From contig CAZFBD010000002.1 of NCBI GenBank assembly GCA_964517125.1, positions 48,402 to 112,401 of the forward strand: a stretch of DNA of 64,000 nucleotides. Direction: 5' to 3'. Position numbers and translations under genes: made by a program. Under the pieces are notes generated by a model that had not been told where the DNA came from, did not search any database, and saw only the letters and a program-made list of their open reading frames with translations. Below, piece by piece: positions 1-64,000 of the stretch. Numbering within the stretch: the stretch's first letter is position 1; each line of letters begins with the position of its first letter. Source of the stretch: an uncultured Acidimicrobiales bacterium. Lineage in GTDB: Bacteria; Actinomycetota; Acidimicrobiia; Acidimicrobiales; SHLQ01.

Positions 1-452
1 TCCGCGAGCGATACGTAGGTGCGTTCCAGCTGCAACAGATCCCGATTGCGGATGCGCCGTTCCCGGAGCACCACACCAAGCCGTCGGCCATCGAGCTGGA
101 ACGGCGATGCCATGATTTCGGCCTGTCCATCGGGAAAGTGCGGACCGAGCTCCACGCTGCCGCTGCAGATGCTGCCGGTCTCCCACGCCGCGGCGACAAG
201 GTGACGGTTGGCGGGCGTGTGTCGATCGCCGATCGGATCGTGGCTGTACAGCGTGGGGGCCGTCGACGGGCGGACGTTGGCGAGGACCACGAAGGACTCG
301 TCGCCGTCCGCGGTAACCGGGGCCAGAAGGAGAACGTCTGCCAGGGCGAGGTCTGCCAGGAGACCCCACGTACGAAACAGACGCTTCATGTGTTCAATTG
401 CGTCCGGGTCGAAACCCGCCACATTGCGAGCGAGGTCGATCGGCGATGCCAT
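1..452 (-). CDS. pdtaS: Sensor histidine kinase, N-terminal part only (PdtaS-like). The gene runs off the left edge of the window.
   Basis: This is absent from the ORF track because its 3' end lies outside the window. Manual reverse translation from the ATG at 452-450 gives MASPIDLARNVAGFDPDAIEHMKRLFRTWGLLADLALADVLLLAPVTADGDESFVVLANVRPSTAPTLY... This resembles the N-terminal region of mycobacterial PdtaS as I recall it (..GEWQLLADLSFADYL..). Confidence 0.5.
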   Translation of the reverse strand, partial: MASPIDLARNVAGFDPDAIEHMKRLFRTWGLLADLALADVLLLAPVTADGDESFVVLANVRPSTAPTLYSHDPIGDRHTPANRHLVAAAWETGSICSGSVELGPHFPDGQAEIMASPFQLDGRRLGVVLRERRIRNRDLLQLERTYVSLA

Positions 453-484
453 GCGTGGATCCTAGGTCTGGTTCGCCTCGACGA

Positions 485-1582
485 TCACCACAGGAGCTCA
501 CCCAGCGCTGCCAGACCCGCAGCCGTGCTGGGAGAGTGCACGGTTCGGGGGATCGTGAGCGTCGAGAACTGGTTCAGTTGGTCCACGGCGCGGCGTTGGT
601 CGTCGGCGACCGCGCACCGTTCCAGGACGTACTCGGCGCCCGGCCGGAGGAGTTTCGTTGCGCTTGCCGAGAACTGGCTTCGATCCTTGCCGACGACCCG
701 CTGCGCCGAGTCGGCAACCGTCGGGTCCCAGAACTCGGACGGTTCCACGCCATTGATCACAACGCCGTCCAGCCCCAGGCCTCGTTCGTCGAGTTCGGCG
801 ACCAGCGCCGACACCCGTTCGATCGATGCAGTCGCCGGAGCACTCACGGCCACCAACGCCGCGTCGTCGCCGGCGAGTTCGGCTGCCACAGCCGAGGTCC
901 GCTCCACCATGCCCGGCACCACGGCCTGCATGAGCGTGAAGAACTCCACGATGTCCGAAAAGAACTGGCTGCCAAGCAGCCGATCGGCCAGCGAACCGAA
1001 GGTTCGAGTCGCCGCCGCGCCAACGATGGATCCGGCCTCACCGCCGGTCAGCCAGTTGAGCAGCGAGCTTGTGAAGAACTCTTCGACCCGTTGGGGAGCA
1101 TCGAAGAAGTCCAACGCATTCTGAGACGGCGGGGTGTCGACGATGATGAGCCGATACCGGTCGGAGGCAATGGCGTCGTCGAGCCAGCTGAGAGCGGCGT
1201 AGTCGTTGCCGTGGACGAAGGTGTCGGCGATCCGCCGATACACCGGGTTCGCCAGGATGCGGGCTGCCAACTCGGGCGTGGGTGCCTCTCGGGTGACAAG
1301 CGCATCCCAGGCCCGCCCGGGATCGAGCATGGCTGCTGAGAGATGTCCGTCGCCGGGGTGCTCGACGCGAACCGCGTCGTTGCCGTCGATCTGCATGCCA
1401 AGCGCCGCAGCCAACCGTCGGGCCGGGTCGATCGTGAGCACGAGGACCTCGCCGTCGAGGCGGTTGGCGGCCGCCATTGCGAGGGCCGCGGAAACCGTGG
1501 TCTTGCCCACGCCGCCGGCACCGGTCACGACGATGAGTGAACGGCCCTCGGCCAGCTGGCCCAATCCAAGTGGCTTGGTCAC
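485..1582 (-). CDS. ArsA/Get3-family P-loop ATPase (anion-transporting ATPase-like), second gene of a pair
   Basis: 365-aa ORF with Walker A VVTGAGGVGKTTVSAAL. A GTGA start/stop overlap (1579-1582) joins it to the upstream paralog. Confidence 0.85.
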   Translation of the reverse strand: MTKPLGLGQLAEGRSLIVVTGAGGVGKTTVSAALAMAAANRLDGEVLVLTIDPARRLAAALGMQIDGNDAVRVEHPGDGHLSAAMLDPGRAWDALVTREAPTPELAARILANPVYRRIADTFVHGNDYAALSWLDDAIASDRYRLIIVDTPPSQNALDFFDAPQRVEEFFTSSLLNWLTGGEAGSIVGAAATRTFGSLADRLLGSQFFSDIVEFFTLMQAVVPGMVERTSAVAAELAGDDAALVAVSAPATASIERVSALVAELDERGLGLDGVVINGVEPSEFWDPTVADSAQRVVGKDRSQFSASATKLLRPGAEYVLERCAVADDQRRAVDQLNQFSTLTIPRTVHSPSTAAGLAALGELLW

Positions 1583-2493
1583 AGGGACAGCTCGTCGGCG
1601 ATTGCCTCGCGTATGTGTGGTTGCAGGCCGGATTCAGACCCGAACTCGGGCAGATGAAGGACCTCGGTCCCCTCCGGCAGGGCCGACCTGAGCCGGAGAT
1701 CGACCGCCGAGGCAACGTCGGCCCGATCCAACCCGATCTGCACCGCGTCGAGGAGGGTTCGGGCAGCTTTGGGAAGCCGTTTCGGTGGAGCATCCAGCAG
1801 CACGTCGAGCTGCTCGCGTGTGCTGCGTGCATACAGCTGCGGGCGGGTGCGGTTGACCACAACGGCTGCAAGGCGGGCCGGAGTCTCCGCGTGCAGCCGG
1901 TCGACGAATTCGAGCGTCTCCGACACCGGGACTTCCTCGGCCAGGGTCACGTTCACGATTCCGGTGATTGTGGTGTCGGCCAGAAGGTCGATCATCCAGC
2001 CGGTCTCATCGGCGATGCGTCCCACTGGCGCAAGCTCGGCGACGTTGCTGGCCGCCGCAAGTTCGCCAAGAAGATGCCCACTCGACGCCGCGTCGACGAC
2101 CACCATTCCCCAGTCACCACTTCGGGCTTCGTGGGCGTACTTGCCCACGAGCAGCAGTTCGGCCACGCCGGGGGCAGCGTCAGCAACGAACGAGAACGCA
2201 CCCGCCACAGGGCCCGCCACAACACCGAGCGGACCCAGTTGCAGCTTGACGAATTCGGAGAGCGAAGCCTGCGAATCAATCTGCAGGACGCTCAGGTTTG
2301 GTCGGACCTCGACGGCCTCGGCGGTGGGGTCGATGCCGAACATGCCCGCGGCGCCCGGGCTGCCATCTGCAGAGATGAGCAGCGTGCGGGAACCACGGAA
2401 TGCAGCAAGTTCGGCGATTGACGCGGCAACCGTCGACTTGCCGGTGCCACCCTTTCCGCCGACGATCAGCAGACGGCGATCAAACAACCCCAT
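1579..2493 (-). CDS. ArsA/Get3-family P-loop ATPase, first gene of a pair
   Basis: 304-aa ORF with Walker A IVGGKGGTGKSTVAASI. It is translationally coupled to the downstream paralog. Confidence 0.85.
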   Translation of the reverse strand: MGLFDRRLLIVGGKGGTGKSTVAASIAELAAFRGSRTLLISADGSPGAAGMFGIDPTAEAVEVRPNLSVLQIDSQASLSEFVKLQLGPLGVVAGPVAGAFSFVADAAPGVAELLLVGKYAHEARSGDWGMVVVDAASSGHLLGELAAASNVAELAPVGRIADETGWMIDLLADTTITGIVNVTLAEEVPVSETLEFVDRLHAETPARLAAVVVNRTRPQLYARSTREQLDVLLDAPPKRLPKAARTLLDAVQIGLDRADVASAVDLRLRSALPEGTEVLHLPEFGSESGLQPHIREAIADELSL

Positions 2494-2509
2494 CTGCGAT
2501 CAGCGCCCG

Positions 2510-2740
2510 TCAGCCGAAGCCGATGGGGCGAGTGCTCTCGCCACTGCCGATTTCGACATAGGCGATCTTGTCGGCGGGAATGGCAACCTGATTGCCCTTC
2601 TTGTCTTCGAGCCAGAGCACGGCGTCGGTGCCCGACACGGCAGCTTCGACCTGGGCCTTGATGGCTGCAGCATCCATGCTGTCGGCCAGCTCCATTGCGA
2701 TTTCCTTGGCGGTGTAGGTGACACCAATTCGAATGTCCAC
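2510..2740 (-). CDS. DUF3107-family small protein
   Basis: 76-aa ORF MDIRIGVTYTAKEIAMELADS...KIAYVEIGSGESTRPIGFG. Its size and sequence are typical of the actinobacterial DUF3107 family. Confidence 0.7.
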   Translation of the reverse strand: MDIRIGVTYTAKEIAMELADSMDAAAIKAQVEAAVSGTDAVLWLEDKKGNQVAIPADKIAYVEIGSGESTRPIGFG

Positions 2741-2781
2741 GGTTCCTCCGTTTGGGGGCGAGAGTTGTTGACCCGGTCGGG

Positions 2782-3924
2782 TCAGTTGAGCAGATTGAGC
2801 TTCGAGGTGTAGCGACGCTTGGGCGCAAGTTCCACATCGATACGTTCGGCCATCTTGGCGAAGACCTGACTGGCTTCGCTGTCCGGAGCCATGGCGACGA
2901 TCGGCTTGCCCGAGTCTGAACCTTCGCGCAGCGCTGGAACCAGCGGCACCTGTCCGACCAGCGGCACCTCGAGACGGTCGGCGAGCTCCTGGCCGCCACC
3001 GGCGCCAAACAGGTAGTACTGCTTGCCGTCGTCGCCGGTGAACCAGCTCATGTTCTCGATGACACCGTGCACGCTCAGGTTGACCTTTTCGCCCATGAAC
3101 GCTGCCCGCTGGGCCACACGCTGGGCCGCCGGCTGGGGTGTGGTCACCACGTACATTTCGCTGCGCGGAAGGAACTGCGCCAACGACAGCGAAATGTCGC
3201 CGGTGCCGGGCGGCAGGTCGATCAGCAGGTAGTCGGGTTCGTTCCAGTAGACGTCGGTCAGGAACTGTTCAAGCGCCTTGTGCAGCATGGGGCCACGCCA
3301 GATGACCGGCTGGTCCTCCTCGGCGAAGAAGCCCATGGAGATTGCGTGAACGCCGTGGGTCTCCGGCGGGATGAGCATGTCGTCGATCACCGTGGGCGGT
3401 GTCTGAATGCCGAGCATGCGTGGAATGGAGAAGCCCCACACGTCGGCATCGATGAGTGCCACCTTCTTGCCACGGTTGGCGAGCGAGATTGCCAGGTTGG
3501 TGGTGACGGAGGACTTGCCCACGCCGCCCTTGCCAGACGCGATGAGCAGGACTCGAGTGCGGCTGTCGGCGTCGGCAAACGGGATGTCGCGCCCCTCGGC
3601 GTGGCCGTGCGCGGGGTTGTTGCCGGCGGTGCCGGCCGGGTCGCCCTGCAGCATGTGCCGGACGGCGGCCCGCTCTTCGTCGGTCATCACCGTGAAGTCG
3701 ATGGAGGGATGGGCCACACCCATGTCGGAGAGTGCTCCGGTGACGCGGTTGGTGATCTCGTTCCGGAGGGGGCAGCCGGCGATCGTGAGCGCAATCTGCA
3801 CCTCGACCGCATCGCCGTTGATGCTGATGGTCTTGACCATTCCCAGGTCGACGATGCTGCGATGGAGTTCGGGGTCCTCGACCGGGCGAAGTGCCTCGAT
3901 GACCTGTTCTTCGGTGACGCTCAT
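2782..3924 (-). CDS. apbC: Mrp/ApbC/NBP35-family Fe-S cluster carrier ATPase
   Basis: 380 aa. It has an N-terminal DUF59-like segment (VEDPELHRSIVDLGMV...LTIAGCP), a deviant Walker A (SGKGGVGKSSVTTNLA) and a DLPPGTGD motif. Confidence 0.9.
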   Translation of the reverse strand: MSVTEEQVIEALRPVEDPELHRSIVDLGMVKTISINGDAVEVQIALTIAGCPLRNEITNRVTGALSDMGVAHPSIDFTVMTDEERAAVRHMLQGDPAGTAGNNPAHGHAEGRDIPFADADSRTRVLLIASGKGGVGKSSVTTNLAISLANRGKKVALIDADVWGFSIPRMLGIQTPPTVIDDMLIPPETHGVHAISMGFFAEEDQPVIWRGPMLHKALEQFLTDVYWNEPDYLLIDLPPGTGDISLSLAQFLPRSEMYVVTTPQPAAQRVAQRAAFMGEKVNLSVHGVIENMSWFTGDDGKQYYLFGAGGGQELADRLEVPLVGQVPLVPALREGSDSGKPIVAMAPDSEASQVFAKMAERIDVELAPKRRYTSKLNLLN

Positions 3925-4013
3925 ACTGCGGAGATGTCCTTTGGGCGGTGTGCTCTCAGGCTACCGAGGAGCCGTGAAGATCAGGAGGTCGTTCGGCAAT
4001 GGATCGGCAGCGG

Positions 4014-4460
4014 TCAGAACCAGCCCTGCACGGTGTCGTCGCCGCCACTGAACCACCACCAGGCTGCGAGTCCGGCGGCCGCCATGAGCATCACGGAAAC
4101 GATGATGGTGTTTCGTGGGATCGGACCCTCTTCTTCCAGTCCCGGCACCTTCTTGCGAAGGTAACGCAGCGCCCGATCGGCCCAGACGAAGTCCCGGCTC
4201 AAGATGACCAGGCCGGCGGCCATGGCGATGGCACCCGGGCCGGGAAGCACCATCATTGCGACTCCGGCAAGAAGCAGTACGAACCCGAGACCCATACGGG
4301 TCAGCCGAATCAGGGCATGACGCCATGCCTGTGCATTCGTCTCTTCGGCGTGGCCGACCTCGAGCTCGGCCCGAATGGCTGCATCGCGAAAGTCGGTGTC
4401 CCCGTCGCCATCAACATCAGCAGGATCCACGTTCGTCAGCGGCGGAAGTTCGTCGGTCAC
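4014..4460 (-). CDS. PGPGW-motif small membrane protein (start uncertain)
   Basis: The sequence contains VLPGPGAIAMAAGLVILSRDFVWADRALRYL and two TM segments. The longest ORF runs to 4571, but its first ~37 codons lie in the intergenic repeat/palindrome. I therefore prefer the in-frame GTG at 4460; the GTGs at 4481 and 4484 are alternatives. Confidence 0.6.
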   Translation of the reverse strand: MTDELPPLTNVDPADVDGDGDTDFRDAAIRAELEVGHAEETNAQAWRHALIRLTRMGLGFVLLLAGVAMMVLPGPGAIAMAAGLVILSRDFVWADRALRYLRKKVPGLEEEGPIPRNTIIVSVMLMAAAGLAAWWWFSGGDDTVQGWF

Positions 4461-4566
4461 ACCATCAACCCTATTCGCCACCACCCAACCGTTCGCACAA
4501 CCGCACCAAACACCGTTCGCGCAACCCAGCCCCCGCAACAAAAACCGCAACACGCGCGCAAACCCC

Positions 4567-4593
4567 CACACCAGGGGCCTGGCCCCTCCTGTG
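4567..4593. repeat. GC-rich imperfect palindrome CACACCAGGGGCCTGGCCCCTCCTGTG (intergenic repeat family, copy 1)
   Basis: Read directly from the sequence. The central GGGGCC-T-GGCCCC is perfectly symmetric. Related copies lie at 4686, 43621 and 43778. Confidence 0.7.
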
Positions 4594-4685
4594 AGGATAG
4601 TGCTACTGAGGGTGAGGTTCGCAACGATATAGTGCCAGCAAGCGTTGAATTCTCAAGGGTTTGACCACCAGAGGCGAGTACGTGA

Positions 4686-4714
4686 CCACACCAGGAGCCT
4701 GGCCCCAGGTGTGG
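4686..4714. repeat. GC-rich imperfect palindrome CCACACCAGGAGCCTGGCCCCAGGTGTGG (copy 2)
   Basis: Read directly from the sequence. It lies 92 bp downstream of copy 1, and the spacer between them has lower GC. Confidence 0.7.
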
Positions 4715-4760
4715 TGTTGTGACCGCGGAGTGTGGTTTCTGGAAGGTGTTGGCCTGGTTC

Positions 4761-4766
4761 TAGAAT
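4761..4766 (+). promoter_or_regulatory. Candidate -10 hexamer TAGAAT for a leaderless bcp transcript
   Basis: TAGAAT is followed by 6 nt (CTGGGG) and then the bcp ATG at 4773. There is no Shine-Dalgarno sequence. The spacing fits a transcription start at the A of the ATG, as is common in actinobacteria. Confidence 0.4.
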
Positions 4767-4772
4767 CTGGGG

Positions 4773-5243
4773 ATGGCTGAGAAACCGAATCCGTTGGCTG
4801 TTGGTACCGAAGCGCCGGACTTCACGTCCACCACGTTTGATGGCGCGACCGTGTCGTTGTCGGCGTTGCGGGGCCAGAAGGTGGCGCTGTACTTCTACCC
4901 GAAGGACGCCACGCCCGGATGCACGAAGCAGGCGTGCAACCTGCGGGACAACCGCGAGCTGCTCGCCGAGCACGACATCGCCGTCATCGGTGTCTCTCCA
5001 GACGACGACGCGAGCCATGAGCGTTTTGCCGGGAAGCAGGACTTGAACTTCCCGCTCATCGCCGACCCCGACCACACGATCATCGAGGCCTATGGCGTGT
5101 GGGGTGAGAAGAAGCTCTACGGCAAGACCTTCATGGGGCTGCAGCGGGCCACCTTCCTCATCGATGAGGAGGGCGTGATCCAGCACGTGTTCAAGCGACC
5201 CAAGGTCGCCGACCACGCGCAGGAGATCATCAGCAAGCTCTGA
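4773..5243 (+). CDS. bcp: Thioredoxin-dependent thiol peroxidase (peroxiredoxin Bcp)
   Basis: 156 aa with the motif YFYPKDATPGCTKQAC (peroxidatic and resolving Cys in a PxxxTxxC context). Confidence 0.9.
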   Translation: MAEKPNPLAVGTEAPDFTSTTFDGATVSLSALRGQKVALYFYPKDATPGCTKQACNLRDNRELLAEHDIAVIGVSPDDDASHERFAGKQDLNFPLIADPDHTIIEAYGVWGEKKLYGKTFMGLQRATFLIDEEGVIQHVFKRPKVADHAQEIISKL

Positions 5244-5246
5244 CCG

Positions 5247-7118
5247 CTACTCGACCAGGTCGTTCCCGACATCGATGACCACGCCCCATCGGCGCTGCAC
5301 CTCGACCACGACCACAGCGAACACAACGCTCAGGAGGGCGACGACGGAGCGCCGGTTGGTCAACCGAAACACGGCCGCGAGGCCAAGCGCAGCTGCGGGC
5401 ACAAGCGCCCCCGCACCGAAGCCGAACGCACCGGCGATGTAGACGCCCGGCGACCAGAGTCGATGCACCTCGAGATTCGTCACCTGATCCAGAAGATCGA
5501 TGGTCGGTGAGCCTCCGAAGGGAACCAGCAGCTCCTCGACCCTGACAATGGAGCGAACCAGCCCGGCAAGGAGCCAGACCGACACGCCGAAGGACAACCA
5601 ACCGGCCGCCGCCCGGCCCATCACGGAGCCCTCACGAGCACCTTGCATACGACGTGACGTGCCGGCCAACAGCAGAACCGAGCTGGCGAAGAGCGCCTCG
5701 TTCAGCCAGTCGAATTGAACAATCGGATCCTTCTCTGCGCGAACGATCACGGCGCTGTCTGTCCGTTCGATGCTCCAGTACTCCCGATCCGACGGTCCGG
5801 TCTGCGGACCATCGCTTCGGTGGCGCCAATAGCCATCGCCACGTTCACTGAAACCGAACTCCGGTCGAAGGAGTTGCTCATCACTGAGTTCCTGCAACCG
5901 GTCGACGCTGCGCGATGACGACCCTTCCAGCACGACCTCCACCAGGGTCCAGTCTTCGAAGGGGTTCTCGATGATGTTGCGCTCCACCCGAACGTTCACG
6001 TCTTCGGAGCCGACCTCCACCGGCACGGTGACGAGATACGCGACCGATTGGGCATGGGCGTCCCGACCGATGACCGCCAGCAGCGGAAGCATCAACCCCG
6101 CCGCGACAAGCCCGAAGGTCAACCAACGCCGACTGCCGGTGGGCCAGATCACCGGGCCGAAACGTTCACCAACCAGCACCGCCCGGATCAGCGACCGCGA
6201 GACCCAGACGGCTCCGACAGCACCGACGGTCACAAACGCCAGCACCGTCCACGAGTTCACGCCAACCTCGGCCCCCGACGAGTTCAGGTGGGTCACACCA
6301 TCGAACCGAACAAAGAGACGCCAGAGTCCTCGTGTTGACCCTTCCGTCGCAACCGTTCGGTGCCAGGTGAAGCCATCGGCCACGATCTGGTTGATCAAGC
6401 TCACCGGAAACATCCACAACCACGCCCACCCCATCGCTCCGACGACGAACGACGCCGATCGCCACACGGATCGACCCGGCTTCAGACGCGTGGCCTGATG
6501 GGCGACCGCCAGCAGGACGACAAGGCAGTAGATGCTGATCCGCACCACGCGCATCATGCTCAGCAGCAGACTCGTTCCCGTCTGTGCCGCGAGCGGGTCG
6601 TAGGAGACCATGAGCACCAACCCGAGCCCGATTCCCAGACCGACTGCTCCGATGAGACCGGTCGCGCTGGCCAGCACGAGCCGAGCCCATCGCTGCGAGG
6701 GCACGTCGACCCGCAGGTGACCAGGTGCTCGCAGCCAGGCCCGCACACCGATGGCGAGCGGCCCACCAAACGCCAGCAGCCAGGCCAGCCAGGTTTGGGA
6801 TCGTGGCCGCTCTCCCGCCTCAGCGGCGACCTCCGCCGTTGTGGGCCAGACCGAGGTTCCGGCCTCCGCTGCTGCTTGTGCCGGCGCCGCCGTGTCGGGA
6901 ACTGTGTCGAGGTCGGAACCCTTCAACCCACCGAACGCAGCGATGGTCACGAGGATGAGGAACCCGAGCATGGCGACCCGGAACGCTGCGCTTCGTCGGC
7001 GCGCCCGCACCACGACCGTCCGCTCGATCCGCGCCCAATCGGCGTCTGTCGTCGCCGGCACGATGGGGTTGGCGGGCGGTGTGATCGCCTCCGCCAGGGT
7101 GGTGTCCAGCGACGTCAT
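5247..7118 (-). CDS. Large polytopic membrane protein of unknown function, co-transcribed with the ECF sigma factor
   Basis: 623 aa with many hydrophobic segments. A 4-bp overlap (7115-7118) joins it to the upstream sigma gene. I see no recognisable zinc-binding anti-sigma (HxxxCxxC) motif. Confidence 0.65.
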   Translation of the reverse strand: MTSLDTTLAEAITPPANPIVPATTDADWARIERTVVVRARRRSAAFRVAMLGFLILVTIAAFGGLKGSDLDTVPDTAAPAQAAAEAGTSVWPTTAEVAAEAGERPRSQTWLAWLLAFGGPLAIGVRAWLRAPGHLRVDVPSQRWARLVLASATGLIGAVGLGIGLGLVLMVSYDPLAAQTGTSLLLSMMRVVRISIYCLVVLLAVAHQATRLKPGRSVWRSASFVVGAMGWAWLWMFPVSLINQIVADGFTWHRTVATEGSTRGLWRLFVRFDGVTHLNSSGAEVGVNSWTVLAFVTVGAVGAVWVSRSLIRAVLVGERFGPVIWPTGSRRWLTFGLVAAGLMLPLLAVIGRDAHAQSVAYLVTVPVEVGSEDVNVRVERNIIENPFEDWTLVEVVLEGSSSRSVDRLQELSDEQLLRPEFGFSERGDGYWRHRSDGPQTGPSDREYWSIERTDSAVIVRAEKDPIVQFDWLNEALFASSVLLLAGTSRRMQGAREGSVMGRAAAGWLSFGVSVWLLAGLVRSIVRVEELLVPFGGSPTIDLLDQVTNLEVHRLWSPGVYIAGAFGFGAGALVPAAALGLAAVFRLTNRRSVVALLSVVFAVVVVEVQRRWGVVIDVGNDLVE

Positions 7119-7651
7119 ACCTCGCTCCTTTCTGCGAGCCGCTCCGTGTCCAGCACGGACGCAAGCATCTGCTTTGCCCGGTGCAGGTGTGTCTTCACGG
7201 ATCCCGACGAGACGCCGAGAGCCTCGGCGATCTGGTCGACGGTCAGGTCGTCATAGAACCGAAGGACGATGGCCTGCCGTTGACGCATCGGTAGCGCCAA
7301 GACCGCCGCCCGCACGTGCTCAGAATCCTCAGATAGTGCGTCGTCGGGCAACGGGTCAGTGGAATCCCGTTCACCCTTCAGGTGTCGCCGTTCCAGCACG
7401 AGGCGCCGGACCCGGGATCGGCAATGGTTGACCACCGCCGCGCGCAGGTAGGAGCCCAGCTGCTCGGAATCGCGCAGCGTCGGAGGGTTCTCCACAACCC
7501 GAACGAACACATCGTGCACGACTTCCTCGGCCAGTCCGCGGCCGTCCACCAGCCACGCGGCGAGGCCGACAAGACGAGCGTGGTCGCGCCGATACGCGTG
7601 CTCAAGATCGAAGGCGGTCGCCGTGTACACACCTTGGAGACGTCCAGCCAC
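7115..7651 (-). CDS. ECF-type RNA polymerase sigma-70 family factor
   Basis: 178 aa. The region 2-like segment is EEVVHDVFVRV. Region 4 is LPMRQRQAIVLRFYDDLTVDQIAEALGVSSGSVKTHLHRAKQML. Confidence 0.9.
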   Translation of the reverse strand: MAGRLQGVYTATAFDLEHAYRRDHARLVGLAAWLVDGRGLAEEVVHDVFVRVVENPPTLRDSEQLGSYLRAAVVNHCRSRVRRLVLERRHLKGERDSTDPLPDDALSEDSEHVRAAVLALPMRQRQAIVLRFYDDLTVDQIAEALGVSSGSVKTHLHRAKQMLASVLDTERLAERSEV

Positions 7652-7681
7652 GCCAAAACGTTGACACAGCCGCCAAAGAAA

Positions 7682-10600
7682 TCATGCAGTCGGGGTGGGC
7701 AGTCCGTCGACGTATCGAATCGTGTTGGCCCGGCGGGCCGGGACGCGATCCCCCGGTGTGATGATGCCGGTGAGGTTGCAGGGGTCGCAGCCGTTGACCT
7801 CGATCACGACCTGGGCGCGTTCGGTTCGCTTCACGCGGCCGAGGTGATCGGCGGCCTCCGGCAGCGCATACTGCTCGCCACCAAAGCCGGACACGAAGCG
7901 TCCGCCCCGGATCAGACCCCGGGCCTCCAGACGGCGAAGTGCCCACAGCACCTCTCGCCAGGGAAGTGCAAGCTGTTCCCGGGCGACGAGCCCGTGGAAG
8001 ACCACGCCCCAGCGGGCCAGCAACTGTTCGGCGATCGCCTCAGCCAGCTCGTCGGCGTGTGCGTCCAGCAAGTGCTCGGCGAACACCGTCCATCGGCCCT
8101 CTCCCCCGGCCCGCGCGGCCGAGCCCCGGCGAAGCCCTCGACTCCGCCGTTGCTCGGTGACCTTGCGATCTCGGGCGTCGAACAACGACCGAACGGCGTG
8201 GAAGCTGTCGGCGTGGATGAGTCCGCGAGCCACCAGGTCCCACAGCCCCTGCTCCACGTCGGCGGGCAGGCGGCCGGTCGCCTCGCCGAGTTCATGATGG
8301 AACCGGGCACCCCGAGTGGTGAGCTCCTCGTACAGTTCGGCCGCGGCGCCCGCCTCGGGCGGGGCGGGACGCTCCGGCCCGCGGATCGCTGCGACGAGCC
8401 AATCCAGATCGTTGCGAAGCGCCAGCGTGATCGGTGTGGCCTTCGTGGCGACCTGCCGTTGGGGATTTGGGGCCCGGCCCTCGCCGGAGGCGCAGCCCGC
8501 CATGCGACCCCACGTGATGTCTCCGGCCAGGCTCCGCCGATCCAGCAGATCCGGCGAATGCGAACGCAGACGACCAGCAAGCAGGTGTGGCTCCCACGCT
8601 GCCGCCGCAGCATGCCAACCCTGGAGCTGGGCGACGACGTTGGTGAGCCCGTCGACTCCGTGCAGCTGGCTGCCGGGCGCCAGGTGCTGCCATTCGAAGA
8701 GGAAGCGCATGAAGTCCTGGGCCGTGGCGGGATCCACCCGAGCGCGCTTGTTTTTCTGGCTGTACACGTGCATACGGGCCAGAAGCCGTTTGGAACACCA
8801 TTGTTCGCCCGTCAGGTGTTCACCCGCCCCAATGGCACCATCCTCGGGCAGCCAGCTGCCGCGAATGGCGACTCCTTCGTTCTCCAACCCGACCAACACG
8901 AAGTCGATGCTGGAGCGGGGCTGGTTGAGTTGCCGGGCCAGCTGCTCGGCCGACGTGACCGCCACAATCTCCAGGCGCCCTCGAACAGCGGTCTCCACGT
9001 CGTCGACGATCTCTCGCCACGGCAGCACACCCCACCAGCCGTCTCGCTCGTCCACACGCCCATCTGCCCGCAGCGCATCGAAGTCGCTTCGCCAGGCATC
9101 GACAGGCCGGGTGACGACCAACGATTCGAGCAGCTCGTGCAACTCGTCCGGCGTCCGAGGATCGGGGATCACCTGCCCCGCCACCTCGGCGATGGCCTCG
9201 GGCGAGACTTTGCCGATCTCGGTGAGATCCACCGGCAGACCGCGGCGCAACGGCACGGCCCGAGTTCGGCGATCGATGGCCTCGGCGTCGTCGAGGAACG
9301 TGAAGGCCTTGCCGACGAGCAACTCATGACACAGCGGAGACGGCTCGGTGGAGTCGACGCACACGACCTCGATGTCGTCGGACTCCAGGCGTTCGACCAT
9401 CGCCCGCAGCCCGTCGACGTCCATGGCTTCCCGCAGCGTGTCGTTCATGGTCTGACGGACGATGACGTGGTCCGGAAGCTCAACCGGGCCGGACACGTTC
9501 TCCTGGCACGCGGCCGCCAGGGGGAACAGCGCCGCCATCATGTCGTCGGCTTCCATCCGCTGGATCGGCGGCGGGTTCTTGCGGCCGCCCTTCCACCGGA
9601 GCACCAGCAGCGATCGGTTCAGGTTCCACCTCCACCGGCTCAAAAACATCGGCGATGGCGGGACGAGCACCGCGTTGGTGAGCGTCTGCTCGACCGTGGT
9701 GGACTTCAGGAAGTGCCGCACGTCGGCCAGCGGAAAGCTGTGCTGTGGCCCGAGCGAGAGGACGACCGCGTCGTCGGACGCGGCCGCCTGCAGTTCGAAG
9801 TCGAAGTTTTTGCAGAACTTCTTTCGCAGCGACAGCCCGAACGCCCGGTTGAGGCGGGCACCGTTGGGGCTGTGCACGACGAGCTGCATTCCGCCGCTCT
9901 CGTCGAAGAACCGTTCGATGATGAGCTTGTCCCGGGTGGGCAGCGTGCCGAGGATCGCCAGGGATGCGGCCAGGTAGCGGATGACCTGTTCGGCCGCATC
10001 GGCGTCGACCTGGGCAGCCCCCATGAGCCATCGGCGAGCGGCATCCGGATCGCCGGCTCGGAGCCGTTGCTCCACCTCGCGCCGGATGTGGCAGACCTCT
10101 TCGGACAGCTCAACCGTGCGGCCGGGCGCCTCCCCGAACCAGACCGGGATGGTCGGCGGAAGCCCTTCAGCGTCGACCACCCGAACGACGCCGGGTTCGA
10201 TACGGCGGATGCGCCAACTGTGGGTGCCGAGCGTGAAGATGTCGCCCGGCATGGACTCGGTGGCCCAGTCCTCGTTGACGGAACCGATGAACGTCTCGTC
10301 CGGGTCGAGCAGAACCCGGTAGTCGCCGAGCTCGGGAATGGCCCCGCCGCTCGTGGCCGCCGCCATGCGGGCGCCCTTGCGACCCCGGACCAGCCCGTTG
10401 ACCTCGTCGTGGTGAATCCAGTGTGAGCGGACACCCCGGCCGGTTCGTACGCCTTCGGCCGCCAGCTCGAGGCACTGATCGAAGTCGCCACGGGGAAGGT
10501 TCCGGTACGGGGCTGCACGGGTGACGAGCGCGAACAGGTCATCGACTTCCCACTCGTCGGCCGCCACCTCGGCCACCAGCTGCTGGATCAGGATGTCGAG

Positions 10601-12001
10601 CGGAGCATCGGGAGGCAGGAGCGCATCGAGCCGACCGCTGTGGACAGCGGTGAGGAGACCACAACACTCGGCCAGATCGTCGCGGGTCTGCGGATAGAGA
10701 CGCCCCTTGGGCACCCCGTACCGGTTGTGGTTGGCGCGGCCAACGCGCTGGAGGAACGTGGCGATGTTGCGGGGTGAGCCGAGCTGGCAGACCAGATCGA
10801 CCGGGCCAACGTCGATACCGAGCTCCAAGGACGCCGTGGCCACCAGCGCCTTGAGGTCACCGGCCCGAAGGCGACGCTCGACCATGAGCCGCCGATCCTT
10901 GGAGAGGCTGCCGTGGTGAGCGACCACATTTGCTTCGGCGTCCTCGTCGGTCTCGGCCAGACGCTCCCCCAACTCGTGTGAGATGCGCTCGGCCATACGG
11001 CGGGTGTTCACGAAGATGAGCGTGGTGGTGTGCGCCCGAACCTGATCGGCGATGCGATCCAGGATCTCGCCCATCTGTTCGGCGGGCGCAATGGCCTCCA
11101 TCTCCGAGGGCGGCAGCTCCAGCGCGAGGTCGAGTTCGCGCACGTGGCCAACGTTGACGATCCGACACTCGGCCTCGCCGGTGGCGTCCTCCCGGTTGCC
11201 AACGAGAAGGTTGGCCACCGTGGAGATGGGCTTCTGCGTGGCCGACAGCCCGATGCGCACCAGGGGTCGTGTGGGTGCGGGCTGCAGTGCCGGGTCCGAC
11301 AGCTGCTCGCGGGTGCGGAGCACGTCGGGCCGCTCCACAACAGCGGACTCGCAAAGATGCGTGAGCCGTTCGAGGGTGAGGGCAAGGTGCGAGCCCCGCT
11401 TGTCTCGGGCCAGCGCGTGGATCTCGTCGACGATGACGGTTTCCAGCGTGCTCACGGCCGCCCGACCCTTGGCCGAGGTGCACAACAGATAGAGCGACTC
11501 CGGAGTCGTGACGATGATGGCCGGCGGCTTGCGCACCATGGCCGCCCGCTCCGAGGTGCTCGTGTCCCCCGAGCGAACCCCGACCCGAATGGTGGGGGCC
11601 GTCATGCCCAGCTCCTTTGCCGTCGCCGCGATCTCCTGCAGCGGCCGCTCGAGGTTCTCGGCAATGTCCACCGCCAGCGCTTTCAGCGGCGACACATACA
11701 TGACCCGGGCAATGCCGTCGACGGTCTCTCCTCGCTCGTGGGCTCGATACAGCCGATCGATCGGGACAAGGAACGCCGACAAGGTCTTGCCCGACCCGGT
11801 GGGCGCAGCCACCAACGTGTCCTCACGGTTCGCGATGTGTGGCCACGCTGCCTGCTGCGGCGGCGTGGGACCGTCGGGAAACCGCCGCGTGAACCACGTG
11901 CGAACAGCCGGATGAAAGCCGTGGAGGGACGGGTGATCAAACAGGCTTGGGGCATCGGACGGAGACGATGCAACCTGCGAATGAGCGTCAAGAATGGCCA
12001 C
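7682..12001 (-). CDS. lhr: Lhr-family large ATP-dependent DNA helicase (superfamily 2)
   Basis: 1,439 aa. Motif I is VAAPTGSGKT, and a DEIH box (VIVDEIHAL) is present. The long C-terminal extension is typical of Lhr. Confidence 0.9.
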   Translation of the reverse strand: MAILDAHSQVASSPSDAPSLFDHPSLHGFHPAVRTWFTRRFPDGPTPPQQAAWPHIANREDTLVAAPTGSGKTLSAFLVPIDRLYRAHERGETVDGIARVMYVSPLKALAVDIAENLERPLQEIAATAKELGMTAPTIRVGVRSGDTSTSERAAMVRKPPAIIVTTPESLYLLCTSAKGRAAVSTLETVIVDEIHALARDKRGSHLALTLERLTHLCESAVVERPDVLRTREQLSDPALQPAPTRPLVRIGLSATQKPISTVANLLVGNREDATGEAECRIVNVGHVRELDLALELPPSEMEAIAPAEQMGEILDRIADQVRAHTTTLIFVNTRRMAERISHELGERLAETDEDAEANVVAHHGSLSKDRRLMVERRLRAGDLKALVATASLELGIDVGPVDLVCQLGSPRNIATFLQRVGRANHNRYGVPKGRLYPQTRDDLAECCGLLTAVHSGRLDALLPPDAPLDILIQQLVAEVAADEWEVDDLFALVTRAAPYRNLPRGDFDQCLELAAEGVRTGRGVRSHWIHHDEVNGLVRGRKGARMAAATSGGAIPELGDYRVLLDPDETFIGSVNEDWATESMPGDIFTLGTHSWRIRRIEPGVVRVVDAEGLPPTIPVWFGEAPGRTVELSEEVCHIRREVEQRLRAGDPDAARRWLMGAAQVDADAAEQVIRYLAASLAILGTLPTRDKLIIERFFDESGGMQLVVHSPNGARLNRAFGLSLRKKFCKNFDFELQAAASDDAVVLSLGPQHSFPLADVRHFLKSTTVEQTLTNAVLVPPSPMFLSRWRWNLNRSLLVLRWKGGRKNPPPIQRMEADDMMAALFPLAAACQENVSGPVELPDHVIVRQTMNDTLREAMDVDGLRAMVERLESDDIEVVCVDSTEPSPLCHELLVGKAFTFLDDAEAIDRRTRAVPLRRGLPVDLTEIGKVSPEAIAEVAGQVIPDPRTPDELHELLESLVVTRPVDAWRSDFDALRADGRVDERDGWWGVLPWREIVDDVETAVRGRLEIVAVTSAEQLARQLNQPRSSIDFVLVGLENEGVAIRGSWLPEDGAIGAGEHLTGEQWCSKRLLARMHVYSQKNKRARVDPATAQDFMRFLFEWQHLAPGSQLHGVDGLTNVVAQLQGWHAAAAAWEPHLLAGRLRSHSPDLLDRRSLAGDITWGRMAGCASGEGRAPNPQRQVATKATPITLALRNDLDWLVAAIRGPERPAPPEAGAAAELYEELTTRGARFHHELGEATGRLPADVEQGLWDLVARGLIHADSFHAVRSLFDARDRKVTEQRRSRGLRRGSAARAGGEGRWTVFAEHLLDAHADELAEAIAEQLLARWGVVFHGLVAREQLALPWREVLWALRRLEARGLIRGGRFVSGFGGEQYALPEAADHLGRVKRTERAQVVIEVNGCDPCNLTGIITPGDRVPARRANTIRYVDGLPTPTA

Positions 12002-12074
12002 GAAAGCACAGTACGGATGGGGTCTGACAAAAAGTTCCGCTCAAGTTCGGATCTTGTGGTCCGACTGATGGCTC

Positions 12075-12386
12075 GTGAGTGATGCAACGATTCTTCAGCT
12101 TGATCCGGAACGTACCCGTGGGAAGGCCGTCGACGGCCTTGGTGGTGGCGTTGAGACGACGCGCCAGTACCTTTCCGAGGACTTTCCCGGCGGATCACAG
12201 CGCACGGTGGAACGGTGGCTGAAGTCCCTCATCGGCCGCACGGACGTGCAGCGCGTGTGGTTCAAGCCAATCGGATCGAAGACAACCATCTGGCAGCATG
12301 TGGGCCCGCTGACGGAGATGCCCGATATCGGCCACCTGTTCGAGGCCAACGACAAATTGGCTCCAGAACTCGCTACTGCAGCCTGA
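12075..12386 (+). CDS. Hypothetical small protein
   Basis: 103-aa ORF with a GTG start. It has no recognisable motif, and its codon usage is only moderately gene-like. Confidence 0.35.
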   Translation: MSDATILQLDPERTRGKAVDGLGGGVETTRQYLSEDFPGGSQRTVERWLKSLIGRTDVQRVWFKPIGSKTTIWQHVGPLTEMPDIGHLFEANDKLAPELATAA

Positions 12387-12411
12387 CCAGACCAATACAC
12401 TTCAGCGGACC

Positions 12412-12873
12412 ATGACCCTGTTCTTCATCCGTCACGCTTCAGCTGGAACCCGGGGCACGGACCACGATGATCTCTCCCGACCGCTCGATGCCGTGGGGCG
12501 AGATCAGGCCGACAGCATCGCCGAACGATTCGAATCGGCAGGCATCACCCGTGTCCTCACCAGCCGCGCCATTCGCTGCAGCCAGACCGTGGCGCCCCTG
12601 GCCCACGCGCTTTCGCTCGAGGTCGAAGACGAGCCGGCGTTGCTCGAAGGGCAAAGCGCTCGCAATGCCGTCGACCTGTGCCGGAACCTGGCACGCGATG
12701 GCGTGTCGGCCGCCCTGTGCAGCCACGGCGACATCATTCCCGATGCCATCCAGACACTCGCCCGCGAGGGCATGGTCATCTCCGGGCAACGCGGCTGGGC
12801 CAAGGGCAGCACCTGGCAGCTCGACGTACGCGGAGGCGACATCGTTCAGGCCACGTTCCTCGGCCCGTTCTAG
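12412..12873 (+). CDS. Histidine phosphatase superfamily protein (SixA-like)
   Basis: 153 aa. The N-terminus is LFFIRHASAG (RHG-type catalytic motif), and a later CSHGDIIP supplies the second catalytic His. Confidence 0.8.
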   Translation: MTLFFIRHASAGTRGTDHDDLSRPLDAVGRDQADSIAERFESAGITRVLTSRAIRCSQTVAPLAHALSLEVEDEPALLEGQSARNAVDLCRNLARDGVSAALCSHGDIIPDAIQTLAREGMVISGQRGWAKGSTWQLDVRGGDIVQATFLGPF

Positions 12874-12882
12874 ACCGGGCCG

Positions 12883-14391
12883 TCAGCCCAGACGCTCCGA
12901 CAAGGTGTCGAGGGTGTCGGCATCTGCAGCGGCCTTGTCCTCCCGATAGCCCTTGACCCGGGCGAACCGCAGCGCCAGGCCTCCCGGATAGGTCGTCGAG
13001 CGTTGCACCCCATCGATCGCGATCTCCACGACGAGTTCAGGTCGGGCGAACACTGTGATGCCCTCGCGGCTGACCTCCCGAGCGAGGATCGCCTCGGTCT
13101 GCCAGGCGAGCACGGCGTCGGTCAGCCCTTTGAAGGTCTTGCCCACCATGACGAAGTCTTCGCCGTTGCGCGCACCGAGGTGCAGGTTCGAGAGTCGCCC
13201 GGTTCGTCGACCATGTCCCCACTCGGCGCCGAGGACCACGAGATCGTAGGTGTGGACCGGTTTCACTTTGCGCCAGGTCTTTCCTCGTCGCCCGGCCGCA
13301 TACGGTGACGAGAGATCCTTCACCATGACGCCTTCGAGCCCATTGGCAAGGACGCGTGTGTTGAACGCTTCGGCCTGTTCGGGGTCATCGGTGATGATGC
13401 CTTCCACCAACGAATCGCCCACGACGTCCGCCAGCTGCGTCAGCCGATCACGCAACGGAACATCGATCAGATCGGTTCCGTCCCGATGCAGGATGTCGAA
13501 GAACTGGACAGACAGATCGACCCGGCCCGACGCTCCTCCTGAACTGAACGTGGAAGCAGTGTCCTGGAACATCTCGGGGCTGTCCTCCCGCATGCCCACC
13601 ACTTCGCCGTCCAGAACCACGGACTCGACCGGCAGCTCACGGACCCGATCGACCACCGCCGGCAGCCGCTCCGTGACGTCGTTCAGGTTGCGGGTGAACA
13701 GACGCACGTCGGTTCCGGATCGATGCGCCTGGATTCGGATGCCGTCGAGCTTTGCCTGAACACTCACCTCGCCGTCCAGCTCCCCCATCGCTTCGGCAGC
13801 CGAAGCCGAGGTGGCAGCCAGCATGGGCTGGACTCCCCGAAGCAGACGCAGCCCAACGTCCTCCAGACCGGCGCGGCCACTGGCCTGGGCGATCTGCGCC
13901 GTTTCGCCGAGATCGCCAGACAACATGGCGGCCCGGCGGACGACCGCAGCGGGCACGGCATTCGCCTTGGCGATTCCGTCGATCATGACACCTTCCAGCG
14001 ACCCCAGTCGGAGTCCCCCGACCAGCACGGAGCGAACGAACGAGCTCTCGCCTGCAGTCATTCGACCGAGGAGCGGGGCAAGCACATGTTCCCGCCGCTG
14101 CCGCGAGCCTTCGCCCCCGATTGCCGCGACCTCGGTCAGCGCTGCGTCCACCTCGCGAACGAGTACGGAAGGCTCGGCCGCCGGTTCGATCTCGAGCCCA
14201 TCGAGGAAGACCCACCCAACGCCGATTCGGCCCTGCTGCGGCTCTCCGGTGAGGAAACCGACAACGACTGCAAGCTCGGCTGCCGAGCACCTCCGGAGCA
14301 GATCCGCCAACAGCTCTCCCTTGGCCTTGCGCGAACTCGTCGCAGCCACCTGATCGGCAACGGTCACCAGATCGGTCAACGGCAGGTCCAT
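12883..14391 (-). CDS. lig: ATP-dependent DNA ligase (three-domain, Lig1/LigB-like)
   Basis: The true start is the ATG at 14391 (MDLPLTDLVTVADQVAATSSRKAKGELLADLL...). The adenylation motif I is VQAKLDGIRIQAH. At 502 aa it matches typical size. The track ORF (949 aa) is an artefactual N-terminal extension. Confidence 0.9.
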   Translation of the reverse strand: MDLPLTDLVTVADQVAATSSRKAKGELLADLLRRCSAAELAVVVGFLTGEPQQGRIGVGWVFLDGLEIEPAAEPSVLVREVDAALTEVAAIGGEGSRQRREHVLAPLLGRMTAGESSFVRSVLVGGLRLGSLEGVMIDGIAKANAVPAAVVRRAAMLSGDLGETAQIAQASGRAGLEDVGLRLLRGVQPMLAATSASAAEAMGELDGEVSVQAKLDGIRIQAHRSGTDVRLFTRNLNDVTERLPAVVDRVRELPVESVVLDGEVVGMREDSPEMFQDTASTFSSGGASGRVDLSVQFFDILHRDGTDLIDVPLRDRLTQLADVVGDSLVEGIITDDPEQAEAFNTRVLANGLEGVMVKDLSSPYAAGRRGKTWRKVKPVHTYDLVVLGAEWGHGRRTGRLSNLHLGARNGEDFVMVGKTFKGLTDAVLAWQTEAILAREVSREGITVFARPELVVEIAIDGVQRSTTYPGGLALRFARVKGYREDKAAADADTLDTLSERLG

Positions 14392-14442
14392 CGGCCGATT
14401 CTGACATGGGGCCGTCACTAAAGGAACCCGTCCAGACTCCGA

Positions 14443-16062
14443 ATGGAGGGTGTGCTGCAAGGGTTTTCCTCGCGCACTCGCGCCCTCCAGGGCCGGGCGA
14501 CTGCGACATCGGCGACGACGCTCTCCTCTCTCGCGCTCGTGCGAGCCAGCCTGTCGATCGTCACGATCGCCGGATATGGGGTCCGACTGCGGGACTCGGG
14601 CAGCGCCGGAACCATCCCATCGCTTGCCTTTGTGGTGCTCGGCGTCGTTGGACTCGTCTCCGCTGTACAGGCCATCAGACGAGCACGAAGCGAGCCGGAT
14701 GCACCGATGCCGGCGTCCTGGGGCATGGTCATCTTGGATTCCGCCATCGCCATTGCGGTGCTGGGAGCCGTCGAGGCATCCACGACCCCGCTCAGCTGGC
14801 TTGCGCTGCTGTTCCCTGTGGTCGAAGCCGCATTGTTCTTCTCGATCGTTCCGGCCGCCATTGTCTGGGCTGGCCTGAGCATGGCGTTCCTTGCGCTTCG
14901 GGTGACGGTCCAAGCCGACGATCAGGCGACCGGTGAAGCGCTCTCGCTTGCGTTGCAACAGCTCGTTGCCGTCTTCGTCATCAGCGGACCAGCCGCCCTG
15001 CTCTCCGATCGCAGCCAGGCCCGGGTCGCCCAGCTGGACCGTGCGCGCCGAGACGCCGACCTGATCGCCGACGAACTTCGGCGGGTCAGCTGGGCATCGA
15101 ACGAGATGTCGCAGTCGAAGGACCCGAACGAGATTCTGCAGATGGCTGTGTCGGCCGCGCTCTCGATGGGCTTTGAGCAAGCCGACGTTGTCGAGCAACG
15201 GGGGCTGAAGGATTGGGCGGTGACGCATGCGTCGTCGGTCGGCCCGCTGGAAGTGCCAGCTCCGAACCTCTTGACCGATGCGACGCTCGAGTCTCCCGCA
15301 ATGGTCAGCGGCGAGAATTCTGCAGCCTGGCAGTTTCTCCACACCAATCAACTCCACTCGGGAATCGGCCAGCGCATCACGGGCGAAGAACGTGACCCGC
15401 AGATCGTGTTGCGGGTGTGGTCTCGCAAGACGGTCCACGGAACCGGTTCGGAACGGGCGCTGACGTTGCTCGGCTCCCAGACCCGTGAGCTCCATCGTGT
15501 CGCACTGTTGTTGCGGGATGCCCGGCAACATGCCGCACAGCTGGAGCACGAAATTCGCCACGATGGACTGACCGGTCTGGCCAACAGGTCGTGGGTGCTC
15601 GAGAACCTCGGTCAGCGACTTGGCCGCGGCGAACGCACCGCCGTCTACTTCATCGATCTCGACGGCTTCAAGGAGATCAACGACACGCTCGGCCATCAAG
15701 CTGGTGACGACGCCCTTCGGGTGGTCGCTCAACGGCTCGAAGCTGCGACTTCAGACACGACTCTTGTGGGGCGCATGGGCGGCGATGAGTTCATCCTCGT
15801 CGTCAAGGCCGATGACCAACGCGATCTCGAGGCGCTCGCCAACGAGGGACTCGACATCGTTGCCCGCATTTCCGCGCCCATGATTGCCGCCGGCCAGGAA
15901 GCCCGACTCGGAGCAAGTGTGGGCCTCGCTGTGCAGACGTCCCACGGGCTCGACGCCGACCAGCTCGTCACTCGCGCCGATACCGCCATGTACACGGCGA
16001 AGCGTGCCGGAGGCGGCGTCCACGTTGCGTCCACCCGGCTCGGCGGGGAGATGGCCGCATGA
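14443..16062 (+). CDS. Membrane-bound GAF-GGDEF diguanylate cyclase
   Basis: 539 aa with about 5 N-terminal TM segments and a GAF-like middle region. The C-terminal GGDEF domain has HDGLTGLANR...FIDLDGFKEINDTLGH...GRMGGDEFILVV, so the active-site GGDEF is intact. No RxxD I-site lies 5 residues upstream. Confidence 0.85.
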   Translation: MEGVLQGFSSRTRALQGRATATSATTLSSLALVRASLSIVTIAGYGVRLRDSGSAGTIPSLAFVVLGVVGLVSAVQAIRRARSEPDAPMPASWGMVILDSAIAIAVLGAVEASTTPLSWLALLFPVVEAALFFSIVPAAIVWAGLSMAFLALRVTVQADDQATGEALSLALQQLVAVFVISGPAALLSDRSQARVAQLDRARRDADLIADELRRVSWASNEMSQSKDPNEILQMAVSAALSMGFEQADVVEQRGLKDWAVTHASSVGPLEVPAPNLLTDATLESPAMVSGENSAAWQFLHTNQLHSGIGQRITGEERDPQIVLRVWSRKTVHGTGSERALTLLGSQTRELHRVALLLRDARQHAAQLEHEIRHDGLTGLANRSWVLENLGQRLGRGERTAVYFIDLDGFKEINDTLGHQAGDDALRVVAQRLEAATSDTTLVGRMGGDEFILVVKADDQRDLEALANEGLDIVARISAPMIAAGQEARLGASVGLAVQTSHGLDADQLVTRADTAMYTAKRAGGGVHVASTRLGGEMAA

Positions 16063-17327
16063 GCACGAAGAGTCGCGAGAGCGCCTTTCGCATCTCGTTC
16101 GTCGGGGGCAGCACACTCCTCGTTCTTGCAATGGCAGTGTTCGCCGTTGCCGTCCAGGCGCGTGCGGTGTCCGGCGGAGCGGAACGGTCGATCCAGATGA
16201 CGGAGAATCTCCGAATCGTCTCCGTCGCCCGCGCCGAGATCTCCATCGCGTCGCGGCTCGCAGCTGCCGACGACCAAGAAGACACCGTCGAGGCCTCCAC
16301 GCAGAACGCACTCGACACACTCATTCTCGCCGACACTGCCATCGACCAGGCCGCCTACCCGGACCTTGGCGAACGGTTCGATGCCTTCGAGGCTGCGGTC
16401 GCAACCCAGTCCGAGTTGTTGCGGTCGGGCACCTCGATGTCGAACGAGGCCGTCGACGCGGAGCTCGCAACCGGTCAGGCATTCGACTCGTTGGTGGAAG
16501 CGATCCGCGCGGAGCAGGCAGGTGCGATCGACGCGCTCGATGCCGACAACGACCTCATGAACCTGATCGGCTCGGTCGCCACGTTCATGGTGGCCTTCGT
16601 CGTCCCGTCCGCTGCCCTCTATGTGTTCGAATCCCTCCGGAACACGCCTCGCCGGTTGCGCGAATTGGAGCTCGAGGTGGACTCTGTACGCAATCGAACG
16701 ACCGCCGGGGCCATTGCCCTCCAGGTCGAAACCGAGACACTTCGTGCGAACAGCTTCGGCGAACCATCGGATGACACCGAGGCCAACATCCGCCGCTCGT
16801 TGCTGCGACTCGACCACCTGGCCAGCGCGAACGGCGCCCTCCATCGTTGGCGAAGCGAACCGGTTGACGTTCTGGCCATTGCCCACGAGGTACGGGTCTC
16901 GGTTGGAACTCGCAACATCATCATCGATGCATCGTCGCGGGCTCCCCTTGCCCAAGGCGACTCGGTCGAGGTTGCGCTCATCCTGAACGAGCTTGCGCGC
17001 AACGCGCTCCAACACGGCAGCAGCCCGGTCTCGCTTTCCATCCACGCGGATGGTGATGCCGTCCGGGCTGTGGTCGCAGACGCTGGGCCGGGTCTTCCCG
17101 ACGTCGTGCATGCCGCGATCTTCGAAGAGCGCGACCACGCCCTGCGCAACAACATGGCCAGCGGTCGGTTCGGATACGGCCTGTACGCTGCCCGTCTTGC
17201 TGCTGAGAGCATGGGGGCAACGTTGTTGCACGAGCGGACCGAAAACCAGACACTGCTCACACTGCGACTCCCCCTGTCTGAGGCGACGCAGGGCCCCGTG
17301 GTGTCCGAGGGCCGACGGGCTGCCTGA
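16059..17327 (+). CDS. Membrane sensor protein with an HATPase_c domain but no recognisable phospho-acceptor H-box (histidine-kinase-like)
   Basis: 422 aa with an ATGA overlap to the GGDEF gene. Two TM segments flank a ~150-aa helical extracytoplasmic region. The N-box (LNELARNALQHG), G1 (DAGPGLP) and G2 (GYGLYAARL) are present. The expected DHp region reads RRSLLRLDHLASANG, not HExxxP. Confidence 0.75.
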   Translation: MSTKSRESAFRISFVGGSTLLVLAMAVFAVAVQARAVSGGAERSIQMTENLRIVSVARAEISIASRLAAADDQEDTVEASTQNALDTLILADTAIDQAAYPDLGERFDAFEAAVATQSELLRSGTSMSNEAVDAELATGQAFDSLVEAIRAEQAGAIDALDADNDLMNLIGSVATFMVAFVVPSAALYVFESLRNTPRRLRELELEVDSVRNRTTAGAIALQVETETLRANSFGEPSDDTEANIRRSLLRLDHLASANGALHRWRSEPVDVLAIAHEVRVSVGTRNIIIDASSRAPLAQGDSVEVALILNELARNALQHGSSPVSLSIHADGDAVRAVVADAGPGLPDVVHAAIFEERDHALRNNMASGRFGYGLYAARLAAESMGATLLHERTENQTLLTLRLPLSEATQGPVVSEGRRAA

Positions 17328-17488
17328 CCATCCACGCTGTCGCTCAGTGGGTCCGGTGGCCCCAGCGACCCGTGCCATTCGAACTACGTACACGAGCCCC
17401 GGATTTGCCGATGGTCTGATGTGTGCTTCCTCGCTGCGGAACGTGGGGCCTCCGATCGGCGAAGTTCTGACTGCGGAAGGCAACGACG

Positions 17489-20400
17489 GTGACCGGGAAC
17501 CGTCGCGATCTCTTTTGGGAGCATCGACGTGCGTTCGCAGCGATTCTTGCGACCGCGCTCGGTCTGTCGCTGCTGCTGTCGGGCTCGGTCAACGCCGCGC
17601 CCTCGGGACCAGCCGCATTCTGGTCGTTCGAGAACGGCACCGGCACCACGGTCAGTGACAGCTCGGCCAACGGCTTGGACGGCAGCCTCGTCGGTGGGGC
17701 CTGGACCGGTTCGGGAGCGATTGGCGGAGCGATCGACTTCACGGGTACCGCGCACGAGCGAATCACCGTGTCCGACCCAGCGAACGACCTGGACATCGGC
17801 CTCGATGAGGAACTCAGCCTGAGCGTGTGGTTCCAGAGCTCGGGCACACCTGCAGTATCCGATTTCTGGACACTGGCACGCCGACGCAACACCGGAGGGG
17901 CACCTGAGGGCTACGCGATGTTCCTGAGCGGCGGGGGTCCCCCGACGATCACCTTCGACCTCTGGTACGGCGCTTCCAGCAGTGGAATCACCATCGGTTC
18001 GCCAGACCTCACCGACGGTGGATGGCACCACGCCGTTGGCGTGATCGACGCTACGGGTATGGAGCTGTGGCTCGACGGGGTCCTGGTGGGATCCGCTCCG
18101 AAGACCTCATGGACGAGTTCGACCGCTGAGCCGTTCGTGATCGGGACCAACGCCGACGCAGACGATTCCATGTTCGACTTCGAGGGTTCCCTCGATGAGG
18201 TCGCCGTGTACTCCCGGGCATTGACTTCGGCCGAGATCGCCGATCTTTTCGACGACCGTGCAACGGCGCCACTCGTCGTGAACTCCACTGCCCTGGACGG
18301 CGATGCGTCGCCGGGCAACGGCAGCTGCGATACCGGCGGCACCAACTCGGAAGGCGCAACCGAGTGCACCCTGCGTGCGGCCATGGAAGAAGCCAACGCC
18401 GGATCACACAGCGAAATCGAGTTCTCCATTCCGACGAGCGACCCCGGCTACAACGGCACATGGTGGACGGTCAGCCCAACCATCGCCGGCGGCCTTCTCC
18501 CCTCGATCACCGGTATCACGCGAATCGATGCCACCACCCAACCCGGCTACACCTCCACACCACTCATCGCGCTCGACGGCGCCGACCGGGCACTGGAGGC
18601 CGGGATCGAAGATGGCCTGACCGCACAGACAGCCACGACCATCAGTGGCCTGTCGATTGCCAACTGGTCCGGGGATGGTGTTGTCGTCACAGCCGACGAT
18701 GTCACGCTGGACCGGTCGTGGATCGGCGTTCTTCCTGACAGCGCCGCCGCAGGAAACGACGCAACTGGCGTCGACGCCTTTGGTGGCGCCTCAAGGTTGA
18801 CCGTGTCAAACAGCGTGGTATCCGCAAGCTCGTTCAACGGCATACAAGCCGCTGGAGCAGATCTCGTCGTCGTCGGCAACCTCATCGGCGTCGGCCCAGA
18901 CGGTGTCACCCCGATGGGCAACGGGCGCAACGGCATTCGCCTGTACTCGAATGCCGTGGACGCAATCATCGGCAGGCCGGGCGAGGGCAACGTCATCGGC
19001 GACAACGGGGTTGTTGGTGTGGAGCTCGACGGCGACCCGGTCTCGGCGACCATCCAAAGCAACCACATCGGCACTGACGCCACCGCAACCGTCGACCTCG
19101 GCCACGGCGAGTCCGCCGTGCTCTTTCAAGAGACATCGGTCGACTCAACCGTCGGCTTTTCTGGCCTGGCTGCTGATCCGGCCGAGGCCAACGTCATGAT
19201 GTTCAACGGCGGACCCACGCCGTACGCCTCAGTGAACGTTCGCGACTCCGTGACCGGCATGGTCAGCATTCGCGGCAACTCAATCACCCGCAACGACGGC
19301 CTTGGCATCGACCTTGGCGAGGGCAGCGCTGTAAGCCCCAACGACGTGAACGATGCCGACGGTGGAGCGAACGACACCATCAACTTTCCCGTGATCACGG
19401 CAATCACACCGTCGACGCCCGGGATGCTCACCGTCGACTTCCTCTTCGATTCCGGAGTTGGCACCTACCACTACGACTTCTACTCGAGCCCCGCCGGACC
19501 AGATGCGAGCGGCTTCGGTGAGGGAGGCGTGTGGTTGGACGTCCTGGTGGCTGGAAAGTCCTCGACCGGAAGCGAAGCCTTCAGCCACGACATTCCCGGC
19601 AACGTCGGCGACGTCATCACCATGACGGCGACGCAGTCCAACGTCACGTTTCGAACGTCGGAGTTCAGCCAGTTTGGGGTGGCTGCGAGCACGACCGCCA
19701 CGGTCAACTCCACCGGTACCGCGTCGGATCAGACACCGGGCGATGGCCTCTGCAACACCGGTTCGGTGAACAGTGAAGGGCTGATGGAGTGCACGCTGTC
19801 TGCGGCTATCCAGGAAGCGAACGCAGCAGGTGCCGTGGACACGGTGGAATTCGACATTCCGACCAGCGACGGAGGCTACGACGGCATCAACGGCTGGTGG
19901 ACGATCAACGACAATCCCACCACCATCACCACGCCGCTCACGATCGACGGAACCACTCAAGCCGGGACGACGGTCAACACCGCTGCCGCACCCGCTCCGC
20001 TGAACAGCCAACCGACGATCCTCATCGACGGCACCGGGTTCTCTGGCGAGCTGCTCAACTTCGCGTCGGGCGCCGACAACTCCACTGTGATGGGGCTGGC
20101 CATCGGCGGAATCACAACCAATTCGGGTGATTCCGCCATCCAGTTCGGCGCTGTTTCCAACATGACCGTCGTTGGTAACCACATTGGGGTGATGCCCGAC
20201 GGGCTCACACCCATACCCAGTTCGGAAGGACTCGCCTTCTACCTCACGGCATCCAACGGTCAGGTGGGCGGCACCACCGCCGCCGATCGAAACCTGTTTG
20301 CCACCAACGACACCGACCTGGCCATGGGCTTCGACGCAGGTCTGATCGTGATTGAAGGAAACGAATTTGGCTACGACGTCAACGGTGACGTACTCAGCAC

Positions 20401-23400
20401 GTTCTCGACATCGGCGGCCATCGACCTTCGAAGCAACAATCAGGCCACCATCGGTGGAACCACCGTGGCACAGGGCAACCGAATCGCCGGAAGCACCGGG
20501 GGCGTCCTCGTCAGCGGCACGTCACGGGCGACCGTGCTCGGCAACGAAATGACGGGTCTCAATCGCCCCTCCATCGACCTGGGCGCCAACGATGGCACGC
20601 CGAATGATCCCGGCGACGGCGATACGGGACCCAACGATCTTCTGAACACGCCGGACAACGTTGCTGCCACGGAAGCAGCCGGCACGATCAGCGTCGATTT
20701 CGACCTCGATGTCCCCGCTGGCGACTATCGGGTGGAGTTCTTCACCAATCCCGGCCAGGCGCACCCAATGACCTTGCCGTGGACCGGGTCGTTCGCCTCC
20801 GCCGTCACGGTGACGCATCTCGGCGCCGGGTCCCAGGCGTTCTCGCACACGTTCGCCGGCACGGCCGGCTCGGTCGTCACCGCAACCGCAACCGAGGACC
20901 TTGGGGGCGGCTCCTACGGCGTCACGAGTGAACCTGGGGACTCCGCAATCGCCTTCGGGAGCACGGCCGTCGTGAACTCCAGTGGTGACAGCGCCGACTC
21001 CACCCCCGGCGACGGCCTCTGCGACACCGGCGCCCTCAACAGCGAAGGTGCCACGGAATGCACGCTGCGCGCTGCAATCGCCGAGGCGAACGCCAACGCA
21101 AGCCTGTCCGACATCACCTTCGACATTCCGACCTCGGACGCGGGCCACGACGCACCCAACAATCTGTGGACAATCAGCCCGACCACCGGGCTCGGCGCAC
21201 TCTCCAACGACATCACGATCGACGGAAGCACCCAGCCGGGCTGGGTCGATGACCCGGTCATCGTCCTCAGCGGCGACGTGGGCCCCGCCGGGCACACGGG
21301 CCTGACCATCACGGGCGACGGAGCGACCGTCCGATCGCTGTCGATCGTCTCATTCACCAACAACGGCATCGCCGTGTTGGGTGACGACACGCTCCTCGCG
21401 GCGAACTGGATCGGCGTGGATCCGACGGGAACGATCGGATCGAACGCAAACGGCGTCCTGCTCTCCGGGGCGAACGACACGATCATCGGCGGATCGACCG
21501 CTGACGCCAACGTGATCGCAGGCAACCGGTCGAACGGTGTGATGGCGCAGGCAGCGAGCGACGGCACCATCATCCGCGACAACAGCATCGGCACCGACAG
21601 CTCCGGCGCCATCGACCTCGGCAACGACGGCGACGGCGTCCTGGTGAACACGACCGGCACCACTCGACTACAGAACAATGACATCGCGTTCAATGACGGG
21701 GACGGACTGGCCACGGCGGCGGCCTCGACCGGCGACGTGTACATCGTCTTCAACACCTTCCGCTCGAATGGCGGACTCGGCATCGACCTCGACGACGACG
21801 GTGTGACCCCGAACGACGTCAACGACTCCGACACCGGCGTGAACGGTCTGTTGAACTTCCCGGTGATCACCGGCTTCAACGAGGTCGGGGCCAACACCGA
21901 AATCACGTACGAACTCGATGCGCCAGCGGGCGGCTACGTCGTCATCTTCGGCCGGAACCCGTCGGGCACCGACCCCTCCGGAAACGGCGAGTTCGAGGAC
22001 GGGTTCGGCAACGCCAACATCATCCATCCCGGTGGCGGAACCGTCTCATTCACCACAACGGGCTACAGCTCGCTGAATCCCGGCGATACGGTCACGGCGC
22101 ACGTGTACGGCCAGTCCGTGAACATCGGATCCGAGCTGAGCGCACCACTCGTGTACGCCCAGAAGGTGGGATTGGTGAACTCCACGAGCGACGTCGCCGA
22201 TCTGAGCCCCGGCGATGGGCTCTGTGACACCGGCGCACTGAACTCCGAAGGCGACCCCGAGTGCACACTTCGGGCCGCCATCGCCGAAGCCAACGCCAGC
22301 GCCGACATGACCACAATTGAGTTCGACATTCCCACAAGCGACGCTGGACATGACGCAATCAACGGCTGGTGGACCATCCAACAGCTCACCGACTTCCCCG
22401 ACATCACGGACTCCGTGACGATCGATGGCACGACCCAGGCCGGGTCAACGGTCAACACCACCGCCGCGGGCGCAACCATGGACAGTCGACTCCGGGTGAT
22501 GATCGACGGCTCAGCCACTGCCGGGCTCGAAGGCCTGCGGTTCGTGGCTGGCTCGGATGGATCGGCGCTTCGGGGTCTGTCCATCACCGGCCACACGAAG
22601 ACCGGCGGCTCCGGCGTGGAAATCGAGAGCTCGAACGTGGTCATCGCAGGAAACCACTTCGGTATGGCACCCGATGGCGTGACCATCGCGAACACCGATG
22701 AAGCGATCAGCATCTTCGGAAGTGCCAACGACATCAGCGTTGGTGGAACGGCTCCAGCCGACCGCAACATGTTCGGTGGTTCCAACGGTTGGACCATCGC
22801 CATCGGAGCCTCCGCCACCGACGTACGCGTTGAGGGCAACGATTTCGGCTACGACGCCACCGGGTCGACGCAAGCCAACACCTCGGCGGGCGGCGTGCGC
22901 CTGAGCAACAACTCACAAGCAACCGTGGGCGGCGTCGCTCCGGCACAGACGAACCGCTTCGTCGGTTACGCCACCGCCATCTCGGTCCGGGACAACGCCC
23001 AGGCGACGGCGCTCGGCAACTCCATTCTCACCGGGACCGGCGTTGGCATCGATCTGGTTGGCGACGGCGCCACCGCGAACGATCCCGGCGATGCGGACAG
23101 CGGCGTGAATGATCTGCTCAATCACCCGGACATCACCAACGTGACTCACGCTGCCGGTTCGGTCACCGTCACGTGGAACCTGGACGTTCCTGCTGGCGAT
23201 CACCGCATCGAGTGGTTCCGCAACCCAAGCGGAACAGAGTCCGGGGCCTTGCGACAGGGATTCTCGCTGGCCCACACCCAGACGGTCACCAGTACGGGAG
23301 TCGCCCAGACCGGCCTCACCACCACCTTCGTCGCCGATGTCGATGACGACATCTCGGCAACCACAACAATCGATACCGGTGGCGGCACGTTCACCGCGAC

Positions 23401-26400
23401 GTCGGAGTTCTCCGCAGCGATGGAAACCAACGCAGCTCCGACCGTCGTCGACCCGGCCGACCAGACCGACGCAGAGAACGACAGCATCTCGCTCACCATC
23501 GGCGCAACCGACCCCGACAGCGATGCGCTCGCATGGGTTGCCAGTGGACTTCCGCCCGGCCTCACAATCGGCGCAGGTTCGGGAGAGATCAGCGGAACGC
23601 TCACCTTCACCAGCAGCGGCGTCTACTCCGTGACAGCCACGGCAACCGACCCCGACGGGGAGTCGGACAGCACCACCTTCAACTGGACCGTGAACAACAC
23701 GAACCGTGTTCCCCTCGTCACCGATCCTGGGGATCAGAACGATGCCGAGAACGACATCATTTCACTCACGATCGCCGGCTCGGATCCCGACGGCACCCCC
23801 CTCACCTGGGGCGCGACGGGCCTGCCAAACGGCTTGTCGATCGCACCGGGAACCGGAGAGGTCAGCGGAACGCTCTCCTACACGAGTTCAGGCACGAGCC
23901 CCGTCACCGTGACCGCAACCGATGGAACCGACACCACACAGGTGCAGTTCGACTGGATCGTGGCCAACACGAACCGAGACCCCGTCGTCACCGACCCGCC
24001 CACGCAGACGAACGCTGAAGGCAACACTGTCAGCTTCACCGTTGGAGGCACCGATCCCGACGGGCAGTCCTTGTTCTGGACCGCCACCTCGCTCCCTCCA
24101 ACGCTCACGATCAACTCCGCCACCGGCGAAATCTCGGGGACACTGACCTTCACCTCGGCGGGCACATACTCGGTCACGGTCACCGCACGAGACCCCGAGA
24201 ACGCCACCGACAGCACCACCTTCACCTGGCAGGTCAACAACACGAACCTGGGCGTCACCGTGAACAGTCCCGGAGATCAGACCAACGCGGAGACCGATGT
24301 CGTCAGTCTGTTCATTAACGGCTCAGACGGGGACAACGACCCGCTGATCTGGACCGAGACCGGACTACCCGACGGACTCAGCATCGTTGCTGGCACGGGG
24401 GAGATCGCGGGCACGGTCAGCTACGACGCTGCTGGCGGCCACACCGTGACCGTGACGGCAACCGACCCCGGCGGAGCTTCGGACTCGACCACATTCAACT
24501 GGACGATCGACAACACGAACCGGGCACCCGTCGTGACCAACCCCGGGCCGCAGGCAGACGCGGAGAACGACACCATCTCCCGCTTCGTCGTGGCCAACGA
24601 CCCCGACGGAGACACGCTCACCTGGACAGCCACCGGCCTTCCGAACGGGCTCGTGATCGATTCGGCGACCGGCGAAGTGACCGGCGTGCCAACCTATGAG
24701 TCCGAGGGGACCCAAACCGTGTCGGTCACGGTCGCCGACGCGGAGTCCGGCACGATCGCATCGTTCGACTGGACCATCACCAACACGAATCGGGCTCCCA
24801 TCGTCGGCGGCCAACCCGACATCGTGTCAGCCGAAGATGACGTCATCCTGCTCACGAACTCGGCGTCCGACCCCGACGGTCAGACCGTCACCTGGGCTGC
24901 GAGTGGTCTGCCCGATGGCCTGACGATCGACGCCGCAAATGGTGATATCACGGGAACGATTTCCTTTGATGCTGCCGGGCCGCACACTGTGGTCGTCACA
25001 GCGACCGATCCCGAGGCAGCGAGCGCAGACACGACGTTCCAGTGGACGGTCGACAACACGAACCGCGCACCGATCGTCACCAATCCCCCAGACCAGACCA
25101 ACGCCGAAGGCAACGTCGTCAGCTTCAGCGTCGGCGGCACCGACCCCGACGGACAGACGATCGCCTGGTCCTCAACCGGACTCCCCACGGGGTTGACCAT
25201 CGATCCAGCCACGGGTCTCATCAGCGGAACCATTCCGTTCACCGCGGCAGGCACGTGGACTCCTTCGGTCACAGCGACAGACCTGGAAGCCGCGGCCACA
25301 TCGAGTTCGTTCATCTGGACCGTCACCAACACGAATCTCGGCGTCATCGTCAACAGTCCGGGTGATCAGCAGGACGCAGAGTTCGCCACCGTGTCGCTGT
25401 TCATCAACGGATCCGATGGAGACAACGAGCCGCTCACCTGGTCGGCCACCGGACTGCCCGACGGACTTTCGATCGACACCGCAACCGGAGAGATCTCGGG
25501 CACGTTGTCCGGGACGGCCGCCGGTGTTTCAACGGTGCAGGTGACTGCCTCCGAGCCCAGCGGGCTCTCCGACAGCACCACCTTCGAGTGGACCGTCGAT
25601 CAGGTGAACCAGGCGCCCACGCTCACGAACCCCGGCCCACAGTCGGGCACGGACGGCACGGCGACCAGCCTGAATCTGACAGCATCCGATCCCGATGGCG
25701 ATGCGCTCAGTTGGTCGGCGATCGCGCTACCTCCTGGCCTGACGATCAACGGGACGACCGGACGAATCTCCGGAACCCCGAACACAACCGGCAGCTTCAC
25801 CGTCCGAGTCACCGTCTCCGACGGGATCGACGAATCCACGCGAGCATTCGTGTGGACGATCACAGCGGCAGCGATCACGCCGCCAGCAACCACCACGACC
25901 ACCGCACAGCCGGCTCCCACGACGACCGCAGCGGTCGCACCGCAGACGACGGCTCCACCTGCCCCCACGACGACCCGTCCGACCCAGCCGACCAGCTTCC
26001 CGTCCACCACCGTCCCGATCGAGGTGCCCGACGGGCTGGCCTTCCGCCCGGTGGAGGCACGCGACGACACCATCGTCATTCGTAGCCAGGAACTCGAGAT
26101 CCTGGCAGTCCTGTCCAACGACTTCCTCAACCCGGGCACCCAGATCGTGGCTCTCGACCAGCCCGAAGCTGGCGAGGTTCGCCTGCTGAACGATGGGTCG
26201 ATCGTGTTCGACCCACCGCCCGGGTTCGCTGGCGAACTCACCTTCGGGTACACAATCGAGGACGAGTCAGGGACGACCTCCTCAGCCATCGTCCGCCTTG
26301 TCATCGCCGTTGCCCTTGAACAGACCGTCGGCTCCGCAACAGTCCCCGTCAGCGAAGGCCTTGACGACGTCGTGGGCGCATTCTTCACCCGCATCGGTTC

Positions 26401-26722
26401 ACTCATCGGCGGCGTGCTGTCGATCAAGCTCTCACGGCTCGACTCGAGCATGCTCTTCGTCGCCGCCATCGTGTTCCTGGTCCTCCGCGCCTTTGCGCTC
26501 CGGCGTCGGGAATCCCTGGTCCGGATCAACGGCGTGTCGAAGGGCGAGGGAATTCCCATTTCCGATGATGCCGGAGACGTCTTCACCTTCCGGCACGATG
26601 CAACGATGTGGATTCGTGGCCGGTCTGGTCGTCGCTCGAACGGCGACCGTCAAGTGAAGGTCGAATCGCCAAACGGCGACGGTTGGGTGGACGCCGACAC
26701 GATCACCGACACCGGCTACTGA
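17489..26722 (+). CDS. Giant (3,077 aa) secreted, C-terminally membrane-anchored repetitive surface protein. Its order is LamG, 4x CSLREA/beta-helix modules, 9x He_PIG/cadherin-like Ig repeats, PT linker, cadherin-like domain, TM helix, and an SH3-like tail.
   Basis: GTG start. The Sec signal peptide is RRAFAAILATALGLSLLLSGSVNA|AP. Domain calls come from motifs read in the translation and are detailed in the sub-features below. Confidence 0.9.
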   Translation: MTGNRRDLFWEHRRAFAAILATALGLSLLLSGSVNAAPSGPAAFWSFENGTGTTVSDSSANGLDGSLVGGAWTGSGAIGGAIDFTGTAHERITVSDPANDLDIGLDEELSLSVWFQSSGTPAVSDFWTLARRRNTGGAPEGYAMFLSGGGPPTITFDLWYGASSSGITIGSPDLTDGGWHHAVGVIDATGMELWLDGVLVGSAPKTSWTSSTAEPFVIGTNADADDSMFDFEGSLDEVAVYSRALTSAEIADLFDDRATAPLVVNSTALDGDASPGNGSCDTGGTNSEGATECTLRAAMEEANAGSHSEIEFSIPTSDPGYNGTWWTVSPTIAGGLLPSITGITRIDATTQPGYTSTPLIALDGADRALEAGIEDGLTAQTATTISGLSIANWSGDGVVVTADDVTLDRSWIGVLPDSAAAGNDATGVDAFGGASRLTVSNSVVSASSFNGIQAAGADLVVVGNLIGVGPDGVTPMGNGRNGIRLYSNAVDAIIGRPGEGNVIGDNGVVGVELDGDPVSATIQSNHIGTDATATVDLGHGESAVLFQETSVDSTVGFSGLAADPAEANVMMFNGGPTPYASVNVRDSVTGMVSIRGNSITRNDGLGIDLGEGSAVSPNDVNDADGGANDTINFPVITAITPSTPGMLTVDFLFDSGVGTYHYDFYSSPAGPDASGFGEGGVWLDVLVAGKSSTGSEAFSHDIPGNVGDVITMTATQSNVTFRTSEFSQFGVAASTTATVNSTGTASDQTPGDGLCNTGSVNSEGLMECTLSAAIQEANAAGAVDTVEFDIPTSDGGYDGINGWWTINDNPTTITTPLTIDGTTQAGTTVNTAAAPAPLNSQPTILIDGTGFSGELLNFASGADNSTVMGLAIGGITTNSGDSAIQFGAVSNMTVVGNHIGVMPDGLTPIPSSEGLAFYLTASNGQVGGTTAADRNLFATNDTDLAMGFDAGLIVIEGNEFGYDVNGDVLSTFSTSAAIDLRSNNQATIGGTTVAQGNRIAGSTGGVLVSGTSRATVLGNEMTGLNRPSIDLGANDGTPNDPGDGDTGPNDLLNTPDNVAATEAAGTISVDFDLDVPAGDYRVEFFTNPGQAHPMTLPWTGSFASAVTVTHLGAGSQAFSHTFAGTAGSVVTATATEDLGGGSYGVTSEPGDSAIAFGSTAVVNSSGDSADSTPGDGLCDTGALNSEGATECTLRAAIAEANANASLSDITFDIPTSDAGHDAPNNLWTISPTTGLGALSNDITIDGSTQPGWVDDPVIVLSGDVGPAGHTGLTITGDGATVRSLSIVSFTNNGIAVLGDDTLLAANWIGVDPTGTIGSNANGVLLSGANDTIIGGSTADANVIAGNRSNGVMAQAASDGTIIRDNSIGTDSSGAIDLGNDGDGVLVNTTGTTRLQNNDIAFNDGDGLATAAASTGDVYIVFNTFRSNGGLGIDLDDDGVTPNDVNDSDTGVNGLLNFPVITGFNEVGANTEITYELDAPAGGYVVIFGRNPSGTDPSGNGEFEDGFGNANIIHPGGGTVSFTTTGYSSLNPGDTVTAHVYGQSVNIGSELSAPLVYAQKVGLVNSTSDVADLSPGDGLCDTGALNSEGDPECTLRAAIAEANASADMTTIEFDIPTSDAGHDAINGWWTIQQLTDFPDITDSVTIDGTTQAGSTVNTTAAGATMDSRLRVMIDGSATAGLEGLRFVAGSDGSALRGLSITGHTKTGGSGVEIESSNVVIAGNHFGMAPDGVTIANTDEAISIFGSANDISVGGTAPADRNMFGGSNGWTIAIGASATDVRVEGNDFGYDATGSTQANTSAGGVRLSNNSQATVGGVAPAQTNRFVGYATAISVRDNAQATALGNSILTGTGVGIDLVGDGATANDPGDADSGVNDLLNHPDITNVTHAAGSVTVTWNLDVPAGDHRIEWFRNPSGTESGALRQGFSLAHTQTVTSTGVAQTGLTTTFVADVDDDISATTTIDTGGGTFTATSEFSAAMETNAAPTVVDPADQTDAENDSISLTIGATDPDSDALAWVASGLPPGLTIGAGSGEISGTLTFTSSGVYSVTATATDPDGESDSTTFNWTVNNTNRVPLVTDPGDQNDAENDIISLTIAGSDPDGTPLTWGATGLPNGLSIAPGTGEVSGTLSYTSSGTSPVTVTATDGTDTTQVQFDWIVANTNRDPVVTDPPTQTNAEGNTVSFTVGGTDPDGQSLFWTATSLPPTLTINSATGEISGTLTFTSAGTYSVTVTARDPENATDSTTFTWQVNNTNLGVTVNSPGDQTNAETDVVSLFINGSDGDNDPLIWTETGLPDGLSIVAGTGEIAGTVSYDAAGGHTVTVTATDPGGASDSTTFNWTIDNTNRAPVVTNPGPQADAENDTISRFVVANDPDGDTLTWTATGLPNGLVIDSATGEVTGVPTYESEGTQTVSVTVADAESGTIASFDWTITNTNRAPIVGGQPDIVSAEDDVILLTNSASDPDGQTVTWAASGLPDGLTIDAANGDITGTISFDAAGPHTVVVTATDPEAASADTTFQWTVDNTNRAPIVTNPPDQTNAEGNVVSFSVGGTDPDGQTIAWSSTGLPTGLTIDPATGLISGTIPFTAAGTWTPSVTATDLEAAATSSSFIWTVTNTNLGVIVNSPGDQQDAEFATVSLFINGSDGDNEPLTWSATGLPDGLSIDTATGEISGTLSGTAAGVSTVQVTASEPSGLSDSTTFEWTVDQVNQAPTLTNPGPQSGTDGTATSLNLTASDPDGDALSWSAIALPPGLTINGTTGRISGTPNTTGSFTVRVTVSDGIDESTRAFVWTITAAAITPPATTTTTAQPAPTTTAAVAPQTTAPPAPTTTRPTQPTSFPSTTVPIEVPDGLAFRPVEARDDTIVIRSQELEILAVLSNDFLNPGTQIVALDQPEAGEVRLLNDGSIVFDPPPGFAGELTFGYTIEDESGTTSSAIVRLVIAVALEQTVGSATVPVSEGLDDVVGAFFTRIGSLIGGVLSIKLSRLDSSMLFVAAIVFLVLRAFALRRRESLVRINGVSKGEGIPISDDAGDVFTFRHDATMWIRGRSGRRSNGDRQVKVESPNGDGWVDADTITDTGY
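17620..18270 (+). other. LamG / concanavalin-A-like lectin domain of the giant protein (approximate bounds)
   Basis: FWSFENGTGTTVSDSSANGLDGSLVGGAWTG...FDGSLDEVAVYSRALTSAEIADLF is the typical Laminin_G_3 signature (..LDEVRIYNRALSAAEI..). Confidence 0.7.
18275..23420 (+). repeat. Four tandem ~400-475-aa modules, each opening with a CSLREA-type motif followed by parallel beta-helix repeats (approximate bounds; module starts at ~18275, ~19700, ~20968 and ~22171)
   Basis: Each module begins VNS(T/S)..D..PGDG.C(D/N)TG..NSEG..ECTLRAAI.EANA...I.FDIPTSD.G. Each ends with GIDL..DG.T.ND..D.D.G.N.LLN.P..T followed by an Ig-like segment. Modules 2 and 4 resemble each other, as do modules 1 and 3, giving an ABAB pattern. 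Confidence 0.75.
23424..25865 (+). repeat. Nine tandem ~91-aa (273-nt) He_PIG / dystroglycan-type cadherin-like Ig repeats
   Basis: Repeat consensus: NTNRAP.VTNPGDQTNAE.D..SL.I.ASDPDGD.LTW.ATGLP.GL.ID..TGEISGT.....G...V.VTATDP...SDSTTF.WTV. Repeats 3 and 4 are most similar to repeats 7 and 8. For example, 24240-24390 and 25330-25480 look roughly 80% identical at the nucleotide level by eye. Confidence 0.8.
26450..26722 (+). other. C-terminal TM helix (MLFVAAIVFLVLRAFAL-RRRE) followed by a ~68-aa SH3-like tail predicted to be cytoplasmic
   Basis: A hydrophobic helix is followed by the positive cluster RRRES. The tail is VRINGVSKGEGIPISDDAGDVFTFRHDATMWIRGRS...VKVESPNGDGWVDADTI, which resembles bacterial SH3 (..GWV...). 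Confidence 0.5.
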
Positions 26723-26723
26723 T

Positions 26724-27869
26724 TCAGCTTCCGAGGAGCTCCCGAAGGCCGAACTCGTTGATGAGGCCCTCCATGTCCGAGGGGAACACGCCCAACTCTT
26801 CGTATGCCTGCAGCTCAACTGCGGCTTCGTCGAGACGGTCGAGTCGGCGGAAAACGAAGGCGCGGAACACTCGGGCATCGGGGTAGTCGGGGTCGGAGGC
26901 CACGGAGGCGTCGAGCCAGCGCTCGGCATCGCCGAACAGTTCTTCGGCACCCGACTCGGCGGTGAGCGCGAGCGTCCATCCCCGCCACGCCAGCGCCGGC
27001 GCGTGGTCCTCGTCGGCCTCGAGAATGCCATCGAAGATGGCAAGTGCCGTCGCCGGGTCGGCCAGCTGCACGAAAGTCTCGCCGGCCACCTGCGCCTGCG
27101 CCAGACTGATGCCCTCGGCGGCGAAGTCGATGGGTTCACCCGACTCGATCAGCGGCAGGATCGTTGCCAGTGCAATTCGTTCGCGCAGCTGCCGTTGCGT
27201 CACCAGCTGCTGAGCCACGGGCGACGGGTTCGATGCGTCGAACAGCGCAAGCTCGTCGGCCGCATCGGTGAAGTCTTCGCGGTCGAGCGCCGCCACGGCC
27301 CGGAAGACCCGAACGTCGGAGAACTCCGGGTCGAACTCGATCGCCGTGTCGAAGTCGACTGCCGCGGCGTCCTTGTCGCCGAGCTGGTATCTCAGCCAGC
27401 CGCGGTAGGTCAATGCCTCGACGTTCGTTGGCTGGATCTCCAGCACTTCGGAGTACAGCTCGATCGCACGATCGGGGTCGCCAGAGGTGAACGCGGCTCC
27501 GGCGTCTGCCAACAAACTGACGGTGCTCAGACGAATCTCACCACTGATCTCATCACCTGCGCCGCGGGCTCCGGAGAAGGTGGTCATGGCGAACGCTGCC
27601 AGGCCGGCCACGGCAACCACGGCACCGACCCAGAGAATCGTGCGGCCGATTGGCCGACGCTCTCGGCTGCGGCGGCGCACCTGACCGTTCTCGAGCGCCC
27701 GGCTCAGTTGGGCGGCTCGGGCGGTGTGGTCGTCTCGGAGCGTGGCGTAGTCGTCGGTCTCCAGGTCGCCGGCAGCATGTTCGGCGTCGAGGTCGTCGAG
27801 GGAGACAAGGAGATGATCGAGTTCCTCGCTCAGGCGTTCCCGCTCGCTGCGGGTGAGCACCTCATCCAT
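26724..27869 (-). CDS. ccmI: TPR-repeat cytochrome c maturation accessory protein (CcmI/CycH-like)
   Basis: 381 aa with an N-terminal coiled region, one TM segment (ILWVGAVVAVAGLAAFA) and then TPR repeats. An 8-nt overlap joins it to ccmH, and it is the last gene of the ccm operon. Confidence 0.65.
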   Translation of the reverse strand: MDEVLTRSERERLSEELDHLLVSLDDLDAEHAAGDLETDDYATLRDDHTARAAQLSRALENGQVRRRSRERRPIGRTILWVGAVVAVAGLAAFAMTTFSGARGAGDEISGEIRLSTVSLLADAGAAFTSGDPDRAIELYSEVLEIQPTNVEALTYRGWLRYQLGDKDAAAVDFDTAIEFDPEFSDVRVFRAVAALDREDFTDAADELALFDASNPSPVAQQLVTQRQLRERIALATILPLIESGEPIDFAAEGISLAQAQVAGETFVQLADPATALAIFDGILEADEDHAPALAWRGWTLALTAESGAEELFGDAERWLDASVASDPDYPDARVFRAFVFRRLDRLDEAAVELQAYEELGVFPSDMEGLINEFGLRELLGS

Positions 27870-28329
27870 CGGAGCGTTCTTGGCGCAAGCGGGCGACGAG
27901 GTCCTCGTCGGCCTGGCTGGCCTCGTGGGTCTCGGCGTTGCGCCACTTCATGAACACCGCGGTAAGGCCAGCGAACCCGAACACCATGGCGAACACCGGG
28001 AGGACCCAAACGAGCCCAACGATGCCACTGGCCCGTGGTCGCAGGTCGATGGATTCGTCGTAGCTGGCGATGAGGAAGTCGGTGATCTCCTCATCGGTCT
28101 CGCCGGCATCGACCTGGCGACGGATCTCCAGGCGGATCTCCTGCGCCACGACAGCGTTGGATTCGGCGACCGACTGGCCGTCGCAGGTTGGGCAGGCGAA
28201 GTCTTCGGACAGCGCACGCACCCGGTCCTCGTTGGTACGCGGTGGCCCATCGACCTGCGTGGACAACACGAGCGCGGAAAGCGCTGCTGCCACCACGACG
28301 AGCCAGGCAATTCGACGACCGCTGGTCAT
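27862..28329 (-). CDS. ccmH: Cytochrome c-type biogenesis protein CcmH
   Basis: 155 aa with a signal/TM segment, then FACPTCDGQSVAESNAVVAQEIRLEIRRQV (the CcmH LRCxxC-type motif) and a C-terminal TM segment. Confidence 0.85.
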   Translation of the reverse strand: MTSGRRIAWLVVVAAALSALVLSTQVDGPPRTNEDRVRALSEDFACPTCDGQSVAESNAVVAQEIRLEIRRQVDAGETDEEITDFLIASYDESIDLRPRASGIVGLVWVLPVFAMVFGFAGLTAVFMKWRNAETHEASQADEDLVARLRQERSDG

Positions 28330-28900
28330 GAGCTCAACCCGGCAAGTCGGGCAATCTCGGCGTCGAGACCCAGGGCATCGACCCCGCCAATGAACTTCGA
28401 CACGATCACGCCGGCCGGGTTCACGATGAATGTCTCGGGCACCGCAGCCACGCCATAGCCGATCGCGTAGCGGCCGGTGTCCGACGCCAGGACCGGCCAG
28501 TCGCCGCCGTTCTCCTCGAAGAACTCGGCCACGTTCGCGCGGCTGTCGCTGAACGCAACGCTCACGACAACGGCATCACCAATCTGCTCATGGCGCTCGC
28601 TGAACTGGATGAGTTCCGGGTGTTCCTCGATGCAGGGAATGCACGTGGTCTGGAAGAAGTTCACGACCACCCATTTCCCACGTTCGTCGGCCAGCGAGAA
28701 GGTGCTGCCGTCCAGGGTCTCGCCCTCGATCTGCGGCGCAGCCTGGTTGAGCAACGAGCTGCGCGGCACACCGCTGTCGCCTTCAGAGGTGGCAAGCACG
28801 GCGATGAACAGCCCCAGCACCAGGGCAACCGGGATCGAGACCCAGAACGCCAACCGGTTCGGCCCGGAACTGACCTCGAGCGGCTGGCCTTCGTCGTTGG

Positions 28901-28904
<4 letters not shown>
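28326..28904 (-). CDS. ccmG: Thiol:disulfide oxidoreductase CcmG/DsbE (TlpA family)
   Basis: The start at 28904 gives MTNDEGQPLEV...; the track ORF is N-terminally over-extended. The thioredoxin motif is FFQTTCIPCIEEHP. ATGA overlaps occur with ccmF (28901-28904) and ccmH (28326-28329). Confidence 0.85.
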
Positions 28905-30852
<1,948 letters not shown>

Positions 30853-30853
<1 letters not shown>

Positions 30854-31437
30854 CAGGACTCGGGGGCGTCCAGGGCATCGGTGCCGCAGGACGCGGCCTG
30901 TTCGATGCGGTCTGTTCGGTAGTCGTTGTCGTGTTTCACGAGCATCTCATCGCTCTCGAAGAGCCAACCGTCTCCGGCACTGCCGTCCCAAGAGGTGTCG
31001 ATGGCTGCGGAAACATCGGAGGTCGGGTTCTGCCACCGCCCCTCGAGCACCACAGGCACACCCATTTGGAAGCTCTCCGCCACGTTGCCCCGGTGAACGA
31101 CGTCGACGGCGATACCGTCGCAGGCCACGCTGAACAGTACGACCGAGGCACCGTTGAGTTCCTGGTCATCCTCCACGAGCGCGATTGGGGAACCGAGCAG
31201 CCGGAATCGGCGTTCTCCCAGCTCGTCCCGGTCGGCGACAGCATCGTTGGCTTCGTTCAGTGACAGCGTCGCTCCGCTCAGTCCCTGGAAGAGCACGAAG
31301 CCGACCACGACAAAGACGGCCACCAGCACGAGGCTGGGCCCGAGCTTGCGGCCACGCGGGATGTCGTCGATCTTGCGCGGCGTGAGGTCGAGTGCGTCGT
31401 CTCCGGCGTCAGGGGATTCAGGATCGATGTGCACCAT
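30853..31437 (-). CDS. ccmE: Heme chaperone CcmE
   Basis: 194 aa with an N-terminal TM anchor and an OB-fold region (VHRGNVAESFQMGVPVVLEGRW). The heme-binding HxxxY motif is present as VKHDNDY. Confidence 0.85.
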
Positions 31438-31604
31438 CAGGACTCTCCGATGCGATCTGCTTCACGAGTGGACATCCACCGTTGCTTCTCCACGGGCACG
31501 CGCTTCGCGAGCCGGTTGCCGCGCTGAACCAGGGTGAAGGTGTAGAGACCAATGATGAGGAAGGCACTTCCCCATCCGGCGATGAGGTATCCGACATGGG
31601 TCAT
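31437..31604 (-). CDS. ccmD: Heme exporter protein CcmD
   Basis: 55 aa: MTHVGYLIAGWGSAFLIIGLYTFTLVQRGNRLAKRV..., with a single TM segment. It has an ATGA overlap with ccmC and a TGATG junction with ccmE. It is embedded in a spurious 234-aa track ORF. Confidence 0.7.
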   Translation of the reverse strand: MTHVGYLIAGWGSAFLIIGLYTFTLVQRGNRLAKRVPVEKQRWMSTREADRIGES

Positions 31605-32431
31605 GAGTGTTCTCCTGTTCCGGTATCGACGGCCGCACTGACGACCTCGGTCTGTTGGGCTTCGGCTCGCCGTTGCTCCAGGGCATCGGCCAGGCCGAAT
31701 CGTTCGTTCTGACGTTCGAGCCATCCGACGCGGAATCCCTTGATGAGGAGCCAGGCGTAGCCGGCGATGCCGAACAGAATTGCGTACATGAACGTGAACA
31801 GCGTGAGGTCTTCGATCGCTGCATCGGTGATCGTGGACTGTTGGTGAAGTGTCTGGCTGGCCCACCACTCGACCGACTGGTTCACGATGACAGCGTTGAT
31901 GATGAGCAACACACCCACGATTGCGGCCCGCTTCGCCCGTGATTCTGCGGTGCCTTCCAGGCGGCGGACGGCAAGGTAGCCGAGCGAGAGCATGAACAGG
32001 ACGAGCATGGTCATGAGGCGGACGTCGTCCCACCGCCAGTAGGTGTTCCAGATTGGGCGACCCCAGATGGAGCCGGTGATCAGCGTGAGGCCGGCCGTCA
32101 CGGCACCGATCTCGGCGGAAGCACCAGCGACGATGTCCCACCAGACGGAGCGGCGAACGAGGACCATGCCCGAGCCGAGGGCGGTGACGGCGAAGGCGAG
32201 GTAGGAGACGATGGCCACGGGCACGTGGACGTAGATGAGCCGAACGGCGTCGAACTGGCCAATCTCGTCACCGGACGCCGCGTCGATGCGGACATCGGGG
32301 TCGGTGGCGACGAAGGCGAGCCACAGCAGAACGGCAAGCGCCACCAGAAGACTCCAGCCGAGGATTCGGGTGGTTCGGGAGCCGGTGGCATGTTCCGGCA
32401 TGAGGTTCGGCGTTTGGACTGTGGACATCAT
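31601..32431 (-). CDS. ccmC: Heme exporter protein CcmC
   Basis: The WWD motif is WGRPIWNTYWRWDDVRLM. The start at 32431 forms an ATGA overlap with the ccmB stop; the track ORF extends to 32518. Confidence 0.9.
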   Translation of the reverse strand: MMSTVQTPNLMPEHATGSRTTRILGWSLLVALAVLLWLAFVATDPDVRIDAASGDEIGQFDAVRLIYVHVPVAIVSYLAFAVTALGSGMVLVRRSVWWDIVAGASAEIGAVTAGLTLITGSIWGRPIWNTYWRWDDVRLMTMLVLFMLSLGYLAVRRLEGTAESRAKRAAIVGVLLIINAVIVNQSVEWWASQTLHQQSTITDAAIEDLTLFTFMYAILFGIAGYAWLLIKGFRVGWLERQNERFGLADALEQRRAEAQQTEVVSAAVDTGTGEHS

Positions 32432-33096
32432 CCCTCTTCCATGAGTGCGCCGTGGCCGACCGACCCCAGCGCCAGATACAGCAGTGCGAAACCGACGAGC
32501 GAAAGCAGCCAGGACCAACCGTCGGTGGCGACAGATCCCATTGCGTCCCCGAACGCGCGTGATGCGCTGATGACAACCGGAGCAAGGACGGGCAACAACA
32601 GGATTGGCAAGATGGTCTCCCGGGCACGCTGACCAGACAGCAGCGCGCCATAGAGCGTACCTGCGGCGCCCACGCCGATGACCGCCGCAACCGTGGTCAA
32701 CAACAGCAGCGCCACATCGTCCACGGGAGCGGCGTAGAGAATCAGAACGCCGCCGAGCAACACGAGTGCAAGGAGCAGCAGCTGGGCGATGAGCGCCAGC
32801 GCTTTTCCAAGGAACACCGACGCCGGATGCAGCCCCGACATGAGCAGGCCTTCGTCGGCGCCGTCACCATCCTCGAGCGAGACCGACCGGTGTACTGCAA
32901 GCAGCGCAGAAAGCACCACGGCGACCCAATAGAGGCCTGGGGTGAATGTGGCGAGCGTGGCGCTGTCGGCATCGAGGGCGAACCCGAACAGAACCAGCAC
33001 AAGCAGAGCGAAGGGCACGACCTGGTTCAGGGCAACCCGTGAGCGCATCTCCACCCGGAGGTCCTTTCCGGCGACGAGCATGATGTCAGCCAGCAT
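32428..33096 (-). CDS. ccmB: Heme exporter permease CcmB
   Basis: The start at 33096 gives MLADIMLVAGKDLRVEMRSR.... The protein is ~222 aa and polytopic, and it overlaps the ccmA stop by 11 nt. Confidence 0.85.
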   Translation of the reverse strand: MLADIMLVAGKDLRVEMRSRVALNQVVPFALLVLVLFGFALDADSATLATFTPGLYWVAVVLSALLAVHRSVSLEDGDGADEGLLMSGLHPASVFLGKALALIAQLLLLALVLLGGVLILYAAPVDDVALLLLTTVAAVIGVGAAGTLYGALLSGQRARETILPILLLPVLAPVVISASRAFGDAMGSVATDGWSWLLSLVGFALLYLALGSVGHGALMEEG

Positions 33097-33736
33097 GGGC
33101 TTCCTCCATGACGAGGCCGCCGGCGATCGTGACCTGTCGGTCGACCACGGGGCGGACGCGGTCCAGTTCATGGGAGGCCACCAGCACGGTGGCTCCCGCG
33201 GCGGTCGCATCGCGGATCAGATCGTCGACGACGTCGCGTCCAGCCTGGTCGAGGCCGGCGTGTGGCTCGTCGAGGAGCCACAGTTCGGGACGTCGCGCCG
33301 CTGCGACGGCGAGTGCCGTACGTCGCCGTTGGCCGGCCGAGAGCTGTCGGGTCGGTACGTCCATGAGCCGGGCATCGATGCGCATGCGTTCCACGGCGCT
33401 GTCGAGCTCACCATCGGTGGCCCCAACCGCCCGCGCCCAGAAGCGCAGGTTCTCCTGAACCGTGAGGTCGTCATAGAGCATGGTCTTGTGGCCGACGAGT
33501 CCGACGCGGCGGCGGATCGCTCGGCGTTCCGTGTGCAGATCGTGCCCGAGAATCTGCCCTTCGCCGGTGTCGGCCCGGTGCAGGCCGGCGCACAGACGAA
33601 GCAGCGTGGACTTTCCCGCACCGTTTGGCCCCTGCAGCAGGACGGACTCGCCCGGGTTCACGTCGAGGGTCGCGCCAGCAAGTGCTGGGAACGGTCCAAG
33701 CAGGACCACGACGTTGCGAATGGACACCACCGACAC
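33086..33736 (-). CDS. ccmA: Heme ABC exporter ATP-binding protein CcmA
   Basis: 216 aa with Walker A GPNGAGKSTLL, ABC signature LSAGQRRR and Walker B LWLLDEP. Confidence 0.9.
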   Translation of the reverse strand: MSVVSIRNVVVLLGPFPALAGATLDVNPGESVLLQGPNGAGKSTLLRLCAGLHRADTGEGQILGHDLHTERRAIRRRVGLVGHKTMLYDDLTVQENLRFWARAVGATDGELDSAVERMRIDARLMDVPTRQLSAGQRRRTALAVAAARRPELWLLDEPHAGLDQAGRDVVDDLIRDATAAGATVLVASHELDRVRPVVDRQVTIAGGLVMEEAHAG

Positions 33737-33881
33737 GTGGATCGACGCTAGCGGGACCCGACCCCGTCGCCCCGTTCAAACACCGGATCGACACGGGATT
33801 CCGGGGCTTTCTTAGCCGGTTCTCACGTGCCCTTACCTGATTCTTTCTGGCGACCTCTCCCTGTGGCGCGCACGGGACCGA

Positions 33882-33887
33882 TACGTT
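33882..33887 (+). promoter_or_regulatory. Candidate -10 hexamer TACGTT for a leaderless sortase transcript
   Basis: A TAnnnT hexamer lies 7 nt upstream of the ATG at 33895, and no Shine-Dalgarno sequence is present. Confidence 0.3.
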
Positions 33888-33894
33888 CACCATC

Positions 33895-35115
33895 ATGGCT
33901 TCCCGGATCCTTGGCTCAGTCGGCCGGTTCTTCATCACGTCGGGCATCGTCGTTCTGCTCTTCGTCGGATACCAGCTCTGGGGCACCGGTCTGCAGGAAG
34001 CCGCGGCACAGGGCAGTCTGGACTCCGAGTTCGATGAGCTGTTGGGCGACCTCGAGGACCCTGGCACCGCAGCGGCACCGGCCACGACCACAACAACCAC
34101 GGTTGCCCCCTCGACGTCGGCGGTGTCGGCCACGAGCACCACGACCGTGCCGCCTTCCACGACAACGACCACCAGCAACACCATCCCGGTGTTCGAAGAC
34201 GACCTCGCCGAAGCGCTCTACCGCGACGGAGGCGAGGCGATTGCCCGGATCATCGCTCCATCCATCGACATCCGAAAGGTCGTCGTCGAGGGGGTGAAGG
34301 TCGAGGACCTTCGCAACGGCCCCGGTCACTATCGGGCCACCGTTCTCCCGGGCCAGGCCGGCAACTCCGGGATCGCCGGCCACCGGACCACCTACGGGGC
34401 TCCGTTCAACCGAATCGACGAACTCGTCCCCGGCGACGAGATCAATGTGCGCACGGTGCAGGGTTTCTTCACCTATCGGGTCATTCCCGCCGGAGAGGCC
34501 TTCGCCGCCGACCGACTTCCACCCAATGTCGACTTCCGTGTTCCCGAGGGCGACGAGGATCTGGGGCACATCATTGTTGGCCCGGAAGCAACGTGGGTGC
34601 TTGGCGACTTCGGCGACAACCGCCTCACGCTCACGGCATGCCATCCGAAGTACTCGGCGAGGCAGCGAATCATCGTCGCCGCTGTCCTCGTGGGCGAACC
34701 CGTTGACGCTCCCCCGCCACCAGCCGAGTACCTGCATGCCGACGACACGCTCGCCACCGAGAACACGGTTGCCGTCGAAGAAGCCACGGGGATCGATGCC
34801 GACGGGAACATCGTCGACACGAGCCTCAGCGGCGAGGACATCCCTGCTGGCTCCGAACAGGAACCGACCTCGGCGGAGGATGGCCGAGCTGCCTTCGTCG
34901 ACGAGGTGTCGCTCGACGAGGGACTGAATGGCGATGCCGATGCACTCGTTCCAGCGTTGTTGTGGGGAGCTGCTGCCATTGCCGTCTACCTCGCGTTCAA
35001 GGAGCTGGCTCGACGCTGGAAGCTGTGGCCGTCCATTGCCCTCGGGATTCTGCCGGTGGTCGTACTCATGGGCCTGAGCTTCGAAAAGATCGACCGGTAT
35101 CTGCCCGCCGGTTGA
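33895..35115 (+). CDS. Class E sortase with a long C-terminal extension
   Basis: 406 aa. There is an N-terminal TM anchor and a Thr/Pro-rich linker. The catalytic core has GPGHYRATVLPGQAGNSGIAGHRTTYGAPF and LTLTACHPKYSARQRIIV (TxxCHP). An acidic region and two further C-terminal TM segments follow. Confidence 0.85.
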   Translation: MASRILGSVGRFFITSGIVVLLFVGYQLWGTGLQEAAAQGSLDSEFDELLGDLEDPGTAAAPATTTTTTVAPSTSAVSATSTTTVPPSTTTTTSNTIPVFEDDLAEALYRDGGEAIARIIAPSIDIRKVVVEGVKVEDLRNGPGHYRATVLPGQAGNSGIAGHRTTYGAPFNRIDELVPGDEINVRTVQGFFTYRVIPAGEAFAADRLPPNVDFRVPEGDEDLGHIIVGPEATWVLGDFGDNRLTLTACHPKYSARQRIIVAAVLVGEPVDAPPPPAEYLHADDTLATENTVAVEEATGIDADGNIVDTSLSGEDIPAGSEQEPTSAEDGRAAFVDEVSLDEGLNGDADALVPALLWGAAAIAVYLAFKELARRWKLWPSIALGILPVVVLMGLSFEKIDRYLPAG

Positions 35116-35169
35116 GAAGTCGTGGCACCGACTTCACCTTCGGCCCTGCACTCGCTACCGTCAGACCTC

Positions 35170-35751
35170 ATGAGGGCGAGTTCCGTGTTCTGGCTGCGAC
35201 GAATCCTGGTCGTCTTCACCGTGTTGGGTGCGCTCACGGCGTGCAGCTCGGATTCGGGCGACTCCGAGAGTTCCAGCAACGACGGTGCCGACCCCACCGA
35301 CGGCACCACCGAGGATGAGACCGATGAGTCAGCGATTCCCGAGTGGTCCGGCGACCCCTTGAACCCGTTCGACCTTCGGTCCGGGCAGTGCTTCAACGAG
35401 GTGAGCTGGATCGACGAGGTCCAGGAGCGGCGGATCAACATCACCGCCGCAATCGACTGTGCGCAGCCCCACGACAAAGAGGTCTACTTCGAGGCCGAGT
35501 TCCCGGCGCCGAACGGCGCTCCGTTCCCCGGCGACGTGAAGATGGGCGAGTGGAGCACCGAGGTCTGTTACGACGCCTTCTCCGACTTCGTTGGCGAGGA
35601 GTACGAACTCTCCAAGTACGGGATCGACTATCTGCAACCCACGAAGGACACCTTTGAACATCCGGTCGGTCGACATCGTCGGGTCACCTGCTTCCTGTAC
35701 GACACGGGCGGAGAACAGCTCACTTCGACCGCTCGTGGGTCGGCGGTCTGA
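35170..35751 (+). CDS. Septum_form-domain lipoprotein
   Basis: MRASSVFWLRRILVVFTVLGALTAC|SSD is a canonical lipoprotein signal with an LTAC lipobox. The C-terminal region (CFNEV...CAQPHDKEVY...VCYDAF...VTCFLYD) shows the Cys pattern of the septum-formation family. The track ORF starts earlier, at the GTG at 35122. Confidence 0.7.
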   Translation: MRASSVFWLRRILVVFTVLGALTACSSDSGDSESSSNDGADPTDGTTEDETDESAIPEWSGDPLNPFDLRSGQCFNEVSWIDEVQERRINITAAIDCAQPHDKEVYFEAEFPAPNGAPFPGDVKMGEWSTEVCYDAFSDFVGEEYELSKYGIDYLQPTKDTFEHPVGRHRRVTCFLYDTGGEQLTSTARGSAV

Positions 35752-35803
35752 CGCCCGCGTGAGGCAGGGATTTTCGCGACTTCCGTCACCGTGAAACCCA
35801 GTG

Positions 35804-35822
35804 TTCGCGCGCTTCGCGCGAA
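35804..35822 (+). terminator. Perfect 8-bp GC-rich hairpin TTCGCGCG-CTT-CGCGCGAA downstream of the lipoprotein gene
   Basis: Read directly from the sequence. No U-tract follows, so terminator function is uncertain. Confidence 0.3.
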
Positions 35823-35846
35823 TGCTCCCCACACTGCGCGCGAACC

Positions 35847-36893
35847 TTGAGTAAGTTGTTCGACGTGCTGCTCGCTTTCCTTTCTCTCCTGACCGGTTCG
35901 CTTCTCGGCCGCATCCGCGGCGGCCAACTGAGCGGAATCGTCGACGCTCGCATCAAGGCCAAGGGACTCCTCGTGGCCGGAATCGGCGCGACGCTCGTTC
36001 TGAACGTGCTCACGCCGAGCATTCCCATGTTCTGGCTCGTGGTCGCCATGCTCTCCTTCCTCGGCTTCGCGGCCGCCAACCTGACCCTCACGGGCATGAT
36101 CGTGTTGACCATCGGCATGGTCCTCAACCTGCTGCCGGTGCTTGCAAACGGTGCGGTTCCCGTCTCCGAATTGGCGCTGCAATCGGTCAATGTGGTCGAC
36201 GCCTCCGGAGCCGCAATCATCGATGGTCCGCGGGAATCGACCGCCACCGCGACCCGACTTGCCTTCCTCGGCGACGTCATTCCGGTCCCAATCGTGAACC
36301 GCGTCGTCTCCCTCGGCGATCTCATCATCCTCGTTGCGCTCGCAGACCTGGTGATGAACCTGTTCCTCCGCCGTCGGGACCGCGACCCCGACGACCTTGG
36401 CGTCACCTATGCAGCACCAACCACCGACGAGGTCATCGACCTGACCGACGATGACGATGTCGACCACGAGGGACCCCGCCACGCCGCGCCCGGTGGGCGG
36501 GTTCGTTCGCACAGCCCCCGGCATCGCCGGCCGGCGCATGCGAAACCCTCGGCCGACGACGAGATCGACCTGCGTCCCCCTCCCCTGCCGACTGAGAACC
36601 CGGCATCGGCCGGCGTCGAGACCGAAGGTCGGCTCCAGGCTGATGAACCAGCCCCCCAGACCGAGTTCCCGGCAACGGACGAATCCGACGAGGTCATCGA
36701 CCTCACGGACCGTCGGCCCATCATCGACCTCACCACGTCGCCGTCCGATGAGCAGCTCGCCGAGTTCCTGCGCCGCCGTGAAGCAGCCGATGTTCGTGCC
36801 ACCACGCTGGCCCCACCCTCGCCGGGCCACCGCCGCAATCGCATCCGGTCGCGCCGACGCCATCACCGAGAACTTGCCCAAACCGACAGCTGA
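35847..36893 (+). CDS. DUF5317-like membrane protein with a long acidic/proline-rich C-terminal tail
   Basis: 348 aa with a TTG start; alternative starts lie a few codons downstream. The N-terminal ~170 aa hold about 5 TM segments and end in GDVIPVPIVNRVVSLGDLIILVALADLVMNLF. The tail carries the repeated motifs (E/I)VIDLTD, EIDLR and IIDLTT. Confidence 0.65.
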   Translation: MSKLFDVLLAFLSLLTGSLLGRIRGGQLSGIVDARIKAKGLLVAGIGATLVLNVLTPSIPMFWLVVAMLSFLGFAAANLTLTGMIVLTIGMVLNLLPVLANGAVPVSELALQSVNVVDASGAAIIDGPRESTATATRLAFLGDVIPVPIVNRVVSLGDLIILVALADLVMNLFLRRRDRDPDDLGVTYAAPTTDEVIDLTDDDDVDHEGPRHAAPGGRVRSHSPRHRRPAHAKPSADDEIDLRPPPLPTENPASAGVETEGRLQADEPAPQTEFPATDESDEVIDLTDRRPIIDLTTSPSDEQLAEFLRRREAADVRATTLAPPSPGHRRNRIRSRRRHHRELAQTDS

Positions 36894-36910
36894 TCGGGCA
36901 GGCTGGGTGC

Positions 36911-37198
36911 GTGTCTGACGCGAACGAACCCGAAGCCGACCCGATTCTTGAGCAGCGTGCCCGAATCCGGGTGCACGCGAACAAGGCGAGCCGCGTCGGA
37001 TACCTCTGCTACGGCGTCGCCACGGTTCTGTTCTTCGTCGGCCTGTTCACGAGCTTCTCCGGAACCCTGGTCACGGCGATCGTCGGTCTTCTGATCGTCG
37101 GCAGCATCGTCCTCGCCGTCGCAATTCAGGTGTCGTACGCCATTCGTGGTGCCGAGCGATGGGAAGAAGACGGACACGCTCAGCGACGCCGTCGTTGA
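36911..37198 (+). CDS. Small two-TM membrane protein
   Basis: 95 aa with a GTG start and two hydrophobic helices (VGYLCYGVATVLFFVGLF and LVTAIVGLLIVGSIVLAVAI). Confidence 0.5.
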   Translation: MSDANEPEADPILEQRARIRVHANKASRVGYLCYGVATVLFFVGLFTSFSGTLVTAIVGLLIVGSIVLAVAIQVSYAIRGAERWEEDGHAQRRRR

Positions 37199-37244
37199 GG
37201 CAGCCGCCTCTCTCGGCGTTCGTTCAGCGCGATACGGTTCTCTC

Positions 37245-37850
37245 GTGGCAACAAATCGACAAACCACTCGACTCGGCGCGGAAGAACGCCGTCAGCAGCT
37301 GCTGTCGGCTGGGCTGACGACCTTCGGGCGCAAAGGCTTTGTGGCAACCTCGATGAACGATGTCGCCCTCGAAGCAGGCGTCACGAAGCCGGTTCTGTAC
37401 CAGCACTTCGATTCAAAGCACTTCCTGTACCTCGAGTTGCTCAACACGGTCGGCCAGACCCTGGTTGGGCACATGACCACCGCTGCAGCCACCGCAGGCT
37501 CGCCTCGTGAGCAGGTGGAGCGAACCTTCGCTGCGTACTTTCATTTCTTTGCCGACGAACCCGGACACTTCACCGTGCTCTACGGCGAAGGCGTGCGGTC
37601 CGACCCGTCGTTCACCTCGGAGCTCATCGCTGTCGAAGACGCTGCGGCTGCGCTGACCGCTGACTACATCGAGATCGAGGGCCTCACCCGAGAGGATCGC
37701 CTGCTGTTGGCCCGAGCCATCGGCGGCATGCTCGAATCGTCGGTCCGTCGTTGGATCCAGGAGGGCGAACGTCGGGACCCCGACGAGGCTGCAGCGCTCA
37801 TTGCCGAACTTGCCTGGCGTGGACTCCGAGGAGTGAAGCCAAACCGTTGA
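37245..37850 (+). CDS. TetR-family transcriptional regulator
   Basis: The HTH region is RRQQLLSAGLTTFGRKGFVATSMNDVALEAGVTKPVLYQHFDSKHFLY. I prefer the in-frame GTG at 37245. The track start at 37146 would overlap the previous gene by 53 nt. Confidence 0.8.
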   Translation: MATNRQTTRLGAEERRQQLLSAGLTTFGRKGFVATSMNDVALEAGVTKPVLYQHFDSKHFLYLELLNTVGQTLVGHMTTAAATAGSPREQVERTFAAYFHFFADEPGHFTVLYGEGVRSDPSFTSELIAVEDAAAALTADYIEIEGLTREDRLLLARAIGGMLESSVRRWIQEGERRDPDEAAALIAELAWRGLRGVKPNR

Positions 37851-37899
37851 GCCGTCTGGTCACTCGCAGACGGCATCCGTTCGGTACCTTCGGGGTCTG

Positions 37900-39366
37900 A
37901 TGAGTACGACCCTCGTACGCAACGTGCGCCGAATCGACCCGATCGACCACCTCGACGACATCGTCGACGTGTGCATCATCGACGGCGTCGTCGCACGGGT
38001 CGGCCCAGCTGGTTCGTGGGTAGATTGGGATCTGGCCGAGGCCGTCGACACGATCGATGGCACCGACTGCATCCTGTCGCCCGGCCTCGTCGACCTGCAC
38101 TGCCACGTGTTCGGCGCTGCAGGCGTGGCCGATCCGGATTCCATCGGCGTGCGGGCAGCCGTACCGGTGGTGGTCGATGCCGGAGGCGCCGGAGCCGCCA
38201 CCATCGACGACTTCGTTGCGACCAAGATCGCTGCCGCGAAGACGCGGGTCCTCAGTTTCATGGCGGTCGAGGCCGGCGGCATCACCGAGCCGGCTCCCGC
38301 CCACAACACCCGGCGTTCCATTCCGGAGATGCAGACCGCATCCCTCGACGATTTCCTGGCGGCCTTCCAGCGCCACGAGCGTCGCATCGTCGGTCTGAAA
38401 GTGTGGGGTACTGCGACCGGCGGTGTGCCATGGATTGGTCACGCCACCACACTGAGCGAGCTCATCGGCCGTCCACTCATGGTGCACATCGGCGAAGTCG
38501 AGCCGAGCCCTCTCACCAACATCACCGGCGACGTCCTCGACCACCTGCAGGGCGGCGACATCGTCACCCACTGCTTCACCGGCCTCGATGGGGCCATTGT
38601 CGATGCCGATGGGACCGTCAGCCCCGAAGCCAGCGCTGGCAGGGAACGCGGCGTGCTCTTTGATGCCGCGCCCGGGGATGTGAACATGTCGTTCGACCGG
38701 GCCCTCGCAGCCATGGAACGGGGGTTCCTCCCCGACGTCATCTCCTCGGACCTCCACCGGTATTCGGTACCGGGCACGGTCTCGCTTCTTCATGTCATGG
38801 GATCGTTCCTTGCACTCGGAATGAGCCTGCGAGCCACCATCGAACGCGCAAGCCTTCGCCCCGCCGAGATCGCGAACACCTCCGTTGGACGGCCCATCGT
38901 TGGGCAACCGGCCACGCTCTCGTTGTTTCGCTCGATCCCGGCCCGGACCATCTACGCCGACGGAACCGGTGGCCGCATCGTCGGGGAAGAACTCCTCGAG
39001 CCGGTTGGGTGTTTCATCGATGGTGACTGGCACAAGGCCGACGGCACCGCTGCCAACGCAGCTCACAATCTCTGCCTCGACGGCAGCGAGCCGGCCAAGG
39101 GTTTCCACCCGGGGCAGCTCACCTTCCTGCACGCTCTGCACGCCGAGCTGACCTCGCACACCGCCCGGGACAACCGTTGGCGGGGCCTTGAGCTGCATCA
39201 GCTCGTGCACCGCGAACGGGTGCGTTCCGGAATCAGCATCTCCGATGGTCTCGACGCCCTCTACGGCGGAATCGTCGGCGGCCATCTCGGGCCCCCTGCA
39301 GGCTGGATGCTCGCAGAGATGGGTCGGGACGAGACGCTACGACGCCTCTCGTCCATCGTGGCCTGA
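37900..39366 (+). CDS. Amidohydrolase-superfamily metallohydrolase (dihydroorotase/deacetylase-like)
   Basis: 488 aa with N-terminal LVRNVRRIDP...IIDGVVARVGP...ILSPGLVDLHCHVF, the metal-binding HxH motif context. Confidence 0.75.
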   Translation: MSTTLVRNVRRIDPIDHLDDIVDVCIIDGVVARVGPAGSWVDWDLAEAVDTIDGTDCILSPGLVDLHCHVFGAAGVADPDSIGVRAAVPVVVDAGGAGAATIDDFVATKIAAAKTRVLSFMAVEAGGITEPAPAHNTRRSIPEMQTASLDDFLAAFQRHERRIVGLKVWGTATGGVPWIGHATTLSELIGRPLMVHIGEVEPSPLTNITGDVLDHLQGGDIVTHCFTGLDGAIVDADGTVSPEASAGRERGVLFDAAPGDVNMSFDRALAAMERGFLPDVISSDLHRYSVPGTVSLLHVMGSFLALGMSLRATIERASLRPAEIANTSVGRPIVGQPATLSLFRSIPARTIYADGTGGRIVGEELLEPVGCFIDGDWHKADGTAANAAHNLCLDGSEPAKGFHPGQLTFLHALHAELTSHTARDNRWRGLELHQLVHRERVRSGISISDGLDALYGGIVGGHLGPPAGWMLAEMGRDETLRRLSSIVA

Positions 39367-39966
39367 CCCACGCACAGGCCCCAGCCAGAACAGTGCAAGG
39401 ATCGAACCGATCAGGCCGCCGGTGCTGGACAGGAACAAGTCCCCCACCGTGTCCTCGTACGTGAGCGACAGCCCGCCTGCGCCGCCAAACCCGTCCTCAG
39501 AGACGGCCCACTCCATGATCTCCCACCAGACGATGGCGATCGCTCCAAACCCGTAGCCGAGCAGGATCGCATCGGAGCGATGGAAGACATTGCGGAAGCG
39601 GAACGCGTGGTACGCCCCAACAAGGAAGACCCAGTTCAGCAGATGCAGGACATCGTCGGTGACGAGATATCGATCGTAGAAACCGAACAGATTTCCGAGC
39701 GTGTCCACCAGGAATGGAAGCGACAGGAGCGCATCGGCCGTGTGGGGATACGGCTCCCATCCTCGGACCTTGGCAATGATCGGCACAAGGATTGCGGGTG
39801 CCAGAAAGAGCGGCGCACGAAACCCGATCGCCTTGCCTTCGACCACCTCCGGAGGGATGAAGATCGCAACCGCAAAGGACGCGAACAACGCCACTTTCAC
39901 AACGAGGTTGGCCGCCGCCACCCATTGCTTGCGGTCAAGACCCAGGACACCCGTTGGCTCATGCAC
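39337..39966 (-). CDS. Hypothetical polytopic membrane protein
   Basis: 209 aa with about 6 hydrophobic segments. It overlaps the amidohydrolase 3' end convergently by 30 nt. Confidence 0.6.
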   Translation of the reverse strand: MHEPTGVLGLDRKQWVAAANLVVKVALFASFAVAIFIPPEVVEGKAIGFRAPLFLAPAILVPIIAKVRGWEPYPHTADALLSLPFLVDTLGNLFGFYDRYLVTDDVLHLLNWVFLVGAYHAFRFRNVFHRSDAILLGYGFGAIAIVWWEIMEWAVSEDGFGGAGGLSLTYEDTVGDLFLSSTGGLIGSILALFWLGPVRGSGHDGREAS

Positions 39967-40078
39967 CGCGCCAGCCTAATTTCTCCCGGACTTGCGCCCG
40001 GCGATCTACTCCAGGCCCGCAACGTTCTGCGTTTTTCGCCCGAATTCGACAGGTGAGTCGGGCGGCTCATTTTCCCGG

Positions 40079-40128
40079 ACCCACCTAAGGGTGGGTTTGC
40101 TGACGCCGTTACTTCTACCAGGGCGTCA
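40079..40128 (+). promoter_or_regulatory. Two perfect 7-bp hairpins (ACCCACC-TAAG-GGTGGGT and TGACGCC-N14-GGCGTCA) in the leader of the 40145 gene
   Basis: Read directly from the sequence. They are preceded by the direct repeat TT(C/T)TCCCGGAC at 39981 and 40070. Confidence 0.3.
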
Positions 40129-40144
40129 CAAAGCCGGAGTCGCA

Positions 40145-40714
40145 ATGGCACGAGTCAAACACAAGGTCGTCGGGTCAGGGGTCTTCTTCTCCCCTGCACT
40201 GAACGCCGACGCCCCCTACGAACTCCTCGACGTCATCGAGGGTCGCACGGTGACGTCGAAAGCCGTTCGCTGTGTGCAGTCCCAGCAGATCTTCGACATC
40301 GACACGCTCTCCCGGCCAACAAATGCGCAAATGATCGATCAGGTCTCGGCCGCATTTCGTGAGGTCGGCGCCTGGCTTGTCGCAAATGCTCCAAACAACC
40401 CGGCACGTCATCGTGGCGCACTGCGAATGATTCGGCGCACCATCCGCGACAACTACCTCAGTGACGACCTGCAGCGCGACGTTGCCTGGATCGCTCAGGC
40501 AGACCTCGGAGCACGAATCGCCTTCCTGAACGGAAGCCTCAACGCCGAAGGCAAGGAAGAGATGGTGGTGTTCGCCGCCACGATCGGATCCACCGGTGGC
40601 GATCTGTCGCCCACCGATGCCGAGTTCATCGAACGGTTGGGCACGGGCCTCGGCCTTCCGGTCGATCGGGTCTACGAACTGGTGATCAGCTCGGTGACCT
40701 CGAGCGCCGCCTGA
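40145..40714 (+). CDS. Hypothetical cytoplasmic protein
   Basis: The ATG at 40145 gives MARVKHKVVGSGVFFSPALNADAPYELLD.... The track ORF begins 51 codons earlier in low-quality sequence. I cannot assign a family confidently. Confidence 0.5.
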   Translation: MARVKHKVVGSGVFFSPALNADAPYELLDVIEGRTVTSKAVRCVQSQQIFDIDTLSRPTNAQMIDQVSAAFREVGAWLVANAPNNPARHRGALRMIRRTIRDNYLSDDLQRDVAWIAQADLGARIAFLNGSLNAEGKEEMVVFAATIGSTGGDLSPTDAEFIERLGTGLGLPVDRVYELVISSVTSSAA

Positions 40715-40767
40715 CCCACGGCCGACCAACACTGGACGAACGTTCAACACGTCCGTAGGGTGCTCGG

Positions 40768-41694
40768 ATGAGCACCGGAACATCGCTGCAGGAGCGGAGC
40801 GTTCCCAACCTCACACACCTTCAGGGCAGCCTTCTCGTGCTGCTGTCCGGCGTGTTGTTCAGCTTCGGCGGGCTCTTTTTCCGGAGCACGAGCACGGCAA
40901 CTGCCTGGGAGTATCTGATCTTTCGCGGTCTGGGCATGCTCTCGATCACCACGGTGATCTTCTTCGTGCAGAACCGTCACCGGCTGCGGGTCGTGCGATC
41001 GCGCTTCCAGCCAGTCCACGTCTTCATTGGCATTCTTCTGGCTGGCATGAACATCCTGTTCATCGTCGCACTCGAGTTCGCTTCGGTTGCCTTCGTGCTC
41101 TTCCTGCAACCGGCAGCACCGATTGCCGCCGCATATTTCAGTTGGGTGCTCGCACGCGAGCCCATGTCCCGTGCGGCCATGGTCGCAGCAGCCATTGCCA
41201 TCGTCGGTGTGACCGTGATGGTCTCGGGTTCGTTGCTCGACGACTTCAGCCTCGCTGGCCTCATCGCTCTGGGGATTCCCCTGATGCTCGGGTACTACAC
41301 GACGGTCGTACGCAGCTCCACCCACATCGACCCGTCGGTTCCGTTGATCACGGCCGGCGCGACCCTGCTCGTGGTGTGCTCGAGCGTTGCGCTGTTGGCC
41401 GGAGGCATCGACATCTCCTCCAGGGACGCTGCCGTGAGCTTCGTCGCAGGGAGCCTGCTGCTTGGAGCGCCCCTCGCTGTCTTCAACACCGCCCAGCGGG
41501 TCGTCCCGCCCACAGAAACCACGCTGTTGTTGTTGATCGAAGTGATTCTTGCGCCGGTTTGGGTCTGGGTGTTCGTCGCCGAAGAGCCCGAGGCGCTCAC
41601 CCTCGTCGGCGGCAGCATCATCCTCGCGGCCGTCATCTGGCTCACGTCGCAACGAAGCCCACGGATGGGACGTTCGTTCAGCAGCCGCGGCTGA
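40768..41694 (+). CDS. EamA/DMT-family transporter
   Basis: 308 aa with about 10 TM segments and a duplicated EamA-like architecture. Confidence 0.75.
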   Translation: MSTGTSLQERSVPNLTHLQGSLLVLLSGVLFSFGGLFFRSTSTATAWEYLIFRGLGMLSITTVIFFVQNRHRLRVVRSRFQPVHVFIGILLAGMNILFIVALEFASVAFVLFLQPAAPIAAAYFSWVLAREPMSRAAMVAAAIAIVGVTVMVSGSLLDDFSLAGLIALGIPLMLGYYTTVVRSSTHIDPSVPLITAGATLLVVCSSVALLAGGIDISSRDAAVSFVAGSLLLGAPLAVFNTAQRVVPPTETTLLLLIEVILAPVWVWVFVAEEPEALTLVGGSIILAAVIWLTSQRSPRMGRSFSSRG

Positions 41695-41708
41695 TCCATA
41701 CTGGCGAC

Positions 41709-43073
41709 ATGCCGCTTCTCGCCGAGCTCCAGGCTCGCCTCCCCGACGACTGCATCCAGACCGACGCCGACGTGATCGACGCCTACAGCCGCGATCGTGC
41801 CGTGTTCGAACAGGGCGGCACTGCAGCAATCCTGGTGATGCCGCGATCCACCGCCGACGTGGTTGCTGCGGTCGAAGCGGCCAATGCGGCGAACGTGCCG
41901 ATCGTTCCCCGGGGCGCTGGCACCGGGCTCACAGGTGCCGCCAACGCCTCGGACGGATGCGTGATTTTGTCGCTGCATCGGATGAATGCGGTCCTCGATA
42001 TCGACACCACGAACCGGTCGTGCCGTGTGCAGCCGGGCGTGATCAATGCTGACCTCAAGCGAGAGGTTGCGGCACACGGGTTGTTCTATCCGCCCGACCC
42101 AGCGTCGGTCGACATGTCGAGCATTGGCGGCAACGTGGCCACCAACGCTGGCGGTCTCTGCTGCGTGAAGTACGGCGTGACTCGGGACTACGTGATGGGA
42201 CTCGAGGTCGTGCTGGCCACCGGCGAGGTTATGCGCACGGGGCGTACGACGATCAAGTCGACCACCGGCCTGGACCTCACCGGTCTGTTCGTCGGCTCCG
42301 AGGGCATTCTGGGGATCATCACCGAGATCACCCTCAAGCTCGTGCCAGCGCCTTCCGCCCCCGCCACGGCGGTCGCATATTTCGATGAACTCGCCCATGC
42401 GGGGTCCGCGATCGTTGAGGTCTTCACCGCTGGCCACGAGCCGTCGCTCATGGAGATCATCGATCAGGCATCGCTCCGGCAGGTGGAGGCCGTGTATCCC
42501 ATGGAACTCGATGTTGACGCCGCCTGCCTGCTCCTGATGCAGACCTCTGGCGAGGATTCCGGCTCGGACATCGCAGACATCGCCGACATCTGCCAGGACC
42601 ACGGTGCCACCGACGTGCATCATGTCGACGACCCGCACGAGGGCGACATGTTGATCGAGGTCCGACGCAAGGTGTGGCCGGCATTCGAGCATCTGGGCAA
42701 GGCGCTTCTACCTGAAGACGTGGCTGTACCCCGTGACCGCTTGCCCGAGCTGCTTGCCGGGATCACGAACATCGCCGAGCAGCACCAGGTGCTCCTGCCG
42801 GTGATTGGCCATGCAGGCGATGGGAACATGCATCCGCTTCTTGTGTTCGACGGCACCGACGCCGATGAGGTGGCGCGGGTCCGGTTGGCCTTTGCCGACA
42901 TTGTCCATCTGGCACTTTCGCTCGGCGGGACGATCGCCGGCGAGCATGGCGTGGGCACCCTGAAGCGCGAATTCATCGAGGACGAGTTGAGCCCGCTGCA
43001 GCTTCGTGTCCAGCGCAGCGTGCGGGAGTTGTTGGACCCCGACGGTCGGTTCAACCCGGGCAAGGCGCTTTGA
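41709..43073 (+). CDS. FAD-linked oxidase (GlcD / D-lactate dehydrogenase-like)
   Basis: The start at 41709 gives MPLLAELQARLPDDCIQTDADVIDAYSRD.... The FAD-binding motif is VPRGAGTGLTGAA, and the C-terminus is GEHGVGTLKREF. The track ORF is over-extended into the EamA gene. Confidence 0.85.
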   Translation: MPLLAELQARLPDDCIQTDADVIDAYSRDRAVFEQGGTAAILVMPRSTADVVAAVEAANAANVPIVPRGAGTGLTGAANASDGCVILSLHRMNAVLDIDTTNRSCRVQPGVINADLKREVAAHGLFYPPDPASVDMSSIGGNVATNAGGLCCVKYGVTRDYVMGLEVVLATGEVMRTGRTTIKSTTGLDLTGLFVGSEGILGIITEITLKLVPAPSAPATAVAYFDELAHAGSAIVEVFTAGHEPSLMEIIDQASLRQVEAVYPMELDVDAACLLLMQTSGEDSGSDIADIADICQDHGATDVHHVDDPHEGDMLIEVRRKVWPAFEHLGKALLPEDVAVPRDRLPELLAGITNIAEQHQVLLPVIGHAGDGNMHPLLVFDGTDADEVARVRLAFADIVHLALSLGGTIAGEHGVGTLKREFIEDELSPLQLRVQRSVRELLDPDGRFNPGKAL

Positions 43074-43110
43074 GTGGAATCTGTCGCCGCGACGCGCTGT
43101 TGTTGACCAC

Positions 43111-43584
43111 ATGGCAACACTTGGAATGCGACATGCGGTGCTGTGGGTCTCCGACCCCCAGGCGTCAGCAAGGTTTTATGAGGAGGCCCTCGGGCTGGTC
43201 ACGGCGAACGAAATTTCTGGCGGAGTCTTCCTGACCTCGCCGGACTCCAAAACCGATCACGACCTCGGGCTCTTCCAGGCATCAGAGAACGTGGGAGGCG
43301 CACGGAACACCGGGCTGTATCACATCTCCTGGGAGGTTCGAACGCTGCAGGATCTCGCCGATTCGAAGGCGCGTCTCCGCGAGATGGGTGCGTTGGTTGG
43401 CGAGAACGACCACGGCGTCAGTCGCAGTCTCTACTGCAAGGATCCCGACGGCATCGAGTTCGAGATCATGTGGGAGGTCCCCTTGGACCTGATCGAGCCC
43501 GGAGCACCAGAGAACATCCCCCTGGACCTCGAGGCCGACATCGCCCGCTGGGGAACCACCCCAAGCCGCGGCGCCACCCCCTAA
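43111..43584 (+). CDS. VOC (glyoxalase/bleomycin-resistance/extradiol dioxygenase) family protein
   Basis: The ATG at 43111 gives MATLGMRHAVLWVSDPQASARFYEEALGL...GLYHISWEV...DPDGIEFEI. Confidence 0.8.
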   Translation: MATLGMRHAVLWVSDPQASARFYEEALGLVTANEISGGVFLTSPDSKTDHDLGLFQASENVGGARNTGLYHISWEVRTLQDLADSKARLREMGALVGENDHGVSRSLYCKDPDGIEFEIMWEVPLDLIEPGAPENIPLDLEADIARWGTTPSRGATP

Positions 43585-43620
43585 ACACCAAACCCTTCTC
43601 CCCCACCCAACGTGACCACT

Positions 43621-43656
43621 CCACCACATCTGGGGCCAGGCCCCTCATGTGGTTGG
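43621..43656. repeat. GC-rich imperfect palindrome CCACCACATCTGGGGCCAGGCCCCTCATGTGGTTGG (copy 3 of the intergenic repeat family)
   Basis: Read directly from the sequence. It has the same GGGGCC-W-GGCCCC core as the copies at 4567 and 4686. Confidence 0.65.
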
Positions 43657-43777
43657 ACGCCCGCACTCCGCGACGTCCGATACTCCAAATCGTTGATTCT
43701 TCAACATTCAATACAGAACCACGAGATTCGTCGTTCCAAGAAACTCACGTTAGGTGGCTGGCGCGCTACAGATGAGG

Positions 43778-43797
43778 ACAGGCCCCTGGTGTGGTGG
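43778..43797. repeat. Half-copy of the palindrome (CAGGCCCCTGGTGTGGTGG; copy 4)
   Basis: The right arm matches the consensus GGCCCCTGGTGTGG exactly, and the left arm is degenerate. Confidence 0.55.
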
Positions 43798-43852
43798 TTT
43801 GGCCGCGGAACGTGCTGCTTGGTGGATTGACGCGGATGTAACTCAGGTGAGT

Positions 43853-43858
43853 TAACGT
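43853..43858 (+). promoter_or_regulatory. Candidate -10 hexamer TAACGT for a leaderless acyl-CoA dehydrogenase transcript
   Basis: A TAnnnT hexamer lies 5 nt upstream of the ATG at 43864, and no Shine-Dalgarno sequence is present. Confidence 0.3.
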
Positions 43859-43863
43859 TTGGT

Positions 43864-45093
43864 ATGGCCATTGACTTCACGCTTGATCCGGAAATCGAAG
43901 AGCTTCGCATGCGCGTACGGGCGTTCATCTCCGACGTTGTCGCTCCTGAGGAGGCGACGATCGAGGAGCTGAAGGAGACCGATCGAAAGGCCTACGTCGG
44001 CGCGTTGATCGCGCTGCGGAAGAAGGCCCACGCTGAAGGCCTGTGGATGCCACACATGCCTCCCGAATGGGGCGGCATGGGTCTTGGCCATGTGGGGAAC
44101 GCCATGGTTCAGGCCGAAGCCGCAAAGAGCTACTACGGCCCCTGGGTGATCAACGCGCAGGCACCCGACGAAGGCAACATGCACACGATCGAACATTGGG
44201 GAACCGATGAGCAAAAGGAGAAGTACCTGAAGCCGCTCTGTGCCGGCACCGTGAGCTCGTGCTTTGCCATGACGGAGCCAGAGGTCGCCGGTTCCGACCC
44301 CACCCTCATCCAGACAACGGCGTATCAGGACGGCGAGGAGTGGGTAATCAACGGCCACAAGTGGTTCATCTCCAACGCTCGGCGTTCGGCGTTCGCCATT
44401 CTCGTCTGCCGGACCGAGGACGACCCCGAACTCCCCCAGGCAGCCAACAGTGCGTTCATCATCGACATCCCCCAGGAGGGCTGGATCGAGAAGCGTCAGA
44501 TCGAGACCATGCACGGCAGCTCGGGTCACAGCGAGATCATCATCGAGGACCTCCGGGTCCACGAGAGTCAGATGCTCGGCGGGCGTGGCCAGGGCCACCT
44601 TCTCGGGCAGTTTCGCCTTGGACCGGCACGTCTCGCGCATTGCATGCGGTGGATTGCTCAGGCCGAAACAGCACTGGACATGATGGTGGAACGGTCACTG
44701 AACCGCTTCAGCCACGGATCGATCCTGGCCGAGAAGCAGGGTGTGCAGTGGATGATCGCCGACTCGACGATGGAGCTGTACCAATCGAAGCTCATGGTCC
44801 TGCACGCTGCGTCAAAGATCGATGCCGGTCAGGACTTCAAGAGTGAGGTGTCCATGGCCAAGCACTTCGTGGCGAACAGCCTGAACCGCATCATCGATCG
44901 ATCCATTCAGGTCCATGGTGCGCTCGGGTACTCCACCGATACACCGCTCGCCCACATGTATCAGCACGCCCGCTGGGCCCGGTTCGCGGATGGCGCCGAC
45001 GAGATTCACCAGATGCGGATCGCCCAACGGACGATCGCTGCGTGGACCGACGAGGGAAGCACCCGTCGCTCCACCGGAGATCTTCCAATCTGA
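43864..45093 (+). CDS. Acyl-CoA dehydrogenase family protein
   Basis: 409 aa with CFAMTEPEVAGSDP, WVINGHKWFISN and a C-terminal QVHGALGYS...RFADGADEIH. Confidence 0.9.
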   Translation: MAIDFTLDPEIEELRMRVRAFISDVVAPEEATIEELKETDRKAYVGALIALRKKAHAEGLWMPHMPPEWGGMGLGHVGNAMVQAEAAKSYYGPWVINAQAPDEGNMHTIEHWGTDEQKEKYLKPLCAGTVSSCFAMTEPEVAGSDPTLIQTTAYQDGEEWVINGHKWFISNARRSAFAILVCRTEDDPELPQAANSAFIIDIPQEGWIEKRQIETMHGSSGHSEIIIEDLRVHESQMLGGRGQGHLLGQFRLGPARLAHCMRWIAQAETALDMMVERSLNRFSHGSILAEKQGVQWMIADSTMELYQSKLMVLHAASKIDAGQDFKSEVSMAKHFVANSLNRIIDRSIQVHGALGYSTDTPLAHMYQHARWARFADGADEIHQMRIAQRTIAAWTDEGSTRRSTGDLPI

Positions 45094-45095
45094 CC

Positions 45096-45734
45096 ATGAA
45101 CTCGACCATCGCTCGCCCTACCAGTGACGCACTGCTCGACGCAGCCGAGGAGCTGTGGTCCAGAGACGGGTTGGGCCGGGTCTCGCTGCGAGAGATCGGG
45201 CGCCAGGCCGGCCAACGAAACACTCGGGCGGTGCAATACCACTTCGGAAACGAGGATGGCCTGCTCGATGCCGTCCTGGCTCGTCACAATCGGGTCGTCG
45301 ATGGCCGCCGGTCGCCGATGCTCACTGATCTCGACGCCAATGGTGGGACGTTGCGCGATCATGCAGCGGCGCTGGTGCGTCCGCTCGGCCAACAGCTGTC
45401 CACGGCGTCAGGGCGTCGCCACCTTGCGATCTCGGCCGAGCTGTTGAACCGCGGAAGTGGTGCCGATGTACGCAGGGTTGGTGGAGCGCAACCCGGCGAG
45501 GGTTCCCTCACTGTCTGGCGTCGTCTCGTCGAGCCGCTGTTGCATCCCGACGCCATTCGTCTGCACTGCCGGTTCAACGCGGTGCAGTTCACGCACACCG
45601 AGCTGGCCAGGCAGGGCCGCCGCTCCGTCCGTTCCACCGACCACCGGGTGATCGTCGAGCGCACAACGGATCTTGCCGCTGCCCTGCTGGGCGCACCAAT
45701 CTCTCGCTCCACGGCCGACGCTCTGACGCGCTGA
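45096..45734 (+). CDS. TetR-family transcriptional regulator
   Basis: The ATG at 45096, 2 nt after the ACAD stop, gives MNSTIARPTSDALLDAAEELWSRDGLGRVSLREIGRQAGQRNTRAVQYHFGNEDGLL. Confidence 0.8.
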   Translation: MNSTIARPTSDALLDAAEELWSRDGLGRVSLREIGRQAGQRNTRAVQYHFGNEDGLLDAVLARHNRVVDGRRSPMLTDLDANGGTLRDHAAALVRPLGQQLSTASGRRHLAISAELLNRGSGADVRRVGGAQPGEGSLTVWRRLVEPLLHPDAIRLHCRFNAVQFTHTELARQGRRSVRSTDHRVIVERTTDLAAALLGAPISRSTADALTR

Positions 45735-45758
45735 ACACATCGCGCCTACGCTTCGCCC

Positions 45759-46763
45759 ATGCGGATATCGGTTCTTGGTGGAGGTTCCTGGGGTACTACG
45801 GTGGCCAACCTGTGTGCCCACAACGCGTCGACCACGCTCTGGGCACGCCGTTCCGAGGTGGTCGACGGGATCAACACGAGCAGGGAGAACCCGCGCTATC
45901 TCCCGGGATTCGAGCTGCATCAGGATCTGCAGGCGACCGACGACCTGGACGAGGCGATTGCGTCAGCCGATGTGCTCGTCCTCGGGGTTGCATCGGCCGG
46001 GTTCCCCGACACGCTGAAATCAGTCGATGCATCGGTTCGCCCGGGCACGCCGATCGTTTCGCTTGCCAAGGGGCTGGATCGTGCGAGCGCTCGCCGGATG
46101 ACGCAGCTCGTCGCCGACGAGCTGCCGGGACATCCCGTTGGGGTACTGAGCGGCCCCAACCTGGCCAAGGAGGTGTTATCCGGCCACGCCGCGGCGACCG
46201 TCCTTGCCTTCGAGGACATCGACGTCGCCCGTGAGCTCCAAGGACTGTTCGCGACCGACCTGTTCCGCGTCTACACCAACCCCGACGTCGTGGGATGTGA
46301 GCTCGGCGGCGCGCTGAAGAATGTCATCGCGGTCGCAGCCGGCATGGCGGCAGGTCTGGGCACCGGAGACAACACGATGGCTGCGGTGATCACCCGTGGC
46401 CTGGCCGAGCTGACTCGCCTCGGCATGGCCATGGGCGGCGACGCTCAGACATTTGCCGGACTCGCCGGTATGGGCGACCTCGTGGCCACATGCATGAGTC
46501 CGCAGAGCAGGAACCGCAGCGTCGGCGTGGAGCTGGGCAAGGGCCGGGCGCTCGACGACATCATCGCCAGCCTCGGCCAGGTCGCCGAAGGTGTGAAGTC
46601 GGCACCCATCGTTGCTGCTCTGGGGCGAGAGCACGGCGTCGAACTCCCCATCTGTGAAGAGGTCCGCGCTGTTGTCGAAGACGGCCGGTCGGCCGAGGAC
46701 GCCTATCGGGGGCTCTTGCGTAGGCCCCAACAGGGTGAAGTCACCCGGCGACCCATCGACTGA
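45759..46763 (+). CDS. gpsA: NAD(P)H-dependent glycerol-3-phosphate dehydrogenase
   Basis: 334 aa with ISVLGGGSWGTTVANL (Rossmann fold), GALKNVIAVAAGM and the conserved C-terminal half. Confidence 0.95.
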   Translation: MRISVLGGGSWGTTVANLCAHNASTTLWARRSEVVDGINTSRENPRYLPGFELHQDLQATDDLDEAIASADVLVLGVASAGFPDTLKSVDASVRPGTPIVSLAKGLDRASARRMTQLVADELPGHPVGVLSGPNLAKEVLSGHAAATVLAFEDIDVARELQGLFATDLFRVYTNPDVVGCELGGALKNVIAVAAGMAAGLGTGDNTMAAVITRGLAELTRLGMAMGGDAQTFAGLAGMGDLVATCMSPQSRNRSVGVELGKGRALDDIIASLGQVAEGVKSAPIVAALGREHGVELPICEEVRAVVEDGRSAEDAYRGLLRRPQQGEVTRRPID

Positions 46764-48248
46764 TCAGTTGAGCTTGCGGCGGATCCGTTTGCCGATGACG
46801 TTGGCGGGAAGATCGTCGACCACCCAAACCGACTTGGGAACCTTGTACCGGGCAAGCTCATCACGCACGTGGTCGGTGAGGTCGTCCTCGTCGACGGTGT
46901 CGCCGTTGTTGGCAACCACATAGGCCACCACTCGCTCACCCGTTCGGTCGTCGGCTTCACCAATGACCAGCGCTCCGGAAACTGCAGGGTGCGATTCGAG
47001 GCAGAGTTCGACTTCGACCGGGCTGATCTTGAAGCCCGAAACCGAAATCATGTCCTTGCTCCGGCCAACGAGGTACACGCGGTCGTCGTAGACCGCAATG
47101 TCGCCGGTGCGGTACCAGCCGTCGTCGGTGAAGAGGTCTGCATTCAGTTCGTCGGCGCCCCAATACCCACCGAAGACACAATCGCCCCGGACCCAGATCT
47201 CGCCTGGATCACCGGGCTCGGCGTCGACGAGGCCGTCTTCATCGATGATGCGCAGCTCGACGTGGTCGAGTGGAGTCCCGACCGACCCGGGGCGGGACCG
47301 TGCGTTGGGTTCGAAGGTGATCGTGCCGGCGGTTTCGGTCAGGCCATACCCTTGCGCCAGCTCGATGCCGAGCTGGTCATGCACCTTGCCGGTGACATCG
47401 GGGGTGAGGGTGGCCGCACCACATCGGGCCAGCTTCACGTTTGCGAGTGCCGCCGGTGAGGCTCCGGGGGCATCGGCAAGGTCGGCCCACATGGCGGGGA
47501 CGAGGACGAGCGTGTCGATTGCGTGTTCGTCGATGAGACCGAGGGCCTGTTCGGCATTCCAGTGCGACTGCAGCACCGTGGTACCGCGGTTCCTGAGGGT
47601 GGACAGCACGGCAACGTTGAGTCCGAGGATGTGGACCATCGGCAGCGCAGCGAGGCTGACGGCGCCTTCGTTCAGTTGCATGTCATCACTTGCCACGACG
47701 GCGTCCTGGGTGGCACGAAGGTTCCGGTGTGTCAGCACGGCGGGCCGGGGCAGGCCCGACACGCCGCTGGTGAAGATCAGAAGCGCCGGGTCTTCGTCCT
47801 CGACGGCAGCGATGGGAATGGGGTCGGCGTCGACCGAAGCGATATCGCCTGCGACTCCTGAGGGTGTCGCCACCAACTTGGTGCCGAAGCCTGCTGCGGC
47901 GAGATCGTTGGCGACGCCGATGGATTGCCGGGAGGCACCGCAAAGCAACGCGTCGGGGTTCACGGCCTCGAGGTACTGGGTGAGCTGCGGGACGGGATCC
48001 TGGTGGTTCAACAGCACCACAGTGCAGCCCGCATGCCAGGCACCCAGCAGACCAACGATGAACGAGGGCTCGTTGCCGGCGAGCAGACAGATTCGGTCGC
48101 CGCTTCCGAGACCGGCGGCAACGAGACCACCGGCGGTTCGGGCGACCTGGGCCTGCAGTTCGGCGTAGGTGACGCGGGTCGATCCGTCGATGATGGCGAC
48201 CCGATCGGCGGGTGCATCGTCAAGGAGGTGCGCAAGGTTGGTGGTCAC
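46764..48248 (-). CDS. Acyl-CoA synthetase / AMP-dependent ligase (FadD-like)
   Basis: The GTG start at 48248 (VTTNLAHLLDDAP...) forms a GTGA overlap with the upstream plsC stop. The AMP motif is LIFTSGVSGLPRPAVLTHRN, and the C-terminus has YRTGDIA and VPKSV. The track ORF is over-extended. Confidence 0.85.
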   Translation of the reverse strand: MTTNLAHLLDDAPADRVAIIDGSTRVTYAELQAQVARTAGGLVAAGLGSGDRICLLAGNEPSFIVGLLGAWHAGCTVVLLNHQDPVPQLTQYLEAVNPDALLCGASRQSIGVANDLAAAGFGTKLVATPSGVAGDIASVDADPIPIAAVEDEDPALLIFTSGVSGLPRPAVLTHRNLRATQDAVVASDDMQLNEGAVSLAALPMVHILGLNVAVLSTLRNRGTTVLQSHWNAEQALGLIDEHAIDTLVLVPAMWADLADAPGASPAALANVKLARCGAATLTPDVTGKVHDQLGIELAQGYGLTETAGTITFEPNARSRPGSVGTPLDHVELRIIDEDGLVDAEPGDPGEIWVRGDCVFGGYWGADELNADLFTDDGWYRTGDIAVYDDRVYLVGRSKDMISVSGFKISPVEVELCLESHPAVSGALVIGEADDRTGERVVAYVVANNGDTVDEDDLTDHVRDELARYKVPKSVWVVDDLPANVIGKRIRRKLN

Positions 48249-48994
48249 GTGTCTCCAACACTGATCAGCGGGTCGACGGGCTCGTCGCCGTAGGTGTCCT
48301 TGTAGTCCTGTTCCGACAGCTCCGAGATCTCGTACATCAGCTCGTCGGTGATGGTGCGCAGGACTCGTCGGTTGTTCTGTCCCTTGCTGCGCCGCACGAC
48401 ATTGATGGGACGCCCGAAGCGGACGGTGCACGACAGACCGAAGTCGGGCTTCCACGAATCGACCGGCTGGATTTTGTCGGTACCGATGAGCCCAATGGGG
48501 ACGATGGGAGCCCCGCTGCGGAGGGCCAGGCGGACGGCGCCGGTGCGCCCCCGATGCAGGAATCCGTCGCGGGTTCGGGTGCCCTCGGGATAGATCAGAA
48601 ATGCTTCGCCCATGCGCAACCATCCGGCCACGTTGTTGAGCGTCGTGTTCGTGGAGTCGCCCCCGGACCGGTCGATGGGCACCATGCCCATTGCCGGGAA
48701 CAGGTAGCGAGTCTTCCAGTCGTCCATGTACTCGCCCTTCCCCACAGCGAGGGTGCGCCGCGGGGCGAGAGCCATGACGAACATGGAATCGATGAAGGAC
48801 AGGTGATTCGGGGTGAGGAGCACCGGGCCGTCGGTCGGGACGTTCTCGCGACCCTCGATCGTGAAGTCCCAGAGCTTGCGCACCCCTGCGCTGATCGGGG
48901 TGCGAAGCGGGTCCTGGAGCCAGCCGGGTTGTCGTCCGTCGTGGATGATCTCGATGTCATCCTCGCCTGGATCGTCGTTGGTGTCGTCAGACAT
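48245..48994 (-). CDS. plsC: 1-acyl-sn-glycerol-3-phosphate acyltransferase (PlsC family)
   Basis: The ATG at 48994 gives MSDDTNDDPGE.... The acyltransferase motifs are NHLSFIDS (HX4D) and IYPEGTRTRDG. Confidence 0.85.
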   Translation of the reverse strand: MSDDTNDDPGEDDIEIIHDGRQPGWLQDPLRTPISAGVRKLWDFTIEGRENVPTDGPVLLTPNHLSFIDSMFVMALAPRRTLAVGKGEYMDDWKTRYLFPAMGMVPIDRSGGDSTNTTLNNVAGWLRMGEAFLIYPEGTRTRDGFLHRGRTGAVRLALRSGAPIVPIGLIGTDKIQPVDSWKPDFGLSCTVRFGRPINVVRRSKGQNNRRVLRTITDELMYEISELSEQDYKDTYGDEPVDPLISVGDT

Positions 48995-50444
48995 CTGTGC
49001 TGCCACTGCGGTCACCGTCGGCCCCTCCCTCCGCCATCGAGAGATACGCCATCTTGAGTAGATCGCGCAACTCCGTCGTCTCCTGGACGGCCGCTGAATC
49101 GATGACCAAGCCAAAGTGCATCGTGCCGTCGTAGCTCATTGCTGTGAGATTGAATGCGGTGCCGCCCGTGGGGCCCACCGGGTACATGCGAAGGATCTTT
49201 CCTCCGGCGACATAGATGGAGAAGGGGGCGCCGCGAAGGTTCGATGTTCCCCAATCCATCCGGGCGGACCGGGACCGGCCGGTTCGGCTGAGGACGGCTG
49301 AAGGGAGCCCGTTGGCCAAGGCCGCGGCGAACTCCATCGAATCTGACATGGCGGCGGCATCGCCTCGTTTGTCTTCCATTGCCTGGAGCACGAGGTCGAA
49401 CTGGGTGGTGTCATCGGACGCCGTACCAACGGTGAATGGCACCGGAGCGAAGGCGTTTCCTCCGGCCTTGTCGTCGGCCCGGGTGCTCATGATGAAGCTC
49501 AGGTTGAAACTCGGGGGTTTGAGACTGCGAGCGCCGTGATAGTCCCGCGCTGCGATGACGGATCCGGCCACGAACGCATCGTTGATGGAGCCACCCTGTG
49601 CGGCTGCCGCTCGCTGCATCGTCTCCAATGGCAGATCGAAGACCTCCACGGTTCGCTCGGCCGACCGCTGAGCCCAGAGCGGAGACGCGGGTGCGCCCAG
49701 ATCGGACCCAACCATCTGACTGATCAAGGAGCTGGATCGCTCCGTGACGGCCTTGATTGCTGATCGGGCTCGGGCTCGGTCGGCACCCCAAAGCGCAACC
49801 TCGGCTGCTGCGGTCCGGGCCAGCGAGAACTGCTCGCGCAGAAGATGGTCGACGTCGTCGAGCGAGTCGACGAGCCGACCCTTTGAGGGCGCTGCCGCCG
49901 GAGCTTCGGCGACATCGGCACCGGTGGGTGCAGGGTCGCGTTCGAGGTCCAGGTACATCTCGGCCAGACGCAAAGCTCCAATACCGTCGCTGACGGAGTG
50001 GTGCAGCTTCATGATGATGGCGCCCTTCACCGCATCCTTGCGGCGGCTACCCGACCCCTTGACGGCGACGAAGGTCCACAGCGGCTTGTCGGTTGCGAAG
50101 GGTTCGGTGAACACGCTGGCGGTGAGATCCAGGAGTTCGCGCTCGCCGCCGGGAGCGGGCAGCGTCTCGAAACGAACATGGTTGGCGATGTCGAAGCTGT
50201 CGTCGATGATCCATCGGGGTGGAGCGATGCCCATCCCTTCCTCGACCCGTTCCCGAAGCCGCAGCAAGGTTCGGGAGGCCTGCTCCATGGATTCGGTAAA
50301 GCGCTCGAAGTCGGGGGCGGTATCGAGCACGAAGAGCGATCCCATGGCCGAGGACAGGACGGGGTCGCGTTCGGCGGCCCACATCATGGCTTCGAGTTCG
50401 GTCATGCGAGACCCGGCGTGCAGCTCCCGCTCGGTTGCGCTCAT
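48987..50444 (-). CDS. Wax ester synthase / diacylglycerol acyltransferase (WS/DGAT)
   Basis: The ATG at 50444 gives MSATERELHAG... and forms an ATGA overlap with the upstream gene. The catalytic motif is HHSVSDGIG (HHxxxDG). The protein is 485 aa. Confidence 0.9.
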   Translation of the reverse strand: MSATERELHAGSRMTELEAMMWAAERDPVLSSAMGSLFVLDTAPDFERFTESMEQASRTLLRLRERVEEGMGIAPPRWIIDDSFDIANHVRFETLPAPGGERELLDLTASVFTEPFATDKPLWTFVAVKGSGSRRKDAVKGAIIMKLHHSVSDGIGALRLAEMYLDLERDPAPTGADVAEAPAAAPSKGRLVDSLDDVDHLLREQFSLARTAAAEVALWGADRARARSAIKAVTERSSSLISQMVGSDLGAPASPLWAQRSAERTVEVFDLPLETMQRAAAAQGGSINDAFVAGSVIAARDYHGARSLKPPSFNLSFIMSTRADDKAGGNAFAPVPFTVGTASDDTTQFDLVLQAMEDKRGDAAAMSDSMEFAAALANGLPSAVLSRTGRSRSARMDWGTSNLRGAPFSIYVAGGKILRMYPVGPTGGTAFNLTAMSYDGTMHFGLVIDSAAVQETTELRDLLKMAYLSMAEGGADGDRSGSTDV

Positions 50445-51817
50445 GGCGCCTTCCCGGCCGGATAGGTGCGGGCGAGGTCGGCTTCGGTTGGTTCGCGCTG
50501 CTCTCGTGCTTCGGCGGGAAGCAATTCGCTGATGGCGGTCATGATCCGAACGGTGTCGGTGGTTGCCTTCCGCCGCTTGAGCTCTACGGCAGGTCCGACT
50601 GTGACCGAGACCCTCGGTCGAAGTCGGGGATCGAAGATCGGGGCCTTCTTGTTCCGTGGCCAGACCACTTCGGTTCCCCACAGCCCGACGGGGATGACTT
50701 GGGTCTTGGAATCGATTGCGAGCTGAGCCGCTCCCGGGCGCCCCTTCAGAACCGGGTCGAAGAAGTCGGGGCCGCGCGGAATGGTGCCCTGCGGGGCAAT
50801 GGCGACCATCTCGCCGGCGACGAGCGCCTCGTTTGCGTTACGCAGCGGGGTCGTCGACCCCGTGCCCCGATCGACCGGGATGCCGCCGCTGAGCCGGGCG
50901 ATTGTCCCGAGCACCGGCGTGTCGAACATTTCGCGCTTCGCAAGGAACCGGCACGGACGGCCAGTGCGAGCGATCAGGATCTGCATGGCGAATGTATCGA
51001 AGTAGCTGCGATGGTTGAACGCAAGGATTGCGCTGCCATCGGTCGGGATGTGTTCGACTCCCGAGATGTCCCAGTCGATTGCCGGAAGCAGTTCGGTGCG
51101 AGCCAGTGGGCGCAGCAGATCCTGCAGCTCCCGACCGAGCACCTTGAGAACGCCGGGTGGTGCGTCGAAGTGCCGGATCTCCCATCCGTGCAAGGCAGCA
51201 ACAGCTGCAAGCTTGGCGTCGGGGTTGACGGCAACGGCGGTGCCAACCACGTCGAGCATGGGGGCGTCGAAGTAGCTGTCGCTGTAGGCCGATGACTCGT
51301 CGAGATCCACATTGTTCGCTTCGGCCCACGCCACGACAGCGTCCCGCTTCTCCGTGCCCCACACGAATGGTCCGTCGGTGACGCCGACGAACTTGCCGTC
51401 CTCATGGGCCCACTTCGTGGCGATCACGTCGTCGAAACCGAGTTCGTCGGCCAGCGCTCCGATCAGGACGGTGGGCGTGGTGGTGGCGAGCACGAGCTTC
51501 ACGCCGGATGCACGAAGCTCGTCCAGCAGAAGGGTTGCGTAGCGCGGCACGGCGTCGGACATCTCGAGCGCAGCGTTTTCGGCCGCACGTTGGACTGCGC
51601 CGACCGGCCAGCCCTTCGCAGTTCGCACGAACTGACGGGTGGCCGCCATGCTCAGCCGGGTCTCTCCGAACTGTTCGTACAGCATCGCGAACAGCTCGGC
51701 GCCCGGAATCTTGTGGGCAGAACCGACACCTTCGGCTTCGAGGTGTTTCGCGAGCGTGCCGCCGGATCCTTTGGGCAGCAGCGTGCGATCAAGATCGAAG
51801 AACGCTGCACCTGTCAT
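50441..51817 (-). CDS. Bifunctional HAD-IB hydrolase / lysophospholipid acyltransferase fusion
   Basis: 458 aa. The N-terminal HAD motif I is FFDLDRTLL (DxDxT). The C-terminal acyltransferase motifs are FNHRSYFDT (HX4D) and IAPQGTIPRG. Confidence 0.85.
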   Translation of the reverse strand: MTGAAFFDLDRTLLPKGSGGTLAKHLEAEGVGSAHKIPGAELFAMLYEQFGETRLSMAATRQFVRTAKGWPVGAVQRAAENAALEMSDAVPRYATLLLDELRASGVKLVLATTTPTVLIGALADELGFDDVIATKWAHEDGKFVGVTDGPFVWGTEKRDAVVAWAEANNVDLDESSAYSDSYFDAPMLDVVGTAVAVNPDAKLAAVAALHGWEIRHFDAPPGVLKVLGRELQDLLRPLARTELLPAIDWDISGVEHIPTDGSAILAFNHRSYFDTFAMQILIARTGRPCRFLAKREMFDTPVLGTIARLSGGIPVDRGTGSTTPLRNANEALVAGEMVAIAPQGTIPRGPDFFDPVLKGRPGAAQLAIDSKTQVIPVGLWGTEVVWPRNKKAPIFDPRLRPRVSVTVGPAVELKRRKATTDTVRIMTAISELLPAEAREQREPTEADLARTYPAGKAP

Positions 51818-51875
51818 GAATCAATAACAGCACACTTGTGAGGATGGGCAAACCCCACCGGCGAACGATTCAGGT

Positions 51876-52094
51876 TCACTCGACGATCGTGATGGCGTAC
51901 TCGGGGCAGTTGTCGGCCGCGAGCCGCGCTCGTTCTTCGTGTTCTGCGGGGACCTCGGCTTCGACGGGTTCTTCCGACGGCCCGGTGAGTTGCAGGATGG
52001 CGTAACCCTCGTCGTCGACGTCGAACAGCTCGGGGGCGAGCGAGTAGCAGCGGTTGTGTCCTTGGCAGGCCGTGCGGTCGTACGTGATCTTCAT
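51876..52094 (-). CDS. Small ferredoxin (CxxHxxC...CP, 3Fe-4S type)
   Basis: 72 aa: MKITYDRTACQGHNRCYSLAPELF...DNCPEYAI. The track ORF (139 aa) is N-terminally over-extended. Confidence 0.8.
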   Translation of the reverse strand: MKITYDRTACQGHNRCYSLAPELFDVDDEGYAILQLTGPSEEPVEAEVPAEHEERARLAADNCPEYAITIVE

Positions 52095-52161
52095 TTCAGT
52101 TCCCCTGATGTCTCGTTGCTCGATCCTGCCATCTGCGGACGTTGCCGTGCTGGATGAACGC

Positions 52162-52821
52162 TCAGGGCACCCCAGCCGATTGCAGGAACCCGATGGTACG
52201 TTCCGCAGCGAGCGCTGCCGATTCCGGGTGGTGGGACGCACGGACATCGCAGTTGAAACCGTGATCGGCTTCCTCGTACACGTGCACGACCACATCGGGA
52301 TGGCGCTCTGCCACGGCGTTCACTCCGTCGAGCGGAATGCCCTTGTCGAGCGCTCCGAAATGCAGCATGGTTGCCACCTGCGGTGCGTGATCGATGAAGT
52401 CCGGAATCTGCCCGCCGTAGTAGCCAACCGCGGCGGCGATGGGCAGCCGGTTGGCTGCCAGCCAGGCGATGGACCCGCCGTAGCAGTAGCCGATGACGGC
52501 GACCGGCCCGGTTCCGGCCACGCGAGCGACGGCAGCTGCGACGTCGAGCATGGAATCGTCCCATTCCAATTCCTGACGGTGAGCCCGTCCGGCGGCAACC
52601 CCATCTGCCGTGTACTCGAGCTCGATGCCGCGTTCCACCCGGTCGAAGAGCGCTGGAGCGATGGCCCGGTAGCCGAGCGAGGCGTAGTGGTCGACGACAG
52701 ATCGAATGTGGGGGTTGACACCGAAGATCTCCTGGATGATCACGACCGACCCGGTCGCCCCACCGGGGTGCACTTCATGGGCAGCGAGAGTGTGACCGTC
52801 GGATGCGGTGAGTTGCGTCAT
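52162..52821 (-). CDS. Dienelactone hydrolase family protein
   Basis: The ATG at 52821 gives MTQLTASDGHTLAAHEV.... Motifs are IIQEIFGVN, the nucleophile motif GYCYGG, and a C-terminal HGF. Confidence 0.85.
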   Translation of the reverse strand: MTQLTASDGHTLAAHEVHPGGATGSVVIIQEIFGVNPHIRSVVDHYASLGYRAIAPALFDRVERGIELEYTADGVAAGRAHRQELEWDDSMLDVAAAVARVAGTGPVAVIGYCYGGSIAWLAANRLPIAAAVGYYGGQIPDFIDHAPQVATMLHFGALDKGIPLDGVNAVAERHPDVVVHVYEEADHGFNCDVRASHHPESAALAAERTIGFLQSAGVP

Positions 52822-52846
52822 CGAGACAACGTACCCGAGCGATGAA

Positions 52847-54055
52847 TCAGAAGAAGTCGGTGAGCGTTGGAGCAGGAGCAGCGAAGAGTCGATCGAGGCG
52901 GTGCACATCGCCGGGAGTCGCCCCGCCCAGACGTCCTCGTGCCTGCAGACTTGCCGCCGACCGGAACCCCGTGAACATCGCCGACAGATCGTTGATGGTG
53001 ATGCCGACGGTTCCCTCTCCCCCAGACTCGACGTGCACTTCGTCCCCGTCGCACGAAACCACGATTCGACCGTTGTTTCGCTGCAGGTGCGGGTCGGAGA
53101 CATCCAAGTGCAGCGGCGAGCCGATGCTCCCGCCACCGCGGGCCACGAGCGCGGCCTGCACGTCGAGCAGGCGTGCCATCCACAGCTCCTGCGCCTCGAC
53201 GCGACAGAGCTCCGGCCGGTCGAGGAGCGCAGCAAGATCGTGGGCGTCGAGCACCGTGTGCACCAGACCGGCGATGGTGCCGTGACCGGTCAGGCTTGCA
53301 CCGATCGCCACGAGCCCGTCGGGTTCACCGAAGGCATCGAGGAGCTCGAAGTCGTACTCCGAGGCTCGTTCCGTGCTGCCGTCGGTGTTCTGCACGGCGG
53401 CTGCGGCGATGGGAACCCCTGCTCGTCGAGCGACCAGGAGGCGGGTGTGTCGCTCGGGTTTTGCGACGGCCTGATGCATGCGGGCCCAGTACCAGTCGTC
53501 GCGAATGAGCCAACCGTTCGAACGGGCTGCGTGGCTCTCGTGGAGACCGTGGAGCTCACCGTATGCGTCGGCCGATTCCTCGGTCACGGAGACGCCATCG
53601 GGAGCGACCCGAGACAGTTCGCGAAGCGGAAAGCTGCGTTTGGTCCAGGTCCCGGCCGACTCGTACCCCACCGACCGGTACAGGCGTGAGGTGGAAGCGA
53701 AGAGGGTGGCCAGCACGATGCCACGATCAAGCATCAGCTCGAACAGATCCTGCATCATCTGGCGAGCCAGTCCGCGGCCGTTCATGTGCGGGGCCACGGC
53801 CACGCCGGTGACACCGCCCATGGGAAGCGTGTGTCCGTTCAGGACCTGACCGAAGTGGGCGTATGCAGCCGTGGCCACGACCGTCCCATCCGCTCGCGCC
53901 ACCCGGATCTGATCGTGAGGGATGCGGGGCCGGTCGGGGTCGGGTGTGACCGGCCCGCCGAATGCTGAGGATCGGAGTCGGAACCCGTCGATCCATTCCT
54001 CCGGCTTCATCTGGTCGTGAATGATCTTCATCCACGCAGTCTGGTTCACCGGCAC
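52847..54055 (-). CDS. eis: Eis-like GNAT N-acetyltransferase with a C-terminal SCP2-like domain
   Basis: 402 aa. The GNAT core is GVTGVAVAPHMNGRGLARQMMQDLF. The three-domain length matches the Eis family. Confidence 0.75.
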   Translation of the reverse strand: MPVNQTAWMKIIHDQMKPEEWIDGFRLRSSAFGGPVTPDPDRPRIPHDQIRVARADGTVVATAAYAHFGQVLNGHTLPMGGVTGVAVAPHMNGRGLARQMMQDLFELMLDRGIVLATLFASTSRLYRSVGYESAGTWTKRSFPLRELSRVAPDGVSVTEESADAYGELHGLHESHAARSNGWLIRDDWYWARMHQAVAKPERHTRLLVARRAGVPIAAAAVQNTDGSTERASEYDFELLDAFGEPDGLVAIGASLTGHGTIAGLVHTVLDAHDLAALLDRPELCRVEAQELWMARLLDVQAALVARGGGSIGSPLHLDVSDPHLQRNNGRIVVSCDGDEVHVESGGEGTVGITINDLSAMFTGFRSAASLQARGRLGGATPGDVHRLDRLFAAPAPTLTDFF

Positions 54056-55318
54056 CGGTTTCGCAGCGGCGCGTCCACGTGGTCAAATGCGGTGGTGACC
54101 GCACGAAAGCGCCCCGGCCGGATTCGCCGTGACACGCGGCCCGATGCGGGCTGGGCCGTCGACACTGGTGCGTTCCGCAGGTTCAGCCAGGTCAACGATG
54201 TGTTCAACCGTTCGTGGTGGGACGACGCCGTTCACTCCAGCGAAACGGAGCGGTTCTTCGAGTCGTATCGCAAGCCACTGGTGGATTGGAAGAAGGCCCG
54301 CGGGTTCCGGCGCAAGGACTATGCACTGCGAAACGCTGCGTGGCACGGCGCCGACATCTTCGCCGAGCTCAAGGAAGCCGACGACCGCCGGGAAGGGTTT
54401 CTGGATCCATTGTCGGTGCTCCGCGAGGCGTCGGACGAGAAGCTCGATCTTGGGACACCTGCTGAAGAGGCCGAGGAACTGAAGCAGGTGGCGCTCACCC
54501 TCGGCGCTGATCTTTGCGGAATCGCCGAGGCCGACGAGCGGTGGCTCTACACCGAGGCATATTCGCGTGAAGCGAATGGAGCGAAGCCGAACCCGATGGA
54601 TCCGGCCCTGAACCGGGTCGTCGTGATCGGACAGGCCATGGACCCGACCCTGATCGCCACCGCCCCAGCGGCGCTCGCCGGAGCAGCCACCGGGCTGGGT
54701 TACAGCCAGGATGTCATCGTGCTGCTGGCGATCTCGCAGTACATCCGGAACCTCGGCTACCAGGCGATTCCGACGTTGAACGACACCGCGCTCGCCATCC
54801 CCTACGCCATCAAGGCCGGGCTCGGCGAGTACGGCCGCCATGGGCTGGTCATCACCCCTGAGCATGGTTCGAACGTTCGGTTCGGCAAGATCTTCACCGA
54901 CCTGCCGGTCGATATCGATGTACCGATTCGGTTCGGTGTCGAGGAGATGTGCAACGTGTGCCGGGCGTGTAGCACCGCATGCCCATCGTCGGCGATACCC
55001 GATGGCGTTCCATCGGCCGAGCTTCACAACGTGAGCAACATCGAAGGCATCACCAAGTGGTCGGTCGATGGCGAGGCCTGCTTCGGCTACTGGGCCAAGA
55101 TCAACAGCGATTGCTCGGTCTGCATTCGGGTCTGTCCGTACACCCGGGATCTCACGACTCGCGCTGGCCAAGCATGGCTGCGGTTGTCGGGAACTCGGCT
55201 GCGTCGGCTGGCGCTGTGGTGGGATGTGCGGTCGGGACGCGGCAAACGGGTGAGCTCGGCACAGTGGTGGTCGGGGCCGCAGACCGATGGTGTGGCGGTG
55301 GAGCTGACCCGCAAGTAG
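54017..55318 (+). CDS. Reductive-dehalogenase-family (RdhA-like) corrinoid / 2x[4Fe-4S] protein (start uncertain)
   Basis: The N-terminus has FRRFSQVNDVFNRSWWD, and the core has YIRNLGYQAIP...AIKAGLGEYGRHGLVITPEHGSNVRFGKIFTDLP. The Fe-S motifs are CNVCRACSTACPSSAI and CSVCIRVCPYT. I see no twin-arginine signal. The annotated start overlaps the divergent eis start by 39 nt, so a downstream GTG is possible. Confidence 0.6.
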   Translation: MNDLHPRSLVHRHRFRSGASTWSNAVVTARKRPGRIRRDTRPDAGWAVDTGAFRRFSQVNDVFNRSWWDDAVHSSETERFFESYRKPLVDWKKARGFRRKDYALRNAAWHGADIFAELKEADDRREGFLDPLSVLREASDEKLDLGTPAEEAEELKQVALTLGADLCGIAEADERWLYTEAYSREANGAKPNPMDPALNRVVVIGQAMDPTLIATAPAALAGAATGLGYSQDVIVLLAISQYIRNLGYQAIPTLNDTALAIPYAIKAGLGEYGRHGLVITPEHGSNVRFGKIFTDLPVDIDVPIRFGVEEMCNVCRACSTACPSSAIPDGVPSAELHNVSNIEGITKWSVDGEACFGYWAKINSDCSVCIRVCPYTRDLTTRAGQAWLRLSGTRLRRLALWWDVRSGRGKRVSSAQWWSGPQTDGVAVELTRK

Positions 55319-55321
55319 ACG

Positions 55322-56188
55322 TCAGCCACCAGCGACGGCGGCAACACCCACGAGCACACAGGCCAGACCAATCAGTTGTCGTGTCGTCACCCGATCGGCA
55401 AAGGCCAGGTAGCCAACGAGCACGATGACCGCCGGGTAGGTCGACGTGACGATGACGGCCTTGGCCGGGTCGAACGTCTTGGCCACGATGAAGAAGACCG
55501 TGCCTCCGCCAGCCAACAGACCACCGATGACCGCTGTCAACCGAAGGCCTGCAGGCGGGAGCACGGAAACGTTGCGGTACCTGGCGAACGCGAGCGTCAC
55601 CAGTGCGGCGACGAGTCGTTCTCCGACCGCCGGCCAGGTTCCGGCAGCGTCCGATGCGTTGAGCACCAGGATGAGGGCGACGGCATAGCCGGTGCCACAG
55701 ATGGTGCCGAAGAGCAGCCCAGTTCCCACGTTCTCCACGTGCGGTTCCTCCCGCTCCGTCTGCACCGCTCCGCCTCGGGCGGAGAGTCCGCGTAATGAGA
55801 TCAGGATCAGCCCCAGGAACGCGAGCCCTGCTCCTACCACGGCGAGCGAGCCGGCCGACGCACCGGTCGCGATCGTGTAGCCAAACGGGATGATCGACGA
55901 GAGCGCACCAACGACAGGCGCGACGACCGTGGCGGTCGAACGTGTGACGCCCACGTAGTAGGCGGCAAGCGCGACGGCCATGGCCACACCCGATGCACAA
56001 CCGATGAGCACGTCGCGCCACGCAAACGCACTCTCCACGAACAACAACGAGGTCAGGGCCGTCACGAGAGCGAACGCCTGGAGCGTGAACGCCACCGTGG
56101 GGACACTCGCCTGAATGGCCACACGACGATTGAACAGATCGGACAGACCGATCGACAGCGCGGCGATGGCGCCAAAGAGCACGCTCAT
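55322..56188 (-). CDS. EamA/DMT-like membrane transporter
   Basis: 288 aa and very hydrophobic, with about 9-10 TM segments. I prefer it to the overlapping 350-aa Arg-rich ORF in another frame. Confidence 0.7.
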   Translation of the reverse strand: MSVLFGAIAALSIGLSDLFNRRVAIQASVPTVAFTLQAFALVTALTSLLFVESAFAWRDVLIGCASGVAMAVALAAYYVGVTRSTATVVAPVVGALSSIIPFGYTIATGASAGSLAVVGAGLAFLGLILISLRGLSARGGAVQTEREEPHVENVGTGLLFGTICGTGYAVALILVLNASDAAGTWPAVGERLVAALVTLAFARYRNVSVLPPAGLRLTAVIGGLLAGGGTVFFIVAKTFDPAKAVIVTSTYPAVIVLVGYLAFADRVTTRQLIGLACVLVGVAAVAGG

Positions 56189-56271
56189 CTGGCCGTGTTC
56201 CCATCCCCGAAAATCATCGGCGCAGCGTACTGGACGAACGTCCAGTTGACGAAGCCCGCTACCGTGGCGCC

Positions 56272-57291
56272 ATGTCCGAGCTTCCGATCCTCGACGTCTC
56301 TGCGTTCCGCTCGAATCCCGCTGCCGACGACGCAGCGAACTTCGTCACCGAACTTCGGGACGCCTGCCATGGTCCAGGCTTCGCCTACGTCGTCGGCCAC
56401 GGAATCGATCCAGAGCTCGAGCGCAACCTCTGGTCCGAGAGTCGCGCATTCTTCGAACTCGACGAAGCGGAACGACGGAGCCTGGCCATCGAGAATTCGG
56501 CTGCGTTCCGCGGGTACACGATCCTTGGCGACGAACGGACGCAGGGAATCTCTGACTGGAGAGACCAGCTCGACCTCGGTGCCGAGCAACTGGCACCCGC
56601 CGCCGATGCACTTCCTGCCTGGCTACGGCTCCGAGGGCCCAACCAGTGGCCGCCAAGCCAGCCGACGATGAAACCGGCCGTGCTCGCATGGATGGCAGCG
56701 ATGGACGTGCTGAGTCTGACAATGCTGCGAGCACTTGCGGTCGGTTTGGGGCAGCCAATGCACCACTTCGACGCCGGGTTCATCCCCGAATCAGATGTGC
56801 ATCTGAAGATCATCCGGTATCCGGCCCAGCAAGCCGGTTCGGACACCGGACAAGGGGTGGGGCTCCACCACGATTCGGGGTTGTTGAGCTTCATCCTGCA
56901 AGACGACGTTGGCGGGCTCCAGGTGCAGCTCGAAGACGGCATGGTCGACGCCCACCCCATGCCGGGCGCCTACATCATGAACCTTGGCGAGATGTTCCAG
57001 TCCGCAACGTCCGGGTACCTGCGTGCCACACCCCACCGCGTGCAGAGCCCACCTCCCGGAACCACACGCCACTCGATTGCCTACTTCGTGAACCCCCGCT
57101 TCGAGACGGTGTTCGAGCCACTCCAGTTGCCGTCAGATCTTGCAGCCAAAGCACCTGGCAACGCCGATCACGGCATAGTCGACGACCGGGTGCATCCGCT
57201 GTTCGGCGACAACAACCTGAAGATCCGTCTGCGGGCGCACCCCGACGTTGCCGCCCGTCACTACGCCGACGTGATCGATCCCACGTTGTAG
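56272..57291 (+). CDS. 2-oxoglutarate/Fe(II)-dependent oxygenase (isopenicillin N synthase family)
   Basis: 339 aa. It has an N-terminal non-haem dioxygenase segment (LPILDVSAF...FGFAYVVGHGI), an HxD motif (GLHHDSG), and a distal His/Arg (HRVQSPPPGTTRHSIAYF). Confidence 0.85.
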   Translation: MSELPILDVSAFRSNPAADDAANFVTELRDACHGPGFAYVVGHGIDPELERNLWSESRAFFELDEAERRSLAIENSAAFRGYTILGDERTQGISDWRDQLDLGAEQLAPAADALPAWLRLRGPNQWPPSQPTMKPAVLAWMAAMDVLSLTMLRALAVGLGQPMHHFDAGFIPESDVHLKIIRYPAQQAGSDTGQGVGLHHDSGLLSFILQDDVGGLQVQLEDGMVDAHPMPGAYIMNLGEMFQSATSGYLRATPHRVQSPPPGTTRHSIAYFVNPRFETVFEPLQLPSDLAAKAPGNADHGIVDDRVHPLFGDNNLKIRLRAHPDVAARHYADVIDPTL

Positions 57292-57300
57292 AGTCGGCCC

Positions 57301-57645
57301 ATGGCCGACACACAACGAGATGCTCAGATCATTCCGTTTCCCACTGCTCCGGACCGGCGAGACGATGAGGTCGCAGCACCCACGGTTCGCCACGCGATCG
57401 GCGAGGTCCTCCGCGAGGAACGCACCGAACAGGAGCGGACGTTGGCCGACGTCGCCGACGACGCCGCGGTCTCCCTGCAGTACTTGAGCGAGATCGAACG
57501 GGGACGCAAAGAGGTCTCGTCGGATCTGCTGTCCTCGGTCTGTGACGCCTTGGAGATCGAGGTTGCCGAGGTACTCGAGCGCGCCGCCCAACACCTACGC
57601 ATCTGGTCGCAGGGCGGACCCTTCATGTCGCTGCTGGCGGCCTGA
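57301..57645 (+). CDS. clgR: XRE-family HTH regulator, ClgR/PopR-like, ending in -LLAA
   Basis: 114 aa. The HTH region is [45 protein letters not shown]. It sits next to clpP genes, and its C-terminus ...FMSLLAA has a di-alanine end. Confidence 0.6.
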
Positions 57646-58230
57646 CTCCACCAACACGTCGTCGATCACGCCGTACGCCACGGCAGCATCGCTGCGAAGA
57701 ACCAGCGCCCGGTCGGTGTCGGCCCGGACCTCGTCGGCCGACTTGCCGAGGTGTTTGGCGAGCAGCATCTCCGCTTCGCTTCGGATCTGTGCGAGCTCGG
57801 CGGCCTCGAGCGCAAGATCGCTGAGCGATCCGCGTCGGCCCTCGGACACCGGCTGATGCAGCAGCACGCGGGCGTGAGGCAACGCCGCACGCTTCCCCGG
57901 CGTGCCTGCAGCAAGCAGCATCGCAGCGGTCGACGCTGCCTGTCCCACACAAAGGGTTGAGACGTCGCAGGGAACGAAGCGCATCGTGTCGTAGATGGCG
58001 AGTGTGGCGCTGAACGAGCCACCGGGCGAGTTGATGTAGATGGAAATGTCCCGCTCGGGAGCATCGGCCGCAAGGTGCAGCAGCTGCGCCACGATCACAT
58101 TCGCCACTCCGTCATCGATCGGAGTGCCAAGAAAGATGATGCGTTCGGACAGCAACCGACTGAAGATGTCGGAGACCCGTTCGCCCTTCTCTGTTCGTTC
58201 AACAACGGTGGGGATGGTGTAGCTGCTCAT
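57595..58230 (-). CDS. clpP2: ATP-dependent Clp protease proteolytic subunit, ClpP2-like, with Asp-to-Ala at the catalytic-triad position
   Basis: 211 aa. Ser (GQAASTAA) and His (VLLHQP) are present. The region aligning to E. coli DTERD185RF reads DTDRALV. An ATGA-type overlap (58227-58230) joins it to the upstream clpP. Confidence 0.85.
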
Positions 58231-58868
58231 GCCGCACTCCCTTCGAGGGACCGGGACAGACCGATCTGTCGGGTCGGCGGCTTGGGAACGATGTCGTCGA
58301 TGGACGTGACCACATGATCGATGAAGCCATAGTCGAGCGCCTCATGTGCATCGAACCATCGATCGCGTCCGACATCCCGGAGCACGTCGTCGATGCTGTT
58401 GCCGGTGTGGAGGGCAATGATCTTCCGGAGCCGGTCCAGGGTGTTCTCGAGGTTGATCGCCTGAATCTCCACATCGGAAGCCGACCCACCAAGGCCGGCT
58501 GAACCTTCGTGCATCAACACCTGGGCATGTGGGAGGGCGAACCGTTTTCCTGGTGCGCCAGCACACAGAATGATCTGCCCCATGCTCGCCGCCGAACCCA
58601 GGGCGACCGTTGCGACGTCGTTGGGGATGAGCTGCATCGTGTCGTACACCGCGAGGCCGGCCATGACGGAACCACCGGGCGAGTTGATGAAGAGGCAGAT
58701 GTCGCTCTCGGGGTCTTCGGTCGCCAGCATGAGCAGCTGTCCGATCAGTCGATTGGCACTTTCGTCACTCACCTCCTCCCCCAGCAGCAGAATCCGTCGT
58801 TCGAGGAGTCGGTCCAGCGGGTTCACGGTTGCAGTCATGGGCGAATTCTGGCGGCACAGTGTCGGCAT
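58227..58868 (-). CDS. clpP1: ATP-dependent Clp protease proteolytic subunit, ClpP1-like (start uncertain: 58838, 58868 or 58916)
   Basis: Ser (GSAASMG), His (VLMHEGS, an unusual HEG instead of HQP) and Asp (GRDRWF) are all present. The C-terminal [12 protein letters not shown] resembles mycobacterial ClpP1. I chose 58868 to leave ~17 residues for the N-terminal loop. Confidence 0.8.
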
Positions 58869-58935
58869 CGGAACCGTTTCTGCTGCAGGCAGAACTGGTC
58901 CACCATCACCCGCCATCGTTCGGTAGGGTTCGCCC

Positions 58936-59901
58936 ATGACTGACATGACGTATCGACGGTTGGGACGAAGCGGGCTGAAGGTGAGCACACTGTCGTACGG
59001 CTCGTGGGTCACCTTCGGAGGTCAGCAGGGGCTGGACGCCGTCACCGACTCGATGGCGGCAGCGCACGACGCAGGCGTCAACTTCTTCGACAATGCCGAG
59101 GCGTACGCCGGTGGTGAATCAGAACGGCTCATGGGACAGGCGCTCCAACAGTTCGGCTGGGCCCGAGAGACCTATGTGGTGAGCACGAAGTTCTTCTGGG
59201 GCATCGTCGACGACGTGAACACCAAGTTCACGCTGAACCGCAAGTACCTCATGCAGGCCATGGACCGGTCCCTCGAGCGCTTTCAGCTGGACTTTGTCGA
59301 CCTTGTCTATTGCCACCGGGCCGATCCCGACACGCCCATCGAGGAGACGGTGTTCGCCATGCACGACATCGTGAGCTCTGGGAAGGCGCTCTACTGGGGT
59401 ACGTCAGAGTGGTCGGCCGACGAGATCCGTGCCGCCTACGAGATCGCCGAGCGCCATCATCTGCACAAGCCTGTGATGGAACAACCCGAGTACAACATGC
59501 TCAACCGCACCAAGGTCGAAACCGAGTTCGCCCGCCTGTACGAAGACATTGGTCTTGGCACAACCATCTGGAGCCCGCTGGCCGGCGGCCTTCTCACTGG
59601 CAAGTACCTCGATGGCATTCCCGAGGGCAGCCGCGCCACCCTGCAGAACCATGCTGGTCTGTCGCAGCGAGCACACGAAGAGGCCACCCTGGCCGTCATC
59701 CGCCGAGTAGTCGATGTCGCGGGCGAGTTGGACTGCACACCCGCGCAGTTGGCGCTGGCCTGGTGCGCGGCGAACCCCAACGTCTCCACGGTGATCACCG
59801 GTGCCAGCAGGCCCAGTCAGGTCGTCGAGAACATGGAGGCCATCGGCATCGTCGAGGCGCTCACGCCGGAACTGATGGCCCGCCTCAACGGCGAGAGCTG
59901 A
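58936..59901 (+). CDS. Aldo/keto reductase (Kv-beta-like subfamily)
   Basis: 321 aa with [37 protein letters not shown] and [10 protein letters not shown]. Confidence 0.9.
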
Positions 59902-59956
59902 ACAGCGCCGCTCGAGCTGCTTGAGACGATTGTGGCAACGCACGTACCCTGAGCCC

Positions 59957-60337
59957 ATGACAACAACGACCTTGGCGGACGCTGGCAAGACCGCACCGGT
60001 GGCGTTGCAACGCGTCCGCTTGGTGCTTGCGGCCGTGCCGCTCCTGGCAGTCGGCTTGCTGTACCTGTTCGCTTGGGACACCAGCCGCGCGTTCGGGGCA
60101 TGGCCAACCTACGGAAACCCAGACCCGAAGGACGCAAACTCGCTGCTGCACCTATTTTCGGGAGTTGGGATTCTGTTGTCCATACCCAGTTTCCTTCTGC
60201 TCTGCCTGTTGGCACCGGCAGCTCATGGACGTCAGACGACGCGCCGGGACACGCTCACCTTGGTGGCAGGAGCAATTGGGTTGCTTCTGCTGTTCGTCAC
60301 GCTCGCCGGAAACCTCGGCACCTGGTTCATGGACTGA
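59957..60337 (+). CDS. Hypothetical membrane protein
   Basis: The ATG at 59957 gives MTTTTLADAGKTAPVALQRVRLVLAAVPLLAVGLLYLFAW... The protein has about 4 TM segments. Confidence 0.5.
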   Translation: MTTTTLADAGKTAPVALQRVRLVLAAVPLLAVGLLYLFAWDTSRAFGAWPTYGNPDPKDANSLLHLFSGVGILLSIPSFLLLCLLAPAAHGRQTTRRDTLTLVAGAIGLLLLFVTLAGNLGTWFMD

Positions 60338-60373
60338 CGTCCGAGCCAGCCTGTGCCGCCCCGGCGACGGGGC

Positions 60374-62653
60374 TCAGCCGGTCGCTTCCTGAATGGTGCG
60401 CCACACTCGGAGCGGGGTGACCGGGATTTCGATGTGCGTCACGCCCAGGTGCGAAAGCGCATCAACAACGGCGTTCTGCACGGCTGGTGTGGAGCCGATG
60501 GTGCCGGACTCGCCGATGCCCTTGGCTCCGATGGGGTTCCGGTCCGTGGGTGTCTCCAAGGCGACCCGCTCGAAGCTCGGGAACTCCGTGGCAGCGGGGA
60601 AGGCGTAGTCCATGAAGTTGCCGGTCATCGGGTTGCCGTCCTCGTCGTACAGGAACGTCTCCATGAGTGCGTGGCTGATGCCGCTGCTGACACCGCCGTG
60701 CACCTGCCCCTCAACGATGGTCGGATTCACGATGACCCCGGCATCGTCACAGGAGATGTGGCGGATGGGCACGACCTGGCCGGTCGCTCGATCGACCTCG
60801 ACAACAGAGAGGTGCGCTCCAAACGGGTATGTGGCTGCCGGCGGCTTGAAGTCGGTCTCGGCCACGAACGCAGCTCCTCCGGCGTCCTCTTCGGCCTTTG
60901 ATGCAATCTGTGCCCAATCGATGGACTTGGCCGGGGTGCCTGCGACTGCGAAGGACCCGGAGGAAACGTCGAGCACGATGTCGTCCACGCTGGCTTCCAG
61001 AATCTGTGCCGCAATGTCCTTGGCAGCGTCGACGATGTTGACCGAGGCGTTGTGCACGGCGCTGCCACCCACCTGCAACGAGCGGGAACCACCGGTGCCG
61101 CCGCCACGCTTCACCTCGTCGGTGTCGCCGTGGCGGACGTCGATCTTGTCGAACGGAATGCCGGTCACATCCGCAGCCACCTGGGCGAACGCTGTGTGAT
61201 GACCCTGCCCGTGCGCAGACGACCCCGTGAGCACGATGGCGGAACCGTCGGGTTGCACCTGCACGCTGCCGAACTCGCCCGCTCCCATCGGGTTGGCGAT
61301 CTCGACGTAGACACACCAGCCGAGACCGAGCAGCTTGGCGTTGGGGTCGTTGCGGCGCCGTTCCTGTTCGGCCCGGAGCGAGCCATAGTCGGCTGCGTCG
61401 ATGACCAGATCAACCGCGGTCTCGTAGTCGCCGGAGTCCATGTCGGCGCCAGTCGGCGTCTTCAGGGGGAAGGCGTCGGCGGCTAACAGGTTCCGGCGCC
61501 GGAGCTCGATCGGATCCAACCCGATCTCGGCGGCAAAAACGTCGATGATTCGCTCGAGCGCAATCGTGGCCTCAGGCCGACCGGCGCCGCGGTAGGCGCC
61601 GATGGGCGTTGTCGTGGTGACGACGGACTCGGCCGAGAAGGCAACCTTGGGGATGTCATAGTTTCCGGTGGCAACGATCCGGCTGAGGAACGGAAGGATG
61701 GCTCCTATGCCCGGATAGGCACCGGCATCTTGAATCATGTGGCATTCGTACGCCTGAATGTCGCCGTCACGCGTCCCACCAAGCCGCACCCGGTTCTCGA
61801 CCGAGCGGGCATGAGCCAGGTTGAGCATGCTTTCGGAGCGGGTTTCGGCCCAACGCATCGGCCGGCCGAGCGCTCGGGCAAGTTCGGCGACGACAAGGTC
61901 TTCGACGTACTGACCGTTCTTGGCGCCGAACCCTCCCCCGACGTCCGGCGTGATCACATGGACCTGTTCAGTCTCGACGCCGAGGCCGCTGGCAAGCCCG
62001 TCGCGGGCGCCGTGCGGAAACTGGGTGCAGGACCAATACGTGAGGCGAGGTGTGCCGTCGACGTCGCCCCATTCACAAACGCCCGCTCGTGGCTCGATCG
62101 GAGCGCCGCTGAGCCGTGGGTTCATGAAGGTGAGATCCACGGTCACATCACAGTCGGCGAAGATGTCTTCCTCGATGCCCGATGGGAGCGCGAAGGTTGT
62201 GTTGGTACCCACCTCTGGATAGAGCAACGTCTCGTTGGCCAACGCATCTGCAAACTCGACCACCGCGTCGAGTGGCTCGTAGTCGACGAAGACCATCTCA
62301 GCAGCGTCCACGCCGGCCTCCACGCTCTCGGCGACGATGGCCACGATCGGCTCACCCACGTAGCGGACCTTGCCGGTCGCCAGCCATGTGCGGGTCATCT
62401 CCTGCTTCAGCATCGGGTTCGATGGCGGCCGGGCGGTGAGGCCCAGACTCTCGGCCGTGTGAACGGCAACGACACCCGGCATGCCTTCGGCGTCGCTCAC
62501 GTCGATCTCGGTGAGCTCGGCGTGGGCCATGACCGAGCGCACGAAGGTCACATGAAGTGCGTCGGTCGGACCCACATCGGCGACGTACATACCGCCGACA
62601 GTGAGCAGGTCCGGATCTTCCTTGCGAACGACGCGGGTTCCGATCATGCTCAC
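60374..62653 (-). CDS. Molybdopterin-binding large subunit of the xanthine dehydrogenase/CO dehydrogenase family (form-II CoxL-like)
   Basis: 759 aa. The N-terminus is MIGTRVVRKEDPDLLTVGG, and the active-site loop is PIGAYRGAGRPEA (AYRGAGR, the form-II signature). Confidence 0.85.
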   Translation of the reverse strand: MSMIGTRVVRKEDPDLLTVGGMYVADVGPTDALHVTFVRSVMAHAELTEIDVSDAEGMPGVVAVHTAESLGLTARPPSNPMLKQEMTRTWLATGKVRYVGEPIVAIVAESVEAGVDAAEMVFVDYEPLDAVVEFADALANETLLYPEVGTNTTFALPSGIEEDIFADCDVTVDLTFMNPRLSGAPIEPRAGVCEWGDVDGTPRLTYWSCTQFPHGARDGLASGLGVETEQVHVITPDVGGGFGAKNGQYVEDLVVAELARALGRPMRWAETRSESMLNLAHARSVENRVRLGGTRDGDIQAYECHMIQDAGAYPGIGAILPFLSRIVATGNYDIPKVAFSAESVVTTTTPIGAYRGAGRPEATIALERIIDVFAAEIGLDPIELRRRNLLAADAFPLKTPTGADMDSGDYETAVDLVIDAADYGSLRAEQERRRNDPNAKLLGLGWCVYVEIANPMGAGEFGSVQVQPDGSAIVLTGSSAHGQGHHTAFAQVAADVTGIPFDKIDVRHGDTDEVKRGGGTGGSRSLQVGGSAVHNASVNIVDAAKDIAAQILEASVDDIVLDVSSGSFAVAGTPAKSIDWAQIASKAEEDAGGAAFVAETDFKPPAATYPFGAHLSVVEVDRATGQVVPIRHISCDDAGVIVNPTIVEGQVHGGVSSGISHALMETFLYDEDGNPMTGNFMDYAFPAATEFPSFERVALETPTDRNPIGAKGIGESGTIGSTPAVQNAVVDALSHLGVTHIEIPVTPLRVWRTIQEATG

Positions 62654-62826
62654 GGTGTTTCTCCTCTTCTGGCCAAAGCCGAAGTCAACTTCGACGCCAC
62701 TCTAGAGCGCGTTGCCCACCCACGGCCCAGCCGTCATTGTGCGTTCCTCGGTCGGGAAGGCTCCGGCGCTCGACCATCGGACGGATCGCATCGTCAGCTT
62801 GCTGTTTGCCTGAAGACAGCTTGCGG

Positions 62827-62857
62827 TTGACCGCCGAAAGCGTGGTTGTCTTACAGT
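62827..62857 (+). promoter_or_regulatory. Candidate promoter TTGACC-N19-TACAGT upstream of the VOC gene
   Basis: Read directly from the sequence. The spacer is 2 nt longer than optimal. It is preceded by the direct repeat CAGCTTGC at 62795 and 62817. Confidence 0.3.
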
Positions 62858-62928
62858 ATTGCGAACGCCACAAGCGCAACCATCGGGGATCACGGGAGAG
62901 CGACGCGGCAGACCGAAAGAGAACAACC

Positions 62929-63633
62929 ATGACCGAAGCAACCATCCCGAACAACGGCATTCACCACCTCGCCGTGGCGACCAAGGACATCAAAACCCAG
63001 ATCGAGTTCTTCAACGACGTGCTCGGGTGCGAGCTCGTGGCCCTGTATTGGATGCACGGCGTCGAGGGTGCATGGCATGGCTTCATGAAGATGAGCGAGA
63101 CCTGCTCAGTGGCCTTCGTCCAGACCCCGCAGATGGCAGATGTCGAGAGCACCCTCGGTGTGACCCACTCAGGAAACGGTGCCGGCCCATGCGCGCCTGG
63201 CACCATGCAGCACCTCGCCTTCAACGTCGACAGTCATGAAGACCTGCTCGCCGTGCGTGACCGGATTCGTTCCCGTGACATCACGGTCTTCGGCCCCATC
63301 GATCACGGCATGTGCCACTCGATCTACTTTGCGGGCCCCGAAGACCTCTCGCTCGAGTACGCGTACTCGGAGAAGCCGATCGACGGTCGGGCCTGGGTCG
63401 ACCCCGAGGTTGTCGGCTTGGCTGGGATCTCCGAAGACGAACTCGAGCGCTACCGCAACCCGGTTGCCGATGCCCCCTCTGACACGGCTGTTCCCCAGCC
63501 GGCCTTTGACCCCAACCTTCCCTGGCAGCGCGGCTTCGGCGAAGAGGTGTACCAGCGGATCATCAGCATGCCCGACGACGTTCTCGCCGCCCGGATGGAC
63601 TTCGCCGACCCGCCAGTCCAGGTCGAAGACTGA
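62929..63633 (+). CDS. VOC (glyoxalase/extradiol dioxygenase-like) family protein
   Basis: The ATG at 62929 gives MTEATIPNNGIHHLAVATKDIKTQIEFFNDVLGCELV...MQHLAFNV.... The protein is 234 aa. The track ORF is over-extended upstream. Confidence 0.8.
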   Translation: MTEATIPNNGIHHLAVATKDIKTQIEFFNDVLGCELVALYWMHGVEGAWHGFMKMSETCSVAFVQTPQMADVESTLGVTHSGNGAGPCAPGTMQHLAFNVDSHEDLLAVRDRIRSRDITVFGPIDHGMCHSIYFAGPEDLSLEYAYSEKPIDGRAWVDPEVVGLAGISEDELERYRNPVADAPSDTAVPQPAFDPNLPWQRGFGEEVYQRIISMPDDVLAARMDFADPPVQVED

Positions 63634-63671
63634 GGCGAGCCCGCGGCCCTTGGCCCCTCAGCTGAGGATGG

Positions 63672-64000
63672 TTACTTGAGGATGGTGCCGTCGGGTCGAC
63701 GGATTTCGATTGTTCCATCGGGCAGGCGGGAGACGGAGTAGCCGCGTTCTTTGTGGCGATTGTGTTTGCCGCAGGCCACGCCTGCATTGTTCGGATTGGT
63801 GAGACCACCGCCTCCGCGATCGCTGGTTTCGGTGTAGGGATGAAGATGGTCGATCTGGCTGTGGTGGACGCCGACGTGGCAGCCGGGCCAGTAGCACTCG
63901 CAGGAGTTGAGTTGGGCTGCGAGGCGGGCATAGCCGGTGAAGTTCCGACGGCGGCCGAGGTCGATGGTGACGCTGTCAGCGCCGATCACGTTGCGACGCA
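63672..64000 (-). CDS. HNH endonuclease domain protein (DUF222/13E12-type), 5' end outside the window
   Basis: The C-terminal HNH region is CECYWPGCHVGVHHSQIDHLHPY...NAGVACGKHNRHKE. The reading frame stays open to the window edge, so the M at 63989 is probably internal. Confidence 0.7.
   Translation of the reverse strand, partial: RRNVIGADSVTIDLGRRRNFTGYARLAAQLNSCECYWPGCHVGVHHSQIDHLHPYTETSDRGGGGLTNPNNAGVACGKHNRHKERGYSVSRLPDGTIEIRRPDGTILK

Follow-up and report, generated by a model that had tools for sequence, protein, structure and literature searches.

Among described small bacterial repeats, those closest to the one analysed here are MITEs, REPINs/BIMEs and the palindrome-associated elements (PATEs) derived from IS200/IS605. 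PATEs are non-coding, carry subterminal imperfect palindromes at both ends and show no target-site duplication. MITEs, by the definition adopted here from a review, are non-coding elements of about 50-800 bp with terminal inverted repeats, and some bacterial MITEs carry promoters (PMC10969869). In a REPIN, two inverted REPs (i.e. short imperfect palindromes with conserved 5' and 3' flanks) stand on either side of a spacer that is poorly conserved and reaches about 110 bp in length, and together they can form a hairpin (PMC3337134). Our literature search for REPs or MITEs in the class Acidimicrobiia or the order Acidimicrobiales returned no papers.

The window (the whole 64-kb stretch of DNA analysed) contains a non-coding repeat unit of ~200-220 bp in two copies, 39 kb apart and in opposite orientations, hereafter copy A (bcp locus) and copy B (ACAD locus). 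It shares with PATEs the subterminal imperfect palindromes, the missing target-site duplication and the lack of coding capacity. Unlike in IS200/IS605, whose ends are not mutual inverted repeats, ~21-24 nt outside each palindrome are inverted-repeated here, and no TnpA or TnpB gene lies near the element. Bacterial MITEs (e.g. Correia/NEMIS, MITEAba12 and QMITE; PMC10969869) are likewise ~200 bp long and non-coding, bear terminal inverted repeats tens of bases long, fold into a long stem, lie in intergenic DNA near promoters and occur in more than one copy and orientation. The present repeat differs from them in that (i) no target-site duplication is detectable, (ii) no parent IS or transposase was found, (iii) two copies are seen and (iv) its arms are G+C-rich, each with its own short palindrome at the inner end. 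With REPINs/BIMEs (PMC3116915, PMC3337134) it has in common two inverted units of palindrome plus flank, a poorly conserved spacer, a possible hairpin, an extragenic position and no target-site duplication; it departs from them in its spacer of 121-143 bp, in its actinobacterial host (Acidimicrobiia), in the loss of one palindrome and in that the accessible DNA revealed no RAYT.

We propose, with a probability of roughly one half, that the repeat present once at each locus is an old, decaying relic of MITE-like (or REPIN-like) type, lineage-specific, non-coding and non-autonomous. Terminal inverted repeats, two mutually inverted copies and the absence of the element from relatives make a small decaying mobile element the most likely reading, rather than a regulator or an RNA gene, and both the anatomy and the conservation pattern fit the MITE definition given above. 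This reading is not proven: two copies in ~79 kb, fuzzy ends and the failure to find a target-site duplication or a transposase count against it.

Anatomy of the two copies

Copies A and B (~203 and ~219 bp, respectively) are both within the size range of MITEs, and each consists of two terminal inverted-repeat arms and a core (Table 1). Arm length is ~38-55 nt overall; the inverted-repeat search returned arms of 55 nt with 73% complementarity in copy A and of 32 nt with 75% complementarity in copy B (43611-43642/43776-43807). The outer boundaries of both copies are uncertain by about 10 nt. Open reading frames over the two regions are spurious, out of frame and run in from the flanks, and thus indicate no coding capacity. 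Both copies are strictly intergenic and lie just outside the apparent core promoters of the neighbouring genes. At copy A these neighbours, PGPGW (-) and bcp (+), are divergently transcribed, as first described.

Table 1. Coordinates of the two element copies and of the features that flank copy A
Feature	Position in window	Strand	Basis or remark
PGPGW gene	4014-4484	-	left flank of copy A
Direct repeat ACCGTTCGC(A/G)CAACC, two copies	4489-4503, 4513-4527	+	C/A-rich spacer between PGPGW start and copy A
Element copy A, ~200 bp, non-coding	4539-4741	+ (reference orientation)	inverted repeat, long-stem fold, alignment to B(-)
Left terminal inverted-repeat arm of A, includes local palindrome 4564-4596	4539-4593		inverted-repeat search, DNA folding
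Core of A, lower GC (51%)	4594-4685		GC count; alignment to B
Right terminal inverted-repeat arm of A, includes local palindrome 4685-4715	4687-4741		inverted-repeat search, DNA folding
bcp	4773-5243	+	right flank of copy A; ATG at 4773
Element copy B, ~219 bp	43600-43818	- (reverse complement of A)	alignment, folding
Arm of B on glyoxalase side, counterpart of A right arm, intact palindrome 43623-43653	43603-43653		inverted-repeat search
Core of B, ~30 nt longer than A core	43654-43775		GC count, alignment
Arm of B on ACAD side, counterpart of A left arm	43776-43818		inverted-repeat search, alignment

The preliminary description took a 29-nt palindrome as the conserved unit. Palindromes are present where it placed them (4567-4593 and 4686-4714), with centres at T4580 (arms 4564-4579/4581-4596, 81% complementary) and T4700 (arms 4685-4699/4701-4715, 87% complementary). 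They are, however, the inner feet of longer arms, which reach ~21-24 nt beyond each palindrome on the outer side, and the unit is the whole ~200-220-bp element with its 38-55-nt terminal inverted repeats. The strings quoted there all occur at, or within 1-2 nt of, the positions reported; copy A contains CGTTGAATTCTCAA at 4643-4656 and GACCGCGGAGTGTGG at 4721-4735. The lower GC content between the palindromes is also borne out (51% against 64.7% for the window), and copy B has a similar value of 52% over 43653-43767. The direct repeat at 4489-4527 does exist in two copies, but it is weak as a tandem repeat (TRF score 38). We also considered whether it is a reiterated piece of an arm, and its similarity to the arms is no greater than that of composition-matched shuffles.

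The local palindrome is intact at three of the four ends, and each of these three folds, as DNA, into a hairpin of -9 to -12 kcal/mol. In copy A, the hairpin energies are -8.8 (+ strand) and -10.8 kcal/mol (- strand) for the left-arm palindrome, and -9.3 and -12.0 kcal/mol on the two strands for the right-arm palindrome. The palindrome of copy B, centred on A43638, reaches about -12 kcal/mol. No hairpin forms at the fourth end (43763-43799), where the folding energy of -0.9 kcal/mol is poorer than that of shuffled sequences: on the ACAD side of copy B the outer half of the arm is kept, while the inner palindrome half (43763-43779) has decayed. Read in the orientation of copy A, the centre base of all four palindromes is T.

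Such hairpins could point to a REP doublet (REPIN/BIME-like), in which inverted REP units fold as single-stranded DNA and are mobilized by a single-copy Y1 (RAYT/IS200-like) transposase. The extragenic pair of inverted REPs (palindrome plus flanks, recognizable at three of four ends, with the fourth decayed) and the capacity of both copies to form one hairpin from two inverted units agree with that anatomy, although the 121-143 bp between the palindromes exceeds the typical maximum spacer of 110 bp (PMC3337134). The hairpin energies at three ends and the common central T fit as well, and a missing target-site duplication is expected for this class; by contrast, neither a RAYT nor a Y1 transposase was found in ~79 kb. 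The literature retrieved concerns Pseudomonas and enterobacteria, and we know of no REPIN described in Actinobacteria. Moreover, one end has kept its outer arm and lost its palindrome, so the long inverted repeat, rather than the REP hairpin, looks like the conserved feature. We consider a REP doublet unlikely.

Conservation between copies

Global alignment of A(+) with B(-) scores 146.5 and that of A(+) with B(+) 109, compared with a mean of 48.9 (sd 7.0) for shuffled sequences (z = 13.9 and 8.6, respectively). The similarity of the two loci is thus well above that expected of GC-rich sequence. The recurrence of the architecture at 43.6-43.86 kb, which had been noticed previously, is therefore real in the sense that a second copy exists there; this copy is nevertheless inverted, retains one intact palindrome and has a core that is 51% identical. 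The A left arm matches the B right arm, taken as its reverse complement, at 86% identity and the B left arm at 76%, and the cross-locus arm pairs rank first and third among the 367 inverted repeats of the window. As the copies are mutually inverted, they have opposite orientations toward the downstream + strand genes.

Conservation is concentrated in the arms, where between-copy identity is 71-80%, in contrast to 51% plus 22 gap columns in the core. This is the pattern expected if selection acts on the ends only. Alignment of all four ends reveals ~35 conserved bases outward from the palindrome centre, with the consensus (C/G)CAC..CCGCGG.CA.AACCACCACAYCWGGGGCC (outer to inner). The motif GGGGCCWGGCCCC has three matches against 0.22 expected, a count reached in none of 100 shuffles, and GGCCCCWGGTGTGGTG has five against 0.15 expected, again reached by no shuffle. 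In the core, GTTGAATTCTCAAGGGTTTG of copy A is the only motif that is clearly common to copy B(-), and the shared core motif GTTGAA...TCAA.G.TTTG aligns in the A(+)/B(-) orientation.

Corresponding sites in relatives

At the corresponding sites, relatives carry only 52-69 bp and no element. For copy B, the relative compared is GCA_020628865.1 (loci L057/L058), whose ACAD is 92% identical and which is syntenic with the window over >14 kb (i.e. CcmB, sortase, DUF5317, EamA, FAD-oxidase, ACAD, TetR and GPDH). Its gap between FAD-oxidase and ACAD is 52 bp long with two operator-like palindromes AACTCAnnTGAGTT; the same gap in the window holds a glyoxalase gene and copy B. Upstream of bcp, only 68-69 bp without the element are present in L050 (Bcp 90% identical) and L051 (82%). 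At both loci, however, the neighbouring gene (PGPGW or glyoxalase) is also missing or relocated in relatives. Because gene content next to the element differs too, there is no clean empty site, and absence of the element could reflect larger rearrangements. Nor was a clean empty site found in L060, L063 or L064-L068, which are non-syntenic at the junction.

In every relative examined, the genes between Lhr and mrp are ordered differently, and four relatives show three orders. The window (3925-12001) was compared with L051, L064, L066 and L067; it has Lhr, sigma, 623-aa gene, bcp, element, PGPGW and mrp; L051 has Lhr, GGDEF/EAL, PGPGW, sigma, 601-aa gene, bcp and mrp; L064 and L067 have Lhr, (MFS), PGPGW, a small ORF and mrp. 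The interval from the Lhr helicase gene to mrp is a gene-order hot spot. The 623-aa protein encoded downstream of the sigma gene and its counterpart in L051 share only 32% identity.

This variability raises the alternative that the element is the scar of a gene-block rearrangement, i.e. a recombinase site at the edge of inserted or relocated DNA that does not transpose independently. The extra DNA would be bcp, the 623-aa gene and the ECF sigma gene at locus A and the glyoxalase gene at locus B, and at both loci the element lies at one end of the extra segment with the same element end outward; the Lhr-to-mrp interval, in which copy A lies, has three gene orders among four relatives. However, there are only two cases, and a matching orientation has a chance of 1 in 2. 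A second site was not found at the opposite edge of either segment, no recombinase gene lies nearby, attC-type core sites (RYYYAAC/GTTRRRY pair) are absent on inspection, and the sigma/bcp block of L051 is bounded by plain 69-bp spacers. We judge a rearrangement scar quite improbable. In a related comparison, we examined the element as an integron attC site and rejected it: only the left end of B has ACCCAAC, without a complementary GTTGGGT at the other end, the expected length is 57-141 bp against ~200 bp, and no integrase was found.

Promoters, operators and possible transcripts

A TANNNT hexamer lies 5-7 nt before the start codons of bcp, ACAD and probably PGPGW (window 4761-4772, 43853-43863 and 4461-4473 on the - strand), with no Shine-Dalgarno spacing. 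For bcp it is TAGAAT (4761-4766), found 6 nt upstream of the ATG as originally reported. In actinobacterial promoters, a TANNNT close to the start codon is the geometry expected of leaderless transcripts, and this suggests that the bcp, ACAD and probably PGPGW mRNAs are leaderless. The same arrangement is kept in relatives (L050 655-670, L051 9983-10000 and L057 4497-4512), which suggests that the core promoters are not part of the element. Scans found no consensus sigma-70 promoter at either locus. They also found no intrinsic terminator (GC-rich hairpin with T-tract; 0 sites at both loci), which supports the initial view that the hairpins are not simply terminators.

The palindromes might alternatively be operators for a dimeric DNA-binding protein (a regulator or nucleoid protein) common to the bcp and ACAD promoters. 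Palindromic half-sites do lie upstream of the two genes, and stress- or redox-related genes (bcp and the ECF sigma gene) are nearby. Yet the palindromes are not kept upstream of the orthologous genes in relatives, and one of the four has decayed where the non-palindromic outer arm is kept. ACAD has, furthermore, a conserved operator-like palindrome of its own outside the element: TAACTCAGGTGAGTTA, directly upstream of the gene (window 43839-43855), overlaps the putative -10 hexamer TAACGT, and a TetR gene follows ACAD. There is one palindrome of this type in the window and two in tandem in L057 (4468-4506). Typical operators are also shorter than a 29-bp palindrome with 38-55-nt arms. Operators shared by these two genes are thus a most implausible explanation. 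A shared regulatory cassette, one of the options initially put forward, is similarly disfavoured: the 52-69-bp upstream regions of relatives lack the element, the apparent core promoters lie outside it and the two copies face their genes oppositely.

Another option put forward initially was a small structured RNA gene. In a broader form, the core would provide a promoter and transcription would run into the adjacent palindrome, which would yield a short hairpin RNA or readthrough to the downstream gene. Each copy as a whole folds into a single long stem, and on the + strand these folds beat shuffles in both copies (z = -3.4 for A and -4.0 for B; -1.5 and -1.8, respectively, on the - strand). 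Since the + strand is favoured in both although B is inverted relative to A, there is no conserved folding strand, i.e. the favoured strand is not homologous between the copies. No Rfam match was found at the gathering threshold over the 64 kb or at E up to 10 over both copies, and the core is the least conserved part of an element that relatives lack.

The ECF sigma gene is preceded by a promoter-like sequence of the ECF type, TGTCAACGTTTTGG..GGACGTC (window 7639-7667, - strand), which is kept in L051 at about 12895-12925. Its best non-self match in the window is the B(-) core at 43672-43696, which agrees with TCAACG.TTTGG...GGACGTC at 21/26 positions (score 25), and the equivalent position in copy A faces bcp. 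The next best score in the window is 22, however, and the bare pattern TCAAC-N15-18-CGTC occurs at chance frequency (five found against 4.4 expected). The match is degenerate in copy A (about 13/26 positions by eye), and in copy B such a promoter would read into the glyoxalase gene from its 3' end, in antisense. A putative ECF promoter in the B core is therefore a weak lead, and a structured RNA or portable promoter with hairpin appears very unlikely.

Search for further copies and for mobility genes

An nhmmer profile of the four arms found no further arm in the window, in 9.5 kb to its left (L061) or in 5.9 kb to its right (L069), i.e. in ~79 kb of the source genome including the window. The same profile found none in roughly 100 kb of non-redundant DNA from the relatives' loci. 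Searches with blastn gave no match to the element in plasmid and phage collections.

The degenerate 21-nt arm motif CCACAYCWGGGGCCWGKCYYC, which matches all four arms, was scanned in genome, metagenome and viral contigs. Viral contigs yielded none, and there are 16 matches in one genome per species of 185,579 species and 27 in the JGI metagenome collection. Each of these matches is single; most lie in coding sequence, and inspection showed them to be unrelated. Samples of the source organism are apparently absent from the scanned metagenome collection. The counts are close to the chance number, by our own estimate of that figure, which indicates that no independent population of copies was found. 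To judge from these copy searches, the element family appears to be narrow. If the density of two copies per 79 kb were uniform, it would extrapolate to tens per genome; REP families comprise tens to hundreds of extragenic copies.

Pfam analysis of about 37 window ORFs, together with Pfam gene tables of the flanks, identified no transposase, RAYT or integrase, and no PF01797-type protein (RAYT, Y1); a RAYT gene associated with a REPIN would be bounded by the same REPs. No target-site duplication, a feature that flanks MITEs, is visible on inspection at the arm ends of either copy. The hexamer AACGTG, present at both ends of B, was considered as a 6-bp target-site duplication and discarded because it aligns to arm sequence of A and hence lies within the arms.

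All population contigs of the source organism carry the element, with at most 2 SNPs, and contigs identical to the window are found in JGI 3300039175 and ENA ERZ23495428/63. The closest protein homologues of the window ORFs come from MAGs named Acidimicrobiia or Acidimicrobiales. Logan contigs from two sequencing runs (L003/L004) both end at base 4557, inside the A left arm and within a short CG repeat (4553-4559). These ends could mark another copy or a repeat-induced graph branch, or else a strain polymorphism.

Possible origin and significance

Under the MITE-like reading preferred here, a transposase encoded elsewhere in the genome would recognize the conserved ~35-55-nt arms, the recognized unit would have moved into intergenic DNA, and the core, having no conserved function, would drift. 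That the element is mobile, that a cognate transposase exists and that the rest of the genome contains more copies is what we infer. The proposal of a MITE- or REP-like element made on first reading is thus favoured by the inverted repeats, the lack of coding capacity, the inverted copies and the absence from relatives' sites, but it is held back by the low number of copies (two) and by a target-site duplication and transposase that were not found.

More far-reaching possibilities are that the copies belong to a REPIN-like system, the first from an actinobacterial lineage (Acidimicrobiia), in which a single domesticated transposase keeps tens of copies, or that they are a portable ECF-sigma-type promoter cassette that rewires neighbours such as bcp. 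Both are compatible with the likeness of the B core to the ECF sigma promoter and with the element's location where variable gene blocks begin or end, and we regard the pair as a long shot.

If confirmed as mobile, the MITE-like repeat would stand for a new family of small elements that do not move autonomously, from a class of uncultured and little-studied actinobacteria. The repeat could then serve as a strain marker and might drive gene-order changes around bcp/PGPGW and glyoxalase/ACAD. Its practical value is mainly negative, in that these GC-rich palindromes should not be annotated as bcp/ACAD operators, terminators or sRNA genes. It opens no long-standing question and is an ordinary lineage-specific repeat.

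Other repeats and features

Between the two loci, the window contains a 3077-aa ORF (17489-26722, +) with eight tandem units of 270-273 nt (~91 aa) and a conserved FxWT..NTN motif; its product is probably a giant repeat-domain surface protein. ARAGORN found no tRNA in the window that would explain the element. Just past the right end of the window (L069 about 16150-16200, i.e. ~65.1 kb), there is a fragment like a tRNA 3' half with a GGTTCAAATTC T-arm on the - strand, where ARAGORN found no complete tRNA. It adjoins a 448-aa DUF222 gene, the C-terminus of which is encoded by the last window ORF (63672-64000), and may be what is left of an att site from an integrated element.

Several repeats unrelated to the element were also seen. 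In L050, from the closest relative (Bcp 90% identical), positions 100-200 contain an 18-bp inverted repeat, ACCGCGTCATAGCGACAA...TTGTCGCTATGACGCGGT, with ~45 nt between its arms, which may be a different small element. A chance match to an Actinomycetota MAG (L010 2985-3110) contains a ~120-bp element within the inverted repeat GGGGGTCAGCCCTCCA. In three contigs of one Deltaproteobacteria MAG (L009, L017 and L019), a ~120-nt repeat, near-identical among them, lies close to one locus end and probably caused assembly breaks.
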